Source: a virus
IMG/VR virus record: IMGVR_UViG_3300037420_001273
Strand: one strand, 5' to 3'
Length of the DNA: 64,000 nucleotides
Under the pieces are notes generated by a model. The model was given only the letters and a program-made list of their open reading frames with translations, did no database searches and was not told where the DNA came from. This document shows, piece by piece, positions 1-64,000 of the stretch. The position numbers were made by a program, and so were the translations under genes. The first letter of the stretch is position 1, and each line of letters opens with the position of its first letter.

Positions 1-167
1 CGAACGGCCCGGGAGATGAGTCGATCGACGATCGAAGATCGCCGACGGGTTGCAGCCTCGAGCTTGAGGCAGGTCAAGATCTCCTCTTCTGTCAGCTCGT
101 GGAGCACGCGGGAAAGCCCCGTGAACGACTCGAGCGCTTGGTCCGTGTAGAACTTACGAACTGACAT
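1..167 (-). CDS. Hypothetical protein, N-terminal part only (gene runs off left edge)
   Basis: Own translation from ATG at 167: MSVRKFYTDQALESFTGLSRVLHELTEEEILTCLKLEAATRRRSSIVDRLISRAV. It is open to the window edge and has G/C-rich third positions. It is truncated, so it is absent from the ORF track. Confidence 0.4.
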   Translation of the reverse strand, partial: MSVRKFYTDQALESFTGLSRVLHELTEEEILTCLKLEAATRRRSSIVDRLISRAV

Positions 168-280
168 AGAGGTTCGATGTGCAGCAAAAATTACAGGTGG
201 TGAAGGAGTAGTTTCAGTACTTTCTGCGTCGTCCGAATCCCCCCAAAGGGGGAAAAGCACCGAGTTCGGGGTGTGCAGAT

Positions 281-1033
281 TTAGCGGCGGGCCGTGCGCG
301 TTTGCGCTTTCGCCTTCGGCGCCGCGGTGAAGCCGCTCACGTCGGGCTCGGCCATCAGCAGCTTGCGCGCCTCGTCCTGCCGGCTAAGGTGCTGCTCGAG
401 GTTCTCGTTCGGCTGCGGGTTGCCGAAGCGCAGCGTCGCGTAGTCGGCGTTGTCGTCGAACGTGACCGTGGTGACCACGCCGACCGGCGGCACTTGCAGC
501 GAGCTGGCCAGCGAGCGCACGTAGGCGTCGTAGTTCTTGATGCCGGTGGGCGAGACCTTGAGCAGCCAGATCGGCGTGTCGTCGGTCGCATCGGCCGGCA
601 GCACAGCGAGCACGCGCGTGTTCTTGCACGCCTTGCCGGCGCCGTTCGAGCCGAACTCGTTCATCGGGCAGCTCTTGCAGTCGGTGGACTGCTTGACCGG
701 GCTGTTGTCGCTGGGCACGAGCGACTGCGGGTTGGTGCCGAGCGCGAAGCACGCCGGCGGCGTGATGTTCTTCGGATCGAACGTGCCTTCGTAGAAGAAG
801 TTCGCCGAGACGAAGTCGACGATCACAGCCTCGAGCTGCTGAGTCTTGTTGCCGTCCGGCAGCTTCAGCTCCTTGGTGTTGAGCACCTGGATGTTGATGC
901 CCGTCGCCGGCGCAACCCGGCTGTTCATTTCTTCGACCTGCTTGCGCAGCTGTTCCTGGATGCTCACGATCGCGCCGGACTTGCGCGTCGCGACGGCGGT
1001 GCTGGTAGCGGTCTTCTTGGCGGCAGTGGCCAT
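281..1033 (-). CDS. Conserved phage replication-module protein, function unknown (Cys cluster; an ssDNA-binding role is only speculation)
   Basis: 250-aa ORF with good codon bias. It carries a Cys cluster (PPACF ... DCKSCPMNEFGS ... GKACKN). It sits in the same operon as the polymerase, nuclease and helicase. Confidence 0.75.
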   Translation of the reverse strand: MATAAKKTATSTAVATRKSGAIVSIQEQLRKQVEEMNSRVAPATGINIQVLNTKELKLPDGNKTQQLEAVIVDFVSANFFYEGTFDPKNITPPACFALGTNPQSLVPSDNSPVKQSTDCKSCPMNEFGSNGAGKACKNTRVLAVLPADATDDTPIWLLKVSPTGIKNYDAYVRSLASSLQVPPVGVVTTVTFDDNADYATLRFGNPQPNENLEQHLSRQDEARKLLMAEPDVSGFTAAPKAKAQTRTARR

Positions 1034-1043
1034 GTCTTTCCTT

Positions 1044-1469
1044 TCAGTTCGAACGGAGGTTCAGCTTCTTGCGAGAGAAGCTCTCGGCGCCAGGCACCTT
1101 CTTGCCTTGCTCCCAGAGTTCACGGAACGCCGGATCGCTGGGCCGGCGTTGGAGGAGGTGCCAGTACTTGTGCTTCTGGATGTACGCGTACAGCGCGTCC
1201 CAGTCGGTGACGGTGGCGACGATCGTGCTCGTGACCGAGACGCTGGCTTTCTTGCCAGAGCCTTTGTCCGAGTTTTCGGCCTCGAGCTTGGCGAGCAGCT
1301 GCTGCTCGATCTCGGAGTACTTGGTCTCGATCTCGGAGACCTGGGCCTCGAGCGCTCGCTTGCGCTCACGTAGTTCGTGGAGCTCGTCGACCATGCCGCC
1401 GATCGTGCCGACCAGTCGCAGCTTGGTGGCGTGCGCGATGGCGGCGTCTTTGATTGCTTGTCTTGCCAT
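1044..1469 (-). CDS. Hypothetical coiled-coil protein
   Basis: 141-aa ORF. The central heptad-like segment is ELHELRERKRALEAQVSEIETKYSEIEQQLLAKLEAE. The dispersed TTAGATCG motif lies directly upstream (1473-1505). Confidence 0.7.
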   Translation of the reverse strand: MARQAIKDAAIAHATKLRLVGTIGGMVDELHELRERKRALEAQVSEIETKYSEIEQQLLAKLEAENSDKGSGKKASVSVTSTIVATVTDWDALYAYIQKHKYWHLLQRRPSDPAFRELWEQGKKVPGAESFSRKKLNLRSN

Positions 1470-1472
1470 ATC

Positions 1473-1505
1473 GAAGTTAGATCGTACTACGAAGTTAGAA
1501 CGAAG
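1473..1505. promoter_or_regulatory. Dispersed motif instance (GTTAGATCG ... GTTAGAACG)
   Basis: gaagttagatcgtactacgaagttagaacgaag, abutting the start codon at 1469. Confidence 0.55.
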
Positions 1506-1526
1506 TGCAACGGAAAAACGAACGAT

Positions 1527-1727
1527 TTACTCGTTCAACCGTTGCTTGGCGACCTCTGTCGCATGGGCCTCGATCGCGGCGGACCAGAGGGCCCGCAGGG
1601 AGTCGCCGCGTCGGTACGTGATGCATATGCCGCGCACTTCCAGATCGAAGGGAAGAGACGGGAACGGCCACTTGTCCTTAGCTGCCTCGGCCTCGAGGTA
1701 GTCGAGGATTTCTTTGTCGCTCAGCAT
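1527..1727 (-). CDS. Hypothetical small protein
   Basis: 66-aa ORF. It is co-oriented with the operon and its start lies 7 nt inside the end of the upstream ORF. Confidence 0.5.
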   Translation of the reverse strand: MLSDKEILDYLEAEAAKDKWPFPSLPFDLEVRGICITYRRGDSLRALWSAAIEAHATEVAKQRLNE

Positions 1728-1963
1728 GTCAGCCTCGCTTTGACTGCCTTAGCTTGTTGCTTGCGGTGTTCTTGGATGATCCAGCGGAGGGCCTTGATCC
1801 TGCTCTTAGCTGGATGAATCTGAAGAGTTCCATAGGCCTGAATAGCACAGACCCAAAAGAACTCATGCTCCGCTACTGCCCACCAAAAACCACCGCGGCT
1901 TGACCACTTCCATGCACTGCCAAAGGGTCCCGGGTTACTTGCTGTACTCGACGGCATAGCCAC
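1721..1963 (-). CDS. Hypothetical Trp-rich small protein
   Basis: 80-aa ORF (WKWSSRGGFWWAVAEHEFFWVC). It overlaps the polymerase 3-prime end by 29 nt. The region is locally more AT-rich. Confidence 0.4.
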   Translation of the reverse strand: MAMPSSTASNPGPFGSAWKWSSRGGFWWAVAEHEFFWVCAIQAYGTLQIHPAKSRIKALRWIIQEHRKQQAKAVKARLTC

Positions 1964-3959
1964 CCTCAGCGTTCAGTGGAATATCTGCACACCAGGCCGG
2001 TGGCGTGCGCATCACCTTGACCATGAAGTCGACGGCCTTCTGACCAACGGCCTTCTTCGCCAATGACACGACCTCGTCGTGCGTGGTCATGACAACCTGG
2101 TACACCTTGTCGATCGCGAGCAGCTGGCCCATCACGACGATCTTGGCCAGCGCCTGGACGATGTTCTCGCACAGCTTGCCGCCGTACAGCTTCGTAACGC
2201 CGTCGCGTGAGTCATAGACCCACGCATGTTCGAACTCTTCATCAGGGATCTGACGCAGGTGCGGGTAGTGCAGCGTCATGCCGTCAGGCAGATAGACGGT
2301 CTCCTTGTCCCAGCTCAAGCACTTCCAGCTGCCGGCGCGACCGACAGCCATGTCGGAGATGATCCGCTCGCAGATCTTCCAGCCGATCTGGATCTTGCTG
2401 TTCTTGCGGCGGTATGCCTGCACCGCCATGCGGCACGTGTTCTCGTCGAGGAACACCGGCGGGCCCATCGTGCCGAGCGCGAGCGTGTTCTGGAACTTCT
2501 TCCAGGCCGCCTGGTAGCCGAGCATGAGCACGGCGACCTTGCCGACGAAGCGCTCGTCCTTGTCGCTCTTCTCGATACGCCGGCCGTAGATCTTGTCGCT
2601 CTGCTTGCAGTACGGGTCGCGGTCCGTGTGATTGTCCGCGTCGCGGAACTCCTGCAGCAGGTCGAGCTGGTCCCACAGCCACGCATTCATGCGTGCTTCG
2701 ATCTGGCTCGAGTCGCACACGGCCAGGACATAGCCCGGCGGGGCTTTGATCGTCTTGCGCAGCTCGCTGCCGCGGCGCAGGTTCTGGAAGTTCGTCCCGT
2801 CACCGCCTCCGAGCCGCTTGGTGTGCGCGCCGGCGTATTTGTAGTACACCGGCAGGGGCAGTCCGTTTGCACCGAGCTTGAGGAACGTCGCCGCGCGGGT
2901 CTCTGTCCCGCTTGACTTCACCATGAGGCGCGCTTCGACCAGGTCGCGCACGCGGTCGTTCGAGTTCTCGAGCAGCTCGGTGAAGTCCAGGTCCGTCTTG
3001 CTGAACGCGTAGGTGTACTTCTTCGCGTCGTCACGCTGATCCTTGGGCTTCTTGATCCACGCCGGGCTGATCTTCATCGGCGGCTCGATGCCCTCGGCGC
3101 GCAGCAGCTCGGCGTAGCGGTCAGAGCCGATCAGCTTCTTGACGCGACGGATCGTCAGCTGTTCCTCGGTCGCCGTGGGCCCGAGCTTCTTGCGGTCCTC
3201 GCTGGTCAGCTTGATGTCTGCGGCCAGGTCGGCGAACGAGAGCAGCAGGGTGCGCTTGCGTTCCAGCTCGCGCTCGAGCTCTGCCCGGCAGCGGGCTTCG
3301 TCGAGCTTGAGCGCTGGTTGCGTGTACATCCGGCAGATGATGTGGATGAGCTCGAGCTCGTCGGCCGGCATCATCGGGAGCATCTGCTCGAAGATGCGCC
3401 GGGTCTCCTCGCCGTCCTGCATGCAGTACAGCATCGCGCGCTCGAGCTTCGCCTTGTCCTTGGCGAGCTCGGCCCAGTGCATGCCTTTGAAGTCCTCGGT
3501 GCCGCTGGCTGCTTTGCCGCGGCCACCCAGGAAGCGAGCCACTTCGTCCAGGCCCGCGCCGATGGAGTTGCTGAACAGCCCGCGTGCCATCGACAACGTG
3601 CAGTACAAGCGCTTGGGCTTGATGCCGTAGTGGTGGCTCAGGATGAGCCCGTCGAACTGCGTGTGGTGGCACAGCAAGCTGTGCGTCTCCCACGGGATCT
3701 TGCGCAGCTCGGTGGCGATCTTCGGGCCTGGCACGACCTTGGCGGGCTTGTTGCCCACCTGCAGGTACACCATCAGGGCTTCGAAGCGCGGATCGCGCAC
3801 GTACTGCGACGTGGTCAGCTTCTTGAGCGTGTACGTCTCGTCATAGAACGACTCGAAGTCCAGCGTGACGAGCCGCGACCAGTCGACTTTCTCGGTCGGG
3901 AACACCGGCCGCTCGATCACGAGCGACGCCGGCTTCTTGATGGCGGAGGACCAGCCCAT
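1935..3959 (-). CDS. Family A DNA polymerase with 3-5 exonuclease domain
   Basis: Motifs read from the 702-aa ORF: ExoI-like LDFESFYD, motif A CDSSQIEARMNAW, motif B RFVGKVAVLMLGYQAAW, motif C TTHDEVV. The start was moved to ATG 3959 (MGWSSAIKK), just downstream of the upstream stop at 3965-3967. Confidence 0.92.
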   Translation of the reverse strand: MGWSSAIKKPASLVIERPVFPTEKVDWSRLVTLDFESFYDETYTLKKLTTSQYVRDPRFEALMVYLQVGNKPAKVVPGPKIATELRKIPWETHSLLCHHTQFDGLILSHHYGIKPKRLYCTLSMARGLFSNSIGAGLDEVARFLGGRGKAASGTEDFKGMHWAELAKDKAKLERAMLYCMQDGEETRRIFEQMLPMMPADELELIHIICRMYTQPALKLDEARCRAELERELERKRTLLLSFADLAADIKLTSEDRKKLGPTATEEQLTIRRVKKLIGSDRYAELLRAEGIEPPMKISPAWIKKPKDQRDDAKKYTYAFSKTDLDFTELLENSNDRVRDLVEARLMVKSSGTETRAATFLKLGANGLPLPVYYKYAGAHTKRLGGGDGTNFQNLRRGSELRKTIKAPPGYVLAVCDSSQIEARMNAWLWDQLDLLQEFRDADNHTDRDPYCKQSDKIYGRRIEKSDKDERFVGKVAVLMLGYQAAWKKFQNTLALGTMGPPVFLDENTCRMAVQAYRRKNSKIQIGWKICERIISDMAVGRAGSWKCLSWDKETVYLPDGMTLHYPHLRQIPDEEFEHAWVYDSRDGVTKLYGGKLCENIVQALAKIVVMGQLLAIDKVYQVVMTTHDEVVSLAKKAVGQKAVDFMVKVMRTPPAWCADIPLNAEGGYAVEYSK

Positions 3960-3964
3960 GCGAC

Positions 3965-4378
3965 TCAGTGTTCTTGTAGCAACAGCATGACGACGACATC
4001 GACCGGTGCAATCAACCCGTCGATCGCGAGCTCGAACGTCCACGTGCCTTTAGGGAAGTCCGTGTACTCGATAGTTCTCGTCCACGCCGCCGGCTCGTCA
4101 TCTGCCGAAGAAAGACTGAGCACTGCCGTGTTGTTTGAAGCCACGGCGATCGTCAGCATTCCGGTCGGGTTGCTTCTCGCTTCCCAGTCGCGCATGACGA
4201 GAGGTGCGGCTTCAGTGGCAACGATGTCGAGCAGCCAGTACGCGCCTGCCGATTCAGCCATTGCCTTGACGCCCTCGGTGTAGATGAACCGCTTGTTGAA
4301 CGGATGTCGATAGCGGCCGTCGCTGCCACCGAGGTACTGGTCCATGACGGCTTGAAGTTCTTGTGGTGTTGCGCTCAT
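3965..4378 (-). CDS. Hypothetical protein
   Basis: The start was taken at MSATPQELQ (ATG 4378). This forms an ATGA overlap with the stop of the upstream ORF (4375). Length is 137 aa. Confidence 0.65.
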   Translation of the reverse strand: MSATPQELQAVMDQYLGGSDGRYRHPFNKRFIYTEGVKAMAESAGAYWLLDIVATEAAPLVMRDWEARSNPTGMLTIAVASNNTAVLSLSSADDEPAAWTRTIEYTDFPKGTWTFELAIDGLIAPVDVVVMLLLQEH

Positions 4379-4572
4379 TCGTGATCCTCGAGCTGGTTCG
4401 ACACGGCGTCGGCTGCGTACTGGCACAGGCAGTACTCGTCGACGAGACGGCGGATCTCGTCGTACTCGCGCGAGCCGTCGTCCATCATCTGGCATGCCTT
4501 CTTGCGCGCGAAGTCAGCACGCGTCTGCAGTTTCTCGTGCGCCTTCTTCCTGTCCTCGCTGAGGTAGTTCAT
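4375..4572 (-). CDS. Hypothetical small protein
   Basis: 65-aa ORF, ATGA-coupled to the downstream gene. Its 5-prime end overlaps the ORF at 4514-4912, so the true start may be the internal MMDDG. Confidence 0.5.
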   Translation of the reverse strand: MNYLSEDRKKAHEKLQTRADFARKKACQMMDDGSREYDEIRRLVDEYCLCQYAADAVSNQLEDHE

Positions 4573-4912
4573 TGCTTGACACTCCTGTGATTCGGTTGAT
4601 CAGCTTCTTCATCCTCCGGCGCGCGTTTCGGTTCTCGTTGTTCTGCGCGGTTGTTAGTCTCGGCATCTGCACGTCGCGGCCCACGCCGAGCGAATACATC
4701 GCTGCGTAGCGTGTGCTGCCGCGCCCCGTCCCTTCGTGCCAGCCGCTGCGATAAATAGCCTTGCGCTTGTGCGCTGCTCGGATGTACTCGTACACCGTGT
4801 TGATCCGCAGGCCGGTGCGCTCTTGTAGCTCCTTCACCGTGCACGGGCCCTCGCTGAATGCGAGCAGGATCTCTGCGAACGCGATCGCGTTGTTGTTCGG
4901 CGGTCGTCTCAC
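4514..4912 (-). CDS. Putative helix-turn-helix / winged-helix DNA-binding protein
   Basis: 132-aa ORF with an HTH-like segment, CTVKELQERTGLRINTVYEYIRAAHKRKAIY. Its start is ATGA-coupled to the helicase stop (4909). Confidence 0.55.
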   Translation of the reverse strand: MRRPPNNNAIAFAEILLAFSEGPCTVKELQERTGLRINTVYEYIRAAHKRKAIYRSGWHEGTGRGSTRYAAMYSLGVGRDVQMPRLTTAQNNENRNARRRMKKLINRITGVSSNELPQRGQEEGARETADAC

Positions 4913-6390
4913 GCAGCATCCTTGAGATCGAACTGCGACGTAAGACTTGCGAACAAGTCAAGGAGCGTGGTCATGCGTTCGTTTTTGCGCATCAAGATGT
5001 CGTAGTACACGCGCTGGTCGATCCGGCAGTCGCCGAGCACGACGATCGTCTCGGTCTTCTCCGTCTGGCCGATGCGGTGCTGGCGCTTGTTGCCTTGCTT
5101 CCACAGCTCGAGGTCCGCCGTCGGCGAGGGCCAGATCGTAGCCGTGCCCTTGGTCAACGTCAGACCGTGCGCCGCGCTCTTCGGGTGCGCGAACATGACG
5201 CGGTAGCGGCCCATCTGGTAGGCCAGCACCATCATGTCCCGCTCCTTGTCGTTCGTCGCTCCGTCGAGCACGCAATACGTCAGCCCGCGGCTCTCAGCCT
5301 CAGCGACCATCAGGTCACGCTGGTGCTGCCAGAGGAAGAACACGAGACTGTGCTTGCGCTGCTCGACCATGTCGAGCACGAGCTCGTAACGGCTGCTGTC
5401 GATGACATGGTAGTTGCCGTCGCTGTCGTAGACAGCGCCTGAGGCGATCTGCAGCAGCTTGCCGGCCAGCACCGCAGCGTTGAGTGCCGTGAGCGGCACC
5501 ACGCTGGCTTTCTTGCCAGTGCTCAGGTACTGCTTCATCGCCGCCGGCGAGGTGTCAGTGATCAGCGCAATCTGGTCGCGCTCCATCTGTTCGTAGACGC
5601 GCCGCATCTTCTGCGGCATCTCGAAGTCGACCACATAGTGGTGGTTCGGCGGGATGTCGACGCAGTCCTCGAACTTGTGCCGCACGACGATGTCACTGAG
5701 CAAGCCGAACACGGCTTCCTCGGCGCCTTCCTTGTCGACCCAGTCGATCATGTGCTGCTGTCGGCCGACTTGCTCAGGCACGCAGACGCTGTTGCGGAAC
5801 GCATAGAAGCTAGGTCCGAGACGCTGGCCGCCGTCGAGAATGGCAACCTGGTGCCAGACGTCCGTGATCGAGCGTCCGTTGGGTGTGCCGGTGAGGCCGG
5901 AGCGGTGCTTGAAGTACTTTGCGATCTTCCTGAGCGCCTTGCTGCGCTGGCTGGTGTGGTGCTTGAATGCCGTGATCTCGTCGACGATCAGCTCGCTGAA
6001 CTTCTTGAAGAACGCCGGCCGCTGATCTGCGACCCACTTCACTCCGTCCGTGTTCACGATGTAGACATCAGCATCGACGGCGAACGCGTGAGCACGGTTG
6101 TCAGCGCGGGCGATTGACACGCGCATGTCCGGGGCGAACTTCTTAAAGTCGTTGGCCCATGCGCTCTTGAGCAGCGAGCGTGGTGCTACCACTAGCGCGC
6201 AGCCACCGCCTTTGCGCCGGCGCTCGGCGAACGCCGTGACCCGCACGAACGTTTTGCCGGTGCCGGGGTCGCTGCAGTCATAGACGACCTCAGTCGTCTT
6301 GTCGTGCTTGAGGCTCACCTTCTGGTGCGCCATTGCTTGAGATTTCATGAAGGTGTTTGCGTAGTGCTTCGCGAGAAGCGGGCGGAACAT
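4909..6390 (-). CDS. SNF2-family (DEAD/DEAH-box-like) helicase
   Basis: Walker A DPGTGKT, DExx-like LIVDEITAFKH, motif VI-like KRQHRIGQTEKT. There are three in-frame ATGs (6390, 6348, 6333). Codons already end in G/C from 6390 onward. Confidence 0.9.
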   Translation of the reverse strand: MFRPLLAKHYANTFMKSQAMAHQKVSLKHDKTTEVVYDCSDPGTGKTFVRVTAFAERRRKGGGCALVVAPRSLLKSAWANDFKKFAPDMRVSIARADNRAHAFAVDADVYIVNTDGVKWVADQRPAFFKKFSELIVDEITAFKHHTSQRSKALRKIAKYFKHRSGLTGTPNGRSITDVWHQVAILDGGQRLGPSFYAFRNSVCVPEQVGRQQHMIDWVDKEGAEEAVFGLLSDIVVRHKFEDCVDIPPNHHYVVDFEMPQKMRRVYEQMERDQIALITDTSPAAMKQYLSTGKKASVVPLTALNAAVLAGKLLQIASGAVYDSDGNYHVIDSSRYELVLDMVEQRKHSLVFFLWQHQRDLMVAEAESRGLTYCVLDGATNDKERDMMVLAYQMGRYRVMFAHPKSAAHGLTLTKGTATIWPSPTADLELWKQGNKRQHRIGQTEKTETIVVLGDCRIDQRVYYDILMRKNERMTTLLDLFASLTSQFDLKDAA

Positions 6391-6550
6391 CTGTGCGCAG
6401 CAGCCAGCGTGTGATCTCGGTGATCTTCTCTTCGCGTGTATGCTTGTTCAGCTCGGCAGTCCAGAACTGGATTCGTTCGTGCCTTTTCTCTGCCAAAGGA
6501 CTCAACTCATCCCACGTGGTGATCATCTCAATGCACAAACGGACGTTCAT
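6290..6550 (-). CDS. Hypothetical small protein (3-prime 100 nt overlaps helicase out of frame)
   Basis: 86-aa ORF whose start is ATGA-coupled to the upstream 55-aa ORF. The N-terminal two thirds have good third-position G/C. The tail, which overlaps the helicase gene, does not. Confidence 0.4.
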   Translation of the reverse strand: MNVRLCIEMITTWDELSPLAEKRHERIQFWTAELNKHTREEKITEITRWLLRTDVPPASREALRKHLHEISSNGAPEGEPQARQDD

Positions 6551-6714
6551 TCATGCTCCCGACAAGCCCAGTGCCCGCCGTTGATACGCACGCAGGCAAG
6601 AGACGCCGTGCGGCGCGCTTCAATCTTCTGAGACGGCCTGGTCTCGGTGATGCAGAGCAGCAGCACGAGGTAGCCGATGATCGCGATCACGCTGCCGGCA
6701 ACGAAGAGTTTCAT
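6547..6714 (-). CDS. Small membrane protein (55 aa, below ORF-track cutoff)
   Basis: Own translation: MKLFVAGSVIAIIGYLVLLLCITETRPSQKIEARRTASLACVRINGGHWACREHE. There are ATGA overlaps at both ends (6711-6714 and 6547-6550). Confidence 0.45.
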   Translation of the reverse strand: MKLFVAGSVIAIIGYLVLLLCITETRPSQKIEARRTASLACVRINGGHWACREHE

Positions 6715-6935
6715 GTCCTAAGCCTCTCGGTGACTTCTGCGGCGAGCACGCGCTGGCATGCTTTGCACGTCGGCGTCTTGCTGGCTTGTCTCGGGTTCAC
6801 AGGCATGTGTCGGTCGCTACCGCAGCTGCATTCACGACACACGGCTGTGAGCGTGCGCTTGCGGTTCGTCCACACCCAAGTGAGATGCGTCTTCACTTCC
6901 TCTGCACTCCGTCTTGACAGTGTCCAGAGCCCCAC
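6711..6935 (-). CDS. Small Cys-rich (zinc-ribbon-like) protein
   Basis: 74-aa ORF with paired Cys motifs (CRECSCG ... CKACQ). It overlaps the nuclease 3-prime end by 43 nt. Confidence 0.5.
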   Translation of the reverse strand: MGLWTLSRRSAEEVKTHLTWVWTNRKRTLTAVCRECSCGSDRHMPVNPRQASKTPTCKACQRVLAAEVTERLRT

Positions 6936-7600
6936 GGGCCGTAGCCGCAGTACTGGCAGCTGAACACGTTCGCGTTGGTCGGGAACTCCGTTGCCGTGGT
7001 GATCTGCATGCCGCGGCGGTGAAAGTTCGACTTGAAGCGCAGCGCCTGGTCGCGCGTGAAGACCTTCTTCGTCGTGTCGTTCTGGTCGAAGTACCAGAGC
7101 TCCGTCTCCACCACCTCGAGCTTCGGGTAGCGCAGCACGGCGTTGAGCGCGTACAGCGTCATCTGTTCACCGTGCTTGACCTCGTTGCCGAACTTGCGGC
7201 CGGTCTTGTAGTCGATGACCGTGGCGTAGGTGTCGTCCCAGAACACGGTGGCGTCGAGCTTGCAGCGGTGCCAGGCCGTCTTCCAGTCCGTCGGCTCCCA
7301 CTCGTGATCGACAGCCCACTCGCCTTCGCAAGACACCAGGCCCTCCGCGTAGAGCACGCGCAACAGGTCGAGCTCGGGACCGAAATGCTTGGATGCCTCG
7401 GGTGCAAGGAGGTCGCTCTCGCCCTTGACGTACAGCTCCGCGCTGGCGTGGATGCGGGTGCCACGGTCGTTCGCGTGTTCCGTCTTGCCGGGAGGCAGGG
7501 GACGGACCGGCTCAGGGATGCGCTGGTCGCGCATGAGCCAGACGCGGTGCTTGCACTTGTCCCACTCAGCGAGGATGGAGTGACTCCAGGACTTGAGCAT
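6893..7600 (-). CDS. PD-(D/E)XK nuclease, Cas4/RecB-like with Cys cluster
   Basis: Core ATVIDYKTGRK (D/ExK), QxxxY motif EQMTLYAL, one N-terminal Cys (KCKHR) plus C-terminal CQYCGYGPWGSGHC, as in Cas4-type Fe-S nucleases. Confidence 0.85.
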   Translation of the reverse strand: MLKSWSHSILAEWDKCKHRVWLMRDQRIPEPVRPLPPGKTEHANDRGTRIHASAELYVKGESDLLAPEASKHFGPELDLLRVLYAEGLVSCEGEWAVDHEWEPTDWKTAWHRCKLDATVFWDDTYATVIDYKTGRKFGNEVKHGEQMTLYALNAVLRYPKLEVVETELWYFDQNDTTKKVFTRDQALRFKSNFHRRGMQITTATEFPTNANVFSCQYCGYGPWGSGHCQDGVQRK

Positions 7601-7611
7601 GTTGGAGTGTC

Positions 7612-7640
7612 GTAGTTAGATCGAAACACGATCTTAGACC
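7612..7640. promoter_or_regulatory. Dispersed motif instance
   Basis: gtagttagatcgaaacacgatcttagacc, just upstream of the nuclease gene start (7600). Confidence 0.55.
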
Positions 7641-8284
7641 AAAACACCCTCGGATTCATAGAGGTGGCGAGCGACTGCGGGGATGCGCTGAACGAAGCGT
7701 TCTTCGGTCCAGCACCAGCGCCTTTCGGCGTACTTCATCGTGTTCGCGATGGAGCTGATGTCGTTGATCTCGAAAGCGTGGGCAAGGGTACTGTGCAAAC
7801 CCCAACTGCTGACCCAGTGTTCCTTGTCTGTTAACTTCGACGCCACATACGCAACCTTGAAGATCTCTGTGATCTTCGCGATCAGTGCCTTGCGCCTGGC
7901 GGAGTCGATCTTTTTCCGCACCGGCGGGTCGAGCACGATGATGCTTCCGGCGGCATCGATCAGCAGGCGGCTGGTTGTATCGAACCTAGCGCCTTTGATT
8001 TTGCTCAGCGTGAACACGGTGCCGCCAGTGATCGATCGCTTTTTGCGGTCGAACTGCAAACCGACGTAGCTGCCGACGCGTCTGTCCCAGACAGCACACT
8101 GTGCGTATTGCTTGAACGGCGGCGGAACCGTGACGATGATCTCGCCGTTGGGCTTCCACCGCAGCGTCTCGTGCTTGTCGTACAGCAGCAGGATGTCGTC
8201 GTTCTGCGCACGAACGAGACAAGTGCAGTAGCTGAGCGGGCAGCCGATTGGGCCGCAGCGAGAGGACGCGTTGTTGTAGTTCAT
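7634..8284 (-). CDS. Hypothetical protein
   Basis: The start was taken at MNYNNASS (ATG 8284), which is ATGA-coupled to the upstream 57-aa ORF. Length is 216 aa. Confidence 0.65.
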   Translation of the reverse strand: MNYNNASSRCGPIGCPLSYCTCLVRAQNDDILLLYDKHETLRWKPNGEIIVTVPPPFKQYAQCAVWDRRVGSYVGLQFDRKKRSITGGTVFTLSKIKGARFDTTSRLLIDAAGSIIVLDPPVRKKIDSARRKALIAKITEIFKVAYVASKLTDKEHWVSSWGLHSTLAHAFEINDISSIANTMKYAERRWCWTEERFVQRIPAVARHLYESEGVLV

Positions 8285-8454
8285 TTCTTCTTGCCGACCA
8301 GGTCGAAGCAACTCAAGAGCGCGAACAAGTTCAAGCCGAACCAAGCCGTTGTGATCGCAACGGCTTGGAACGAGACACCTGGGACTTCAAGCGAAGCGCC
8401 CCAGATGATTCCTGTCAGCACGAAGTTTGCGGCGAACGTGATGAGATAGAACAT
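8281..8454 (-). CDS. Small membrane protein (57 aa, below ORF-track cutoff)
   Basis: Own translation: MFYLITFAANFVLTGIIWGASLEVPGVSFQAVAITTAWFGLNLFALLSCFDLVGKKK. It has two hydrophobic helices and is ATGA-coupled downstream. Confidence 0.45.
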   Translation of the reverse strand: MFYLITFAANFVLTGIIWGASLEVPGVSFQAVAITTAWFGLNLFALLSCFDLVGKKK

Positions 8455-8456
8455 AG

Positions 8457-8843
8457 TCAGAGTCCCAAGTCCGCGAGGTATTCGGCGAAGAACAGGCGCG
8501 TCCAGTCGGCTAAAACGGGGTCTTCTCCGTCAGCTTCGAGAACCCAGTTGCTGCCGGCCATGTCCATGAAGAGCTCAACTTCTTCAGGTAGCTCGCCGCT
8601 GTCAGTGAAGAGAGCCATGTCGCGGAAGGCAGTGCTCACCGGGCCGTACTGAAGATGTTCGTCGTCGGGGTGGATACGCCACGAACCTTCGGGGCCGGGC
8701 AGCGCAAGGACGTCAAGAGGTATATCAACGTCGCGCCAACCATCGTCATTCTCTGTGCGCTCATGCATGTACCCTACCGCCACATAGTCACGCTGGATGC
8801 GTGCACCGCGCGCTGCGGCGAATTGCATTCGTTTGAGGTTCAT
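8457..8843 (-). CDS. Hypothetical acidic protein
   Basis: 128-aa ORF. It starts 2 nt after the stop of the VWA gene. Confidence 0.6.
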   Translation of the reverse strand: MNLKRMQFAAARGARIQRDYVAVGYMHERTENDDGWRDVDIPLDVLALPGPEGSWRIHPDDEHLQYGPVSTAFRDMALFTDSGELPEEVELFMDMAGSNWVLEADGEDPVLADWTRLFFAEYLADLGL

Positions 8844-8845
8844 CG

Positions 8846-9966
8846 TCAGAGCTCCAGACGGACCGTTTCACCCCACGGGCCTTGCGTGTCGGTAGTAGCG
8901 CACCAGAGCACCGGGAACTGCACCGGCGCGTCGGGGAACGCGCCGTACATGTCGGTCAGGTAGATGAGCGCCTTCGGCTCGATGCCGTGCTTTTCGAGCC
9001 AGCGGAACGGGGGGCGGAAGTCAGTGCCGCCACCACCATGCGGCTTGACGAAGAACTCGTCCTCGGGGAGGAACTCGTCGACGTGGTTCACCGCAGCGTC
9101 GCAGTACATCACGATCGTCTTGCGCGGACGCACCTTGCTGCGGATGTCTTCGATCTCGGTCGCGAACGCAGTCAGCGTGGCCTGGTCGATCGAGCCGGAG
9201 GTGTCGATGACGGTGACGAGCTCACCCATCGACTCACTGTACATGCCGGGCAGGATGAGGCCGTGCGCGAGCATGCGCCGGTTCGGACGCGACCAGCTGT
9301 AGTCGTCTTTCGTGCGCTCGGTGACGAAGCGACGCAGCACGGCGCGCCAGTCGACCTTGCTCGCGGTGAGCTCATCGACGAACCGCTGCAGCGACGCAGG
9401 CAGTTTGCCTGCAGACTTGGCTGCATGCGCGGCCTGCATGACAGCGTCACGCCACTCGTCCCGTTGCGCCTCGGCCTCGTCTTCGTCGCCGCTGCCGTCC
9501 AGGACGACGTCCTGGCCTCTGTCGCCCTCGAGTTGGTCGGGCAGCAGGTTGTAGATCTGGTCCGCGGTGAAGTTCTTCCACGCCGGGTTCGGCTGGACCC
9601 AGTGCTTACCGAGCTGGAAGCCGGCGTCGACGATCATGTCATTGACGACATAGTCGGCGGCGATGTTCCACTTCGCCGCATTGCGCGAGCCACGGCGCGT
9701 CATGTGATCGAATACGCAGTGGCCGACCTCGTGCGCGACGGCGCTGCGCAGCAACGGGATCTCGGTCTCCATGACGAACGTCTCGTCGTAGTAGATCGTG
9801 CTGCCGTCAACGGCGAGCGTCGGCTTCAGGCCGCGCGACTTGAACATCGCGTGCGCTTCGGGCGGCATCGGCGTGAGCTTCAACCGAAGCGCCAGGGCGC
9901 CGAAGAACGGTTGCTCGATGAGCAGCGTGGCTCGGGCCTTGACCAGGCGCTTCAAGACTTGTTCGT

Positions 9967-9970
<4 letters not shown>
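8846..9970 (-). CDS. Zincin-like metallopeptidase (HExxH) fused to von Willebrand factor A domain
   Basis: HEVGH lies in the N-terminal half. A MIDAS-like VTVIDTSGSID and GGGGTDF lie in the C-terminal half. This architecture matches the metallopeptidase-VWA partners of MoxR ATPases (DUF2201-like, from memory). Confidence 0.85.
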
Positions 9971-10274
<304 letters not shown>

Positions 10275-10278
<4 letters not shown>

Positions 10279-10514
10279 TTGCGCTGTCTGTAGGAACAGT
10301 TGATGATGAACAACACGGCTGCCGTGTTGAGCTTCACGGTGCCACACTTATCGAGAACGGTGCTCGATGTAGGACCGTTCAAAGCGATCTCGCCGAGACC
10401 CTTCGTAGTGCCCCAATTGCGGACGACGCTTGCCTTCTCGAGTGTCTGCGCGTCAGCTTGTAGCTCTCCAATGAGCACCCAGCCGTTCGTGAGCACCACG
10501 ATCTTCTCGTTCAT
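10275..10514 (-). CDS. Hypothetical small protein
   Basis: 79-aa ORF (IVVLTNGWVLIGEL ... NWGTTKGLGEIALNGP). It is ATGA-coupled at both ends. Confidence 0.6.
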
Positions 10515-10726
10515 TTCGTCAACCTCAGTTGAATGACTTTGGACACGATCTCCTGCGCGTGCGGGAGAACTTCAGCGTTCTTTTCGATGTGGGCGATATA
10601 CTTGATGCGTTGAGAAGTTCTCCACCAGTTGCAGTACATCTGAGCTGTTTTGCCGAACATGTTCGGTTTCTCGATAGCAAGCGCTGCCAGCGCATGAGCG
10701 TAGAGATTGATCTTGTCGTGGTTCAC
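10511..10726 (-). CDS. Hypothetical small protein
   Basis: 71-aa ORF with 4-nt overlaps to both neighbours. Confidence 0.55.
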   Translation of the reverse strand: MNHDKINLYAHALAALAIEKPNMFGKTAQMYCNWWRTSQRIKYIAHIEKNAEVLPHAQEIVSKVIQLRLTK

Positions 10727-10974
10727 TGCAGCAGCTTCTTCGTGACTTCGTTGATCTCGTACCAGTCGCTTGCGAGTACCTCTTCGAATTCCGCGAGTAG
10801 GGCCTGCGCTTCAATGTCGCCGTTAGACGCCATCCGAACGCAGTCTCTGAAATCGTTGAAATGCGTGTCTGCGAGAGAAACGAACTTTGACTCTCCTGGG
10901 CGAAAGCTTTTGATCCTGTAGACCAGGTGCTTCCACGTCTCCAGTTCACGCTCAGTAACGAGTGCCTTCCTCAT
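10723..10974 (-). CDS. Hypothetical small protein
   Basis: 83-aa ORF with 4-nt overlaps to both neighbours. Confidence 0.6.
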   Translation of the reverse strand: MRKALVTERELETWKHLVYRIKSFRPGESKFVSLADTHFNDFRDCVRMASNGDIEAQALLAEFEEVLASDWYEINEVTKKLLQ

Positions 10975-11171
10975 GACTTCAACTTCTCTGCGACTTGGAA
11001 CGCGATCCAGCGCTCGTTGATCTCCAGTGCACGCGGCACACCGTCGGCTAGATCTTGTTCGAAGATCTCAAGGTCTTTACTCCACGAACGCGCGCTGGCT
11101 GTGTATTCATCGCCTTGAGATAAATCTGAGCATATCCAGAAATTTCCCCAGACGAACCACTGTTCTTTCAT
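10971..11171 (-). CDS. Hypothetical small protein
   Basis: 66-aa ORF with 4-nt overlaps to both neighbours. Confidence 0.55.
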   Translation of the reverse strand: MKEQWFVWGNFWICSDLSQGDEYTASARSWSKDLEIFEQDLADGVPRALEINERWIAFQVAEKLKS

Positions 11172-11455
11172 TCCGTCAGCTTCGCAATCACCAGGATGTA
11201 GCGCAGCTTCTCCTCGAGCGTGAGGTTTGCTGGAACGTCAAACACGTCCGGGTCGTTTTCTTGCCAGCTACGAAATTTGCCCCCGCGGCACCACTTGTTC
11301 GACTGTGCAGAGAAGAAGAATTTGTTGTCACCGTACACATAGCTGTAGAGCCTGTGTTCATCCCAGTTCCATTGCCCAGGTATCTGCGCTTTTTCGTGGC
11401 CTACGGTCAACAGACCTTCGATCGGCTCTGGAGCCGGGTCCTGGACCCACTTCAA
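11168..11455 (-). CDS. Hypothetical small protein
   Basis: 95-aa ORF with 4-nt overlaps to both neighbours. Confidence 0.6.
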   Translation of the reverse strand: MKWVQDPAPEPIEGLLTVGHEKAQIPGQWNWDEHRLYSYVYGDNKFFFSAQSNKWCRGGKFRSWQENDPDVFDVPANLTLEEKLRYILVIAKLTE

Positions 11456-11994
11456 TGCATTTCGCTCGGTTGCGGCGACAGCGACATGCGCCCGGTCACG
11501 CGCTCGTCAGGGTTTTCGCCGATCACGATCGGCTCACCGTCGGCCTTGCCCTTGTCGTCGAACGCCTGCGTCATCAGCGTGGTGTGTCCGGCCGTGTGCA
11601 CCTGCACCATCAGGCAAGTGCGCGAGCCGGGCAAGCCGTGGATCGAGCCGTCGTAAAACGGCTTGTCGCTGCGCATCATGCTGCCTTCGGTGAGCACGAT
11701 CCCGGCCACGATCTTGTCCGCTTCGAGCATTTCGCGGATGCCCTGGAGGGCGAAGTCCTTGCCGTTCGGCGTGTTGAGCAGCTTCGGCATCAGCCCTTCG
11801 GGCGCGAACTCGCCGCACACCTTGCCGTCAACGTCGTCAAAGCCGACGACCAGGAACATGTCCGGCTCGATCGTGGCTTGGTCCGCGGCGGTGTTGGGTA
11901 CCCAGTTCTCTTCGAAACACTGCGTTGCTGCGGCGAGCATCTCGCGGGCGAAACTCATCAGCGTCTTGCGCTGGTTGTCGGTCATGACGCGCAT
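11452..11994 (-). CDS. Hypothetical protein
   Basis: 180-aa ORF with good codon bias. It is coupled to the downstream gene. Confidence 0.7.
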   Translation of the reverse strand: MRVMTDNQRKTLMSFAREMLAAATQCFEENWVPNTAADQATIEPDMFLVVGFDDVDGKVCGEFAPEGLMPKLLNTPNGKDFALQGIREMLEADKIVAGIVLTEGSMMRSDKPFYDGSIHGLPGSRTCLMVQVHTAGHTTLMTQAFDDKGKADGEPIVIGENPDERVTGRMSLSPQPSEMH

Positions 11995-11996
11995 GT

Positions 11997-12551
11997 TCAG
12001 CTCCTGAAACTGGAGACGTCGATCTCGACGAGCTGCATCGGCTCGTCGACGGCGGGGGCGGGGACGGTAGCCGGAGGCGCTTTCGGTGCGTCGACGGTCA
12101 GGTGCCGAGTGGCGTCGATGAGCCCCATCGGACCGACGACAACCCCCTCGATGCGGACGAAGTACAGGTTGTTCGTGTAGTCGTAGATATTCGGCGGGTC
12201 CTCGTCGTCCTCGGTCTCCGGCTCGTCGGCGTAGTTGTAGGAAAAGCTGTCCGTGTTGCGCAGCACGCCTTCTTCTTGGTCGAAGTCGATGACCTGGTCG
12301 TCCTCGTCCGTCGACAGGATGAGCGGTGCTCCCAGCACGTTCGCGCGCACGAAGTGGATGTCATCGAGGCCGTGGTCGAGATAGAACTCTTCTCTCCACA
12401 GCGGGTTCTCAGGCACGAACACGAGCTCGCCGGCGCGCCAGTTGCTGTAATCGATGTACATCAGGCCCAGCGGCTCATTGCGCTTCGCACGCCCTTCGAT
12501 GATCGTAGCGATCTGCCTACGCAGCGCGTCGCACTTGTTGATCAGTAACAT
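11997..12551 (-). CDS. Hypothetical acidic protein
   Basis: 184-aa ORF containing an acidic tract, EPETEDDEDPP. Confidence 0.7.
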   Translation of the reverse strand: MLLINKCDALRRQIATIIEGRAKRNEPLGLMYIDYSNWRAGELVFVPENPLWREEFYLDHGLDDIHFVRANVLGAPLILSTDEDDQVIDFDQEEGVLRNTDSFSYNYADEPETEDDEDPPNIYDYTNNLYFVRIEGVVVGPMGLIDATRHLTVDAPKAPPATVPAPAVDEPMQLVEIDVSSFRS

Positions 12552-12675
12552 AGCCAGGTTCTCCTTCTCAAGGTCCCCGTGCTCTCCGGGGTGTCACGCG
12601 CTCACGACCCGACCGCGTTCATCGGGAAGGAAGGACTGCCGGGACCGGACTGGCTCCCGCCAGCCCCAGTCGTCC

Positions 12676-14112
12676 TTACACCTCGAGGCCGGCGTTGCGC
12701 AGCTTGGTCAACAGCTGCTCGGTCTCGGCGGAGGCGGTGCGCCGCACCAGCTCTTGCATCGTCGAGTCGACGGTCGGCTCGATGTCGCTGAGCTCGCTCT
12801 GCTCCTTGAGCAGGTTCAGCTGCATGCGCATGGTCTTCGCCGCCTCGACGAGCGCCTGCTCGCTCAGCTGCTTGACCTTCTCGCCCGGCTGCTGCAGGCG
12901 CAGCTGCGCCAGCTTCGCACGTTTGACCACCTCGGCGATGACCGCCGGGATGTGGCCCGCGAGCAGCTCACCGGCCTTGGTCAGGTCGGTGGCCTGGTCG
13001 ATCGACTCGGCGCCGTAGTGGCGCAGCAGCTTCTCGACCGCCTTCGCGTCCGGCGGCGTGACGTCGATCACGGCATCCAGGCGACCCGGGCGCAGCATCG
13101 CGGCGTTGATCTTCTTGAGCTCGTTCGTCGTCAAGACGACGATGAGATTCGCGCTCTTCGTGTCGATGCCGTCGATGATGTTGAGGATGTCGTCCATCGC
13201 GACGTCACGCTCGCCGCTGAGCGCGCGGTCGATGTCTTCGCAGAAGATCACGCAGGCCGGGCTCTGGTATTGCTTGGCGAACTCGATTGCGTCGGGCAGC
13301 TCGTCGGCGCGCGGTACATACAGGTACGTGATGCCGTGGTCGACGGCCAGCTTCGAGGCCACGCGGGCGGCCAGCGTCTTGCCGGTGCCGTAGGTGCCGC
13401 CCAGCAGCACGCCGCGCTTGATCGTCAGGCCGTTGTCGATGCAGTCCTGCACGCGCTCGATCGGCGTGAACAGGCTGGTCTCGACGGCAGCCATGACGTC
13501 GTCGCTGTAGATCAGCTGCTCGCGGCGGATGTCGGACGTGTCCATGAACTTCGGCTCGGGCATCTCCAGCGCCTGGCCGTTGTCGTCCTTGAAGCGCATC
13601 TTGATCGCCTGACCACGGTACAGGCTGAACTCGGCGGCTTCGCGACGCAACTCCTCGAAGATCTTCTGGATCGTCGCCTCGTCCTTGCGCTTGACGTTGG
13701 CCGACAGGTGGAACACGAACCGCGCGCCCTTCTTGCCGACGCCGGTTTGCAGCAGGCCGTCGACCTTGGGCAGGCTGAACGAGCCCCAGGGGACCTGGAT
13801 CTTGGAGGTCGGGCCGGTGTCGATCGAGATCAGCTGCGGCGGCTGCGGGCCGAAGAAGCCCGGGGTGGCGGTTGCGGCTGACCAGCCGAACTTGCGCGTC
13901 AGCACGCGATCCAGCAGGTACGCACCGTCCCAGGGGAAGACGTCGAACGTCTCCTGGATGCCGACGGCTTCCTCGAGGAACTGCTGCCGGCGCTTGAGCA
14001 GCTCGATCGCGTCGGTGATCGGCATGCCCTCGGGGAGGACCATCTTCTCGCCGTGGTAGACGATGTCGGCCACATGGGCCTGCGGGCCCGCATCTTTCAG
14101 GTTCTTGCTCAC
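12676..14112 (-). CDS. AAA+ ATPase (classical AAA clade, single ATPase domain with N-terminal extension)
   Basis: Walker A GGTYGTGKT, Walker B VIFCEDID, sensor-1 VLTTN, Arg-finger region LRPGRLD. The start is GTG, overlapping the upstream stop (GTGA). Confidence 0.88.
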   Translation of the reverse strand: MSKNLKDAGPQAHVADIVYHGEKMVLPEGMPITDAIELLKRRQQFLEEAVGIQETFDVFPWDGAYLLDRVLTRKFGWSAATATPGFFGPQPPQLISIDTGPTSKIQVPWGSFSLPKVDGLLQTGVGKKGARFVFHLSANVKRKDEATIQKIFEELRREAAEFSLYRGQAIKMRFKDDNGQALEMPEPKFMDTSDIRREQLIYSDDVMAAVETSLFTPIERVQDCIDNGLTIKRGVLLGGTYGTGKTLAARVASKLAVDHGITYLYVPRADELPDAIEFAKQYQSPACVIFCEDIDRALSGERDVAMDDILNIIDGIDTKSANLIVVLTTNELKKINAAMLRPGRLDAVIDVTPPDAKAVEKLLRHYGAESIDQATDLTKAGELLAGHIPAVIAEVVKRAKLAQLRLQQPGEKVKQLSEQALVEAAKTMRMQLNLLKEQSELSDIEPTVDSTMQELVRRTASAETEQLLTKLRNAGLEV

Positions 14113-14279
14113 GTAGGTTTCCTTCTTTCGGTCGATTGCAGGAGTGCCTTCTTGACCAGCTCGACCTGGTACCGTTCAAGAAGTCTTTGCGCGAATGCTT
14201 CGCCTTTGGCTGCGCGTTCTTGGGCTATGAAGTCATACGCCTCGCGTGCCTTGAACCAAGCGTCTATGTCGAATCTCAC
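14109..14279 (-). CDS. Hypothetical small helical protein (56 aa, below ORF-track cutoff)
   Basis: Own translation from GTG 14279: (M)RFDIDAWFKAREAYDFIAQERAAKGEAFAQRLLERYQVELVKKALLQSTERRKPT. There is a GTGA overlap with the AAA gene start and a GAAGG sequence upstream. Confidence 0.4.
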   Translation of the reverse strand: MRFDIDAWFKAREAYDFIAQERAAKGEAFAQRLLERYQVELVKKALLQSTERRKPT

Positions 14280-14293
14280 TTAGACCTTCGATT

Positions 14294-15322
14294 TCAGGTC
14301 AACACCTCGTGGTTCTTCACAGCCCAGTTCGTGAACGCCTTCGACTTGCTGATGCTCTCGTCGCGACGCACGCTGTCGCGCACGAACACGACCTGGAACT
14401 CCTCGGGCAGGCGCGAGGTGTACTGCATCAGAATGTCGAAGTTGTCCGGGGTGGCGCGGATGGCCAGGCTCGTGGTCAGCGCGTAGAGCACCGCCGGCTT
14501 GTCGCGGCCGGGCACCGGCGCTTCCTTCGGCTTGAGCATGATCACGTCCGGGTGGGGCAGCTCGCGGTACACGTTCAGGAACGTGAGGAACTCACCCGCA
14601 GCGCCTTCGCCGACGGTGCCCTTGAGCACCTCGCGCTCGACCGCCGGCGGCAGGTGGTTCTTGATGATGTCGTTGACGAACATCCAGCTGCGCGGGCTCG
14701 GAAACGCGCGCGGGTTGCTCGCAGCGTCGAATGAGTGCAACAGGTTCGACTTGAAGCGCAAGAACGCGAGTACCTCCTCGTGGATGCCGTTCTTGAGCGC
14801 CCAGTCGCTGAAGTCGTCCAGGTTCACCTCGAAGTCGAGGTGGATGAACCGGTTCGCCAGCGCGGCGGGCATGGCGTGTACGACCGAGCGGTCACTGGCA
14901 CGGTTGCCGGCGGCGATGATCGACCAGCCGTCGGGCAGGACGTACTCGCCGATGCGGCGGTCGAGGATGAGCTGGTAGCCCGCGGCCTGCACCGACGGCG
15001 GAGCGCTGTTCATCTCGTCGAGGAACAGCACGCCTTCGGACTCGTTCGGCACTTCCTTCGATCCCTTCTTGACCGTCATCGGGGGCAGGAAGTCCGGCGG
15101 CAGCCAGCTCATGACCTTCTTGACGGTGTCGGGCACGGGGAAGCCCTTCAGGTCGACCGGGTCGAGCAGGCTCATGCGCACGTCGCGGAACTCCTTGCAC
15201 TGGCTGTCGGCGACTTGGCGAGCGACAGCGGACTTGCCGACGCCGGGCGGGCCCCAGATGAAGACGGGGCGCTTCTTCTCGATGGCGACGTTGAGGGCCT
15301 TGGCGATGTCAGACGGTTTCAT
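14294..15322 (-). CDS. MoxR-like AAA+ ATPase
   Basis: Walker A GPPGVGKS, Walker B VLFLDEMNSA, IIAAGN sensor region. The 342-aa size is typical of MoxR/AAA_5 proteins that pair with VWA proteins. Confidence 0.88.
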   Translation of the reverse strand: MKPSDIAKALNVAIEKKRPVFIWGPPGVGKSAVARQVADSQCKEFRDVRMSLLDPVDLKGFPVPDTVKKVMSWLPPDFLPPMTVKKGSKEVPNESEGVLFLDEMNSAPPSVQAAGYQLILDRRIGEYVLPDGWSIIAAGNRASDRSVVHAMPAALANRFIHLDFEVNLDDFSDWALKNGIHEEVLAFLRFKSNLLHSFDAASNPRAFPSPRSWMFVNDIIKNHLPPAVEREVLKGTVGEGAAGEFLTFLNVYRELPHPDVIMLKPKEAPVPGRDKPAVLYALTTSLAIRATPDNFDILMQYTSRLPEEFQVVFVRDSVRRDESISKSKAFTNWAVKNHEVLT

Positions 15323-15356
15323 TCACGGGTCCTTTCTTCCGTGGGGTTGAGGGATT

Positions 15357-15605
15357 TCAGTCTTTTATGAGCTGCAGGTATGCGATCGCAGCTTCCTTGG
15401 TGTCGAAGCTTGGGTTGCTGATGCGTTCGTTTAGCGCTGGTATGTCCGAAACGATCCACCAGCGGTTGTCGTCAATGAAGCGCACAACGACAACAACGAT
15501 TCCCTTGATATTCCACTCTCCTTCGGTGTGGAGAAGCACGTCGTAGTGCCTGCCGAAAGGGCCGTAACTCAACGGCGGATTGCGTATCTGCTGTTCGATC
15601 TTCAT
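15357..15605 (-). CDS. Small paralog family member 1 (WW ... FDTxEAA motif)
   Basis: 82 aa. It contains NRWWIV ... SFDTKEAAIAYLQLIKD. See the paralog-array finding. Confidence 0.6.
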   Translation of the reverse strand: MKIEQQIRNPPLSYGPFGRHYDVLLHTEGEWNIKGIVVVVVRFIDDNRWWIVSDIPALNERISNPSFDTKEAAIAYLQLIKD

Positions 15606-15838
15606 GCCAGCAACCTCAGTGCGGCGTAGGCTGCTTCAGCGGTATCGAACGGGTCGATGTCTTCGAAGCGCTTCTCGTCGTGGGAATCGTCGGGAACAAT
15701 CCACCATTTATTGTCGGTTGCGAGTTGAGTAACGACGCAGTCGATGCCTTTGATCTGCGTGTTGAAGCTGTTGTCGTAGAACAGGTATACAACCGTGGTG
15801 CCGCGATGCGGTTCGCAGGCCGGTTTGAGCTTGAGCAC
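15602..15838 (-). CDS. Small paralog family member 2
   Basis: 78 aa with a GTG start. It contains NKWWIV ... PFDTAEAAYAALRLLA. Confidence 0.6.
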   Translation of the reverse strand: MLKLKPACEPHRGTTVVYLFYDNSFNTQIKGIDCVVTQLATDNKWWIVPDDSHDEKRFEDIDPFDTAEAAYAALRLLA

Positions 15839-15839
15839 C

Positions 15840-15995
15840 TTAGACCCCGAGACGAGTCTTCAGCGAGGCCAGCTCGATGGCCTTACGCTCGGCGTACTTC
15901 GGGTCTTTGGCCGCCTTGGCCTCGTCGATCGTGAAACGCTCGAGGGCGTGGCGGCGGCGTGCTTGGTGTGCTTGGGAGAGGGGTGCCTTCTTCAT
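15840..15995 (-). CDS. Hypothetical small basic protein
   Basis: The start was moved to MKKAPLS (ATG 15995) with GGAG upstream. The longer ORF-track version reads through the intergenic TTAGATCGAAC motif. Confidence 0.4.
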   Translation of the reverse strand: MKKAPLSQAHQARRRHALERFTIDEAKAAKDPKYAERKAIELASLKTRLGV

Positions 15996-16013
15996 GGCCT
16001 TGTAGGCTCCAAA

Positions 16014-16040
16014 GGTTAGATCGAACGAAGAGATTAGATC
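16014..16040. promoter_or_regulatory. Dispersed motif instance
   Basis: ggttagatcgaacgaagagattagatc, upstream of the ATG at 15995. Confidence 0.55.
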
Positions 16041-16073
16041 ATGCGACGAAGCGCGTGGTCTACTGGTTTTCAC

Positions 16074-16313
16074 TCACTGGCGTAGCGTGCGTGCAACTTC
16101 TTGCGCAAGGTGATCTCGCGCTGCAGCGATGTAGAGGCGCATGGCAGTGATCGTGTAGTACTGCAGATACGGAAACTCGCTGCGATAGAAATGTTGAGGG
16201 CAGAGGCTCCGCATACGCCGGCGTGTGCGTCGGTTGAGCAGCAACGTGATCGTCGGCGGCTTAGCTCGGTCGCACCTGGCTTCGAGCGTGTCGAGGAACT
16301 CGTGGTCAGTCAT
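16074..16313 (-). CDS. Hypothetical small protein
   Basis: The start was taken at MTDHEF (ATG 16313), which forms an ATGA overlap with the upstream stop. Length is 79 aa. Confidence 0.5.
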   Translation of the reverse strand: MTDHEFLDTLEARCDRAKPPTITLLLNRRTRRRMRSLCPQHFYRSEFPYLQYYTITAMRLYIAAARDHLAQEVARTLRQ

Positions 16314-16537
16314 TTGCGCAGACGTCCCCACGCGAGAGCTTCAGCAGCACTGTCGAACGTCTTCACGACGTCGTTGCTCAGGAGGTAGCGTCCGATCCAC
16401 TCGGCAGCTTCTTCCTGCGTGTCGAATCCAGGTGATGGATCGTTCCAGAAAGGCATCCACCAGCGACGGTAATGCGGGTCGAACCTGCCTGATGGCAGTT
16501 GAACGATGCGCACACGCGTACGGAAGGGGTTTTTCAT
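16310..16537 (-). CDS. Small paralog family member 3 (motif present twice)
   Basis: The start was taken at MKNPF (ATG 16537, ATGA overlap). It contains RRWWMP ... GFDTQEEAAEWIGR and a second TFDSAAEALAWG. Confidence 0.55.
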   Translation of the reverse strand: MKNPFRTRVRIVQLPSGRFDPHYRRWWMPFWNDPSPGFDTQEEAAEWIGRYLLSNDVVKTFDSAAEALAWGRLRK

Positions 16538-16722
16538 TTCTTCACCGGCGCTTGATGCTTCGCCCATTCTTCGAGCTGCTCTGCCGTCATCTCCTTGGGG
16601 CAGTACTCGAGCATGAGCGCATCGATCCTGGCTTGAAGAGCTTGCGCGTCTTCGTAGCGCACGTAACGGCCGTCTTCACGAACGACCATCGCGACATTGG
16701 GCTCGGGGTTGAATCGAATCAT
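16534..16722 (-). CDS. Hypothetical small protein
   Basis: The start was taken at MIRFNPEP (ATG 16722, ATGA overlap). Length is 62 aa. Confidence 0.5.
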   Translation of the reverse strand: MIRFNPEPNVAMVVREDGRYVRYEDAQALQARIDALMLEYCPKEMTAEQLEEWAKHQAPVKK

Positions 16723-16934
16723 TGCGTCAAGACCTTGTAGGCGTATGCAGCTTCGGCGGTGTCGAAGGGGCCGTAGTAACTGGCGGGTGGTGGGGCGGCG
16801 TTGTAGACCCAATACTTGCTGGTGCGGTATTCACGAACGACGCCCCAACTGTTTTCAGCATCTGCGACCCATAATTGGTCGTACCACATGCCCCACCACG
16901 AAAGATTCGTGGATTTGAGTGTCTCGGGCTTCAT
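16719..16934 (-). CDS. Small paralog family member 4
   Basis: The start was taken at MKPETL (ATG 16934, ATGA overlap). It contains SKYWVY ... GPFDTAEAAYAYKVLTQ. Confidence 0.6.
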   Translation of the reverse strand: MKPETLKSTNLSWWGMWYDQLWVADAENSWGVVREYRTSKYWVYNAAPPPASYYGPFDTAEAAYAYKVLTQ

Positions 16935-17203
16935 TCCTTGAGCAACAGCAGCGCTGTTTCCGCGGCTTCGAGTGTGTCGTACGGGCCGACGTTGTCGAAC
17001 TCCGCGTCTTCGTCGTGTGGTGTGATCCACCACTTGTCGTCGTCGAGGAACTGGCCGATGCCTACGCTGACGCCTTTGACAACTGGTGCGGAAGGTTTAG
17101 AGCCGCTACCGTACCAGTGGATGTATTTGCGTCGTGTAGGTATATGCACGAACGACACGTCGTACATGGGCTTCTCGACGTGGTGAGGCAGGAAATTGCT
17201 CAT
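16931..17203 (-). CDS. Small paralog family member 5
   Basis: The start was taken at MSNFL (ATG 17203, ATGA overlap). It contains DKWWIT ... GPYDTLEAAETALLLLKE. Confidence 0.6.
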   Translation of the reverse strand: MSNFLPHHVEKPMYDVSFVHIPTRRKYIHWYGSGSKPSAPVVKGVSVGIGQFLDDDKWWITPHDEDAEFDNVGPYDTLEAAETALLLLKE

Positions 17204-17424
17204 GACGTTAGCACCAGTACAACGTACGCAGCTTCGAACGTGTCGAAGGGACCGTTGACTACACCAACTTTGCGGAGTGTGTTGCGCACCCAAAACTTGT
17301 GGTTCGTGTCTTCCCAGATACGCCAGTGGTTAGACGGTTCTTTTATCCACCAATGCAGTATTTGGAAGCCGTAGCACGCGTTTATATCACCTTGTGTTGG
17401 TTGAAATGGACCTTTGAGCTTCAT
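17200..17424 (-). CDS. Small paralog family member 6
   Basis: 74 aa. It contains HKFWVR ... GPFDTFEAAYVVLVLTS. Confidence 0.6.
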   Translation of the reverse strand: MKLKGPFQPTQGDINACYGFQILHWWIKEPSNHWRIWEDTNHKFWVRNTLRKVGVVNGPFDTFEAAYVVLVLTS

Positions 17425-17429
17425 GCCTT

Positions 17430-17675
17430 TCAGTCTTTCATGAGCACGACGGCGGTGTGCGCGGCTTCGATGCTCGTGTACGGACCATAGCGCGACGGAT
17501 TCTCGAACTCACACGCTTCGATCCAGAACTCACCGTTCTTGTACTCGGCGATAAGTACCTCAACGCCCTTTATGGACCATTCGCTGTCGTTGCCGAACGG
17601 AGTAGCTGACCAATATCGCCTGATGCTTTGTTCTCGGCCGTTGTAGTTCACCGGCGGAAACGTGTGGAGCTTCAC
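17430..17675 (-). CDS. Small paralog family member 7
   Basis: 81 aa with a GTG start. It contains GEFWIE ... GPYTSIEAAHTAVVLMKD. Confidence 0.6.
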   Translation of the reverse strand: MKLHTFPPVNYNGREQSIRRYWSATPFGNDSEWSIKGVEVLIAEYKNGEFWIEACEFENPSRYGPYTSIEAAHTAVVLMKD

Positions 17676-17681
17676 GGGATG

Positions 17682-17908
17682 TCAGTCCTTGAGCAGCTGG
17701 ACGACAACATGAGCCTCTTTGAGCGTGTCGTAGGGACCGTACTCGAATGAGTTGGACATGTCTTGGTATGGGACGATGAAGAACTTGCCCCTGTGCTCGA
17801 GGCCATGTCTCCTTTTATGAACCAGCTACCTATGTCAGGTATCCAAATGTCTTTGTACTCTCTGTTGCGTGCGGTTTTGGCGATCCAATGAACTCGGCAG
17901 AGCTTCAT
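17682..17908 (-). pseudogene. Small paralog family member 8, split by a 1-nt frame change at an A4 run
   Basis: The N-terminus MKLCRVHWIAKTARNREYKDIWIPDIGSWFIK is in one frame. The family C-terminus, RRHGLEHRGKFFIVPYQDMSNSFEYGPYDTLKEAHVVVQLLKD, is in the -1 frame and stops at 17682. The junction is at ttttat on the plus strand (17813-17818). Confidence 0.55.
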
Positions 17909-20283
17909 CCCTTCGCTCCTACAGCTTTGAGCTCAGGCTTGCCGGTCGGTGCGAACAAGCGCTTGAAGCGGGGCCACTGCGTGAGGTCGCGCCACTGCAC
18001 CTTCAAGCCGTAGACGGGCTCGCCGTCGACGCGTACGCGCTCGGTGGTGATGCGATGATGCTTGACGAAGCTGGTGAATTTGTTCGGGCTGTCGGGGATC
18101 TTGCCGACGGTGTACTCGAAGATGGCACGCAGCTCGTCGCGAGCGATATTGCAGCGGCCGTCGTTCATGTCCGTGCGCTCGAGCAGGCTCTTGATCACGT
18201 TCTTGTAGTCCTCGACCTTCGCGATCGAGCTGGCGCTGCCGAGGTAGCGGCTGTCCGTCGGCAGCTGGTCGATGAAGAACTCCATGTCGCCCTTGAGCAG
18301 CGCGTTCGCGACGCTGTCGGCTGAGGACTCGGTCAGGTCCATCAATGTGTCACGGTCGGCGTTTTGCAGAACGTTGAAGACCTTCGCGCGGTCGACCTTG
18401 AGTGCGAGCAGGAAGTCGTGGAACGGCTGCAGCTCGCGCTCGATCGTGGCCAGGTCTTTCTCGGTCAGCACGATCTTGTTCGGCTGGTACTTCGCGACGT
18501 TGAAGCGTCGATCATCCTTGGTCACGCGCACGGGTGCTGAGGCGTTCGAGCAAAAGATCCACGCGGTGTAGTTGCGCACCAGGCGAGCAGTGGCATGCAT
18601 GCGGCGCACCGGGATGAACTCATCGGTGATGTACATGCGCAGGTCCGCCATGGCTCCGCGCTCGTTCGACAGTGCGTTGGTCTCGACCTCATCGACGGTG
18701 ATCAGCAGGTTGTTCTCGATGAAGTCGTTGAACTTCTCGTCGAGCTGCTTCATGCGGATGACGGTGGAGTGCTGCAGGCCGAAGAGCGGGCGCAGGATCT
18801 TCGCGACCAGCGTGCCCTTACCTGTGCCGGGGATGCCGTGAAAGACCCAGGCGGTGAGCGGACGATCGCGTTCCTGCAGCACGTAGGCCAGCCAGTTGAC
18901 GAAATGGTTGTACGAGTCCGTGTCGTTGCCGCACACGTGCTCGATGACCTTGCGGATCGTCTTCGGCATATGAGCGATAGGCTTGGCCTGCGCTTTCATG
19001 AAGGAGCTCAGCTGGAACGTGTTGATGACGCGGTTGTCGATGTCCACGCGTACGCTGTCGTGCGGGTCGAACACAAGGCGCCATTCGGGGATCACGCCGT
19101 CGGGCAGCTGTATGCCGTTGGCTTTGGCGAAGTCCATCAGGACCTTGGAGCTCTTGGTTGGTTCGAGCTCGAGCTCGTCGTTGACCGAATCGTAAGTGCC
19201 GCGCCAGTAACGGTCGGTAGCTGGATCGATGAACGCGAGCTTGAGTACGCCCTGGGAGTCCGCCTTCACCGGCTGGTGGTGGAGCTGCTCCCAGTACTCA
19301 GGTAGCAGCTCCTTGGTCAGATAGATCGGCTCGCCCTTGAAGTTGAAGATGAACTCGGGGTTGTTCTCGGGGTGGTAGTACGCCCAGGAGTCACCGCCAT
19401 TGAGATTGAAGTAGACGAAGCCGCGTTCTTGCTTGATCTCGGTGACGGAGCAGACGTCGGGCTTGACCAACACCTCCATGCCGCTGTGCATCTTGTACTG
19501 CGTCTTGCGCTTGGGCAGTCCGTCGGTGGCGCGCAGCTCGTCGATGCGCTTGTTGATGGACTCGCGGTTCTTGGCGACAGTCGGGACAGCGGTGATGGAC
19601 AAGCGTTCCTTGTCCTTGCGCACGAGCGTGATGCGCGGCTGGTTCTTTAGCGGGTCTTTCACGCCCTTGAGCACCGGCGAGGCGATGTAGATCAGCTTGT
19701 CGTTCTGGCTTGCGCTGGTGTCCAGCGGCCAGTGGATCGAGTTGCCGGTCTTGGTCAGCGTCATCGACTCACGCAGCAGCGGCGTGGAGAAGTTCAGGCC
19801 GATGAGCCACTGCTTGAGCTGCGGCGCAGGCATTGGCTTGTCGAGCAGCATGAATACGTGCGCGCGCAGCTGCTTGTTCTCGAGTCCGTAGCTGGCGGAC
19901 CATTGGACGATGTAGGAGACGTCGTTCAGGCCGAGCACGAACAGAACGTCGTCGACGGTGACGGTCGCTGTCTTGCCGTCCACGGTGGTGGTGTCGGGCA
20001 GTCCGTCGATGTCCAGGCAGATCCACTCGGTGGGCTCGTTGCTGTCCGTGGTGCCGGCACGCGACTCGTTGACGAGGGTGCGAGCCAGGTGGCCTTTGAG
20101 CAGGCAGTGGTTGAGCTTGGCGTGGTGCTTGAGCACAGCTTCGAAGTCGCGCAGGTCGCGCACGTTCGCTTCGTGGCTGGTGACTTCGTAGACGTGTGGG
20201 TAGGGGGTCTTCTTGAGCGTTCCCTGCGCAAGCTCGTAGGTCTTGGTCAGGGGCACTGTGGCTTCGAGGAAGTGCAGCTTCAT
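17905..20283 (-). CDS. Primase-helicase (N-terminal primase-like region plus P-loop NTPase)
   Basis: 792 aa. P-loop FHGIPGTGKGTL with downstream LLITVDEV. The overall architecture resembles VirE/D5-type phage or plasmid primase-helicases (from memory). It is the first long gene of the leftward operon. Confidence 0.9.
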   Translation of the reverse strand: MKLHFLEATVPLTKTYELAQGTLKKTPYPHVYEVTSHEANVRDLRDFEAVLKHHAKLNHCLLKGHLARTLVNESRAGTTDSNEPTEWICLDIDGLPDTTTVDGKTATVTVDDVLFVLGLNDVSYIVQWSASYGLENKQLRAHVFMLLDKPMPAPQLKQWLIGLNFSTPLLRESMTLTKTGNSIHWPLDTSASQNDKLIYIASPVLKGVKDPLKNQPRITLVRKDKERLSITAVPTVAKNRESINKRIDELRATDGLPKRKTQYKMHSGMEVLVKPDVCSVTEIKQERGFVYFNLNGGDSWAYYHPENNPEFIFNFKGEPIYLTKELLPEYWEQLHHQPVKADSQGVLKLAFIDPATDRYWRGTYDSVNDELELEPTKSSKVLMDFAKANGIQLPDGVIPEWRLVFDPHDSVRVDIDNRVINTFQLSSFMKAQAKPIAHMPKTIRKVIEHVCGNDTDSYNHFVNWLAYVLQERDRPLTAWVFHGIPGTGKGTLVAKILRPLFGLQHSTVIRMKQLDEKFNDFIENNLLITVDEVETNALSNERGAMADLRMYITDEFIPVRRMHATARLVRNYTAWIFCSNASAPVRVTKDDRRFNVAKYQPNKIVLTEKDLATIERELQPFHDFLLALKVDRAKVFNVLQNADRDTLMDLTESSADSVANALLKGDMEFFIDQLPTDSRYLGSASSIAKVEDYKNVIKSLLERTDMNDGRCNIARDELRAIFEYTVGKIPDSPNKFTSFVKHHRITTERVRVDGEPVYGLKVQWRDLTQWPRFKRLFAPTGKPELKAVGAKG

Positions 20284-20293
20284 GGGGCGCTCA

Positions 20294-20320
20294 GTGTAGA
20301 TCGAACGAAGACGTTAGAAC
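20294..20320. promoter_or_regulatory. Dispersed motif instance
   Basis: gtgtagatcgaacgaagacgttagaac, just upstream of the primase-helicase start (20283). Confidence 0.55.
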
Positions 20321-20389
20321 AGAGCTCAAGTTCCGGTCTGGATCGGGACAACGGAACGCCAAAAACGCGCCTAAGTCCTTGATTCTTAA

Positions 20390-20564
20390 GCTTTGTTCTA
20401 ATGTTCTGTTCCATTCTTGATTTTTCTTGTATGAAAGAGAAATACTTAATATACAGAGATACTATATAAAAAGTACTGTATGGAAAAGTATGTTGGGGGG
20501 AGTATCAAAAGTGCTCTCTCCTATAAAGAGTTGGAGAGATCGGAACGGAATTTTGGAACAGGGG
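20390..20564 (+). repeat. AT-rich structured element, copy A (22-bp closing stem around a 129-nt AT-rich interior)
   Basis: The left arm 20391-20412 pairs with the right arm 20542-20563 (16 Watson-Crick pairs, 5 G:T, 1 mismatch). The element shares TTGTTCTAA[TA]GTTCTGTTCCATTCTT (25/26 identical) and TCTCCTATAAAGA with copy B at 61868-61999. Confidence 0.8.
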
Positions 20565-20584
20565 GCCGGAGCCCCCTGCGTGCG

Positions 20585-21439
20585 TCACTCGATGGCGTTG
20601 AAGTGCTTGTGCTTGAGCTGCACGCCGAGCTGCTTCTTGAGCTCGCGCACGTCGGTGAACAGTGTCGCGAAGTCGAGCGACGACACGCGGTTATCGCGCC
20701 GGGCGTTGTCGACGCAGCGGTCGAGACCGCGCATCGCAGCGTTGAGCAACTTGAACTGCGTGCGCGCGTCCAAGTCGCCGAACGGGTCGTCGTGCATCGT
20801 GTCCAGGCTGATGTTCATGCAGTTGAACAACACGGTCAGCGACTTGGCTCGGTTCTTGTCGAAGTCGTGCAGGCGCACCTGCTCGAGCTTGTCCTTGGTC
20901 GCGAGGTCATGACGCAGCGCTTCGGCCAGTTCCTTGTCGCCGTCGGCGATGAGCTCGATGAGCTGCTCGTTCTTGGCGCGCGTCTCGGCGGTGACCGAGC
21001 GCAACCGCGGGTTGGAGATGACGTCGTGCAGTGCCGGGATCTTGGTCGAGTCGCCCTTATGGATGCGGTGCCAGATCTCTTCGCGGATGTCGAGCAGCAG
21101 AGCGATGCGCTGCTTCGTCTCCGTGACCTCGAAGCCTTGGTCCTGCAGGTTGGCTTCGTTCTCGTTCAGGCTCTCGACGAACGCGAGCATCGCCGCGTAC
21201 GAGTCGAACGTCGGCTCTTCCGTGTTCTGGTCGCCACGGTAGAAGTCGTTGAGCATCTGGCCGAGCGTGGCGGTGATGTTGCCGTCGGCGCTGAACGCGA
21301 TCGCGCGCATGACCTCATCCTTGATCCGGTCGTTGTCGATGGCTTCGGTCCAGTCGAGCAGATCGAACGAGAACGGGTTGAGCTGCGAGTGCACGGCAGC
21401 GGCTTGTTCGGGGGTCAGGACATGGGTTTGGTTGGCCAT
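20585..21439 (-). CDS. Hypothetical protein
   Basis: 284-aa ORF with good codon bias and GGAG upstream of the ATG. Confidence 0.75.
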   Translation of the reverse strand: MANQTHVLTPEQAAAVHSQLNPFSFDLLDWTEAIDNDRIKDEVMRAIAFSADGNITATLGQMLNDFYRGDQNTEEPTFDSYAAMLAFVESLNENEANLQDQGFEVTETKQRIALLLDIREEIWHRIHKGDSTKIPALHDVISNPRLRSVTAETRAKNEQLIELIADGDKELAEALRHDLATKDKLEQVRLHDFDKNRAKSLTVLFNCMNISLDTMHDDPFGDLDARTQFKLLNAAMRGLDRCVDNARRDNRVSSLDFATLFTDVRELKKQLGVQLKHKHFNAIE

Positions 21440-21529
21440 GATGAAGTTCTCCAGGTAAGTTGCGTTGAATGCCGGTTACGTCGAACGACTCCATCACTCA
21501 GGACGCTCGTCGTTCTTTCCGGCGGTATT

Positions 21530-21709
21530 TCACCCGTGGTTGAGCGTAAGCAAGGCGAGGGGCATGCCCAGATCCTCTTCGTGCTCGGCGACTTCGTCGA
21601 ACACGGGATCGTCGGACTCGGTGATGGGTTCTAGCTCGAGTTCATCGCGTGGTTGCTCCAGTAGATCGAACGAAGAGATGCGAACGCGAACGACAGCTAC
21701 GCGGGCCAT
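21530..21709 (-). CDS. Possible small acidic protein (59 aa, below ORF-track cutoff)
   Basis: Own translation: MARVAVVRVRISSFDLLEQPRDELELEPITESDDPVFDEVAEHEEDLGMPLALLTLNHG. It reads through the dispersed motif at 21661-21685 and overlaps the upstream ORF by 13 nt. The region may instead be an untranslated leader. Confidence 0.3.
   Translation of the reverse strand: MARVAVVRVRISSFDLLEQPRDELELEPITESDDPVFDEVAEHEEDLGMPLALLTLNHG
21661..21685. promoter_or_regulatory. Dispersed motif instance
   Basis: gtagatcgaacgaagagatgcgaac. Confidence 0.5.
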
Positions 21710-21828
21710 GCCAGCAGTACTCCCGTCGCTGCGAAGGCGGCGACGCCGCCGATCGTGTACAACGCGTCAGCGAGAGTGAAGCTGAGCGTGTGCACACGTT
21801 TGCCGATGATGAGGATGTGAATCTTCAT
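21697..21828 (-). CDS. Possible small membrane protein (43 aa)
   Basis: Internal start MKIHILIIGKRVHTLSFTLADALYTIGGVAAFAATGVLLAWPA. There is a TGATG junction with the upstream stop. The longer ORF-track version has an implausible N-terminus. Confidence 0.35.
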   Translation of the reverse strand: MKIHILIIGKRVHTLSFTLADALYTIGGVAAFAATGVLLAWPA

Positions 21829-22055
21829 CACTGCAACCTGAACTTCTTCAGGACTTCGTTGGCCTGCTCGGTGTTCTCGATCTTCGGCTCGATGTACGTG
21901 CCACCGAGTTGCTGCCGAGCGAAGGCTTGGGCGATGCGGCATTGCACTTCCAGGTCGACCATGAAGGTCAGAAAGATGAACTGCTCTTCGGGCAGGCCGT
22001 GCAAGAACGCGCGCAGCGCTTCGACGTCCTTAGGGTTGCTGGGTTGAAGGTCCAT
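21828..22055 (-). CDS. Hypothetical small protein
   Basis: 75-aa ORF with good codon bias. Confidence 0.55.
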   Translation of the reverse strand: MDLQPSNPKDVEALRAFLHGLPEEQFIFLTFMVDLEVQCRIAQAFARQQLGGTYIEPKIENTEQANEVLKKFRLQ

Positions 22056-22067
22056 GTGAGCTCTCCT

Positions 22068-22349
22068 CTAGAGCTTGTGGCTGATGCTGATCCAGCCAGG
22101 TTGGTACTTGCCGCGCTCGATGTAGCCGAACGCTTTGCGGCCGAGGCCGATGCACGCAGAGCAGGTCAGGGCGCTGATCGCCGCGACCATCATTCCGCTG
22201 TACGTGCCGTAGTGAAGGAAGTTCACCAGCACGAACACGGCGATATCGAGCGCAAGCGGGTGACTGAGCATCCACATGCGTCGCTTCCACGACAGCTTGC
22301 AGAACATCGTGATCAGGCCGATCGCGACGATGAGACCCATCTCGATCAT
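22068..22349 (-). CDS. Membrane protein (93 aa, about 3 TM segments)
   Basis: This is only the C-terminal part of the 262-aa track ORF. The start MIEMGLIVAIGL (ATG 22349) forms an ATGA overlap with the upstream gene. The upstream part of the long ORF is Arg-rich shadow sequence. Confidence 0.6.
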   Translation of the reverse strand: MIEMGLIVAIGLITMFCKLSWKRRMWMLSHPLALDIAVFVLVNFLHYGTYSGMMVAAISALTCSACIGLGRKAFGYIERGKYQPGWISISHKL

Positions 22350-22759
22350 GCGAACCTCCTTCGCGTCCACGTGGTGAACGCGTGCCAGTGCTGGTCGATG
22401 CGCCGGCCGACGATGTAGTCGAACGCGATGCTCGATGCCTGGATCGATGCATAGACTGCGAGTACGATGCCGACGCACCACAGCACCATCGAGAACACGC
22501 TTGAAGCGCTGAGCGTTATGGCGCTGAGCGCGATCGCTTCGGTCATCCAGCTGACCGAATAGCCCACGCCCAGGCCGAACAGCATCGATGCGATGACCGC
22601 GGTGATGGCGCGGCTCCAGTGCGGCACGTTCAGATGCGTGAACAGCCGCTTCTGCGCTTCGAGGTACTCGCGCCACAGGCGTGTTTCCTCGATGTCGTTG
22701 CTCAGTTGCTCGGTCGTGATCGTTGCCTTCTTCGACGTACGTGGCTTCTTCGTTTCCAT
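22346..22759 (-). CDS. Membrane protein (137 aa)
   Basis: A charged N-terminus is followed by hydrophobic helices (AITAVIASMLFGLGVGYSV ..., SVFSMVLWCVGIVLAVYA). AAGGAG lies upstream. Confidence 0.65.
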   Translation of the reverse strand: METKKPRTSKKATITTEQLSNDIEETRLWREYLEAQKRLFTHLNVPHWSRAITAVIASMLFGLGVGYSVSWMTEAIALSAITLSASSVFSMVLWCVGIVLAVYASIQASSIAFDYIVGRRIDQHWHAFTTWTRRRFA

Positions 22760-22798
22760 GAGTGATCTCCTTCGTTGTATCCACTCGGATACATCGGT

Positions 22799-22987
22799 TC
22801 AGATAGAACGAGGCCCGCGGTTTTTGCGGGCCTCGAACAACATCTCGCTGAGCCAAGACCGTTTGCGTCGGCGCTTGGCGCGCGATGGCTTCATCCAGTC
22901 GTCGCTCGGTAGCTTCTCGGCTTCGACACGACGCACTTGCTCAGCCAGCTCTTCGTTGCTGAGCCATTCGCTGCGGTTGCGCTTCAC
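22799..22987 (-). CDS. Small Arg-rich protein
   Basis: 62 aa with a basic tract, PSRAKRRRKRSW. The last 12 codons overlap the GC-rich hairpin at 22809-22835. Confidence 0.45.
   Translation of the reverse strand: MKRNRSEWLSNEELAEQVRRVEAEKLPSDDWMKPSRAKRRRKRSWLSEMLFEARKNRGPRSI
22809..22835 (-). promoter_or_regulatory. GC-rich hairpin with A-rich loop (minus-sense CGAGGCCCGC-AAAAACC-GCGGGCCUCG) followed by TTCTATCT box
   Basis: A 10-bp perfect stem. It has the same loop and the same following box type as the hairpin at 23426-23450. Confidence 0.45.
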
Positions 22988-23277
22988 CTCAGAGCCCCCG
23001 TCTGCCGGCGCACCGTTCCGCCGTTCTTTTTGGCTTCGTTCGACGCCCGAACAAAGTCTCCGGGCACTGCCGGATCGAACTCGTACACGCGCTTCGGTGC
23101 ACTCGCGTTCTGCTTGGCTGAACGCTTCGTGCTCAGTTGCTTGAACGCTTCGAGCTTGGACTGCAGCGCAGCCTTGTCGCCTTCGAGCTCCGCGATGCGC
23201 AGCCGCGCGGCTTCGAGCTGAGCGTTGCGCTCCGCCAGCGCCTGCGCGAGCTCCAGCTTGGTGGGCTTAGCGGCCAT
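22984..23277 (-). CDS. Hypothetical coiled-coil protein
   Basis: The start was moved to MAAKPTKLE (ATG 23277), preceded by GGAGG at 6-nt spacing. It contains a coiled-coil segment, LELAQALAERNAQLEAARLRIAELEGDKAALQSKLEAF. Confidence 0.6.
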   Translation of the reverse strand: MAAKPTKLELAQALAERNAQLEAARLRIAELEGDKAALQSKLEAFKQLSTKRSAKQNASAPKRVYEFDPAVPGDFVRASNEAKKNGGTVRRQTGALR

Positions 23278-23377
23278 GGCGCACCTCCACACAGCAGCGC
23301 AGCTGCTCGCTGTCGTTGAGCACGAGCACGTAGTGCGACGCAGCTGCGAGCGCGCAGATGATCAAGTACTTGGTCAT
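23267..23377 (-). CDS. Possible 36-aa hydrophobic peptide, first gene of leftward block
   Basis: MTKYLIICALAAASHYVLVLNDSEQLRCCVEVRHGR. AAGGAG lies 6 nt upstream of ATG 23377. Confidence 0.4.
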   Translation of the reverse strand: MTKYLIICALAAASHYVLVLNDSEQLRCCVEVRHGR

Positions 23378-23425
23378 CACGATCTCCTTGGGTTGATGAA
23401 CGAACACAACCTCATGAGATCGAAC

Positions 23426-23450
23426 AGGGCGCGCGGTTTTTGCGCGCCCT
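23426..23450 (-). promoter_or_regulatory. GC-rich hairpin with A-rich loop (minus-sense AGGGCGCGC-AAAAACC-GCGCGCCCU) followed by GTTCGATCT box
   Basis: A 9-bp perfect stem, about 50 nt upstream of the first leftward gene (ATG 23377). Confidence 0.45.
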
Positions 23451-23578
23451 GCCACCCGGAGCACAAAGGAATCCTTTTCCCCGGAGCGAAACACGAATCC
23501 GAAGTGGGGTGTCGAACGAGGCGACGGGGGAGGGGAGACTCAGTTCCCCGGCTATGCAGCTACAAAGCAAAAATATCT

Positions 23579-23606
23579 GGGGGTGTAAAAAAAACTTTAC
23601 ACCCCC
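23579..23606. promoter_or_regulatory. Perfect 11-bp inverted repeat in divergent control region
   Basis: gggggtgtaaa-aaaaac-tttacaccccc, lying between the leftward and rightward operons. Confidence 0.45.
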
Positions 23607-23651
23607 ATCCCCCTCGAACGCGACCGAACAAAAAAAATTTAGAAAACTGGC

Positions 23652-23674
23652 GTTCGATCGAAGTTCTATCTAAG
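23652..23674. promoter_or_regulatory. Dispersed motif instance (reverse orientation)
   Basis: gttcgatcgaagttctatctaag, about 10 nt upstream of the TerS start. Confidence 0.55.
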
Positions 23675-23684
23675 ATTGCGGGCT

Positions 23685-24293
23685 ATGGCAGCAGGACAGA
23701 TGCCCGCCCCTCATCGTCGCGGAAAGAACAACAAGGGAAGTGACTCGAAGACCCTGAAGGCGAACTACCGCGGGCTCGCCGACATGTCGCCGGCTGAGGT
23801 CGAGCAGCTGCCGGACGATGGCACGTGGAAGCCGAGCGAGAAGGCCCGCAACTTCGTCAAGCACTGGGCCTCCGGCGAGTCGATCCGCAACGCCGCCTAC
23901 AAGGCGGGCTATGGCTTAGACGCCGCGTACGCCTACAAGCTCGTGCGCCACCCCACAGTGCTGCGCATGTACAACGAGGAGAAGGTCAAGTACGAGCAGG
24001 CGGCGCAGATGACGCGCAAGAAGGTCATGGACGGCCTGCTCGAGGCCGTGGAGATGGCCAAGCTGATGGCCGAGCCCGCTTCGATGATCGCCGGCTGGCG
24101 CGAGATCGGGAAGATGTGCGGCTACTACGAGCCGGTGAAGAAGACGATCGACGTCAACGTCACCGGTAACGTCGTGATGGAGCGCCTGAACCGCCTGTCC
24201 GACGCCGAGCTGCTCAAGCTGATCACCCAGGAGGTCTCCAGTGTTGTCGAGCAAGAGCTCCTCACCGACGAATCCGGCGACGAAGACGCCTGA
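23685..24293 (+). CDS. Terminase small subunit
   Basis: It is the first gene of the rightward operon and lies directly upstream of TerL. It has an HTH-like region, SIRNAAYKAGYGLDAAYAYKLVRHP, and the size and shape of Terminase_2-type small subunits (from memory). An alternative TTG start is at 23676. Confidence 0.75.
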   Translation: MAAGQMPAPHRRGKNNKGSDSKTLKANYRGLADMSPAEVEQLPDDGTWKPSEKARNFVKHWASGESIRNAAYKAGYGLDAAYAYKLVRHPTVLRMYNEEKVKYEQAAQMTRKKVMDGLLEAVEMAKLMAEPASMIAGWREIGKMCGYYEPVKKTIDVNVTGNVVMERLNRLSDAELLKLITQEVSSVVEQELLTDESGDEDA

Positions 24294-26188
24294 ATTCGAC
24301 CCGCATGCCCCGTTCGTCGACGAAAAAGGCTACGACTACGACGACTTCGCGGCGTTCCTCGCCGGCCGCAAAGAAAACTGCTGGCGCAACCGCGAAATCG
24401 AAAGCATCTGGAGCGTCTCCGGCAAAGACCCCTCTCGCGCACGGCGCTACGTCGGCGCCGTGCGCCACTGCTACGACAAGGACGGAAACATCAACCTCGG
24501 GCTCGGCCGCCCCCAGCAGCGCTCCTTCCCGTTTTGACCCCGACTTCGAGCGCCAGCTCGAGTTCGCCAAGGCCAGCCCCGAGAACACCGCCCCTCTGCC
24601 TCCTTTGAACCCCCGGCGCCATGCGCTGGAGAAGGAGATGGCCAGCCGCGTGCTCGCGCGGCGGCGCCTGTTGCCGTTCGTGCAGCGCATGAACGAGCGC
24701 TACGACGCCGGTTGGGTGCACGAGGACATCTGCCACCGCCTGGAGAAGTTCAGCGACGACGTCGCCAAGGGGTTGTCGCCGCGGCTGATGCTCCTGATGC
24801 CCCCGCGGCATGGGAAGAGCGAGCTCGCGAGCAAGAACTTCCCGGCCTGGCACCTGGGCCGGCATCCGGACCACGAGTTCATCGCCTGCTCGTACAACCT
24901 GAGCCTGGCGATGGGCTTCAGCCGCAAGGTCAAGCAGATCATCGACGACCCGTCGTACCAGTCGGTCTTCGCAGAGACCCGCCTGGACCCGAACAACTCG
25001 TCGACCGAGGAGTGGGGCATCCACAACCAGCGCGGCGGCTACGTCGCAGCTGGTATCGGCGGCCCGATCACCGGCAAGGGCGCGCACGTGCTCGTGATCG
25101 ACGACCCGGTGAAGAACGCCGAGGAGGCGGACTCGGCCGACGCGCGCGAGAAGATCTGGGAGTGGTACCTGTCCACCGCGTACACGCGCCTGGCCCCCGG
25201 AGGGGGCGTGCTCGTGATCCAGACCTGGTGGCACGACGACGACCTGGCCGGGCGGCTGCAGCAGATGATGGCCCAGGCCGGCGAGCTCGACGACGACGTC
25301 GATCAGTTCGAGGTGGTCAAGTACCCCGCTATCGCGGAGCGCGACGAGTACCTGGACGAGACCACCGGCTTGATCGCGTACGACGAGGCGCCGGCGCAGG
25401 GCCGTCTGCTGCGTGCCCGCGGCGAGGCGCTGCACCCCAGCCGCTACGACCTGAAGAAGCTCAGCCGCATCCGGGCGCTCAACCGCAAGGGCGACGGCAC
25501 TGACGGGCGCTGGTGGTCGGCGCTGTACCAGCAGAACCCGGTGCCTGACGACGGCAGCTACTTCACCAAGGACCAGTTCCGGCGGGGGCCGATTCCGGCG
25601 AAGCCCGAGGCGCGCGTGTACATCGCGTGGGACTTCGCGATCAGCGAGAAGAAGCAGAACGACTACACCGTCGGCTCGGTGGGCCTGCAGGACGGCGACG
25701 ACGTCCTGCACGTCGCGGAGGTGGTGCGCTTCAAGTCCGGCGACGCTTTTTTCATCGTGGAATCTATCTTAGATCTAACGGCGAAGTGGTATAGTCCGTC
25801 CCTGATTCTGGGCTTCGAGGACGGGCAGATCTTCCGTGCGATCGAGGCGCTGTTGAAGAAGCGCATGCGCGAGCGGCGGATCTACCCGGCCGTCGAGGTC
25901 TTGAAGCCGATCACGGACAAGATGGCCCGAGCGCGGGCCCTTCAGGGTCGTATGCAGCAAGGCATGGTGAGTTTCAACGACCAGGCTCAGTGGTACGAGA
26001 CGGTCAGGGCCGAGATGCTGCGCTTTCCCGCCGGCGTTCACGACGACTGCGTCGACTCCCTCGCCTGGATGACGCAACTGGTCGTGGGGCGCGAGCCCCC
26101 GAGGAAGCCTCAGCCGCAGCGCATGAAGAGCTGGAAGGACAAGTTGTCCAACCTCGGCGCCGGTCAAGGCTCCCACATGTCCGCTTGA
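24241..26188 (+). CDS. Terminase large subunit; reading frame changes +1 at 24532-24537 (CCG TTT TGA C)
   Basis: Walker A-like LLMPPRHGKSE, Walker B VLVIDDP and a C-terminal nuclease region. The GTG at 24241 has AGGAGG 6 nt upstream. That frame carries the G/C third-position signal up to its stop at 24535-24537, and the TerL frame carries it from 24536 onward. An independent start at ATG 24638 is the alternative. Confidence 0.85.
25762..25786. promoter_or_regulatory. Dispersed motif instance inside TerL coding sequence (perfect palindrome TTAGATCTAA)
   Basis: atctatcttagatctaacggcgaag. It is encoded with codons that are rare here (tct, tta, cta, tat, agt). Confidence 0.5.
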
Positions 26189-26207
26189 AGCCCAGGAGCC
26201 CGAAAGC

Positions 26208-26417
26208 ATGGCCGTCCTCACCGCGAAGTCCCGCAACTCGTTGCGCTCCAGCACCTTCGGGCTGCCGAAGTCGCGCAAGTACCCGATGCCCGACAAGAGC
26301 CACGCGGCGAACGCCAAGAGCCGCGCGAGCCAGCAGCTGCACCGCGGCAACCTGAGCAAGAGCCAGTACAGCCAGATCGTCTCGAAGGCGAATCGCAAGC
26401 TGCGGGGGGCGTACTGA
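26208..26417 (+). CDS. Hypothetical small basic protein
   Basis: 69-aa ORF with AGGAG upstream (KYPMPDKSHAANAKSRASQQ). Confidence 0.6.
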   Translation: MAVLTAKSRNSLRSSTFGLPKSRKYPMPDKSHAANAKSRASQQLHRGNLSKSQYSQIVSKANRKLRGAY

Positions 26418-26674
26418 TGGCCCGCCGCCGCAAAGCCGTCTTCACCCACAAGGGCTGGATCGGCCTGGCGCCGATCTACATCGGCGCGCTCAACGGCCCC
26501 GACGACACCCCGCTCGACGTCATGGCGCGCTCCGCGTGGCTCGAGTGGTGGGCGAGCCTGAACTGCTCGGTCATCTACTTCATCGGCTGGCTGTTCGGCA
26601 CTGACCGAGCCCCGTTCGTCGTCACCGACGACGTCGACCCGCCGATTGTGCGCTACGTCGAGGAGGACGAGTGA
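26417..26674 (+). CDS. Hypothetical small protein
   Basis: 85-aa ORF, coupled to both neighbours. Confidence 0.6.
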   Translation: MARRRKAVFTHKGWIGLAPIYIGALNGPDDTPLDVMARSAWLEWWASLNCSVIYFIGWLFGTDRAPFVVTDDVDPPIVRYVEEDE

Positions 26675-26955
26675 CCCCTACCGACTTCGTGACCTGGCTT
26701 CAAGGCGTCGCCGACGTGCTCGGCGACGAGCCCCCGACGAAAGAGCGCTGGGAGCGCATCGTCAAGCAGCTGAGCGAGGTGCGCGTCACCCCCGCGCCGG
26801 CGCCGTTGACCTGGCCGACGCTGAACCCGCCGCCTGTACCCGTCCAGCCGCCGGCGTGGCCGACGTGGACTGTCTGGAGCGCTGGGAACTGCGGCCCCGA
26901 GGTCACCAGCACCGCGGTCATCGACTTCTCGAAGACCACGACGCACCGTCTATGA
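26671..26955 (+). CDS. Hypothetical Pro-rich protein
   Basis: 94-aa ORF with GTGA coupling upstream and ATGA coupling downstream. Confidence 0.55.
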   Translation: MTPTDFVTWLQGVADVLGDEPPTKERWERIVKQLSEVRVTPAPAPLTWPTLNPPPVPVQPPAWPTWTVWSAGNCGPEVTSTAVIDFSKTTTHRL

Positions 26956-27314
26956 GCCACAACGTCGCCGCAGAGCTCGTAGCGCGCTGCTTCGCCACGC
27001 GCACGGCGGCGCACTTCGCGCACCTGAAGACGAAGAGTTACGCCGCGCACGTGGCGCTCAACGAGTTCTACGACGCCGTCATCGAGCATGCGGACGCGTT
27101 CGCCGAGTGCTACCAGGGCGTGTTCGGCGTGATCCAGAACTACCCCGAGTACCCGTGTCCGAGCGGAGAGCTAAAGCCGATCGTCGAGCTGCGCGACTGG
27201 CTGTCGCAGAACCGCCAGGCGGCCAGCCGCGGCGAGACCGAGCTGGGCAACCTTATCGACGAGATCAAGACGGTGTGTGACCGCGCCATCTACAAGCTGG
27301 TGAACCTCAAGTGA
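26952..27314 (+). CDS. Hypothetical helical protein (120 aa)
   Basis: The start was taken at MSHNVAAEL (ATG 26952, ATGA overlap). Only this C-terminal part of the 222-aa track ORF looks coding. Confidence 0.65.
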   Translation: MSHNVAAELVARCFATRTAAHFAHLKTKSYAAHVALNEFYDAVIEHADAFAECYQGVFGVIQNYPEYPCPSGELKPIVELRDWLSQNRQAASRGETELGNLIDEIKTVCDRAIYKLVNLK

Positions 27315-27568
27315 TCGACTTCAAGCAGATCGACAAGCAGGGTCACTTCTTCGCAGGCGGCTGCATCGCGTCGGCTGTCGCCGCAGTGGCGGTGCCGCAC
27401 CTTAACCGCGTCGGCTTCGTGCTGGCGTTTTTCGCCGCCGCCATCGTCGGCGTGTGCAAGGAGCTATGGGACGGGCACCACACAGGGCATGTCAAGGACT
27501 GGGACGACGCACGAGCCACCGCGCTGGGCGCACTCGTGATGACGGCCTGGCTGTTCGCCTGGAGCTGA
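27311..27568 (+). CDS. Small membrane protein
   Basis: 85 aa with about 3 hydrophobic segments. It is coupled upstream. Confidence 0.6.
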   Translation: MIDFKQIDKQGHFFAGGCIASAVAAVAVPHLNRVGFVLAFFAAAIVGVCKELWDGHHTGHVKDWDDARATALGALVMTAWLFAWS

Positions 27569-27573
27569 TCGAC

Positions 27574-28083
27574 GTGGCAATTTCGAAAGCTGCAAAAGCC
27601 GCGTACGACCGCGAATACCGCGCTCGTAACAAGGAGCGCATCGCAGCGCGGAAGGCTGCTTACGTCGCACAACACAAGGAACAAGAGGCCGCTCGCGTGC
27701 GTGCGTGGATAGAAACGAACCCCGAGCGGGCGAAGGAAATCAAGAGTCGTTGCCGCGAAAAACGCGCAGAGCAAGAGCGTGCGTACCAAAGACACGTAGC
27801 CCCAAAGAAGGCTGAGTACATGCGGCAATACCGCAAACAGAAGCCGCACGTTTGGAAGAAGGAAACCGCGCAACGGCGACGCAGTCTCGGCGCTGCAACA
27901 CCGCCGTGGGCAGACCGACGCGCACTGGATGCCATTTGGCGCGCCGCACGCAGCGCGGGGTTGCATGTAGACCACATAGTCCCGTTGCGAGGGAAGTTTG
28001 TTTGTGGCTTGAACGTTCCGTGGAATCTGCAGTTGCTGGACCCCAAGGCGAACCGACAGAAAGGAAATCGCCATGCCTATTGA
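27574..28083 (+). CDS. HNH endonuclease
   Basis: HVDHIVPLRGKFVCGLNVPWNLQLLDPKANRQKGNR. The start was set to GTG 27574, after the upstream stop. The N-terminus of the longer track ORF overlaps the previous gene. Confidence 0.8.
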   Translation: MAISKAAKAAYDREYRARNKERIAARKAAYVAQHKEQEAARVRAWIETNPERAKEIKSRCREKRAEQERAYQRHVAPKKAEYMRQYRKQKPHVWKKETAQRRRSLGAATPPWADRRALDAIWRAARSAGLHVDHIVPLRGKFVCGLNVPWNLQLLDPKANRQKGNRHAY

Positions 28084-30211
28084 TACCGTCGCAGCGACCA
28101 AGGTCTGGAATCGTTATGCCTGGACGCGCGACAACGGTCACACGGACTTCGTCCTGAAGGCCGACAAGTGCGAGAAGTTCTTCGCCGGCGAGCAGTGGGA
28201 CCCGGCGGACCTGGTCAAGCTGCGCGCGTCGCGCCGGCCTGCGCTCACGATCAACAAGATCCTGTCGACCCTGGCCAACGTCATGGGCGAGCAGATCTAC
28301 AACCGCTCGGAGATCGCGTTCCGGCCGCGCTCAGGCGCGCCCTCGGAGGTCGCCGAGGCGCTGACGAAGGTCTTCAAGCAGATCTCGGACAACAACCAGC
28401 TGGACTGGAAGCGCTCGGACATGTTCGCCGACGGCTGTATCACCAGCCGCGGCTTCCTGGACGTGCGCCTGGACTTCACCGACGCGATGCAGGGCGAGGT
28501 CCGCATCGACAAGCTGAACCCGAAGAACGTGATCGTCGACCCTGACGGGGAGGACTACGACCCCGACACGTGGGCCGACGTGATGATCACGAAGTGGGTC
28601 ACGGCCGACGACATCGCCGTGCTCTACAACCCCGAGGACGCTGAGCTGCTGCGCAACCGCGAGCAGAGCTATTTCCCCTACGGCTACGACTCGATCCAGG
28701 CCAACCGCGACCGCTTCGGCAACCGCCTGAACCCGATGTACAACGGGGTGTACGACGAGTCGAGCGTGATGCGCAACATCCGCGTGATCGAGCGCCAGTA
28801 CCGCGTGCTCGACCGCCAGATGCACTTCATGTCGCCCGAGACCGGGGACATGCGGCCGATTCCGAAGGAGTTCGACCGCAACAAGATCGCCTGGTTCGTC
28901 GACAAGTTCGGCTTCCAGGTCGTGCCGAAGCTGGTGCGCCGCATCAAGTGGTGCGTCGTGGCTGACAACGTGCTGCTGCACGAGGACTGGAGCCCGTACA
29001 AGCACTTCACCGTCGTGCCGTTCTTCCCGTACTTCCGGCACGGGAACACGATCGGCCTGGTCGAGAACCTGCTCGGGCCGCAGGAGCTGCTGAACAAGGT
29101 CTCCAGCCAGGAGCTGCACGTGGTCAACACCACGGCGAACTCAGGCTGGAAGATCAAGGCCGGCGCGCTGCTCAACATGAGCATCGAGGAGCTCGAGCAG
29201 CGTGGCGCCGAGAGCGGCCTGGTGGTCGAGATCAACGGCGACCCGGAGAAGGACGCCGTCAAGATCCAGCCGAACCAGGTCCCGCAGGGGCTGGATCGCG
29301 TCAGCTACAAGGCCGAGGAGCACATCAAGACGATCTCCGGCGTGCCTGACAGCGTGCAGGGCTTCGACCGTGAGGACGTCGCCGCGAAGGCGATCCAGGC
29401 CAAGCGCCAGGCCGCGGCCACGAACATGGCCAAGCCGCTGGACAGCCTGACGCGCTCGGACTTCATTCTCGCGCGCAACGTGCTCGACCTGGTGCAGGAG
29501 TTCTACACCGAGCCGCGCCTGCTCACGATCACGAAGGACCGCATCACCGGCGAGACCGAGACGTTCGGCATCAACCAGCCCACCGCCGAGGGTGAGATCG
29601 TCAACGACCTGACGCTCGGCGAGTACGACGTGGTCATCAGCTCGGTGCCGCAGCGCGAGACGCTGGAGGACAGCCAGTTCGACCAGGCCGTGGCGCTGAA
29701 GGAGCTCGGGGTCGCGATTCCCGACAGCGTGCTCATCGAGAACAGCCGCCTGATGCGCAAGAGCGACATCCTCAAGCAGATGCAGGGTGACGCCGAGTCG
29801 CCCGAGGCGCAGATGCAGAAGCAGCTGCAGATGCGTGCGCAGGCCGCTGAGGTCAGCAAGCTCGAGGGCGAGGCCGCGGCGAAGCACGCCGACGCCGGCC
29901 TGCGCCAGGCCAAGACCCAGGAGACGATGGTCAAGGCGCACAAGGAGGCGGTCACGCCCCCTGAGGACAACGGCATCCACGTGAAGATGATGGAGGCCGA
30001 GGCCGACATGGAGCTCGAGGACCGCAAGTTCGAGCACCAGAAGGCCCTGGACTACGCCGAGCTGCAGCACAAGATGCGCCTCGAGAAAGCCCAGGCGGAG
30101 CAGGACGCGCAGCTCAAGGCCGAGCAGGCCGCCACTGAGCGCCAGATCCGCATCCAGCAAGCGGCGCAGCAAGCGTCGAATCCGAAGCAACCCAGCAAGC
30201 AAGGAGCGTGA
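28073..30211 (+). CDS. Portal protein
   Basis: 712 aa, lying between the terminase block and the scaffold. It has a long C-terminal coiled-coil (QMQKQLQMRAQAAEVSKLEGEAAAKH ...), reminiscent of portal barrel extensions. Confidence 0.85.
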   Translation: MPIDTVAATKVWNRYAWTRDNGHTDFVLKADKCEKFFAGEQWDPADLVKLRASRRPALTINKILSTLANVMGEQIYNRSEIAFRPRSGAPSEVAEALTKVFKQISDNNQLDWKRSDMFADGCITSRGFLDVRLDFTDAMQGEVRIDKLNPKNVIVDPDGEDYDPDTWADVMITKWVTADDIAVLYNPEDAELLRNREQSYFPYGYDSIQANRDRFGNRLNPMYNGVYDESSVMRNIRVIERQYRVLDRQMHFMSPETGDMRPIPKEFDRNKIAWFVDKFGFQVVPKLVRRIKWCVVADNVLLHEDWSPYKHFTVVPFFPYFRHGNTIGLVENLLGPQELLNKVSSQELHVVNTTANSGWKIKAGALLNMSIEELEQRGAESGLVVEINGDPEKDAVKIQPNQVPQGLDRVSYKAEEHIKTISGVPDSVQGFDREDVAAKAIQAKRQAAATNMAKPLDSLTRSDFILARNVLDLVQEFYTEPRLLTITKDRITGETETFGINQPTAEGEIVNDLTLGEYDVVISSVPQRETLEDSQFDQAVALKELGVAIPDSVLIENSRLMRKSDILKQMQGDAESPEAQMQKQLQMRAQAAEVSKLEGEAAAKHADAGLRQAKTQETMVKAHKEAVTPPEDNGIHVKMMEAEADMELEDRKFEHQKALDYAELQHKMRLEKAQAEQDAQLKAEQAATERQIRIQQAAQQASNPKQPSKQGA

Positions 30212-31236
30212 ACATGAGCATGTTGCTCAAGAAACTGCTGCACCCGTACCTCATGGCACCGGCCGACGACGGCGGCTCCGGCGGCGGTGCAGTCGACCGC
30301 GGCGACGACTTCACGCCCACCGAGGACGACGACACCCCGGACCCGCAGAAGGCTGAGGCCACCGACGAGGACAAGAAGAAGGTCGGCGTCAGCGACGAGC
30401 TCGACGAGGAAGAAGAGCCCAAGAGCGAAGAGGAAGAAGAGCAGAAGGACGAGAAGAAGGACAAGAAGAAGGACTCGCGCATGCCGCTGGCGCGGCACAA
30501 GGAGATCCTCGAGCGCGAGCGCGCGCAGCGCAAGGCACTCGAGGACGAGCTGGCTCGCTTCAAGCAGGGCGACAAGATCGCCGCGACGAACGAGGAGATC
30601 ACCAAGGCGGAGAACAACCTCCTGGCCTTGGAGAAGGAGTACCACAAGCTGATCGCCGACGGCGAGTCGGACAAGGCCGTCGACAAGATGGGCGAGATCC
30701 GCCGCCTGGAGCGTGCGATCCAGGACAAGCGCACCGAGATGCTCACGCAGGCCGCCGAGACGCGCGCCGCCGAGCGCGTGCGCTACGACCTGACGCTCGA
30801 GCGTCTCGAGGAGGCGTACCCGACGATCAACGAGGACTCGGACGACTTCGACCAGGGGGTCGCCGACGAGGTGATCGACGTCAAGCTCGCGTTCCAGGCC
30901 CGCGGCTACCCGGCCAGCCAGGCGCTGCAGCGCGCGGTGAAGTACGTGCTCGGCGAGCCGAAGAACCGCGCCCAGGAGCGCGCGGTGAACTCCGAGGCGC
31001 GCGTCGACAAGGAGGACGTGGCCAAGAAGGTCGCCGAGGAGCGCGCCGCCGCTGCGCGCAAGAAAGCTGCCGACACCGCCGGCAAGCAGCCTCCGAGCAC
31101 GGCGAAGATCGGGCAGGACAGCGACAAGTCCGGCGGCGGCATTAACGCGCGTGACGTGATGAAGATGAGCCAGGACGACTTCTCGAAGCTCGACGAGGCG
31201 ACCCTGGCCAAGCTGCGCGGCGACGAGCTCGTCTGA
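30208..31236 (+). CDS. Scaffolding protein
   Basis: 342 aa, highly charged coiled-coil (EEEEPKSEEEEEQKDEKKDKKKD). It lies between the portal and capsid genes. Confidence 0.7.
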   Translation: MNMSMLLKKLLHPYLMAPADDGGSGGGAVDRGDDFTPTEDDDTPDPQKAEATDEDKKKVGVSDELDEEEEPKSEEEEEQKDEKKDKKKDSRMPLARHKEILERERAQRKALEDELARFKQGDKIAATNEEITKAENNLLALEKEYHKLIADGESDKAVDKMGEIRRLERAIQDKRTEMLTQAAETRAAERVRYDLTLERLEEAYPTINEDSDDFDQGVADEVIDVKLAFQARGYPASQALQRAVKYVLGEPKNRAQERAVNSEARVDKEDVAKKVAEERAAAARKKAADTAGKQPPSTAKIGQDSDKSGGGINARDVMKMSQDDFSKLDEATLAKLRGDELV

Positions 31237-31248
31237 AGGGGGTAGCGC

Positions 31249-31521
31249 ATGCGCCCGTTCGTTGGTCAGAGCGTCTTGGTCAAGGGGCCGTACAGCAACG
31301 GCTCCAGCGTCCACCCGGCTGTCATCACCCGAGTGCACAGCCACAACGACCTCGAGGAGGGGCCGGTCTGCGTGAACCTGACGGTGTTCTTGGACTGTGC
31401 GTCGCCGGTGAGTCACCCGTCGGTGTACCTGTACCGCAACACCGGCGCTGCCCAGGCCGCCCTCGCGCTGGTGCCTCGGCACTATGCAGCCCCTCACGTA
31501 GCGTATCTGCCCGAAGAATGA
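31249..31521 (+). CDS. Hypothetical small protein
   Basis: 90-aa ORF in the head module. Confidence 0.55.
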   Translation: MRPFVGQSVLVKGPYSNGSSVHPAVITRVHSHNDLEEGPVCVNLTVFLDCASPVSHPSVYLYRNTGAAQAALALVPRHYAAPHVAYLPEE

Positions 31522-31814
31522 GCGCCTGGCGTGTTCTCGTGCGCCGGCTGTACGAGCTTGGTGGCGAGGGCACGCGCGATCAGTTCGACGACTTCTCCAT
31601 GTCGGCCGGCAGCAGCAACTGGGCGGTCGAGCGTGCGAAAGCGCTGGGGTTGATCGAGCTCGTCGACAAGCGCCGGCAACGACCGCGGTGGCGCCTTACT
31701 GAGCTCGGGCGCCGGTACTGTGAAGGCGAAGCCGAGCTCCGGCACGCACCACGCATAACCGGCGGGAAAGCCGCCGACTACATCGCAGCGAGTTGGTTGT
31801 CATGTCTGAAATGA
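31518..31814 (+). CDS. Putative winged-helix protein
   Basis: 98 aa. ALGLIELVDKRRQRPRWRLTELGRRY resembles a wHTH recognition helix plus wing. Confidence 0.5.
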   Translation: MSAWRVLVRRLYELGGEGTRDQFDDFSMSAGSSNWAVERAKALGLIELVDKRRQRPRWRLTELGRRYCEGEAELRHAPRITGGKAADYIAASWLSCLK

Positions 31815-32176
31815 ACCGCAGCCAGGAAGACGAGATCCTCCGCCAGGCGAAGGAGATCGAGAAGCGCCGCAGCGAGGAGTACGCCGCGCAGTCGCGCGAG
31901 ACCATGCACCGCGTCGAGACCGGCCAGCCGCCGTACACCGACACGGAGCTGATCTACGCCGCCACGGCGCGCTGCAAGTGCGGCGCCGGCTTCGCGTACC
32001 CGCGCGCGCCGTTCCGGAGCGGCATGTGGGTCTGCGCGGCGCTGCTCAAGAGCGGCGACCGTTCGATGCAGGAGCAATCTAAGCACGACGCGTCGCTGCC
32101 GTTCATGTTCTACGAGGTCAAGAGCGAGGACCAGCCGAGCGCATACGGCTGGACGACGCGACCGAAATCGAAGTAA
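31811..32176 (+). CDS. Hypothetical protein
   Basis: The start was taken at ATG 31811 (ATGA overlap). An alternative ATG is at 31802. It contains Cys pairs (CKCG ... C). Confidence 0.55.
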   Translation: MNRSQEDEILRQAKEIEKRRSEEYAAQSRETMHRVETGQPPYTDTELIYAATARCKCGAGFAYPRAPFRSGMWVCAALLKSGDRSMQEQSKHDASLPFMFYEVKSEDQPSAYGWTTRPKSK

Positions 32177-32239
32177 GATCGAAACGCCTCGCAAGGGCAG
32201 TTGCTTGTCTCCCTCCCCCTCTGGGCACGCCCAGTTCAA

Positions 32240-32266
32240 GAGCCGCTTGTCAAGCGGCTCTTTTTT
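32240..32266 (+). terminator. Rho-independent terminator
   Basis: gagccgc-ttgtcaa-gcggctc followed by tttttt, downstream of the gene ending at 32176. Confidence 0.7.
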
Positions 32267-32275
32267 CGATTACAT

Positions 32276-32286
32276 TTCGATCTAAC
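32276..32286. promoter_or_regulatory. Dispersed motif instance in capsid-gene leader
   Basis: ttcgatctaac, directly after the terminator. A related gttctctaacttcgac lies at 32357-32372. Confidence 0.5.
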
Positions 32287-32389
32287 ACGTTCGCAGAGCA
32301 CGACAGCCTCTGCAACCCTCTCGCCCAGTCGGAGCGACATCTCGACGAAAGGAGCTGTTCTCTAACTTCGACGAGAGGAGGGGCCTACC

Positions 32390-33502
32390 ATGGCTCTTAC
32401 CAATTTCGGTCTGTTGACGACGGAGCAGAAAACCGTCTGGTCGATGGACCTGTGGAAGCAAGCTCGCAACCAGAGCTTCATCAACCGTTTCCTGGGCAAG
32501 GGCCCGAACTCGATGGTGCAACACATCACCGAGTTGAAGAAGACCGAGAAGGGCGCTCGCGCGGTCATCACGCTGCTGGCCGACCTGACCGGTGACGGCG
32601 TCGCCGGCGACCGCACGCTGGAAGGCAACGAAGAGGCGATGCAGACCTTCGACCAGGTCATCCGCATCGACCAGCTGCGTCACGCCAACCGGCACGAAGG
32701 TCGCATGGCCGACCAGAAGTCGATCGTCGAGTTCCGCAACAACAGCCGCGATGTGCTCGCGTACTGGCTGGCGGACCGCATCGACCAGCTGGCGTTCCTG
32801 ACCCTGTCCGGCGTCTCGTACGCGAACAAGAACACCGGCGTCGCCCGCACGGGTTCGGACCTGCCGTACCTGGAGTTCGCCGCCGACGTGGCCACGCCGT
32901 CGAGCAACCGCCGCCTGCGCTGGGACGCCACCAACGGCGTGCTGGTGTCGAGCGCCGCGACCTCGGGCATCGCTTCCACCGACCTGCCGCAGTGGGCCAC
33001 CTTCGTCGCGCTGAAGGCGTACGCGAAGGAGCGCTACATCCGCGGCATCAAGGACGGCAACGGCGAGGAGACCTTCCACGCGTTCCTGACCCCGCAGGCG
33101 ATGTCGCGCCTGAAGCTGGACAACAACTACATGCTGAACCTGCGGCACTCGCAAGAGCGCGGCAACAGCAACGAGCTGTTCACCGGCACCTCGGTCAAGA
33201 TCGACGGCATCTACCTGCACGAGTTCCGCCACGTGTACAACACGCGCCTCGCGGCGTCGGGTTCGAAGTGGGGTTCTGGCGGCACGGTCGACGGCTGCCA
33301 GATCCTGTTCTGCGGCGCCCAAGCGCTCGGCATGGCCGACATCGGCGCGCCGGAGTGGGTCGAGAAGGGCTTCGACTACGAGAACCAGCAGGGCATCTCG
33401 GTCGGCAAGATCCTCGGCTTCCTGAAGCCGAAGTTCGGCAACATCTACGAGAGCGGCAGCGTCGAAGACTTCGGCGTGATCAGCTGCTACGTGGCGCAAT
33501 AA
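32390..33502 (+). CDS. Major capsid protein (HK97-fold type)
   Basis: 370 aa with AGGAGG upstream. It has its own leader and a stable hairpin after the next gene. The N-terminus MALTNFGLLTTEQKTVWS and overall pattern recall N4 gp56-type capsid proteins (from memory, unverified). Confidence 0.85.
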   Translation: MALTNFGLLTTEQKTVWSMDLWKQARNQSFINRFLGKGPNSMVQHITELKKTEKGARAVITLLADLTGDGVAGDRTLEGNEEAMQTFDQVIRIDQLRHANRHEGRMADQKSIVEFRNNSRDVLAYWLADRIDQLAFLTLSGVSYANKNTGVARTGSDLPYLEFAADVATPSSNRRLRWDATNGVLVSSAATSGIASTDLPQWATFVALKAYAKERYIRGIKDGNGEETFHAFLTPQAMSRLKLDNNYMLNLRHSQERGNSNELFTGTSVKIDGIYLHEFRHVYNTRLAASGSKWGSGGTVDGCQILFCGAQALGMADIGAPEWVEKGFDYENQQGISVGKILGFLKPKFGNIYESGSVEDFGVISCYVAQ

Positions 33503-33514
33503 GGAGGCTGAAAC

Positions 33515-33961
33515 ATGTCTGTCCTGAAAGCCTCGCGCACCGCGCAGTACGCCCTGTGGGCGGAGTTCACCTGGAACTACAACGACACTGCGGTCGATAC
33601 CGTCGCCGGTACGTCCAAGACGTTCGGTTCCACGTTCGGCGACAACCTGGTGTTCGACTGCATCCCGCTGCCGCCGAACGCCACCGTCGTCGGCGGTGAG
33701 CTGGTGGTCGAGACGGCGTACGCCGGCCCGACCGCAGCCACGGTGTCGATCGGCGACTCGGTGTCCGCCACCCGCTACGGCTCGACTGTCGACATGAAGA
33801 CCGCCGCCCGCACCGCGCTGACCCTCACGGGTTTCCGCGGCGCCGGCGAGAACATCCGCATCACCCAGAACGTGACGGTCGCCAACGCGACCGCCGGCAA
33901 GGTGACGCTGCGGGTGGCCTACGTGGTCCAGAGCCGCGCGCAAGAAACCCAGATCGCCTGA
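33515..33961 (+). CDS. Putative capsid decoration / accessory head protein
   Basis: 148 aa, immediately after the capsid gene with AAGGAGG upstream. The function is inferred from position only. Confidence 0.55.
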   Translation: MSVLKASRTAQYALWAEFTWNYNDTAVDTVAGTSKTFGSTFGDNLVFDCIPLPPNATVVGGELVVETAYAGPTAATVSIGDSVSATRYGSTVDMKTAARTALTLTGFRGAGENIRITQNVTVANATAGKVTLRVAYVVQSRAQETQIA

Positions 33962-33968
33962 TCTGGTT

Positions 33969-33994
33969 GACGGGGGCTTCGGCCCCCGTCTCTT
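33969..33994 (+). terminator. GC-rich hairpin with UUCG tetraloop (terminator or mRNA stabiliser)
   Basis: gacgggggc-ttcg-gcccccgtc followed by tctt, directly after the stop at 33961. Confidence 0.5.
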
Positions 33995-34012
33995 AACCCC
34001 AAGGAGTCGTCG

Positions 34013-34384
34013 ATGAATTTCGTGATGATGCGCGATCGCACGATCGCGTCGGTGCACGGTCACGCCGTGGAGTTCAAGAAGGGCGTGGCAACGCACGTCC
34101 CGCCGGTGATGTACGACGAGGTCATGGCCGCGGGTGCGGTGCCGGAAGAAGAGTTGCCCGAGGAAGAGCCGAAGGCCAACGACGCCGAGCCGACCGACCC
34201 GAGCGAGCGCAAGGCGCTCGTCATGGCCGCGATCGAGCAAATCGCGCTGAAGAATTCGCGCGAGGACTTCACCGCCTCCGGCGCGCCGCACGGCAAGGCC
34301 CTGGCCGCCGTGCTCGGCTTCCGAGTCGACAACAAGGAGCGCGATCTCCTGTGGGCTGAATTCCAGAAGAAGGGCCAGGAGTGA
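34013..34384 (+). CDS. Hypothetical protein
   Basis: 123-aa ORF with AAGGAG upstream. Confidence 0.6.
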   Translation: MNFVMMRDRTIASVHGHAVEFKKGVATHVPPVMYDEVMAAGAVPEEELPEEEPKANDAEPTDPSERKALVMAAIEQIALKNSREDFTASGAPHGKALAAVLGFRVDNKERDLLWAEFQKKGQE

Positions 34385-35034
34385 GCCCCGCAGACCTCCT
34401 CGACCTGTTCCGCTCGGAGATGTCCGACTGGGCGGAGCCGTTCCTCTGGAGCGACGAGGAGGTCTACGGCTACATCGATGACGCGCAGAAGATGTTCTGC
34501 CGTCTGACCGACGGGATCTCCGACGCGACGACCGAGGAGGTCACGCAGCTGCAGGTCGACATCGGCACGACCTGGCTGGACACGCACCCGTCGATCCTGA
34601 AGATCCGCGACTGCTACCGCACCGACACCGGCCGCGGCGTCGACGTGATCAACCGCGAGGACATGGCCACGCGGCGCATGTTCTTCGACGGCGTGCCTGG
34701 CGTGCTGCGCGCGCTCGTCATCGGCATGGAGGCCGACAAGGCGCGTGTGTACCCGGACTCGAGCGAAGCCGTGACGCTGCAGCTGACGGTGTTCCGTCTT
34801 CCGCTCGCCGACGTCACCGAGTCTTCGCAGACCTTCGAAATCGCACCTGAGCATCACCGGCACCTGCTGGGCTGGGTCAAGCACCTGGCGTACGACAAGC
34901 AGGACGCCGAGACCCAGGACAAGAAGAAGTCGGCTGAGTTCGAGGCGGCGTTCCGCCGCTACTGCACTCAGTCTACGGATGAAGAGCGGCGCAAGCGTCA
35001 CAAACCCCGCGCCGTGGCCTACGGCGGTCTATGA
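34381..35034 (+). CDS. Putative head completion / adaptor protein
   Basis: 217 aa with GTGA coupling. The function is inferred from its position after the capsid genes. Confidence 0.55.
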   Translation: MSPADLLDLFRSEMSDWAEPFLWSDEEVYGYIDDAQKMFCRLTDGISDATTEEVTQLQVDIGTTWLDTHPSILKIRDCYRTDTGRGVDVINREDMATRRMFFDGVPGVLRALVIGMEADKARVYPDSSEAVTLQLTVFRLPLADVTESSQTFEIAPEHHRHLLGWVKHLAYDKQDAETQDKKKSAEFEAAFRRYCTQSTDEERRKRHKPRAVAYGGL

Positions 35035-35453
35035 GGACGGAAATGGCAGCAGAAACCGCCGGCGCTGGAACCGCAGCAGCGATCAAGTACATCGGCCTCC
35101 CCGCGATCGCCGGCGCGATGTCCGCCGGCCTGGGCTTCGCCGTGTTGTGGCCGAAGACAGCCAAGGAAGCCGCTGCGCGCTTCACGACTGCGATCCTCTC
35201 GAGCTGCCTGTTTGGCCCATTCGCGATCGCGTCGCTGCACGCGAAGTGGCCTGAGCTCTTCGCCTCAGCTGCGCAGATGGCTGTGCAGTCCGACATGCCG
35301 CCGCTGGTGGGCTGGGTCGCCGTCGTGGCACCGCTGCTCGTGCTGTGCGGCCTGCCCGCCTGGTGGGTGCTCGGCTGGGTGATGCGCGCGCTCGACAAAC
35401 GCAAGGACAAGGACCTCGGCGAGATCGTCGACGAGGTGAAAGGGAAGCTCTAA
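35031..35453 (+). CDS. Membrane protein, holin-like topology
   Basis: 140 aa. It has three hydrophobic segments and a charged C-terminus, RALDKRKDKDLGEIVDEVKGKL. It is not adjacent to the endolysin gene. Confidence 0.55.
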   Translation: MRTEMAAETAGAGTAAAIKYIGLPAIAGAMSAGLGFAVLWPKTAKEAAARFTTAILSSCLFGPFAIASLHAKWPELFASAAQMAVQSDMPPLVGWVAVVAPLLVLCGLPAWWVLGWVMRALDKRKDKDLGEIVDEVKGKL

Positions 35454-36053
35454 GTGGCCACTCGCGAAGATCTGGTCATCGAGCAGGGTCGCACCTTCCA
35501 CACGGTCGTCCGCTGGGAGGTCGAGCCGCTGGTGTACCGGCCCATCACCGCGATCGCACAGAGTGCGCCGGCGCGCTTAACGGTGCCCGCGCACGGTGTC
35601 GTCGATGGCTGGCGCGTGGCCGTGGTCGACGCGAAGGGCATGACCGAGCTGAACGCCCGCAAGAACCCTCCAGCGCTGTCCGACTTCCACCGCGTGAACG
35701 CCGTCGACTCGAACACGCTCGACCTGCGCAGCGTGAGCTCAGCCAGCTTCAAGCCCTACCGCTCTGGCGGTTACATCGCGTACTACACACCGGCTGACCT
35801 GACCAGCTACACGGCGCGCATGACGATCAAGAACAAGATCGGCGGCACCGTGTACACGCAGCTCTCTACGACCGGCGGGACCATCGTGCTCGATCCGACC
35901 CTGCGCACGATCACGCTGTCGCTGACTGCTGAGACCACCGCCGCGCTGACCTTCACGAAGGGTGTTTACGACCTGGAGATGGTGTCGCCCACCGACGTCG
36001 TGACAGCGATCCTGTACGGCTCTGTTTCCTTGACCAAAGAGGTGACCACGTGA
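35454..36053 (+). CDS. Virion structural protein candidate
   Basis: 199 aa with a GTG start. It is beta-rich. Confidence 0.6.
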   Translation: MATREDLVIEQGRTFHTVVRWEVEPLVYRPITAIAQSAPARLTVPAHGVVDGWRVAVVDAKGMTELNARKNPPALSDFHRVNAVDSNTLDLRSVSSASFKPYRSGGYIAYYTPADLTSYTARMTIKNKIGGTVYTQLSTTGGTIVLDPTLRTITLSLTAETTAALTFTKGVYDLEMVSPTDVVTAILYGSVSLTKEVTT

Positions 36054-36256
36054 GCGACCTGATCTACACCACCAAAGGCGATTTGCCGATCGACTCGCTC
36101 GTCAAGACCGAGACCGTTGTCGACAACGACAACGAGTACACGGTCGCGACGGAATATCGGCTCAAAGACGACCCGACCGGCGAGGTGGTGCGCCGAGACG
36201 TTCACGTGACGCTGAAGCAGGGGCCCGTCCTGTTCGGCGAGCAAGCCACCCTCTGA
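36050..36256 (+). CDS. Hypothetical small protein
   Basis: 68 aa with GTGA coupling. Confidence 0.5.
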   Translation: MSDLIYTTKGDLPIDSLVKTETVVDNDNEYTVATEYRLKDDPTGEVVRRDVHVTLKQGPVLFGEQATL

Positions 36257-36266
36257 AGGAGCCACC

Positions 36267-36722
36267 ATGGCCAATTCTCAAGCTATCTGCACCTCCTTCA
36301 AGGGGGAAATCCTGTCGGGCGTTCATGCGCTCGGCACCACTGTCACGCGCGGCGGCACGACTGCTGACACGGTCAAAGCGGCGCTGTACCTGGCGACCGG
36401 CTCGATCGGCGCTGCCACCACGGCGTACTCGGCGACCAACGAGGTCTCGGGCACCAACTACACCGCCGGCGGCGTGACCGTCACCAACGGCACCGCGCCG
36501 TCGACCTCGGGTACCACGGCGATCTGGACGCCCAGTGCGTCGATCACGTACACGAACGTAACGCTGTCGACGTCGTTCGACTGCGTGCTGCTCTACAACA
36601 GCACCCAATCGAACAAGGCGATCGCCGCGTACATCTTCGGCGCGCAGACGATCACCGCCGGCACCCTGACGCTCACGATGCCCACGAACGACGCCTCGAA
36701 CGCGCTGCTCCGTATCGCGTAA
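36267..36722 (+). CDS. Virion structural protein candidate (about 150-aa family, copy 1)
   Basis: 151 aa with GGAG upstream. It shares size and pattern with the ORFs at 46026-46523 and 46559-47002. Confidence 0.65.
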   Translation: MANSQAICTSFKGEILSGVHALGTTVTRGGTTADTVKAALYLATGSIGAATTAYSATNEVSGTNYTAGGVTVTNGTAPSTSGTTAIWTPSASITYTNVTLSTSFDCVLLYNSTQSNKAIAAYIFGAQTITAGTLTLTMPTNDASNALLRIA

Positions 36723-36758
36723 TCGAACCTCGAACGACGATCGAAGGAGGTGCCTTAG

Positions 36759-37067
36759 ATGGCTACCAAACTGAGCGACAGCCAGTCCGTCAGCGCGACC
36801 GGCACGTCGAACATTGCTTTCGCAGCGGAGCCCCTCGGCGGCTTCACCGCGCAAGCTTCGCTGGGCACGGCCACGTCGGCGACCGTGAAGGTGCAGGTGC
36901 GCGTCAACTCGACCAACTGGGTCGATGCCGCCATCTTCAGCCTGAGCTCGGGTGGCACGACCACTGACCTGGTCAACGTCTGGCCTCCGTACAACCAAGC
37001 ACGCTGGAACGTGACCGCCGTCGCCGGCGGCACGCTGCTGCTCGACGCCGTCGGCGTGGGGGTCTGA
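36759..37067 (+). CDS. Hypothetical structural protein
   Basis: 102 aa with GAAGGAGG upstream. Confidence 0.6.
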   Translation: MATKLSDSQSVSATGTSNIAFAAEPLGGFTAQASLGTATSATVKVQVRVNSTNWVDAAIFSLSSGGTTTDLVNVWPPYNQARWNVTAVAGGTLLLDAVGVGV

Positions 37068-37068
37068 C

Positions 37069-37995
37069 ATGCCTGTTCAGAACTACCGCGTCACGTCCGG
37101 CGTGCCGATGCCTTGGGCCGAGATCGTCGGCGGCGGTGGACTGGATGTCACCGGCGTCACGTACAACACCAATGGCACCGTTGCCACGTATACCGCCAAC
37201 GGCCGCACGTGGACGTTGAGCTACCTGAGCGACGGTCGCCCCGACACCGAGACGTCTAGCGGCTTCACCCGTCAGTACACGTACGACGCTTCCGGCAACT
37301 TCACCGGCGTGTCGGGCGCCGGGGTCGCGACGAACCAGACCAACAGCGGCACCTTGGCGAACCGACCAAGCAGCGCACTCGCCGGCGACCGGTATTTCTG
37401 CACCGACGTCGGCCCGCACGGCGTGATGACCGAGTACAAGGCATCCGGCTACTGGGGCCCGGCTGGTACGCAGTTGTTGGAGTCCTTGCTCGGCACCACC
37501 TCGTCGCCGGTGTCGAACACGCTCACCAACGCGAATACCACGTCAACGTTGTTCAAGGCGCCAGATGGCACGACGCAGCTGATCCGTACGATCCCGGCGA
37601 ACCTGCTGACGCTCGGCAAGTCGCGCCTGCGCATCCACGTGCGCCCGAAGCGCACGCAGACCAGCGGCACGAACTCGATCACCGTCTACATGAAGCTCGG
37701 CACTGCCGGCACGACGTCCGACGGCAGCATCAGCAGTAACAGCGTAGGCGCAACCGACGGGATCTCGGCGCACCTGATGTACGACCTGATGCTGACCAAC
37801 CTGTCAGGCAAGGTCGAGTCGTACGGCAACCTGGGCCCCAACGCCACCGCCACGACCGCCGGCGAGATCTCGGGCACTATCACGTTCACGCCGGCGAACG
37901 CGTGGATCATCTCGATCGGAATCACCGGTGTGAACGCGGCCGACACCGGCACGACCATATACCTTACCGACGTCGCGGTCGAATGGTTGGCGTGA
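37069..37995 (+). CDS. Tail-associated protein candidate
   Basis: 308-aa ORF in the tail region. Confidence 0.65.
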   Translation: MPVQNYRVTSGVPMPWAEIVGGGGLDVTGVTYNTNGTVATYTANGRTWTLSYLSDGRPDTETSSGFTRQYTYDASGNFTGVSGAGVATNQTNSGTLANRPSSALAGDRYFCTDVGPHGVMTEYKASGYWGPAGTQLLESLLGTTSSPVSNTLTNANTTSTLFKAPDGTTQLIRTIPANLLTLGKSRLRIHVRPKRTQTSGTNSITVYMKLGTAGTTSDGSISSNSVGATDGISAHLMYDLMLTNLSGKVESYGNLGPNATATTAGEISGTITFTPANAWIISIGITGVNAADTGTTIYLTDVAVEWLA

Positions 37996-38007
37996 AGGGA
38001 CACTCTT

Positions 38008-39663
38008 ATGTCCCTTCTGCCGATGTATCAATCGCGGTATCACAAGCCATCCACGACGGCGGCGATCTTTCGCGGCCCTCGTGTAGCGGCGATTGACTAC
38101 ACCGCGACTGTCGACACGGTGCGCCGTGACCTGACGGCGAAGTTCGACATCGTCCTGCGCAACGGCAGCAGCATCGCGAGCAACTTCACCTCGCTGGGCG
38201 CCTACACCGCCTTCATCCAGGGCGTGAAGGCGATCAACCCGACGATCAAGTGGCTGAACTACGTCATCGTCAACCAGTGGAACACGTCGAACGGTGCGTG
38301 GAGCGCGCTGGCGAACGATCTCAACGCGACGGGCGGTAAGGGCGGCCTTGATGGGAAGCCTTGGTGGGTTTTCGACGCCGGCACGAGCACGCAGCTTTTG
38401 CTCGACGGCTCGCCGATGGTCAACCTCACCACGGCGGTCGCCGCCGACTCGAATGGCGACCGCTGGCCCCAGGTGTGCGGCAAGTGGTGGATCAACACGA
38501 TGTATTCGGGCGCGCTGGGCGCGGCCCTGGGCATGGACGGCGTGTGGACCGATAACACGTTCTACGCCCCGCGCAAGAGCAACGACGCGAATCTGAAGAT
38601 CGGCGACATCAACCTTGACGGTGTCAACGAAACAATCGGCGGTGATGGCCGCGCGTCGAGCTCCACCATCCGAGCCGCCTACCGCACCGGTGTCCAGGCG
38701 TTCTGGACGCAGATGTCATCGCTGCACTCCGGGCTGAAGATCGGCGGCAACAGCGATTACGACGCGAGCGCGCAGAAGGCGTCGGTCGACACCACCGAAC
38801 TCACCGGCCGCTGCGACTATCCCTTCCTGGAGTCGTGCACCGGCAAGAGCTTCTCGACTGAGAACAGCGCCGGCTTCAGCGGCTGGATGACCTGGTACGC
38901 GTCGGCCGAGAACGGCTGCAAGGCCGGCGGTAGCGTGTGGGTGCATGCCTCGGCGGATTCGGTGACCAACGCCAGCCGCGCCTATCGGATCGCGCGCTAC
39001 ATCCTCGCAGTCGCGCACTTGCGTAACGGCTACGCGTGCGTGGCCGACAATCCGAGCGGCGGCTCCAACCAGCCCATCTGGTACAGCGATTTCGACCCGC
39101 TTGTCGCGAACATCGGCACGGCCGTCGATCCGGTGCAGACCGCGGCTTGGTCGAGCAACGTGTGGCGCCGGCGTTATCAGAACGGCGCCGTCTTCGTGGT
39201 CCCGACGGACACCCATGGCGGCTACTTCCGCCTCGGTGGCCTGTCGCTGATCCGCACCGCCAACGTAGTCACGCTTTCCGGCTCTGGGCTGACGGGGCAC
39301 GGCGCCGTGGCCGGCGACCTCATCCGCTGGGAGATGGACGGCGTCACGCCAGCTGACGGCAGCTTCAAGGGCTGCTTCGCGATCACCGCCGTCACGGCGA
39401 CCTCGATCTCATGGGCACAGACAGGCGCCGCCGACACCTCTTCGCTGACGGGCGTCGAGATGGGCTGGTGGGCGCTGCAGACGACGATCGACCTGACTGG
39501 TCAGGGCTATAAGCGCATCCTCACCACGAGCGACGCGCACAACAACTACGACGGCACGCTCGTCAGCGGCTCGGCGCCGGTCTATACGTCGCAGAACGAC
39601 GGCACAGCCTGCGGCCTGGTCAAGTTGTGGGCCGGCGACGGACTAGTGGTGGTAGCAGCATGA
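38008..39663 (+). CDS. Tail enzyme candidate, glycoside-hydrolase-like
   Basis: 551 aa. The pattern around DGVWTDN, GWMTWY and neighbouring aromatic or acidic residues resembles TIM-barrel glycosidase-like families (weak, from memory). Confidence 0.6.
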   Translation: MSLLPMYQSRYHKPSTTAAIFRGPRVAAIDYTATVDTVRRDLTAKFDIVLRNGSSIASNFTSLGAYTAFIQGVKAINPTIKWLNYVIVNQWNTSNGAWSALANDLNATGGKGGLDGKPWWVFDAGTSTQLLLDGSPMVNLTTAVAADSNGDRWPQVCGKWWINTMYSGALGAALGMDGVWTDNTFYAPRKSNDANLKIGDINLDGVNETIGGDGRASSSTIRAAYRTGVQAFWTQMSSLHSGLKIGGNSDYDASAQKASVDTTELTGRCDYPFLESCTGKSFSTENSAGFSGWMTWYASAENGCKAGGSVWVHASADSVTNASRAYRIARYILAVAHLRNGYACVADNPSGGSNQPIWYSDFDPLVANIGTAVDPVQTAAWSSNVWRRRYQNGAVFVVPTDTHGGYFRLGGLSLIRTANVVTLSGSGLTGHGAVAGDLIRWEMDGVTPADGSFKGCFAITAVTATSISWAQTGAADTSSLTGVEMGWWALQTTIDLTGQGYKRILTTSDAHNNYDGTLVSGSAPVYTSQNDGTACGLVKLWAGDGLVVVAA

Positions 39664-40135
39664 GCCCCGCAGCCAGCAGCATCCATTGCTCCGGCTCCGG
39701 CACTGAGGAGACGACGACGTGAACCTCAGCCGGCGTGGTCGTCCACCACACTTCGGAGTTGGGCCCGCCGTCCATCGAGGCGATGTTCAAGCCCATCCAC
39801 AGACTCAGCCCTTCCTCGGGGCTGGTGAACGCCATGAAATCGAGCAGCTGATTGGTTGCAACGCGGTAGTCCAAGCGCGCCACAACGCTGGCCTGCGTGT
39901 TGCCGAAGACCGGCATCCACGAGGCGGCATGCAGGCATTCGTTTGGAGTTACGACGCCGTCGCCGTTCATGTCGTCGACCGTCAGCAAGGCTTGCAGCGC
40001 GAACGGCTTGATCATCCACGAGATGTTCTGCGGCAGTTCGTTGTCGAGTCCGCTGACAGTGATCGACAAGTCGAAGGGCTGAGCGTGGGCGCAACAGATC
40101 CCCGCGGCGAGCACCGTCCCGACGAGCAGCTTCAT
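39620..40135 (-). CDS. Secreted PEP-CTERM protein (moron, opposite strand)
   Basis: Signal peptide MKLLVGTVLAAGICCAHA-QP. EF-hand/dockerin-like DDMNGDGVVTPNE. C-terminal VPEPEQWMLLAAGLMLLPPLVRRR, which is PEP plus a TM helix plus an Arg cluster. Third positions are strongly G/C and GGAGA lies upstream. Confidence 0.8.
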   Translation of the reverse strand: MKLLVGTVLAAGICCAHAQPFDLSITVSGLDNELPQNISWMIKPFALQALLTVDDMNGDGVVTPNECLHAASWMPVFGNTQASVVARLDYRVATNQLLDFMAFTSPEEGLSLWMGLNIASMDGGPNSEVWWTTTPAEVHVVVSSVPEPEQWMLLAAGLMLLPPLVRRRPTT

Positions 40136-40213
40136 GTCCGTCTCCGTTGTTATGCCCGAGACGATACGCAGCAGACGCTGTACCTGAATCCCACGAATGA
40201 GGGATGACGCCCC

Positions 40214-41377
40214 ATGTCGAACAACACCACTCTGAACCTCGGCTCCGGCGGCGACGTAGTTCGCACGTTAGATCGTCAGTCGAACGGCACGAAGACGCAG
40301 GTCGTACAGCTGGACGTCGGGGGTGCGTCCACCAACGCCGAAGCGCTCCTGACCGGCGGGCAGCAGACGATGGCGAACTCGTTGCCCGTCGTCATCGCAT
40401 CTAATCAGTCCGGCGTCGCAACCCTGACGCAAGACGCGACCGGCACCGGCATCACGTCGCTGGCTGATGGCGCCGGCGCGGTGGGCTTGATGTCGTCGAT
40501 GTGCGCGACGAACTACGTCGTCTCGACCGCCAACAGCACGACCACGCAGCTGGCCGCGAGCGCGACGTTCAACGGCACGATCGAGACGGTGTTCAACCAG
40601 CAGGCAGTGTCGATCCTGCTGACGTGCGACCAGAACTGCACGCTGACCGTCAACCAGTACATCGACTCCGGCGGCACGCGCGTCAGCAGCACGTGGACTT
40701 TCAGCGTCACGGCGGGCTCGCCCTTCAGCCGCTGCCTGGTGGCCAACGGCAACTACATCAAGTTCTCGCTGCAGAACAATGGCGGCTCGACGACGACCAC
40801 GCTGAACCTGAACGTCGCCTACGGCACGCTGCCGAACTCGACGCAGCTGGGCAACAACAGCACGGCGATCAACGAGATCGGCGGCACGCAGGTATCGACG
40901 CCGTACTTGCCGGTGTTCAAGACGAACACCAGCCGCACGTTCGTTCACCTCTGGGCCGTGGCTGCGGCAGCCGGCACGACCGGCACCGAGACCGCGATCA
41001 CGCTGACGCGCTCCGGCGCGGCCGGCGCGTCGACGACCACCGGTACCAGCTTCACGCCGACCAGCGGCAAGCGCTTTCGCATCACGTCGATGTCGTTCGC
41101 CACGCGCGGCAACGCGACTGCGACCGTGCAGACCACGACGTTCGCGCTGCGCGTGAACACCGCCGGCGCTGTCACTACGACTTCGAACATCTGGTTCTCG
41201 GCGCGCTCAGCGACGCCGGCCACGGCCAGCGCCTGGGACCGCTACGCACTCAACTTCGGCGACGACGGGCCTGAGCTGGTCGGTGACGGCACGCTGCAGT
41301 ACGGCGTGACGGCGGCGGCGACGTACACAACCAACGCGCCGACGTGGGACGTCGAAATCACCGGCTACGAGTTCTGA
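40214..41377 (+). CDS. Virion structural protein (receptor-binding candidate)
   Basis: 387 aa, S/T/N-rich and beta-type in composition. Confidence 0.7.
   Translation: MSNNTTLNLGSGGDVVRTLDRQSNGTKTQVVQLDVGGASTNAEALLTGGQQTMANSLPVVIASNQSGVATLTQDATGTGITSLADGAGAVGLMSSMCATNYVVSTANSTTTQLAASATFNGTIETVFNQQAVSILLTCDQNCTLTVNQYIDSGGTRVSSTWTFSVTAGSPFSRCLVANGNYIKFSLQNNGGSTTTTLNLNVAYGTLPNSTQLGNNSTAINEIGGTQVSTPYLPVFKTNTSRTFVHLWAVAAAAGTTGTETAITLTRSGAAGASTTTGTSFTPTSGKRFRITSMSFATRGNATATVQTTTFALRVNTAGAVTTTSNIWFSARSATPATASAWDRYALNFGDDGPELVGDGTLQYGVTAAATYTTNAPTWDVEITGYEF
40267..40287. promoter_or_regulatory. Dispersed motif instance inside coding sequence
   Basis: gttagatcgtcagtcgaacgg, within codons 18-25 of the gene at 40214-41377. 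Confidence 0.4.
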
Positions 41378-41397
41378 TCTAACGTCTAACGAAGATC
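41371..41397. promoter_or_regulatory. Dispersed motif instance
   Basis: gttctgatctaacgtctaacgaagatc, abutting the GTG at 41398. Confidence 0.55.
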
Positions 41398-43692
41398 GTG
41401 CTGCTGTTCCATCAGAACCTGCTGAACGGCAATCGCTACGTGAATCATCACGTGGCGGGCACGTGGCTGCCCGGACTGCGCGAACGCGCGCAGATCATGT
41501 TCTTCAGCGCGAACCAGGCGAGCGCGGCGCTCACTGGGTCGAGCGCCACTACGACCGCCGGAACTGCTGCGCCCACGATCTCAGTCGCGCTTACCGGTAC
41601 GACGGCCTCCACTGGCCAGGGCTCGTTCCCGCTCGTCTATGGCATCGGTACCCGTGTGGTCAATCCGCACGTGGCCGGGCGCTGGGTACCTGATGTCGCG
41701 GAGCGCGCGAAGCTGCTCCTGTTCTCGGCCACCCTGAGCAACGTTGCGCTCGCTGGCTCGAGTGCTACCGCCTCCGCGGGGTCCGCCACGGCGGCAATCA
41801 GCACGGCTCTGACTGGCGTCGGTGCAACCTCAGCAGTCGGCGCGATCACGTCGTCGTCGACTGTCGCCCTGACCGGCTCCGCGTCGACGGCCTCCGCGGG
41901 CACGATGGCGCCGACGCACACGGCTGCGCTGTCCGGGAGCGCCGCCACTGGCGCCCAAGGCAGCGTGTCGGCCAGCGGCAGCGGCTCAGCCTCGCTCAGC
42001 GGCTCGGCTGCTACGGCCTCCACCGGTACGCCGGCGGTGACGCACACCGTGGCCCTGACGGGCGCTTCAGCCACGTCTGCGCAAGGCTCCGTCATCCCCG
42101 GGCTGCAGCTCACCGGTGCCCAGGCAACCGGCGCTGCGGGCACGCTCGGCGTCGCCGCTGCGATCCCGCTCACCGGCGCCTCGAACACTGCTGCGGCGGG
42201 CGCGCTGTCCGCCGGCGTGACGCTCGCGCTGAACGGGCAGGGCGCCGTGATCGCTCAGGGCCAGTTCTCGGCGGTGTTCGATGCCTATGGCGCACGGGCG
42301 GTCAACCGCCACGTTGCGGGCACCTGGTCGCCGGTGATGCACCAGCGAGCCGTGGTGATGATGACCGGCGGCTCCCTGGTCGGTCAGCAGGCGAGTGCAG
42401 CCGCCGGGGCGATGACGACTTCGCGCACGATCGCGCTCACCGGCGCCGCCGCTACGGCGCAGGCTGGGGCGCTCTCGGCGAACCAACCTGCCGGCGTCAA
42501 CCCAACCGTCACCGGCTGGTGGACCGGCGCTGTCGTCAAGCGTTTCTCGTTGCTGGCGCCCGGCATCGAGCTGATCGGTGTGTCGGCCGCGGCGTCCACC
42601 GGTGTTCTCTCGCCTGTGCGCAGCATCGCGCTCACCGGCTCGATTGCCACGGCCGCAGCTGGTTCGCTCGCCGCGACGATCCGCGTGGCGCCGAGCGGTT
42701 TGTCCGCTACGGGCGCACAGGGTTCTGTTGGGCCGGCTCAGCCTCTGGTCGGCAGCAGCCTGACTGGCGCCACAGGTACGCTGAACCTCGTCAACTCGCC
42801 TGCGCTGAGCAACGCGCTCGCCAGCACCTCCGCCGGCAACCTCGGCGAGCTGGTGTCTGCATTCGCGCTCACCGGTGGCTCTGCTACGTCGCTCACCGGT
42901 ACTGCCGCGCCGGCTATCACGATCGCGCTCACCGGCGCCGCCGCTACGGCCGCCGGCGGTACGCTGTCTGCATCCAAATCCCTCAACGGCGCTGCCGCCA
43001 CGGCTGCGGCCGGCACGCTCGGCGTGACGACCAGCATCGCGCTGACCGGCTCGGCTGCTGCGGGCGCGCAGGGCTCGGTTGGTACGAGCTTCGCCGGCAA
43101 CGTGAGCCTGACCGGCTCTGCTGCGACGGCCGCGGCTGGCGTTCCTGGCGTCTCAGTCACGATCGCGCTGTCTGGCGCCGGTGCAGCCGCCGCGGTGGGC
43201 TCCGTCGGCCAGTCGCGCGCTGTCAGCACCAGCGGCGCGGCGGCCTCGAGCGTCGCAGGCAGCGTCGCTGCGGTCATCGCGAAGGCGCTCGCCGGCGCGC
43301 AGGCTGCGATGCAGGCCGGTGCCGTCAATATCCAGGGCGACTCCACGATCGCGCTCACTGGTACCGGCGCAGCGGCTGCGCAAGGGTCTCTCAGCTCGAG
43401 CTTCGCGGTCGGCGTTACCGGCGCGCAACTGGTCGCGGCGCAGGGCGCTGTCGACAAGGTGCTCGGCGCCGCGCTGTACGGCGCGTCCTTGAGCGCTCAG
43501 GCGGGTACCTTCATCGTCACCGGCGGCGTCATCGGCAGCGACGGCGGCGTGACCTCGCCCATCTACGCCCGCACGTTCATTGACCAGCGCACCGCCCAGA
43601 CGTTTATCGACGATCGCTTCGCTCACACCACAGACGGCGATACGAGTGCATCGACGTCTGACTCTGACATCGCTGCTTACACCCGGGAGTGA
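41398..43692 (+). CDS. Ala/Gly/Ser/Thr-rich repeat fibre-like protein
   Basis: 764 aa with a GTG start. It contains about 28 copies of a roughly 20-aa ALTG-x-x-AT-x-x-x-G unit, punctuated by four VN-x-HVAG-x-W-x-P ... RA units. Confidence 0.7.
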   Translation: MLLFHQNLLNGNRYVNHHVAGTWLPGLRERAQIMFFSANQASAALTGSSATTTAGTAAPTISVALTGTTASTGQGSFPLVYGIGTRVVNPHVAGRWVPDVAERAKLLLFSATLSNVALAGSSATASAGSATAAISTALTGVGATSAVGAITSSSTVALTGSASTASAGTMAPTHTAALSGSAATGAQGSVSASGSGSASLSGSAATASTGTPAVTHTVALTGASATSAQGSVIPGLQLTGAQATGAAGTLGVAAAIPLTGASNTAAAGALSAGVTLALNGQGAVIAQGQFSAVFDAYGARAVNRHVAGTWSPVMHQRAVVMMTGGSLVGQQASAAAGAMTTSRTIALTGAAATAQAGALSANQPAGVNPTVTGWWTGAVVKRFSLLAPGIELIGVSAAASTGVLSPVRSIALTGSIATAAAGSLAATIRVAPSGLSATGAQGSVGPAQPLVGSSLTGATGTLNLVNSPALSNALASTSAGNLGELVSAFALTGGSATSLTGTAAPAITIALTGAAATAAGGTLSASKSLNGAAATAAAGTLGVTTSIALTGSAAAGAQGSVGTSFAGNVSLTGSAATAAAGVPGVSVTIALSGAGAAAAVGSVGQSRAVSTSGAAASSVAGSVAAVIAKALAGAQAAMQAGAVNIQGDSTIALTGTGAAAAQGSLSSSFAVGVTGAQLVAAQGAVDKVLGAALYGASLSAQAGTFIVTGGVIGSDGGVTSPIYARTFIDQRTAQTFIDDRFAHTTDGDTSASTSDSDIAAYTRE

Positions 43693-44150
43693 CCATGCAG
43701 TTGAGCCCCCACTTCTCTCTGGCCGAATTCACGGTGACGCAGCACCGCGAGATCGACAACACGCTACCGCCGGACCTGTATAACGAGGCCCGTCGCACCT
43801 GCCAGCTGCTCGAGCGCGTGCGCGACTTCCTGTCGAACAAGCTCGGGCGCGAGGTGCCGCTCACGCTGTCCAGCGGCTATCGCTGTCTCGAGCTCAACCG
43901 CGCCGTGGGCTCGGCGGACTCGAGCGACCACATCAAGGCGATGGCCGCCGACATGGTCGCGCCGGTGTTCGGCACGCCGCTGAAGATCGCGAGCACGCTC
44001 GCGCCCTACGTCGATCAGCTCGGAGTGGGGCAGCTGATTCACGAGTACGGCCGCTGGGTCCACCTGTCGACCCGCACGCCGGACAAGACGCTGAACCGGA
44101 TCATCACGATCAGCGGTGCGGGGACGTTCGTAGGAGTGCTGCCTTGCTGA
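43689..44150 (+). CDS. Endolysin, Peptidase_M15 (VanY-like zinc peptidase) family
   Basis: SGYRCLELNRAVGSADSSDHIKAMAADM plus WVHLS supply the H-x6-D ... H zinc ligands. A GTG at 43689 overlaps the upstream stop, and an ATG lies at 43695. Confidence 0.85.
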   Translation: MTMQLSPHFSLAEFTVTQHREIDNTLPPDLYNEARRTCQLLERVRDFLSNKLGREVPLTLSSGYRCLELNRAVGSADSSDHIKAMAADMVAPVFGTPLKIASTLAPYVDQLGVGQLIHEYGRWVHLSTRTPDKTLNRIITISGAGTFVGVLPC

Positions 44151-44614
44151 CCGACATCCGCACGTACATCGCGGTCGCCCTGTTAGTCGCCGGCTTCGGC
44201 GCCGGGCACTGGTGGGTTCAAACAAGCTGGGACAAGGCTGAAGCGGCCCGAACGTCTCAGCAGCTCGCGCAAGAGCAGGAATTGCGCCGCTTCGAGCAGG
44301 CGCGCGCCGCCAAGACTCAGGAGATCCAAAGTGACCAAGCCCTCAAGCAAGCGCGCCTGGCTCGCGCTGCATCTGACGATCACGTTGCTGTGCTCGGCCT
44401 GCGCGAGCAGCTCGATGCCATCCGCAACGACGCCGAAACAAACCCCGCCGCCTGCCGAGCTAATGCAGAGCGAGTCCGAGTCCTCGCAGGATTACTCGCA
44501 GAGGGCGTTGGACTGGTTCAAGAAGGTAAAGAACGCGTTGGACGGCTTGATGCCCGGCTAACTGGACTGCAAGCCATCGAAGGAGACGTGCGCGTAGCCG
44601 CGCCTCCGAAATGA
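44144..44614 (+). CDS. i-spanin (Rz-like)
   Basis: An N-terminal TM helix (IAVALLVAGFGAGHWWV) is followed by a coiled-coil. It lies directly after the endolysin gene. Confidence 0.75.
   Translation: MLTDIRTYIAVALLVAGFGAGHWWVQTSWDKAEAARTSQQLAQEQELRRFEQARAAKTQEIQSDQALKQARLARAASDDHVAVLGLREQLDAIRNDAETNPAACRANAERVRVLAGLLAEGVGLVQEGKERVGRLDARLTGLQAIEGDVRVAAPPK
44331..44561 (+). CDS. o-spanin (Rz1-like), embedded in the +1 frame of the i-spanin gene
   Basis: GTG start with AGGAG 7 nt upstream. It has a lipoprotein-type signal ending LLCSAC and a Pro-rich mature part, TTPKQTPPPAEL. Confidence 0.65.
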   Translation: MTKPSSKRAWLALHLTITLLCSACASSSMPSATTPKQTPPPAELMQSESESSQDYSQRALDWFKKVKNALDGLMPG

Positions 44615-44697
44615 ATCAGCGGTGGTTGTCCGCCAGCAGAGGGTGCGGACCGCTGTGGGGCGCTCACGAACCCCTATCCAACCCTCTGTCGCTCCTG

Positions 44698-44724
44698 CCG
44701 GCGGGTTTTGCCTTGGCCCGCCGG
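44698..44724 (+). terminator. Possible terminator hairpin after lysis cassette
   Basis: ccggcggg-ttttgccttgg-cccgccgg. There is no clear U tract. Confidence 0.3.
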
Positions 44725-44740
44725 CGGGTGCACCTAAAAG

Positions 44741-44778
44741 TCGAATATCGAAGTTAGATCGAACCTATAATCGAACGG
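44741..44778. promoter_or_regulatory. Dispersed motif instance
   Basis: tcgaatatcgaagttagatcgaacctataatcgaacgg, abutting the ATG at 44779. Confidence 0.55.
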
Positions 44779-46029
44779 ATGACCGCGAACGACCGCCAGA
44801 AGTCCCTCGGCCCGTTCTCGCTGGGGGTCAACAACCGTCTGCCCGACTTTAAGTTGCGGACCAAAGACGGCGACTTCGTTCGCTCTGCCGTCAACGTCGA
44901 CCTGACCACGGAAGGCTCGTTCAAGCGCCGCGGCGGAACGCTCAAGCTCATCGCTGGTGACCAAGCATCTTCGCTGTGGTCAGACGAGGACGACGCCTTC
45001 TACTTGGATTCGGGGACGCTCTATCGCCTCAGCGGTAGCGTTTCCTCGCCAGTCCGCGTTCCGCTTGCGAGCGGGCTTCCGAACAAAAGCTTCAGCTACA
45101 CGCGCGCCGGCGCCGAGATTTACGCGAGCAACGGGCAGCAGCTGTACCGGATCAGCGGTAATTCACTCCTCGTCGCTGGTGTTCCGCTCATTGCGCCGGA
45201 ACCGGACGTGACCGCCGCGTCTGGAGGCTCGCTGCCCGCCGGCGAGTACCAGGTGTGTTTCACCTATGTCGCGGAGGATCTGGAAGAAAGCGGCTCAACC
45301 GTACCTGTACGTGTGAGTGTCGGCCTCAACGGAGCGCTGTCGTTCACCAACATCCCGACGCCGCCCGCGGGGGCAGTGCTGCGCGTCTACATGACTTCGG
45401 TGAACGATAACGTCCTGCTGCGCGCGTTTGACATGCCGGCGTCTGGGAGCTTCACTCTTACCGCGCGGCCTACGCTGGGCTCGCGCTGCATGACATTGCT
45501 GCTGCGGCCGATGCCGGCTGGCGACGTCGTGCGCTGGTTGAACGGCCGCTTGTACGTCGCCGCCGGCGACACCGTGTACTACAGCGAGCCCTACGCGCCG
45601 ACGCTGTTCAACCCGGCGCGCAACTACATCCTGTTCCCTTCGACTATCTCCATGCTGGAGACGTGCCAAAACGGCCTGTACGTCGCCGCCGACCAGACCT
45701 ACTGGCTTGGTGGTGATCCAAGCGGCGCGTCGCTCGACCCAGTGCTCCCGTATGGAGCTGTTCCCGGCTCGAGCGTGCAGTCGCCGGTGAAGAACGAGTG
45801 CTTTTGGATGAGCGTGCGCGGTCTCGTACGCGGCGATCAGAACGGCGTAGCCACCAACTTGCAAGAGGCGTTCGTTGCGGTGGAGCCTGCACAAGCAGGC
45901 TCCACTTTGTTTCGCGAGCAGGACGGCGTCCGCCAGGTGCTGTCGTCGCTCTTCGGTGGCGAGCAGACCGTGACGGCTGCTCGCAGCTACATGGACGCGG
46001 AAGTGATCCGCAAGGAGACCATTCTATGA
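44779..46029 (+). CDS. Tail structural protein candidate
   Basis: 416 aa. The dispersed motif lies directly upstream. Confidence 0.7.
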   Translation: MTANDRQKSLGPFSLGVNNRLPDFKLRTKDGDFVRSAVNVDLTTEGSFKRRGGTLKLIAGDQASSLWSDEDDAFYLDSGTLYRLSGSVSSPVRVPLASGLPNKSFSYTRAGAEIYASNGQQLYRISGNSLLVAGVPLIAPEPDVTAASGGSLPAGEYQVCFTYVAEDLEESGSTVPVRVSVGLNGALSFTNIPTPPAGAVLRVYMTSVNDNVLLRAFDMPASGSFTLTARPTLGSRCMTLLLRPMPAGDVVRWLNGRLYVAAGDTVYYSEPYAPTLFNPARNYILFPSTISMLETCQNGLYVAADQTYWLGGDPSGASLDPVLPYGAVPGSSVQSPVKNECFWMSVRGLVRGDQNGVATNLQEAFVAVEPAQAGSTLFREQDGVRQVLSSLFGGEQTVTAARSYMDAEVIRKETIL

Positions 46030-46523
46030 ACACGTGCCTGGAAGGCGGTTTCGAGTACCTCGTCGAGGTCGTCAAAGACGGGCGCGTCGTGGACAGCGAG
46101 CGTGTATGCAACCTGATGCCGAGCGAAGGCATCACGTACATGCTCAATACCACGTTCAAGGGCGGCGCGCAGGTAACTGGCTGGTACGTCGGCCTCTACG
46201 AAGGCAACTACACGCCGTCGTCGTCAGACACCGCGGCGGCGCTGCCGGCACTTGCGACGGAATGCACGGCGTACGCAGAGACGGCGCGCGTGCAGTGGGT
46301 GTCCGGGGCTGTGTCGAGCGGCACGCTCGACAACGTGTCATCGCGCGCCGAGTTCACGTTCAACGCGACGAAGACCGTCTATGGCGGGTTCATCACCTCG
46401 AGCGCGACCAAAGGGTCGACCTCGGGCGTGCTGTCGTCTGTTGTTCGCTTCGCTTCTCCCAAGTCCCTCGACAGCGGCAGCGTGCTGCGCGTGACCGCGG
46501 GTTTCACTCTCGCTTCGGCCTGA
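46026..46523 (+). CDS. Virion structural protein candidate (about 150-aa family, copy 2)
   Basis: The start was taken at MNTCLEGG (ATG 46026, ATGA overlap). Length is 165 aa. Confidence 0.7.
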   Translation: MNTCLEGGFEYLVEVVKDGRVVDSERVCNLMPSEGITYMLNTTFKGGAQVTGWYVGLYEGNYTPSSSDTAAALPALATECTAYAETARVQWVSGAVSSGTLDNVSSRAEFTFNATKTVYGGFITSSATKGSTSGVLSSVVRFASPKSLDSGSVLRVTAGFTLASA

Positions 46524-46558
46524 AATCGAAGCTCTTAGTTAGATCGAAGGAATGAACC
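46524..46558. promoter_or_regulatory. Dispersed motif instance merged with ribosome-binding site
   Basis: aatcgaagctcttagttagatcgaaggaatgaacc, then the ATG at 46559. Confidence 0.55.
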
Positions 46559-47002
46559 ATGGCCCTGAAACTCTCCACTGGTCTGCGCAACAAGCTGCTT
46601 GACACTGGCTCGCTCAAGTCCACTTTCGCTGCCGGCTTCATCAAGATCTACGCCGGCACCGTGCCGGCCGACGCCGACTCGTCCATCGGCTCGGCCACCC
46701 TGCTGTGCACTATCTCGGTGAGCAGCTCCGGCACCGGCATCAACTTCGCAACCAGCGCGTCCGGCGGTTCCATCTCCAAAGCGTCGGGCGAAACCTGGAG
46801 CGGTGTCAACGCCGCTACCGGCACGGCGACGTTCTATCGCCACGTGGCTGTCGGTGACGACGGTACCTCCAGCACCACGCAAGCACGCATGCAAGGCCTG
46901 GTTGGCACCGCCGGCGCAGAGCTGAACTTGACTTCGGTGTCACTGAATTCCGGCGCCACGCAGGCGATCGACTACTACACCGTCGCGCTGCCGACGTTCT
47001 GA
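46559..47002 (+). CDS. Virion structural protein candidate (about 150-aa family, copy 3)
   Basis: 147 aa. The motif plus GAAGGA lies upstream. Confidence 0.7.
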   Translation: MALKLSTGLRNKLLDTGSLKSTFAAGFIKIYAGTVPADADSSIGSATLLCTISVSSSGTGINFATSASGGSISKASGETWSGVNAATGTATFYRHVAVGDDGTSSTTQARMQGLVGTAGAELNLTSVSLNSGATQAIDYYTVALPTF

Positions 47003-47003
47003 C

Positions 47004-47948
47004 GTGTCCAAGGTCACTCGTTCTGGCTTGACGGCCGTTGGGTCCGTCGCCGTGTCTGGCGACGGAACAACGGCGTTCGTCGGTCAGTACTCCGCAAGCA
47101 GCGTGTACGAGTACACGTGGTCCGGCGGTGCGTGGACCTACGCCAACACGATCTCGACTTCGTTCCCTGCGCGGTTGGGTGCGTCGAGTGACGGCACGAC
47201 GCTCGTGTCGACTGACGGCTACGACTTCCATACGTACCAGAAGACCAGTGGTACGTGGAGCCAGGTCGACTTGCTTTCTCTCACAGGGAACGATTCGCTC
47301 GACAACAACATCAGGATCAAGCCTGATGCGAGTTTGATGTGCGTGTCCGGGTGGGACACCAGCACAGGTCAACGGTATCTTTGGACTTATCAGCGGTCCG
47401 GTTTAGCTTGGTCCAGAGTCGACTCGATCAACACAGGTCCAAACAGCACTCGCCTCATGATCGGGGGCTTCGATGCCTCGGGCTATCTGTACGTTTACTA
47501 CACAAACGACAGTACGACATACGAGGTTCGCAAGTACGTTCGCAGTGGCGCCAGCTGGTCCCTCGTGACAACGACAGCTGTGTCGTCCTACGCGAACATC
47601 AACAACATCAGCGATTTCGTCGCTGACTACAACACTGGAGCGACCTGGTTCTTCGGCCACTCGAGCGCCACCAGCACGTACTACGACGGCGTACGCAAGT
47701 ACGTGTCGGCTGCGTACGCGTCGACGATCAACGCTGACTTCACAGACGGCACCGAATCGATCTTCGGTCAAGCCGTCGATGTCAGCTCAGATGGTTCGGT
47801 ACTTGTTGCGAACTACAGAAACGTCACCGCGAACCAGTTCGGCTTCTACTACACCGGGGGCGGTTCTCCGCCGCCACCCCCGCCTCCGCCGCCGCCAGGC
47901 ACGTCTGTGTTCTGGACCGACTTCCAACACACCTATGAAGTTCCCTAA
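47004..47948 (+). CDS. Beta-propeller-like tail protein with C-terminal Pro10 tract
   Basis: 314 aa with a GTG start. It has repeated S-x-DG-[TS]-x-[LV]-V blades and GGGSPPPPPPPPPPGTS near the C-terminus. Confidence 0.7.
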   Translation: MSKVTRSGLTAVGSVAVSGDGTTAFVGQYSASSVYEYTWSGGAWTYANTISTSFPARLGASSDGTTLVSTDGYDFHTYQKTSGTWSQVDLLSLTGNDSLDNNIRIKPDASLMCVSGWDTSTGQRYLWTYQRSGLAWSRVDSINTGPNSTRLMIGGFDASGYLYVYYTNDSTTYEVRKYVRSGASWSLVTTTAVSSYANINNISDFVADYNTGATWFFGHSSATSTYYDGVRKYVSAAYASTINADFTDGTESIFGQAVDVSSDGSVLVANYRNVTANQFGFYYTGGGSPPPPPPPPPPGTSVFWTDFQHTYEVP

Positions 47949-49587
47949 GCAGCGTACGCTGGGCTTCTCGGTGGTCGGCACGGACCAAGTATGGGGGCTC
48001 GAGCAAGTGGACTGCCCGTACCTGACGCGCACGAGCCCAGAGTCGCTCACGCGCAAGGCCGGGCCGTTCGTCAATGTGTACAAGCTAGATGAGACTCCGT
48101 CCCCGCCGGCGGCGACGTTCCACCTGTGGGGCGACGTCCTCACGACTGCGGGCCTCACGACTGGTACGTTTACGAAGACCTCAAAGAGTCTCGCTGCATA
48201 CGGCTCAGTGATCACTGACAGCACTTACGCGCTGACTACTTCGTTCGACGTGTACGCCGGCAACCAGTACATCCTGCGTCTGGCGCGGAACACGAGCAGC
48301 ACGGCGTTCTGGCCAGTACTCGTGCGACCTACGCTTGGAAACGAATACGCGCCGCTGCCAGCGAACGCAGGCAACTCGATCTCGTTCTTCAGCACGATGA
48401 AGCTTTCGGGCGGAGCCACTTTGAACGAGTATCAGCGTGGCTTGTCGATCTTTGCGACGGGTACTGACGGAACGGCTTATCGCTTCGGATTCAGCGGTAT
48501 GTGGCAAGACACAGCCACTACTCCGATCTGGGTGAACGGCGGTCCTAACGACGGTTTCCTCGCTACTAGCTTGCGTTACCGCGAGCAGCGCTGCTGGTTC
48601 TCGGACACGGCGAGCTTCGAGGTGACGACCAAGACTTTCAACGAGACTTCGCGCGAGTCTTCGCCGACGTACGTACAACAGATTGGCAAGGGCAAGCTAC
48701 TCGCGCTGCAGACCGTCATGGAGCAAGCAGCCAGCGTTGATTTCAACGGCACGGACTACGTGACGACGTTTCAGCCGTTTGTGCTTCCTAAGCTCTGGAG
48801 CTCGAGCGACCACGGCGCCACCTGGTCATCGACGCCCGCTAGCTTCTTGCTGCCGTACCTGTACTACACCGCGAACAACAACGGTGCGTTCGGCGGTGCT
48901 TGGACAGTCAACTACGCGACCCTTGGCGACCGGCTTGTGGTGAGCAACCGACAGCTGTTGAACATGGCCAGCGGCGCGCGATTCATCTACGTCGGCAACA
49001 GCACTGTGCTTCTTATCGTGCCGTTCTGCTACCTCGGCGGTACCGGGCCGGGCGAGCAGTGGGCTACGCTGCTATTCCGCAGCACAGCTGGCGGCGCGTT
49101 CACGCGTGTCACTTGGCCTGCCGACGCTTGGATTGCGTCCTCACAGACGAGCGTTTCCGAGCCGTTCCTGACATCACTGATCGGATACTTCTACAACGGC
49201 TGCTGGTCGCTCGGTCCTGGACACGCGTTCGTGCCCGTGCAGTACGCGAGCGGCGCCGTGAAGATTCTTTACACACAGGACTCTGGCAACACATGGACGT
49301 TGTCGCCGGCGGTGCCTACCGATGTCGTGTATCCGTTGACTGGCGCGTTCTACGCTACACCGTTGACGACCGGCGTAGCGCTCGTCCCTAAGCTGGACAC
49401 GTCAGCGAACACGCTGACGTGGATGCGTACTACGTCCACCTTCGACGTGTACACGCCCGTCGGCAATGTCCAGGCCGGTTCTGCGTTGGCGCCTGCGGTG
49501 AGTGACCTCAGCGGCTACGCTGGTCGCTTCTTCATCAACCTCGGTGGTCGGTTCAACCCGGCCTACCCGAACGAGTTCGACCAATGA
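47935..49587 (+). CDS. BNR/Asp-box repeat protein (sialidase-like beta-propeller tail spike candidate)
   Basis: The start was taken at MKFPKQ (ATG 47935). Asp-box motifs are SSDHGATWS and QDSGNTWT. Confidence 0.72.
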   Translation: MKFPKQRTLGFSVVGTDQVWGLEQVDCPYLTRTSPESLTRKAGPFVNVYKLDETPSPPAATFHLWGDVLTTAGLTTGTFTKTSKSLAAYGSVITDSTYALTTSFDVYAGNQYILRLARNTSSTAFWPVLVRPTLGNEYAPLPANAGNSISFFSTMKLSGGATLNEYQRGLSIFATGTDGTAYRFGFSGMWQDTATTPIWVNGGPNDGFLATSLRYREQRCWFSDTASFEVTTKTFNETSRESSPTYVQQIGKGKLLALQTVMEQAASVDFNGTDYVTTFQPFVLPKLWSSSDHGATWSSTPASFLLPYLYYTANNNGAFGGAWTVNYATLGDRLVVSNRQLLNMASGARFIYVGNSTVLLIVPFCYLGGTGPGEQWATLLFRSTAGGAFTRVTWPADAWIASSQTSVSEPFLTSLIGYFYNGCWSLGPGHAFVPVQYASGAVKILYTQDSGNTWTLSPAVPTDVVYPLTGAFYATPLTTGVALVPKLDTSANTLTWMRTTSTFDVYTPVGNVQAGSALAPAVSDLSGYAGRFFINLGGRFNPAYPNEFDQ

Positions 49588-51848
49588 CCAGCGCGCTGTA
49601 CAAAGACCTCGGCCAGGTTATCGGCGACTACAACAACAACGGCGTCCCGGACTATCTGGAGACGATGTCTGGCGGAGCTACGCCGAACAAGATCTACTCG
49701 TACAAAGTGGTACAGGACACCTGGACTACTTTGTACAACGTCGATGGTACCGGCAGCAGCACCAGCAGCGCGCTGTACGGAACGATCACGTCGACGACTT
49801 ACTCGTCGAAGACGCACGTATCGTCGTTTACGTCGAGCTCCGGTGTTTCCGGCTCAGGTGATGTGCTGTACGCGTCGTGGACCGGCACAACGATGCAGAC
49901 CGTTGCGATGGAGCTCACGGTCTTGACTGAGGACGCGGTAACGCCGGCGATTGAGCCGAGCGGCACTGTCCCCGGCGCGAACGTCGTGCTCATCGACCCT
50001 GGCTCCCCAGCTGTCCCCGGCTACTTCAGTACGGAAAAGGAGCTCGTGTGCGAGTTCGTCTCGGCGGAGCCGACATCGTTCGAACCTGGGCAGGTGTACC
50101 TACCGCCCGACAGCGGTCCGGGCTCGCCTGGGGGAGCAGCGCGCGTGTGCTCCGTACAGGACGTGCAGGTCTGGCACGAACCTGTCCCGGCGCGCGCGCC
50201 CACGTACAGCAACGTCGACTCGCCGAGTGTGAAGTTCGCGCGCGATCTGAACCTCGGCTGGAGTGATGGCGCTCGCTCTGTCGCGCGGCCTAAGCGTGAC
50301 GCGTTCCTGCAGTTTACGGTCGGGAGCACGCTCATCGGTGCGGTCGTCGGTTTCGAAGACACGGCGAACCTGGACTCTTCGATCGACGCCACTTTGCTGG
50401 CGTACGCGTACCCAAGCGACGACTGGTCTACGTACACACTCGATCCAGCGCCGATCACAGACGAGTCGTTCATGTGGACGTACATCCGCAACGGCGTCGT
50501 GATCCGCGACGGCGAGCTGTTCACGTTCGAGCGGTTCGGTTCGCAGAACTACCTCTCCACAATCGCAACTGGCGACGTAGTGCGCGTTGAGCGCAACCTG
50601 CGCCGCATGCGCTGGTACAAGAACGGCACTCTGCTCAAGGAGAGCCTACTGGAGCGCTCCTATCGCCCCACCAGCATGGTGGCGATGCTCTACGCCGGCG
50701 GCGACTACATCGACACGCCGAGTGTCGGTGACCTCCTGGTCAATCAAGCGTACGTCTACGTGTCTCCGCTGGAAGCGCTCGGCGGCGCCGCGATCGCGCA
50801 AGCCGGCGTGTTCATGCAGTTCATGACCGTATCAGCCGGCGCGTACCCGGTCATCTCGTTGCCGCATCTGAGCGTGTTCGCCGCCGACCACGTCTCTGGG
50901 CAAGCGTCGCTTTCGCTGCCGTATCTGGCTGTGACCGCGCATAACACTGCGGTATCCATCACTCCGCGGTTCGCCATCGCCACAGTGGGGCTACCTACGA
51001 TGCAAGCTGCTGCGGTCGGCACTACCGGTGGCACCGGTCAAGCCAGCGTGTCCACGAAGAAGATCGTGGCGCTCGGCTGGGATCACGTCGGTGGCATGGC
51101 TGCTGTAGATACGCCGACGTTGTATGCCTTCGGTCTCGAGGAAGGCAATGGCAACGCCACTATCGGCGGTCTCCTGACGGTCACGCCGTCGCTGACGGCG
51201 TACAGCGCGATCGTAGTGACGATGACGTCCACTGGCACGATCACGAACGCAGTGGCGTACCAGGTCGTGAAGGATGCCAGCGCTACTACCGGTATCGGGG
51301 CCGCCACGACCTGGTCGTCGACGTCGATCCTGCAAGCGCTGTTGAGCAACGTCCTGAGCATCGGCAGCGCGGTGCCTGTGTACGAACAACCGACGCAAGC
51401 CTGGGTTGTGAACATCGACAGCGGAGCCAGTACGTCATACGAGAGCTATGACTTCAACTCGTATGCGATCTTCGACGGGCACTACCTGGGAGTGAAGAAC
51501 GACGGCCTCTACCTGCTCGAGGGTGACGATGACGACGGAACGCCGATCCGCGCATCGATTTCGTTGGGCAAGCAGAACTTCGACACTTCCTTGCTCAAGC
51601 GCCCGCAGTACTGCTACGTCGGGGTGTCGTCCAGCGGAACGGTCTTCATGAAAGTGACTGACGCCAGCGGCACTGAGTACGTCTATGCAGCGCGGCGTGC
51701 CGACCAACAACTGGCTACGCAGCGGTTTGACCTCGGGAAGGGGCTGCGGGCGAACTACTTCACTTTCGAGCTCTTCAACGGCGACGGTGCGGACTTCGAG
51801 TTCAACACCGTCGAATTCCAGCTCGCTGAGCTGACCCGGAGGATCTGA
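49584..51848 (+). CDS. Large tail / virion structural protein
   Basis: 754-aa ORF with ATGA coupling. Confidence 0.72.
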   Translation: MTSALYKDLGQVIGDYNNNGVPDYLETMSGGATPNKIYSYKVVQDTWTTLYNVDGTGSSTSSALYGTITSTTYSSKTHVSSFTSSSGVSGSGDVLYASWTGTTMQTVAMELTVLTEDAVTPAIEPSGTVPGANVVLIDPGSPAVPGYFSTEKELVCEFVSAEPTSFEPGQVYLPPDSGPGSPGGAARVCSVQDVQVWHEPVPARAPTYSNVDSPSVKFARDLNLGWSDGARSVARPKRDAFLQFTVGSTLIGAVVGFEDTANLDSSIDATLLAYAYPSDDWSTYTLDPAPITDESFMWTYIRNGVVIRDGELFTFERFGSQNYLSTIATGDVVRVERNLRRMRWYKNGTLLKESLLERSYRPTSMVAMLYAGGDYIDTPSVGDLLVNQAYVYVSPLEALGGAAIAQAGVFMQFMTVSAGAYPVISLPHLSVFAADHVSGQASLSLPYLAVTAHNTAVSITPRFAIATVGLPTMQAAAVGTTGGTGQASVSTKKIVALGWDHVGGMAAVDTPTLYAFGLEEGNGNATIGGLLTVTPSLTAYSAIVVTMTSTGTITNAVAYQVVKDASATTGIGAATTWSSTSILQALLSNVLSIGSAVPVYEQPTQAWVVNIDSGASTSYESYDFNSYAIFDGHYLGVKNDGLYLLEGDDDDGTPIRASISLGKQNFDTSLLKRPQYCYVGVSSSGTVFMKVTDASGTEYVYAARRADQQLATQRFDLGKGLRANYFTFELFNGDGADFEFNTVEFQLAELTRRI

Positions 51849-51850
51849 CT

Positions 51851-52873
51851 ATGTCCAGCTTCCCGCTGCCTGACCCGCCCAGCACTGTTGCCTACGCGGT
51901 CACTGCCGCGAGCCGCATCTTCAACGGCTTGTGGGAGACCGCGCAGGAGAAGTCCGTCAAGTTCGACGCGCGCCTGGATGACACAACGGCGAACGTCCCG
52001 GCGTCGATGGCGCTGGCGCCGGCGCCCGTGATCTCCGGCTTCACCACTCCGACGTTGCCGACGCCGCCCACGAGCATGAACGCCTCTGACCTCGAGGCGC
52101 TTTACAACAACAATGTGAGCGCGCTGGAAGAGCTGCTGGTCAGCTCTTACTCGGACTACCTGGCTACTTACTTCCCAGCTGGGACGTACTTGTCGCAGGC
52201 TCAGTCGTGGATCGAAAACGTGCTGAGCACCGGCGGCACTGGCGTGAATCCGACCGTCGAGGCGCAGCTGTGGGAGCGAGATCGCGCGCGTGTGCTGCAA
52301 GAAGCCGCCCGCATGGAGGAGGAGCTGCTGACGACCTGGGCTGGTCGGCGCTTCCCGCTGCCGCCTGGCGCACTCACGTATCAGGTCCTGCAAGTCCGCA
52401 AAGACTCCTCGGACAAGATCGCCGAGAGCTCGCGCAACACGGCGATCAAGGTCTACGAGATTCAGGTAGAGCAAGCGCGTTTTGCCGTTCAGCAGGCGCT
52501 TGCGCTGCGACAGCAGGCCGTGCAGGCGGCAGGGGAATACATGCGCAATCTGGCGTTGGCGCCGCAGATCGGCGCGACGCTCGCCGCAGCTCTCGCTGAT
52601 GCGCAGGCTCGCCTGGCCAGCGTGACGACGGAGTACTACAAGGCACTGATCGCTGCGCAGGAGATCCCTCTGCGCGTAGCGACCACGAACGCCGAGCTGG
52701 CGGTGCGCGTCGAAGAGCTGCGCGGCCGGCTGGATGTGGATCTGATCGACAAGCGCGTTCAGGCAGCGATCGGCGCGGCTCAGATGTACAGCACGCAGGC
52801 GGCGGCGGCCTTCAACGCGCTGCACAGCCAGGCTGCCATCAGCTCGAGCGACAGCGTGAGCACTTCGCTCTAA
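51851..52873 (+). CDS. Virion internal protein candidate
   Basis: 340 aa, helical and Ala/Gln-rich. Confidence 0.65.
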   Translation: MSSFPLPDPPSTVAYAVTAASRIFNGLWETAQEKSVKFDARLDDTTANVPASMALAPAPVISGFTTPTLPTPPTSMNASDLEALYNNNVSALEELLVSSYSDYLATYFPAGTYLSQAQSWIENVLSTGGTGVNPTVEAQLWERDRARVLQEAARMEEELLTTWAGRRFPLPPGALTYQVLQVRKDSSDKIAESSRNTAIKVYEIQVEQARFAVQQALALRQQAVQAAGEYMRNLALAPQIGATLAAALADAQARLASVTTEYYKALIAAQEIPLRVATTNAELAVRVEELRGRLDVDLIDKRVQAAIGAAQMYSTQAAAAFNALHSQAAISSSDSVSTSL

Positions 52874-53058
52874 CGGAAGAAGAACTGACCGATGCCGACG
52901 AACAACCCGATTGCTGTTGCGACGGCGAAGATCGCCCAGAGCAGCCACTGCGCCCAGCGCCGCGGCTGCTCAAGGTACCAGTTCTTGTTGTCCAGCAGCG
53001 ACTGGATCTCCTGGATAGGTTGAGGCGTCAGCTCTTCGACCACGTTCTTGAGTTTCAT
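52870..53058 (-). CDS. Small C-tail-anchored membrane protein on opposite strand
   Basis: The start was taken at MKLKNVVEEL (ATG 53058). It has a C-terminal TM helix, WLLWAIFAVATAIGLFVGIGQFFF. It is convergent with the upstream plus-strand gene, with a 4-nt overlap. Confidence 0.45.
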   Translation of the reverse strand: MKLKNVVEELTPQPIQEIQSLLDNKNWYLEQPRRWAQWLLWAIFAVATAIGLFVGIGQFFFR

Positions 53059-53085
53059 GGCCGGGCTTCTAGCACACGCCTGCAA

Positions 53086-53112
53086 ATCGTACAATCTAAG
53101 TTAGATCGAAGG
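53086..53112. promoter_or_regulatory. Dispersed motif instance merged with ribosome-binding site
   Basis: atcgtacaatctaagttagatcgaagg, continuing agtcccg to the ATG at 53120. Confidence 0.55.
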
Positions 53113-53119
53113 AGTCCCG

Positions 53120-54889
53120 ATGGCCAGTCTGCGAATCCCCGTTGGCGAGGCAACCGAGATCAACCCGGAGCGCATCAACGTCGGCCCTGACGGCCGCGCC
53201 ATCCCCTCGATGGAGCCGAAGCCGCTCGGCGCCCGCGGCCCGCAGTTCAACCGCACGATGGTCGGCTCCACGCCGGCGCCTACCGCGCCCGCACAGGTGG
53301 CCACGACTCCAGCGGCGGCTCAATCCCTGCGTACCCGCGTGGCCACGGGCGTCGGCCGCACCGTCGGCTCGGCCGCGCGCGTCGCGCTTTCGCCCGCCGC
53401 GCTTCTCGGCGCTGCTGCGACCAGCGGCTACGGCACGTACCACATCAACGATCCCGAGATCGACTCGTCGGCCGGCGGGACGCTGAACTACATCAAGAAC
53501 GGCGAGGGCGGCAAACTCCTTCGCTCGCTCTCCAACGGCGCCCTCGAGACCGGCCTGGACCTGGCGCACGGCGGCGCCGGCATGATCGACTCGATCGCCG
53601 GCACGCACCTGCAGCAGAGCCTGCGCGATCGCGTCCAGTCCGACCTCGGTGACCAGATCCGCATCGGCCAGCCCGCCGCGGCTGCTGCCGTCGCACCGGC
53701 GTCGCCTGCGGGCAGTGCGAACCCGGCTCAGGAGAACTTCCGCGCGGCGGAGCTGGCTGGCGCCAGCCCCAGCGCCCCGTTGCAGACGCAGGAGGCGAAC
53801 TACCAGAGCCCGGCGCTGCGCAATGTCAGCACGATCCCTGGCACCAGCACGGCGGACACGCTGCGACAGATCGACACGATCCGCGGCTTGGGCGGCAATC
53901 CGATGGACCCGTACGGCTCCGGCGCTCACGGTCCCGACGGCTCCGGCGGGCTGGCCAGCATCGGCTCTGGCGGCTCGATCTCGAGCGACGCACATGCCAA
54001 GTTCGATCAATTCGCGCAGCGCGAAACCCTGCGTGGTCAGATCCGCGATGCGCTGTCGAGCCGCAATCCGCACGACCGCGCAGCGGCGATGCAGCTCGCC
54101 GGCCAGGCCGAAGGAATCGCCGGTAACGAGCGCGTGGCGGGGCTTCGCGAAGCCGGTGAAAACGCGCGCGCCTCGGCCCAGCTCGGCTTGTCGCGCTACC
54201 TCGGCGACCGCAACGCCCAGCTGCAACTGCGTGGGCAGGACATCACGCGCGAGGGCCACATGATCAACGCTGCCGGCCAGCGCGCGCAGCTGCTCTACAA
54301 CATCAACAAAGACCAGCGCGACTTCAACCTGCGCAAGGACGAGGTCGACAACGCCGAGCGCGAGCGCGGCCAGAAGAGCATCAGCGACTGGTTGCAGTCG
54401 TCGTTCCAGACGACCGACGCGAACGGCAAGGCGGTGCCCGACAGCGCGCGCATCGCTTCGTTCACCCAGGCGTCCACCCGCATGCTGGGCAACGTCATCA
54501 ACCAGTTCAAGAACGACCCGGACCCGGCCAAGCGGGCCTACGCCGAGAAACTGTCGAAGCAGGGCCTGCAAGCGCTCGACCCCGAGGACCGCGCCGCGAT
54601 GCTCACGCTGTTCGGCCGCATGGAGCGCTTCCAGCAAGCGCGCAGCGGCATCGTGCCGGGCACCGCCAGCGGGGCGGTCTCAGGCAGCCTGAATGACTAC
54701 GAGATCGTCGGCCACGAGCCCGGGCTGCTGCAGGACCGCTACCGCCTGCGCGGCGGCCAGTCGATCCCGGTCAATGACGTGCGCTACCGCGAGGGCCCGG
54801 CGAACCTGGTCCTGCCTGACGTCGGGAAGACCCCGACCACTGACCTCGGTCCGACCCCGCAGGAGCGCGAGCGCCTGCGCCAGCGATAA
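53120..54889 (+). CDS. Virion internal / ejection protein candidate
   Basis: 589 aa. The motif plus GAAGGAG lies upstream. Confidence 0.72.
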   Translation: MASLRIPVGEATEINPERINVGPDGRAIPSMEPKPLGARGPQFNRTMVGSTPAPTAPAQVATTPAAAQSLRTRVATGVGRTVGSAARVALSPAALLGAAATSGYGTYHINDPEIDSSAGGTLNYIKNGEGGKLLRSLSNGALETGLDLAHGGAGMIDSIAGTHLQQSLRDRVQSDLGDQIRIGQPAAAAAVAPASPAGSANPAQENFRAAELAGASPSAPLQTQEANYQSPALRNVSTIPGTSTADTLRQIDTIRGLGGNPMDPYGSGAHGPDGSGGLASIGSGGSISSDAHAKFDQFAQRETLRGQIRDALSSRNPHDRAAAMQLAGQAEGIAGNERVAGLREAGENARASAQLGLSRYLGDRNAQLQLRGQDITREGHMINAAGQRAQLLYNINKDQRDFNLRKDEVDNAERERGQKSISDWLQSSFQTTDANGKAVPDSARIASFTQASTRMLGNVINQFKNDPDPAKRAYAEKLSKQGLQALDPEDRAAMLTLFGRMERFQQARSGIVPGTASGAVSGSLNDYEIVGHEPGLLQDRYRLRGGQSIPVNDVRYREGPANLVLPDVGKTPTTDLGPTPQERERLRQR

Positions 54890-54898
54890 GGAGCGCGC

Positions 54899-57800
54899 AT
54901 GGGGCTTCTGGCAGACCTGCTCGCCCAGCAGGAAGCGCAACAGGCTGAGCCGACGCTCGGCGAATCGTTCGGCGCCGGCCTGCGCTCAGGGGGCCTGGCC
55001 GCCGGCGGTCAGCTGGCCACCCTGGGCGGCTCAGTCCTCGACTCGCCCGAGCTGCTGGCCACCGGCCGGCGCCTGCGCGGCGAGGCTGCTGCCGCGGCTC
55101 CTGTCGTCGGCTCGCTGCGCGACGTGCACAGCCTGGGCGACTTCGGCCACTACGCCGCCGGCCTGGCGGGCGGCATGGTGCCTACCGCAGGCGCTGCGCT
55201 CGGCGCCGGGCTGCTCACGCGCGACCCGCGCAAGGCGACCCTGGCCGGTACCGCGGCGCTGTCGCCGCTCGAGGTGGGCGACGTGCTGCAGCGTCAGGAA
55301 GAGGCCGGCCAGCCGCTCGACCTGCGCACCGCGGTGCCTGCTGGCGTGGCCTCGGCCGCGGTGCAGAACGTGCTGCCCGGCGCGGCGCGCGCGGCGAAGA
55401 TTCCCGGCGGAGCCCTGGCGGCGATCCCTGAGCAGGCGGCGCTGGCCGGCGGCAGCGAGGCGATCAAGCAGCAGGGCGCTGGCCAGCAGCTGGACCCCGA
55501 GGCGATCAAGGAAGCCGCCGCGGGCGGCGCCGTCATGGGCGCGCCGGTGGCAGCGGTCCACGGTCTGAGCGCGAACAAGTCGAAGCTGAAGAACCTCTAC
55601 GAGGGCGCGCGCGGCAAGGTCGACGAGAGCCTGGATCGCGTCTCGAAAGGCATTCCGCTGGGCGACCTCAAGGAGTTCGGCGATGCCCAGGGCGATAAGC
55701 TCAATGACCTGGTCAAGCGCAGCGACGAGCTGGGCGTCGAGAAGGCGAAGCAGTGGGGGCAGGAGCTCCTGGCCAAGGGCGGCTTGACGCCCGAGAAGCA
55801 GGCCGAGCTCGTGCAGGCGATGTCGAACCTGCACGACGACGCGAACCGCATGCTGGTCGCCGGCATGAAGAAGGCCCAGGACCTGGGCAGCGACGCGCTC
55901 GACCATGTCAACGCGTTCGCCGACCACGCCAAGGAGCTCTGGGCCGGCGCGAAGTCGAAGGCCGCCGAGGCCGCCGGCAAGAAGAGCGAGGACTACAGCG
56001 GCCTGCGCGCCGCGATCGCAGACGTGATCCAGAACGTCGCCGGGCCGGCGCTGCGCGAGCGGCATCCTGAGCTGCTGAACAACCCCGAGGCGATCGACAA
56101 GCTCGCCGGCGGCATGCGCTACGCGGCTGAGTCCCTGGCGCGCGACGGTCACCTGGACGAGAAGACGACCTCGCTGATGCACGACTTCTTCGGCGACGAC
56201 ACCCGCTCGGTGCTCGAGGAGCTGCACGGCGTGGTCGCGAACCAGAAGGATCAGCCGGCCACCGAGCGCTACTTCAAGGGCCTGAACGAGATCGCCGACA
56301 ACGAGCGCCAAGGCCTGCAGCTGCGCGAGGTCGTGGCGAAGTACGCGAAGGACAAGGACGCCGCCGAGGTCGACGCCGCGGTGAACAACATCCGCCGCAT
56401 CCTCAACGGCGACACGACGAAAGACCTGCACGGCGAGCAGAAGGCATACGAAGAGCGCCGCCTGATGGACCTGATCCATCAGGAGTTCGGCGCCGACACC
56501 GACAAGGTCCTGGCCGCGTTCGAGAAAGACACCAAGCGCGCCAAGTACAGCGCCGTCGGCCCGGCCGAAGACCCTGAGCTGGTCAAGACGCTGGAGCAGC
56601 CCGGCGACCAGGCAGCGCTGCTGAACAAGGGCGAGCCGGTCGAGAGCCCGCAGACGCACCGCGCGAACTACGACAGCGAGAGCCGCGCCGAGCGCATGAT
56701 CCGCGAGGCCGAGGCGAAGTATCCCGACGTCAAGGCGCGCTTCCTCAGCCACGACGAGGCGGTGCAGCATGGCCTTGTAGACGAGGGCGCCCAGACGCCG
56801 GAGGGCCACGGCTACGTCGCTGCATTCAAGACCGCCGGCTCCGACAAGCTGACCGACGCCGAGCTGTCGTCGATGCGCTTCGCGCACGACAAGACGAACG
56901 CGCGCAGCAACCCCAGCCTGGTCGACTTCGGCACCGGCGGCTACTACGACGCCCGCAAGGTGACCAGCGTCATGCACGCGAAGCTGGGCGACCAGCTGCC
57001 CGACGCCGGGACTGACGTGCGCCTGGCGCGCGCGTTCATGAACGGCGTCGGGCAGCTCGCCGAGAAGACGGGAGAGGCGCCCAAGCTCAACGACACGATC
57101 GTCATCGGCCAGATCAACGGTGCTCCGCTCACGTGGGGCGAGGCGAAGAAGCTGACGGCCGTCGAGGGCGGGCGCAACTATGACGCTGAGCTGCAGGCGC
57201 TACGCAAGCAGTACAGCGAGGCGCGCGCTCGGCGCGACGAGCGCGGCATGGACGAGACCGCGCGCAAGGCACAACGTGTCAAAGACGCTCGTGACGAGGA
57301 GATCGCCGGCCGCGAGGACCGTGCGGACAAGCCCGTCGACGAGAGCTTACGCGAGCAGGGCAAGCAGGAGGCTGACCCCGACGGCCAGATCCACGAAGCC
57401 GCGGCGGCACTGAGCCCGAACGAGCTCGAGCGCAAGAACCCGGTGCCCAGCGCCAAGCCGACGCCCGCCGACGCGCTGCGCGCGCTGGACAGCAAGCTCA
57501 AGCGCATGGAAGCCAGTGCGGTCAAGGCTGTGCGCGACGCCGGCGCTGCGGCGCGCGAGCTGGCCAAGCAGTGGAAGACCCTGGACGACGAGCAGCGTCA
57601 GATGCTGCTCAGCCTGGTCAAACAGCACGACATGACGAAGGCGGTGGCCCTGGTCAAGGAGCTGACCGCGCCGGCCAAGGAGGTGCCGGCCAGCGGCCCA
57701 AAAGCGCTGCTGGACAAAGCGCGTTCGCCGGACTCGACCTTCCTTGAGCGCGTAGCGAAGAACGACGACGCCAAGGGCCTGCAGCGCGCCGTAGAGGAGC

Positions 57801-60373
57801 TCAACCGCCACGACGGTACCGAGCGTGCCGTGGACGCGATCAACGAGCGCCTGGGCCAGCTGGTGCAGGACCCCGACGTCGCCTACAGCCTGCAGCGCAC
57901 GCGCGAGGGCAAGTCGATCTCGCCGGCGAAAGAGGCCGAGGTCCGCGAGCACATCGAGAAGGTCCTGGGCCCGCAGGTGCGTGTCGAGACCGCGAAACTG
58001 GCCCACGCCGGCGACTTCCATCGTGTCAACGGCGAGGACGTCATCCGCGTTAGCACCCACGCGCTGAACCCGATGAGCGTGGCGTACCACGAGAGCCTGC
58101 ACGGCTTCTTCGCCCAGCTGCGCGACGCCGGCCTGCACGAGGTCACGAAGCCGCTGCTCAAGGCCGCGGAGAGCGCCCACGTCATGGGGCAGCTGCGCGA
58201 GCTGCTGCGCAAGGAGCCTGAGGCGCTCAAGCAACTCGAGAACCCCGAGGAGCGGGTCGCCTACATGTACCAGTTCTGGGCCAACGGGAAGCTGACCGTC
58301 GGCCCGGCGGCGAAGAACGTGTTCCAGCGCGTCGCCGACATGTTCCGCCGCGTGCTGGGCATCTGGTCGAACGACGAGCGCGCGCTGCACGTCATGGAGT
58401 ACTTCCAGCGCGGTGACTTCGCCAAGGACGCTCACGACCCGTCTGCCGCCGGCCGCGCGCTGCTCGAGCCCGGGCGCAATGCTGCGCTGGAGAAGGTGAA
58501 GGCGATGACGCAGCCGCTGGCGCGCCTGGCCGACACACTGGGCACCGCCGGCGCGGCGCGCCTGCGCGACACGAAGGTGCCGGCGCTGCTCGAGCTCACC
58601 GACCGTATGAAGGGCTCCCTGACGGGCCAGAACGAAGACCCTGGGTTCCTGCCGGCTGCTCGCATCGAGCGCACGCGCGTGATGAACGAGCTGGGTGCGA
58701 AGCTGAGCCAGTTCAGCAAGGAGGCCCTGCACGAGGCCCTGGAGGCGATGCAGGCCGGCGCCAAGCCCGCCAGCACCGAGGCGAAGGCTGCGCGGCTGCA
58801 CGTGCGCAAGGCGCTGGACGCGCTGTTTGACTACATGAGCGCCGCCGGCGTGAAGGTCGGTGACCTGGGCTACGGCAAGGACTACTTCCCGCGCGTCTAC
58901 GACCCGGACTTCATCAGCCGACACCAGGACGAGTTCCGCACGCTGCTCGAGGCCCACGGCGTCAAGGACCCCACCGGCGTGATGGCGCGGATCATGGCGA
59001 ACGACGGCTCGTTCCTGACCATCGAGACGCCGAAGCCGGGCATGCAACACCTGAAGGAGCGGGTGCTGGCGCACATCCCTGATGCGCAGCTGCGTCCGTT
59101 CATGCGCAAGGACCTGTTCGAGATCATGAACAGCTACGTCACGCAGGCGGCGCGGCGCGCGGAGTGGGCGCGGCGCTTCGGCGACGACGGAAAAGGCATC
59201 CAGGAGCTGCTGGCGCGCGCCAAGGAAGAAGGCGCCAGCGCGGAGCAACTGAAGACCGCGGACGACTTCATCCATGCGATCGACGGCACGCTGGGTGACA
59301 ACCTGAACCCGACGGCGCGGCGTCTGTTCGGCAACGCGATCGTCTACCAGAACATCCGCCTGCTGCCGCTGGCGATCTTCTCGTCGGTGGTCGACCCCCT
59401 GGGCATCGTCGTGCGCGGCGGCACGGTGGGCGATGCCTGGAGCACGTTCAAGCGCGGTGTCCGCGAGACGGTCAAGAACTTCAAGAGCGCGCCGGACAAA
59501 GACGCCGCCACTGAGCTGGCTGAGACGATGGGCGTGGTAGACAACGCTGCGCTGGTGCATACGCTGGGCGCCCTGTACAGCCAGGGCATGGTCGGCGACA
59601 CCGCGCGCAAGATCAACGACACGTTCTTCCGCTTCAACCTCATGGAGCAGTTCAACATCTCCATGCGGGTCGGCGCCACTGAGGCGGCGCTGAAGTTCAT
59701 CGCCCGACACGCCGGCGGCGAGAGCGAGCACAGCGCGCGCTACATGGCCGAGCTGGGGCTCGAGAAGAGCGACGTCAAGCTCGACGACGCCGGGCGGCCG
59801 GTGATCAACGACAAGGTCCGCCTGGCGGCCAACAAGTGGGTCGACGGCGCCGTGCTGCGCCCTGACGCGGCCGACAAGCCGATCTGGATGAGTGACCCGC
59901 ACTGGGCGCTCATCGCGCACCTGAAGCAGTTCGTCTACAGCTTCCACGAGACGATCCTCAAGCGCGTCGTGCACGAGTACCAGCACGGCAACTACAAGCC
60001 GGCGATGGCGATGGCGGCGTACGTGCCCGTGATGATCGCCTCGGACCTTGTCAAGGGCCTCATCCAGGGCGGCGGACAGCAGCCTGACTGGAAGGACAAG
60101 TGGGGCGCGGAGGACTATCTCTGGTCCGGCGTGCAGCGCGCGGGGCTGTTGGGCAGCGGCCAGTTCCTCGCCGACATGGCCGGCGACATCAAGGAAGGGG
60201 GCGTAGGCGTCGGCGCCCTGGGCGGGCCGACGATCGAGCAGTTCACCGACGCCGTGCGCGTGCTCGAGGGCCGGGAGATGTTCCACAGCTTCGCCCTGAA
60301 GAGCATGCCGGCGAACGCGCTGTACGCGACGCTGGCCGGCGGCCAGGCGACTGACCCGAAGTTCGCGGACTAA
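54899..60373 (+). CDS. Giant virion protein (1824 aa) with zincin HExxH motif; ejection / polyvalent protein candidate
   Basis: The N-terminus has Gly/Ala-rich hydrophobic segments. HESLH lies at residues 1064-1068 (nt 58088-58102) in the context VAYHESLHGFFAQL. Confidence 0.85.
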   Translation: MGLLADLLAQQEAQQAEPTLGESFGAGLRSGGLAAGGQLATLGGSVLDSPELLATGRRLRGEAAAAAPVVGSLRDVHSLGDFGHYAAGLAGGMVPTAGAALGAGLLTRDPRKATLAGTAALSPLEVGDVLQRQEEAGQPLDLRTAVPAGVASAAVQNVLPGAARAAKIPGGALAAIPEQAALAGGSEAIKQQGAGQQLDPEAIKEAAAGGAVMGAPVAAVHGLSANKSKLKNLYEGARGKVDESLDRVSKGIPLGDLKEFGDAQGDKLNDLVKRSDELGVEKAKQWGQELLAKGGLTPEKQAELVQAMSNLHDDANRMLVAGMKKAQDLGSDALDHVNAFADHAKELWAGAKSKAAEAAGKKSEDYSGLRAAIADVIQNVAGPALRERHPELLNNPEAIDKLAGGMRYAAESLARDGHLDEKTTSLMHDFFGDDTRSVLEELHGVVANQKDQPATERYFKGLNEIADNERQGLQLREVVAKYAKDKDAAEVDAAVNNIRRILNGDTTKDLHGEQKAYEERRLMDLIHQEFGADTDKVLAAFEKDTKRAKYSAVGPAEDPELVKTLEQPGDQAALLNKGEPVESPQTHRANYDSESRAERMIREAEAKYPDVKARFLSHDEAVQHGLVDEGAQTPEGHGYVAAFKTAGSDKLTDAELSSMRFAHDKTNARSNPSLVDFGTGGYYDARKVTSVMHAKLGDQLPDAGTDVRLARAFMNGVGQLAEKTGEAPKLNDTIVIGQINGAPLTWGEAKKLTAVEGGRNYDAELQALRKQYSEARARRDERGMDETARKAQRVKDARDEEIAGREDRADKPVDESLREQGKQEADPDGQIHEAAAALSPNELERKNPVPSAKPTPADALRALDSKLKRMEASAVKAVRDAGAAARELAKQWKTLDDEQRQMLLSLVKQHDMTKAVALVKELTAPAKEVPASGPKALLDKARSPDSTFLERVAKNDDAKGLQRAVEELNRHDGTERAVDAINERLGQLVQDPDVAYSLQRTREGKSISPAKEAEVREHIEKVLGPQVRVETAKLAHAGDFHRVNGEDVIRVSTHALNPMSVAYHESLHGFFAQLRDAGLHEVTKPLLKAAESAHVMGQLRELLRKEPEALKQLENPEERVAYMYQFWANGKLTVGPAAKNVFQRVADMFRRVLGIWSNDERALHVMEYFQRGDFAKDAHDPSAAGRALLEPGRNAALEKVKAMTQPLARLADTLGTAGAARLRDTKVPALLELTDRMKGSLTGQNEDPGFLPAARIERTRVMNELGAKLSQFSKEALHEALEAMQAGAKPASTEAKAARLHVRKALDALFDYMSAAGVKVGDLGYGKDYFPRVYDPDFISRHQDEFRTLLEAHGVKDPTGVMARIMANDGSFLTIETPKPGMQHLKERVLAHIPDAQLRPFMRKDLFEIMNSYVTQAARRAEWARRFGDDGKGIQELLARAKEEGASAEQLKTADDFIHAIDGTLGDNLNPTARRLFGNAIVYQNIRLLPLAIFSSVVDPLGIVVRGGTVGDAWSTFKRGVRETVKNFKSAPDKDAATELAETMGVVDNAALVHTLGALYSQGMVGDTARKINDTFFRFNLMEQFNISMRVGATEAALKFIARHAGGESEHSARYMAELGLEKSDVKLDDAGRPVINDKVRLAANKWVDGAVLRPDAADKPIWMSDPHWALIAHLKQFVYSFHETILKRVVHEYQHGNYKPAMAMAAYVPVMIASDLVKGLIQGGGQQPDWKDKWGAEDYLWSGVQRAGLLGSGQFLADMAGDIKEGGVGVGALGGPTIEQFTDAVRVLEGREMFHSFALKSMPANALYATLAGGQATDPKFAD

Positions 60374-60376
60374 AGC

Positions 60377-60805
60377 ATGACCACCATCCTCGCCGACGTT
60401 CGCATGGGGGTGATGGTTTCGGATTCCAACCTCAGCGACGGCGAGAGGGTCAGCAGGACGCGCAAGGTCTGGCGCGTGCGCGACGAGCTGATCGGTTGCG
60501 CTGGGACGTTCCATGAGATCGAGGCTTTCGTAGCCTGGTACCGCGGCGGCATGCAGGACAAGCCCCGCTTTCCGAGCGTGAGCGCGCTCGTGTTGACGCA
60601 GCAGGGTCTGCTGCACTTCGCCGGAACCGACATGCCCATCCACGTGCAGAACGGCCGCGAGGCCGTGGGCACCGGGGCGATGGCGGCGATGGCTGTGTTC
60701 GAAGCCCTGAAGTTCACCGATCCGCGCAAGGCAGTGCAGATCGTTTGCAAACACGACGCCGGCTCCCGTGGGCCGGTGAGGGTCTACCGCCTTAAGAAAG
60801 CGTGA
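60377..60805 (+). CDS. HslV / proteasome-beta-like Ntn hydrolase (142 aa)
   Basis: The N-terminal MTTILAD gives Thr directly after Met, as in HslV (MTTIVSV). RKVWRV aligns with the HslV VKKVRRL region. AVGTGAMAAMAV aligns with HslV AIGSGGPYAQAA (comparison from memory). Confidence 0.65.
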   Translation: MTTILADVRMGVMVSDSNLSDGERVSRTRKVWRVRDELIGCAGTFHEIEAFVAWYRGGMQDKPRFPSVSALVLTQQGLLHFAGTDMPIHVQNGREAVGTGAMAAMAVFEALKFTDPRKAVQIVCKHDAGSRGPVRVYRLKKA

Positions 60806-60806
60806 C

Positions 60807-61856
60807 ATGCCTACTCCTCGCCTGCCCGACGACAAAGCCCTCGAGGCCGCCGACGCGTACCGCCGCCTCGGCCTCGAAGGCTACAAGCTGATCCCAGGGA
60901 TCAACCCCAAGACGTTCGAGGCGCGCGTGAGCGTCGCCGTAGCGCGCGGGTTCGTCGACCGGCGGGAACGGCGTAGCGTGCCGTTCCTGGGCAAAGAGCT
61001 CGAGGTGGTGAGCGCGCCGGAGACCGAGGAGTCGATCGAAGAGCTGATCGCCCGCAAGAAGACCCACATGCAACGCGCGATGGCGCACGAGGAGTGGGCG
61101 CAGCTCATCCCGGTGCAGGTGAAGACCGAAGGGCCGATCGGCCTGTTCCTCGTCGGTGACCCCCACATCGACGACGACTACTGCGACATTGCGCAGCTCG
61201 AGCACGACCTGTCGACCGTCGGCCGCACACCGGGGTTCTTCGCCGGCCACGTCGGCGACATCACGAACAACTGGGTCGGGCGACTGAAGGCGTTGTACGC
61301 GAGCCAGTCGACGCGCTTCAGCGACGGGCTGCGGCTGGCCGAGTGGATGTTCAGCCTGTGCCCGAATCTTTTCGTCGTCAACGGAAACCACGACTGCTGG
61401 GAGAAGGGCACCGACCTGCTGCGCTTCATCGTCAAGGCCGGCGCGCATCAGTCACACGGCGTGCGCATGGCGCTGCGCTGGCCGAACGGCAAGGAGCTAC
61501 GCGTGCACTGCCGGCACGACTTCCCGGGCAAGAGCCAGTTCAGCGACACGCACGGCATGAAGCGCGAGATCCTGTTCGGGCACCGCGACCACATCCTGGT
61601 CGCCGGCCACACGCACGTCGACGAAGGGCGCATCGAGCCAAGCGTCGAGGGCGACGCGCACTGGTTCTTCCGCGTCAGCGGCTACAAGGTCATCGACGAC
61701 TTCGCCAAGGAGAAGGGCTTCCGCCCGAAGCGCCTGGCACCAGGCGTGGCGCTGGTGCTCGACCCGTCGCAATCCAAGCCGGCTGAGCGGATCAAGCCGT
61801 TCTGGTGCGTAGATCGCGCGGCGTGGTACCTGAACAAGCTGCGCGAAGGCGCCTGA
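60807..61856 (+). CDS. Calcineurin-like metallophosphoesterase with N-terminal extension
   Basis: Motifs VGDPHID, GDITNN, GNHD and AGHTH. Confidence 0.85.
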   Translation: MPTPRLPDDKALEAADAYRRLGLEGYKLIPGINPKTFEARVSVAVARGFVDRRERRSVPFLGKELEVVSAPETEESIEELIARKKTHMQRAMAHEEWAQLIPVQVKTEGPIGLFLVGDPHIDDDYCDIAQLEHDLSTVGRTPGFFAGHVGDITNNWVGRLKALYASQSTRFSDGLRLAEWMFSLCPNLFVVNGNHDCWEKGTDLLRFIVKAGAHQSHGVRMALRWPNGKELRVHCRHDFPGKSQFSDTHGMKREILFGHRDHILVAGHTHVDEGRIEPSVEGDAHWFFRVSGYKVIDDFAKEKGFRPKRLAPGVALVLDPSQSKPAERIKPFWCVDRAAWYLNKLREGA

Positions 61857-61867
61857 GTCTCTCTATA

Positions 61868-61999
61868 CCCTTGTTCTAAAGTTCTGTTCCATTCTTACTT
61901 TCTTATGTGAGAAAAAATAATAGATATTCATAATATATTAAGGGTCCACAAGAGTCTCCTATAAAGATGTTCGCGGTGGAACAGAACTTTGGTACGGAG
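61868..61999 (+). repeat. AT-rich structured element, copy B (22-position closing stem around an 87-nt AT-rich interior)
   Basis: The left arm 61869-61890 pairs with the right arm 61978-61999 (17 Watson-Crick pairs, 3 G:T, 2 mismatches). It shares conserved boxes with copy A at 20390-20564. Confidence 0.8.
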
Positions 62000-62062
62000 C
62001 CTTTCACACACGTGTGGGCTCTTCGCTGCGTCACGACACGCGGTCTCTAACGGCGGTGAAGA

Positions 62063-62072
62063 TGGCGGTACA
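62063..62072 (+). promoter_or_regulatory. Putative integrase arm-type site (TGGCGGTACA), left arm
   Basis: The identical 10-mer recurs at 62245-62254 on the other side of the att core. A related cggcggtg lies at 62051-62058. Confidence 0.5.
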
Positions 62073-62107
62073 GCGCTAAGTGCGCGCCGCTGCTTCAGTT
62101 CTTCCGC

Positions 62108-62152
62108 CTCTTAATCCGTTGGTCGTAGGTTCGAATCCTACAGGGCCCACCA
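62108..62152 (+). other. attP core: 3-prime 45 nt of a tRNA-Lys(CUU) (anticodon loop to CCA), not an intact tRNA gene
   Basis: ctcttaa (loop, anticodon CTT), tccgt, tggtc, gtagg-ttcgaat-cctac (T arm), agggccc-a-cca. The 5-prime anticodon-stem strand, D arm and 5-prime acceptor strand are missing upstream. Confidence 0.8.
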
Positions 62153-62187
62153 AAATTTCCTTGTGGATCAGGCACTTAGCGACACCG

Positions 62188-62204
62188 TCGAAGTGCGATC
62201 TAAC
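62188..62204. promoter_or_regulatory. Dispersed motif instance between att core and int
   Basis: tcgaagtgcgatctaac. Confidence 0.5.
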
Positions 62205-62230
62205 TCCCCACACAAGCCGACCAGACTTGC

Positions 62231-62262
62231 CAACCGCCAGCACGTGGCGGTACAACCGCCAG
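62231..62262 (+). promoter_or_regulatory. Putative arm-type repeats (CAACCGCCAG x2 direct, with TGGCGGTACA between)
   Basis: caaccgccag occurs at 62231-62240 and 62253-62262. tggcggtaca at 62245-62254 matches 62063-62072. Confidence 0.5.
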
Positions 62263-62286
62263 ACCTAACGACGACACGAGGCAAGC

Positions 62287-63423
62287 GTGGCTGGTGTACG
62301 CAAGATCAAGAAGACCGGGAAGTGGGAGGTGGCGGTGCGCCACAAGGACCTGCCAAACGGCCGCAAGTTCTTCACGTTCGACGACGAGGCCGCAGCGCGT
62401 GAATATGCGCGTCAGTGGGACGGCCTCGTCGAGCGCGGCGCGGCGCTGCCTTCGGAACTTCTCGAGCACACGCCGGCGCACCTGAAGACGCCGCTGGCCG
62501 TCGCGATCCGCGAGTGGCTGAACACCGGCAGACCATCGACGTCGGACCAGGAGCTGCTCGCGCTGCTCGTGCATGAGGTCGGCGCCGTGACGTTCGCTGA
62601 GTTCAAGTACGCGTGGGTCGAGCGTTGGATCGAAGCGATGAAGCTGCGACGCAACTTCGCGCCCGGCACGATCCGCAAGCGCGTCGGCGCTCTGTCGCGC
62701 GCGATCGACGCGTACCTTCGCAAGCACGAGCTCGAGCTGCAGAACCCGCTCAAGCTGCTGCCAGACCGGTACTCGGTCTACAACGACGTCGACGCGGAGA
62801 AAGTTCAGGCCGTTGGCTTGAAGGTCAAGCGCGACGAGGTTCGGCAGCGCCGGCTGGAGCCGGGCGAAGAGCAGCGCATCATGGCGCAGCTCAAGGACCG
62901 GCCGCACCTGCGGTTGCTGTTCCTGGTGATCCTGCACACCGGCGCGCGCTTGAAGGAAGCGTACACGCTCATGCGCAAGCAGATCGACTTGAAGGCGAAG
63001 GTGATCCGCTTCAAGAAGAGCAAGCAGTGGTATGGGAAGGTGGCGTTCAAGGACGTGCCGATCAAGCCGGAGCTCTACGTGGTGCTCGAAGCGCATATGC
63101 GCGAGCACCCGGGGCTGCCGACGGCTGATCTGTTCCCGTGGTTGGAGCACTACGGGGATGAGCGCGCCGTGTCGGCGCACCTGAGCGAGCAGTTCGCTCG
63201 TGTGTTTGAAGCAGCTGGCTGCGAGGGCCTGAAAGAACACGACCTGAGGCACGAGGCCACGTGCCGTTGGTATGAGTTGCGCGGCGCTAACGGCACCTGG
63301 TTGCTACACGACAAGGAGATCCACCGCATCATGGGCTGGAGCGAGAAGTCGACGATGTCGCAGCTCTACGCCTCGTTCCGCGGCGAGGACCTAGCAGCCA
63401 GGCTCTGGGGTACTGGAGCGTAA
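62287..63423 (+). CDS. int: Tyrosine recombinase / phage integrase
   Basis: 378 aa with a GTG start. Catalytic signature: HTGARLKEA (Arg), HDLRHEATCRW (H-x-x-R), MSQLYASFR (Tyr). It lies adjacent to the tRNA-derived att core. Confidence 0.92.
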   Translation: MAGVRKIKKTGKWEVAVRHKDLPNGRKFFTFDDEAAAREYARQWDGLVERGAALPSELLEHTPAHLKTPLAVAIREWLNTGRPSTSDQELLALLVHEVGAVTFAEFKYAWVERWIEAMKLRRNFAPGTIRKRVGALSRAIDAYLRKHELELQNPLKLLPDRYSVYNDVDAEKVQAVGLKVKRDEVRQRRLEPGEEQRIMAQLKDRPHLRLLFLVILHTGARLKEAYTLMRKQIDLKAKVIRFKKSKQWYGKVAFKDVPIKPELYVVLEAHMREHPGLPTADLFPWLEHYGDERAVSAHLSEQFARVFEAAGCEGLKEHDLRHEATCRWYELRGANGTWLLHDKEIHRIMGWSEKSTMSQLYASFRGEDLAARLWGTGA

Positions 63424-63792
63424 ACGAGCCAGCTCCTGCCGGAGAGATGCGGTTTCCTCGATCCACTGGCCTTGGTCGGAAAGGTACTGCAGCGCTTGTT
63501 CCTTGACCTTCCGCTCCGCTGCTTCGGCGCGACGGAGTGCACGAGCCGCCGCGTCGCCCGCAGACCGAACCAGTTCATCGCGCGCAGCCTCTTGCGTCAC
63601 CGCGCGCATGGTCTGCTTGAACTGCTCGATCTCTGCCTGGAGGGATGCGATGAGGGCGGTGGCTTGGGCGTGATGCGCAAGCGCCACCATAGGTCCAGCG
63701 AGCGACGCGCGCGGCAGGAACAGCGTCTTGCCTTCCTCGATGCTCGTGACCATCGCCACCACCGGCAGCTCGTCGGGCTTGCGCTCATCCAT
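63391..63792 (-). CDS. Hypothetical coiled-coil protein
   Basis: The start was taken at MDERKPDEL (ATG 63792). It is convergent with int and overlaps it by 33 nt. Confidence 0.45.
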   Translation of the reverse strand: MDERKPDELPVVAMVTSIEEGKTLFLPRASLAGPMVALAHHAQATALIASLQAEIEQFKQTMRAVTQEAARDELVRSAGDAAARALRRAEAAERKVKEQALQYLSDQGQWIEETASLRQELARLRSSTPEPGC

Positions 63793-63907
63793 GGCGGGAC
63801 TCCTGCTCGGTGGGTCGACGAGACCATCCGAAGAACCACGCGCCATCCTTGCCGAGCAGGCCGGTCATGCGCCAGCCGAAGACGTTGGCGTTGATGAGCA
63901 GCTTCAT
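63785..63907 (-). CDS. Possible 40-aa peptide
   Basis: Own translation: MKLLINANVFGWRMTGLLGKDGAWFFGWSRRPTEQESRHG. There is an ATGA overlap upstream and an 8-nt overlap downstream. Confidence 0.3.
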   Translation of the reverse strand: MKLLINANVFGWRMTGLLGKDGAWFFGWSRRPTEQESRHG

Positions 63908-64000
63908 TGCTTCCCCTCCTGCGCCGCGGTGAGGGCGGCCCGCAAGGCAATCGCGTGCTGGTAGAGCGCACCGTCCGGTCGCCCGGAAGCATCGGAGTCG
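63904..64000 (-). CDS. C-terminal fragment of an ORF entering from the right edge
   Basis: It reads ...SDASGRPDGALYQHAIALRAALTAAQEGKQ and then stops. Third positions are G/C-rich. Confidence 0.3.
   Translation of the reverse strand, partial: DSDASGRPDGALYQHAIALRAALTAAQEGKQ

Follow-up and report, generated by a model that had tools for sequence, protein, structure and literature searches.

The 171-aa open reading frame (ORF) on the minus strand of the IMG/VR virus record IMGVR_UViG_3300037420_001273 is a genuine gene, and its product has the layout of a PEP-CTERM protein, with a predicted signal peptide, a body that carries a conserved calcium-type loop, and a C-terminal PEP-CTERM-type tail. 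The gene is the last member of a four-gene cassette that recurs in an unrelated phage. We consider it fairly probable that it is a functional accessory gene, set against the late operon, for a small envelope or matrix protein that would be sorted via the Sec machinery and an exosortase of the host. Coordinates (Table 1) refer to the window, the whole stretch of 64,000 nt that was analysed.

Table 1. Position, strand and basis of the features in and around the opposite-strand gene
Feature	Position	Strand	Basis or detail
68-aa and 151-aa genes, left flank of the conserved fibre-type module	36050..36722	+	IMG/VR relatives of the 151-aa protein
102-aa and 308-aa genes, upstream cassette members	36759..37995	+	Counterparts in L003, ordered alike, at 74% and 45% identity
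551-aa GHL15-like gene, putative glycoside hydrolase, convergent partner	38008..39663	+	Pfam GHL15
Convergent overlap, 44 nt	39620..39663	.	Last 14 codons and stop of the minus-strand gene; last 13 codons and stop of the 551-aa gene
171-aa CDS, predicted secreted PEP-CTERM-type protein	39620..40135	-	ORF, codon-position GC, homologues
PEP-CTERM-type tail, residues 145-168: VPEP, hydrophobic helix (EQWMLLAAGLMLLPPLV), RRR	39632..39703	-	HMMs, alignment
EF-hand-type calcium loop, residues 55-66, DMNGDGVVTPNE (D-M-N-G-D-G-V-V-T-P-N-E)	39938..39973	-	Family alignment, phmmer
Predicted signal peptide, residues 1-18 (MKLLVGTVLAAGICCAHA/QP)	40082..40135	-	Hydrophobicity, family conservation, AF2 helix
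Shine-Dalgarno GGAG	40142..40145	-	6 nt upstream of the ATG at 40135
Sigma-54-like -24/-12 element AGGTACAGCGTCTGCT (GG-N10-GC)	40170..40185	-	Ends 34 nt before the ATG; lead only

A coding gene against the late operon

With a GC content of 63.5%, the window holds 112 ORFs of at least 150 aa, so ORF length is uninformative, and a spurious ORF in a non-coding gap rich in GC could be just as long. The case for a real gene rests instead on codon bias, on the otherwise empty gap that the ORF fills, and on homologues. The codon-position GC of the 171-aa gene (0.61/0.45/0.81) has a coding pattern and resembles that of the neighbouring genes. The gap of 550 nt contains no other gene, and the rival ORFs within it have non-coding patterns (39719..40207 on the plus strand, GC3 0.58; 39726..40094 on the minus strand, GC3 0.45). 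The GC3 of the gene lies inside the phage's own range (0.79-0.95) and slightly below that of the adjacent genes (0.87-0.91); the host-like third-position GC given in the first-pass annotation is not supported. Conserved synteny, together with homologues of the same three-part architecture in bacteria and in another phage, completes the refutation of a spurious ORF, to which we give almost no probability.

Met1 is the true start, and the relatives P0002, P0003 and P0009 align with the protein from residues 2-7 to residues 160-169. In the second phage contig that carries the cassette (L003), a GAGGAG stands at the place equivalent to the Shine-Dalgarno sequence, and a comparable site is absent before Met56 of the window gene. 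The 116-aa database protein P0001, which begins at Met56, is a truncated version: its source contig, 3.9 kb long, ends within the gene. The ORF begins with ATG and has the sequence quoted in the first-pass annotation, which was made from the letters of the DNA. The statement of that annotation that no other sizeable minus-strand gene lies in the late operon also holds: from 23.7 to 61.9 kb, the other minus-strand ORFs with a high GC3 lie inside plus-strand genes, bar one at 52870-53094 (-). That exception is small (62-74 aa) and has a C-terminal hydrophobic helix.

The divergent spacer upstream of the gene measures 78 nt in the window, falls in a range of 78-82 nt in L003, and measures 88 nt in the contig of P0003. 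Within it, AGGTACAGCGTCTGCT is the best-scoring site, found post hoc and weak. Sites as good occur at 3.8e-4 per position, or about 0.03 expected per 80 nt, and in L003 GGGAATGACACTTGCT (GG-N10-GC) ends 30 nt before its ATG. In the proteobacterial PEP-CTERM unit, a motif ending in TTTACA is combined with a 32-92 nt spacer and a sigma-54 -24/-12 site, as seen in 99 of 167 genes (PMC1569441). By comparison, the upstream region here is 78 nt rather than the more than 200 nt of those genes, and no TTTACA-type PrsR activator motif was found upstream of the 171-aa gene within range. No sigma-70 promoter was found for the gene either, the single terminator-like site (against 0.7 expected) is not significant, and an Rfam search of 37-43 kb gave nothing significant.

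Protein layout and family

The protein has two hydrophobic segments only, residues 1-18 and residues 150-165. The first is probably a Sec signal peptide, as originally proposed: it ends in a cleavage-type A-H-A/Q-P that satisfies the -3/-1 rule, and A-x-A/x-P is retained across the family in a 22-sequence alignment. Sequence inspection found no lipobox in the protein or in the family alignment. An AF2 model (pLDDT 76) predicts a beta domain between two terminal helices, with a helix at residues 3-11. Foldseek comparison of this model with PDB and BFVD found no match at E<1e-3 and no TM score above 0.31, and the passenger domain is thus far without a structural relative or a match to a family-specific NCBIfam model.

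The loop at residues 55-66 follows the pattern D-x-N-x-D-G-x-V-x-x-x-E and fits a 12-residue EF-hand loop. D55 and E66 are invariant among 22 homologues, G58 and D59 are nearly so, and phmmer matches EF-hand repeat proteins at this stretch. It had been described as EF-hand- or dockerin-like. The EF-hand loop pattern and its conservation stand, but the dockerin half of the description is not supported: there is a single loop and Pfam reported no EF-hand or dockerin family for the protein at E<=10. In the AF2 model the loop is flanked by predicted beta strands and not by the helices of a helix-loop-helix. Calcium loops of the DxDxDG type are known outside EF-hands (Rigden and Galperin type), and the 12-residue form D-x-[DN]-x-D-[GN]-x-[VI]-x-x-x-E is present in all family members; here the loop is single and in a predicted beta context. 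It is best named an EF-hand-like DxDxDG loop, and the protein lies outside the EF-hand and dockerin domain families.

The C-terminal end has the order that defines a PEP-CTERM tail, V145-P-E-P, a hydrophobic stretch at 150-165, and R166-R-R placed 3 residues before the end; a predicted signal peptide and the lack of any other predicted membrane segment before residue 150 agree with this layout. VPEP, G157 and RR are invariant or nearly so in the 22-sequence alignment. The scores of the protein itself fall below the curated cut-offs. TIGR02595, the model named in the first-pass annotation, went unreported even at E<=10, and PF07589 reached 14.2 bits where its gathering score is 20.7. Matches to ten NCBIfam PEP-CTERM families lie in the C-terminal stretch (starts 119-145, ends 161-168), all below their full-length cut-offs, the best being NF038129 (E 3.8e-7). 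With an ad hoc tail HMM built from 95 unrelated PEP-CTERM tails, the protein scored 26.6 bits and the next of about 430 window ORFs scored 5.7. The PEP-CTERM assignment is therefore upheld by motif order, by this model and by relatives that pass, and not by the curated thresholds. The tail helix also contains an unusual Pro-Pro (cca cca), which is the antisense of Val-Val codons (GTG GTG) in the 551-aa gene and is forced by the overlap. This Pro-Pro could impair anchoring or recognition.

A profile search gave a family of about 28 proteins, most of which carry a precomputed PF07589 match. Exhaustive phmmer found three full-length relatives (P0002, P0003 and P0009), and these pass TIGR02595, whose cut-off is 16 bits, with 21.6, 23.7 and 28.2 bits. 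P0009, from Pseudoduganella lutea, is named a PEP-CTERM sorting domain protein by NCBI. The PEP-CTERM annotations of the other family members, and their scores above PEP-CTERM cut-offs, bear out the family assignment first made from the motif. P0002 and P0003 group with the window protein in a single clade at 34-41% identity, in which every motif is kept. Chromosomal members occur in Pseudoduganella, and cellular homologues stand in non-phage settings beside other PEP-CTERM genes; for instance, the Pseudoduganella locus L012 has three PEP-CTERM ORFs within 2.5 kb. A word-indexed search with the single 171-aa protein returned only its truncated 116-aa copy, a genome-collection scan with the family profile had no match, and PHROGs gave 0 families. 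Cultured phages showed no DNA similarity and no protein match to the 171-aa gene.

PEP-CTERM proteins have a signal peptide and tend to be single-gene units with sigma-54 sites (Haft et al. 2006, PMC1569441). The 171-aa protein shares with such substrates the predicted signal peptide, a poorly conserved passenger and the C-terminal VPEP, helix and Arg cluster. It is likewise a single-gene unit, its close relatives pass TIGR02595 and PF07589, and its family is found in Betaproteobacteria. It differs in that it is encoded by a phage, within a cassette of structural genes.

The combination of an N-terminal export signal, a beta-rich body and a C-terminal helix also recalls the unimolecular spanin of the T1 gp11 type, which has an N-terminal lipoprotein signal and a C-terminal transmembrane helix. 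The 171-aa gene belongs to the structural region and precedes an M15 endolysin (43689-44150) by 3.5 kb. A protein of the phage cycle, such as a spanin-like lysis protein or a periplasmic factor for assembling or chaperoning the fibre or glycosidase, is nevertheless very improbable. The protein lacks a lipobox, its gene lies outside the lysis cassette and on the strand opposite to the late and lysis genes, and its cellular homologues occupy chromosomal contexts unrelated to phages. The invariant VPEP points to exosortase recognition rather than to membrane fusion.

A cassette shared by unrelated phages

Phage genes in the window include those for TerL, a P22-type portal, a major head protein, Hc3, an internal virion protein and an integrase. 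Relatives of the portal (53-72% identity) lie inside Herminiimonas, Janthinobacterium, Polaromonas and Caldimonas contigs, and related prophages occur in Oxalobacteraceae and Comamonadaceae. Given the integrase and the presence of relatives inside large Burkholderiales contigs, the phage looks temperate and of a Burkholderiales-type lineage.

The cassette consists of the 102-, 308- and 551-aa genes and the opposite-strand 171-aa gene, inserted in a fibre-type module. The 151-aa protein on its left flank has at least 590 IMG/VR relatives at about 61-80% identity, and an Ala-rich protein like that at 41398-43692 follows the 151-aa gene in 48 of 80 fetched loci. The 102-aa and 308-aa genes are missing in 80 other loci with the 151-aa gene, and the cassette as a whole, the 171-aa gene included, is absent from 96 related loci. 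Two broader definitions were ruled out. The 151-aa gene (81% identity) does not define the cassette, as hundreds of viral contigs have it at about 61-80% identity, and a lineage-wide feature is incompatible with related prophages that hold other genes in the slot. Gene gp76 of phiR18, on the minus strand at the equivalent spot of the nearest cultured relative, was rejected as a precedent: its translation is of low quality and looks spurious.

The myovirus-like contig L003 shares with the KPP25-like podophage of the window only this module, that is, the 68-aa and 151-aa genes, the cassette, and a weak similarity of the Ala-rich protein. The ORF coordinates confirm the convergent overlap with the glycosidase-like gene reported at the outset. 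The same 44-nt overlap is found in L003 (10404-10447), and the contig of P0003 has a comparable one of 53 nt. A third phage type, represented by the P22-like contigs L015, L029 and L030, has a 74%-identical GHL15-like gene without the 171-aa partner, so the link between the two genes is not obligatory. The description of the 171-aa gene as a moron fits in that it is a genuine accessory gene of a phage on the opposite strand; the solitary state that it implies does not hold, as the gene closes a cassette that an unrelated phage also carries.

Lambda lom and bor are classical morons or conversion genes of late regions. Like them, the 171-aa gene is an accessory gene for a predicted envelope protein, placed among the structural genes of an apparently temperate phage and absent from relatives. 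Unlike them, it lies on the opposite strand, overlaps its neighbour, shows no compositional anomaly and belongs to a multi-gene cassette, and its predicted sorting route is an exosortase rather than Lol or Bam.

The glycosidase label of the 551-aa protein derives solely from Pfam GHL15, which gives 25.4 bits against a 27-bit cut-off; the L003 orthologue passes with 37.2 bits. Homologues at 45% and 74% identity are found in two other phage backbones. The protein has no PDB sequence match and no PHROG match, and its AF2 model, made from a two-sequence alignment, failed (pLDDT 28).

The proximity of the two genes raises a more specific version of the explanation that we favour, which does not exclude it. 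The exported 171-aa protein may coat the polymer or receptor to which the GHL15-like protein binds or which it cleaves, on infected or lysogenic cells and on debris, and so block adsorption of the same and related phages. In two unrelated backbones, and probably in a third, the 171-aa gene directly adjoins the GHL15-like gene and overlaps it. The pair acts as a unit, with the stop codon at the same place, antisense of conserved V-K-L-W codons. In T5, BF23 and other siphophages, a receptor-binding protein gene and an adjacent gene for a small exported blocker form an exchangeable module (PMC9586334, PMC4728585). The present case resembles T5 Llp, BF23 Llp and Cor in that a small protein, predicted to be exported, is encoded next to a gene of the host-recognition type, and the two genes move between phages together. 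These blockers, however, are lipoproteins, and they bind outer-membrane transporters from the periplasmic side, whereas the 171-aa protein has no lipobox, ends in a PEP-CTERM tail and shows no similarity in sequence or fold, which sets it apart from the Llp/Cor group. The partnerless gene of the P22-like phages also speaks against masking, and the failed model and missing PHROG match leave the 551-aa protein a putative receptor-binding or virion protein. We regard masking as possible but doubtful.

Alternatively, the gene could be a neutral or decaying passenger, a host PEP-CTERM gene caught with the cassette, useless to the phage and degenerating in its tail. The Pro-Pro and the scores below curated thresholds would agree with decay, as would the lack of a clear promoter, a GC3 below that of the neighbours, and the absence of the gene from one GHL15-carrying phage type. 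Set against this, the reading frame has stayed intact across copies diverged to 34-41% identity, with the signal peptide, calcium loop, VPEP, Gly and Arg cluster all retained. Both phages have a good Shine-Dalgarno sequence, and the tail scores well on the independent model. A passenger is in our view quite improbable.

Proposed role and wider meaning

If the gene is a functional exosortase substrate, as we suspect, the preprotein would be exported by Sec and cut after A-H-A. The C-terminal helix would then hold it in the inner membrane, with RRR on the cytoplasmic side, until a host exosortase of the XrtA/EpsH type recognises VPEP and removes the anchor. The remaining beta domain of about 125 residues, with its calcium loop, would be passed to the cell surface or the exopolysaccharide layer. 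A known substrate of this kind is PepA of Zoogloea resiniphila, and PepA fixes EPS to cells (PMC9012009). The gene may have originated in a chromosomal PEP-CTERM family of Oxalobacteraceae-type bacteria and then been long resident in phages as the last gene of the cassette. Since the opposite orientation keeps it off the late transcript, independent expression is possible, most plausibly in lysogens.

The most likely consequence would be an altered host surface or EPS, i.e., conversion. A putative EPS- or glycan-cutting enzyme, the GHL15-like one, accompanies the gene, so the polymer that is changed may be the one that this enzyme attacks. The phage probably changes the surface of its host, and surface or EPS conversion, possibly with receptor masking, would be the role of the protein. 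One could go further and imagine attack and shield in a single pair: the enzyme penetrates the EPS, and the exosortase grafts the calcium-loop protein onto the same polymer, so that lysogens or infected cells become refractory to phages with the same enzyme. The host RpoN/PrsR regulon would perhaps be used via the sigma-54-like site. We find this distinctly unlikely, but if true, superinfection exclusion would have a new route, and the 171-aa protein would be the first exosortase substrate of phage origin with a defined role.

The broader reading of an exosortase-sorted accessory protein predicts a host that carries an exosortase and forms EPS or flocs, within a Burkholderiales-type lineage. 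XrtA, PrsK/PrsR and exosortase B have been reported in genomes of Janthinobacterium (PMC9860564), a genus that belongs with Pseudoduganella to one bacterial family.

No paper describing phage-encoded PEP-CTERM proteins was found in the literature searched. A single-pattern scan gave at least 185 PEP-CTERM-like tails on IMG/VR contigs, and 10 large ORFs that neighbour such tails had no phage-hallmark PHROG match and only unrelated Pfam matches; some of these ORFs may be spurious. Phage-borne PEP-CTERM tails may thus be more widespread than this case, with the IMG/VR contexts taken as putative phage.

Floc formation in Zoogloea and Aquincola is the main experimental handle on the attachment targets of exosortases and on the functions of PEP-CTERM proteins. 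The phage conversion and exclusion proteins characterised to our knowledge are lipoproteins, outer-membrane proteins or inner-membrane proteins, and an exosortase would be a new sorting route for envelope proteins of phages. If selection has maintained such a substrate in two or more phage backbones that are unrelated, phages would exploit the exosortase pathway. Such a phage gene may also offer a tractable model, as the predicted substrate is small, carries a calcium loop and comes with a natural partner gene, that of the putative glycan hydrolase.

Gene and product on the minus strand

The first-pass annotation had proposed an opposite-strand gene for a secreted PEP-CTERM protein, and the 171-aa minus-strand open reading frame (ORF) was present as claimed, with an ATG start, the quoted N- and C-terminal sequences and an overlap with the last 44 nt of the convergent 551-aa gene, which encodes a GHL15-like protein (putative glycoside hydrolase). 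The window is 63.5% GC and its six frames contain 112 ORFs of 150 aa or more, so length is no proof of a gene. This ORF is a real gene, because its GC by codon position (0.61/0.45/0.81) follows the pattern of the neighbouring genes, because it fills 550 otherwise empty nucleotides of a tightly packed operon, and because it has homologues. Rival ORFs of the same gap have non-coding patterns (GC3 of 0.58 and 0.45). The idea that its GC3 is host-like found no support. Given that homology begins at residues 2-7 and that GGAG lies 6 nt 5' of Met1, Met1 is the true start. Its description as the only sizeable minus-strand gene holds for about 23.7-61.9 kb on an ORF map filtered by GC3, from which antisense shadows of plus-strand genes were excluded. 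One further small minus-strand candidate on that map would encode 62 aa from Met13, with a C-terminal hydrophobic helix (WAQWLLWAIFAVATAIGLFVGIGQFFFR) and no Pfam or PHROG match.

A word-indexed search recovered only a 116-aa version of the same protein, starting at Met56; the end of its 3.9-kb source contig cuts the gene, and this short call is an artefact rather than the true form. Three full-length relatives emerged from an exhaustive phmmer search, namely P0002 (164 aa, 43% identity), P0003 (168 aa, 36%) and P0009 (187 aa, 34%), and a profile search enlarged the family to 28 proteins, most of which match PF07589. At NCBI, P0009 (from Pseudoduganella lutea) carries the name PEP-CTERM sorting domain-containing protein, and other members come from P. 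plicata and P. lurida. One layout runs throughout an alignment of 22 family sequences: a signal peptide ending A-x-A/x-P, a loop of the form D-x-[DN]-x-D-[GN]-x-[VI]-x-x-x-E in which D55 and E66 never vary, a body rich in beta structure, and a C-terminus where VPEP is invariant and is followed by a conserved Gly and an Arg pair. The only hydrophobic stretches of the 171-aa protein are residues 1-18 and 150-165. Its AlphaFold model, built with the family alignment, is a beta domain flanked by two terminal helices (pLDDT 76), for which Foldseek found no relative in the PDB or BFVD. The label "dockerin-like" could not be sustained.

The window copy falls below the curated PEP-CTERM threshold (PF07589, 14.2 vs 20.7 bits; TIGR02595 not listed). 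Ten NCBIfam PEP-CTERM families align to its C-terminal stretch (starts 119-145, ends 161-168; best E 3.8e-7), and all three full-length relatives pass TIGR02595. With an ad hoc tail HMM built from 95 unrelated PEP-CTERM tails of metagenomic and viral loci, the 171-aa protein scores 26.6 bits, a value to be read with the caveat that its own tail was among the queries that retrieved the training tails; the runner-up among about 430 window ORFs scores 5.7 bits, and family members score 16-41. From these alignments, the passing homologues and the HMM score, we file the protein as PEP-CTERM-type by homology and architecture, despite the curated threshold. E-Q-W and a Pro-Pro within the helix account for most of the drop in its tail score; the two proline codons (cca cca) lie antisense to Val-Val codons in the overlapping gene. 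The earlier reading was largely right about the product, and partly right about what the gene is.

A cassette carried by unrelated phages

By its gene content the window is a phage. The rightward late region encodes a large terminase, a P22-type portal, a major head protein, head-closure protein Hc3, virion proteins, a 1824-aa internal virion protein, an M15 endolysin and an integrase, and the leftward region DNA polymerase, primase, helicase and nuclease. No tRNA or terminal redundancy was found in the window, nor any nucleotide similarity to cultured phages. Among cultured phages, KPP25 and phiR18 of Pseudomonas (Kochitakasuvirus; 48% portal identity) are the nearest. Closer relatives (53-72% portal identity) lie within bacterial contigs, some of which reach hundreds of kilobases; the genera are Herminiimonas, Janthinobacterium, Verminephrobacter, Polaromonas and Caldimonas. 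That this lineage has integrated relatives in Burkholderiales-type genomes is established, and taken with the integrase it points to a temperate Burkholderiales lineage. The sole annotated minus-strand coding sequence in the late region of phiR18, gp76, has a Leu start and a low-complexity, antisense-looking translation, and is probably a spurious annotation.

P0002 is encoded at locus L003 (IMG/VR contig 3300037420_001736, 95.5 kb, 68% GC), which we regard as myovirus-like given its tail sheath, different major head protein and prohead protease. The window and L003 have only one block in common (Table); in addition, Ala-rich proteins of 764 aa (window) and 771 aa (L003) are weakly similar. 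In both, no other gene shares the strand of the PEP-CTERM gene, which lies 78-82 nt from its divergent neighbour, has an overlap of precisely 44 nt with the GHL15-like gene, and has its stop codon antisense to the same V-K codons. The short contig encoding P0003 has the same layout (divergent spacer 88 nt, convergent overlap 53 nt). In a neighbour-joining tree the window protein, P0002 and P0003 group in a single clade that excludes the chromosomal members.

Features of the window and of comparison loci
Feature	Sequence	Position	Strand	Identity to L003	Remark
68-aa gene	window			37%	left flank
151-aa gene	window	36267-36722	+	81%	left flank; phrog_644
102-aa gene	window			74%	cassette
308-aa gene	window			45%	cassette
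551-aa gene	window	38008-39663	+	45%	cassette; GHL15-like
171-aa gene	window	39620-40135	-	40%	cassette; PEP-CTERM-type
764-aa gene	window	41398-43692	+		Ala-rich
Small ORF	window	52870-53094	-		GC3 0.80; gap between 51851-52873(+) and 53120-54889(+)
Tyrosine integrase	window	62287-63423	+		
GHL15-like gene	L003	10404-12074			
GHL15-like gene	L015	5968-7608			
GHL15-like gene	L029	8001-9635			
P0028 region	L013 (JBHMDQ010000016.1)	523-10308			Pseudoduganella plicata-type
phiR18 gp76	L001	14123-14938	-		NC_041964.1 50122-50937
Chromosomal upstream motif	L012	about 62 nt upstream of 10001			
Chromosomal upstream motif	L013	upstream of 4128			
Chromosomal upstream motif	L014	upstream of 3741			

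The 151-aa protein, which has no annotated function, is remarkably conserved, with at least 590 IMG/VR relatives (about 61-80% identity) on contigs from many environments. Of 80 loci fetched, 64 also have a 68-aa gene in its company and 48 encode a relative of the 764-aa protein; in many of the contigs an Ala-rich protein of this kind comes after the 151-aa gene. The 764-aa protein itself has Ala/Gly/Thr/Ser-rich repeats of the type LTG(S/A)xATxxxG at about 70% local GC, and no Pfam or PHROG match. The 102-, 308-, 551- and 171-aa genes are absent from all 80 examined loci with relatives of the 151-aa gene; given how widespread that gene is, these four form the specific shared insert. No PEP-CTERM-tailed ORF was found in 96 related loci (1.06 Mb in all), and in related prophages other genes occupy the slot of the 171-aa gene. 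The proposed moron is an accessory phage gene, but not a lone one: it closes a four-gene cassette that is old and mobile. It is established that at least two unrelated phages carry, within one cassette, a conserved and selected gene for a protein with a predicted export signal and a PEP-CTERM-type anchor.

A 74%-identical GHL15-like gene without a PEP-CTERM partner is placed between terminase and portal in a P22-like phage of sibling samples, represented by loci L015 and L029. The gene therefore occurs in three phage backbones (the KPP25-like podophage, the myovirus-like contig and the P22-like phage). The samples concerned are all sibling JGI samples (33000374xx), a pattern suggestive of horizontal transfer between phages that share a host community.

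Chromosomal family members adjoin other PEP-CTERM genes in non-phage contexts. One of them, P0028, is directly upstream of a TerL/portal/ClpP-protease block, with two more PEP-CTERM genes interleaved and a transposase fragment close by; this region is possibly a prophage remnant enriched in PEP-CTERM genes. More widely, one back-translated pattern, [SPA]VPEPx[TS][WYI][AMV][ML], recovered at least 185 PEP-CTERM or PEPxxWA-type tails from IMG/VR contigs, and among ten neighbours checked none was a phage hallmark. Several such tails (loci L031-L110) are in tandem pairs or abut large opposite-strand ORFs (e.g., L081, L082, L090, L107).

Expression signals

No sigma-70-type promoter was found for the 171-aa gene, and the one terminator-like hairpin is weak (0.7 expected by chance). 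Proteobacterial PEP-CTERM genes are typically single-gene units downstream of a sigma-54 site (PMC1569441) and are RpoN/PrsR-dependent in Zoogloea (PMC9012009), and for this reason a simple -24/-12 matrix was applied. It places sigma-54-like sites AGGTACAGCGTCTGCT in the window, ending 34 nt before the ATG, and GGGAATGACACTTGCT in L003, ending 30 nt before its ATG. Equally good sites occur at 3.8e-4 per position, or about 0.03 expected per upstream region, with matrix and threshold picked post hoc. The 171-aa gene lacks an upstream activator motif of the type that ends in TTTACA. We regard the evidence that the sigma-54-like element serves this gene as suggestive. The chromosomal homologues have in common an upstream motif, TGACT(A/G)(T/G)(C/T)AA(A/G)TTGCAAT, that is absent from the phage copies; it has sigma-54-like spacing, with GA not GG at -24.

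Possible role at the host surface

Under the Haft model (PMC1569441), the 171-aa preprotein would be exported by Sec and then anchored via its C-terminal helix, and an exosortase would recognise VPEP and free the protein for delivery to the surface or EPS. Indirect support for an exosortase in the host comes from the presence of the family in Pseudoduganella and from Janthinobacterium, in which XrtA and exosortase B have been reported (PMC9860564). Given its opposite orientation and the integrase, we suspect that the gene has expression of its own, separate from the late operon and probably in the lysogenic state.

No account of phage-encoded PEP-CTERM proteins came up in full-text literature searches. 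As judged from its sequence, the 171-aa protein would be a phage accessory envelope protein, sorted by a route that the literature searched had not linked to phages. In T5/BF23, receptor-binding genes travel with receptor-blocking genes (PMC9586334, PMC4728585). By analogy with this precedent, and given the linkage to a putative glycan hydrolase, the 171-aa protein may act by masking the polymer or receptor on which phages with the GHL15-like enzyme rely.
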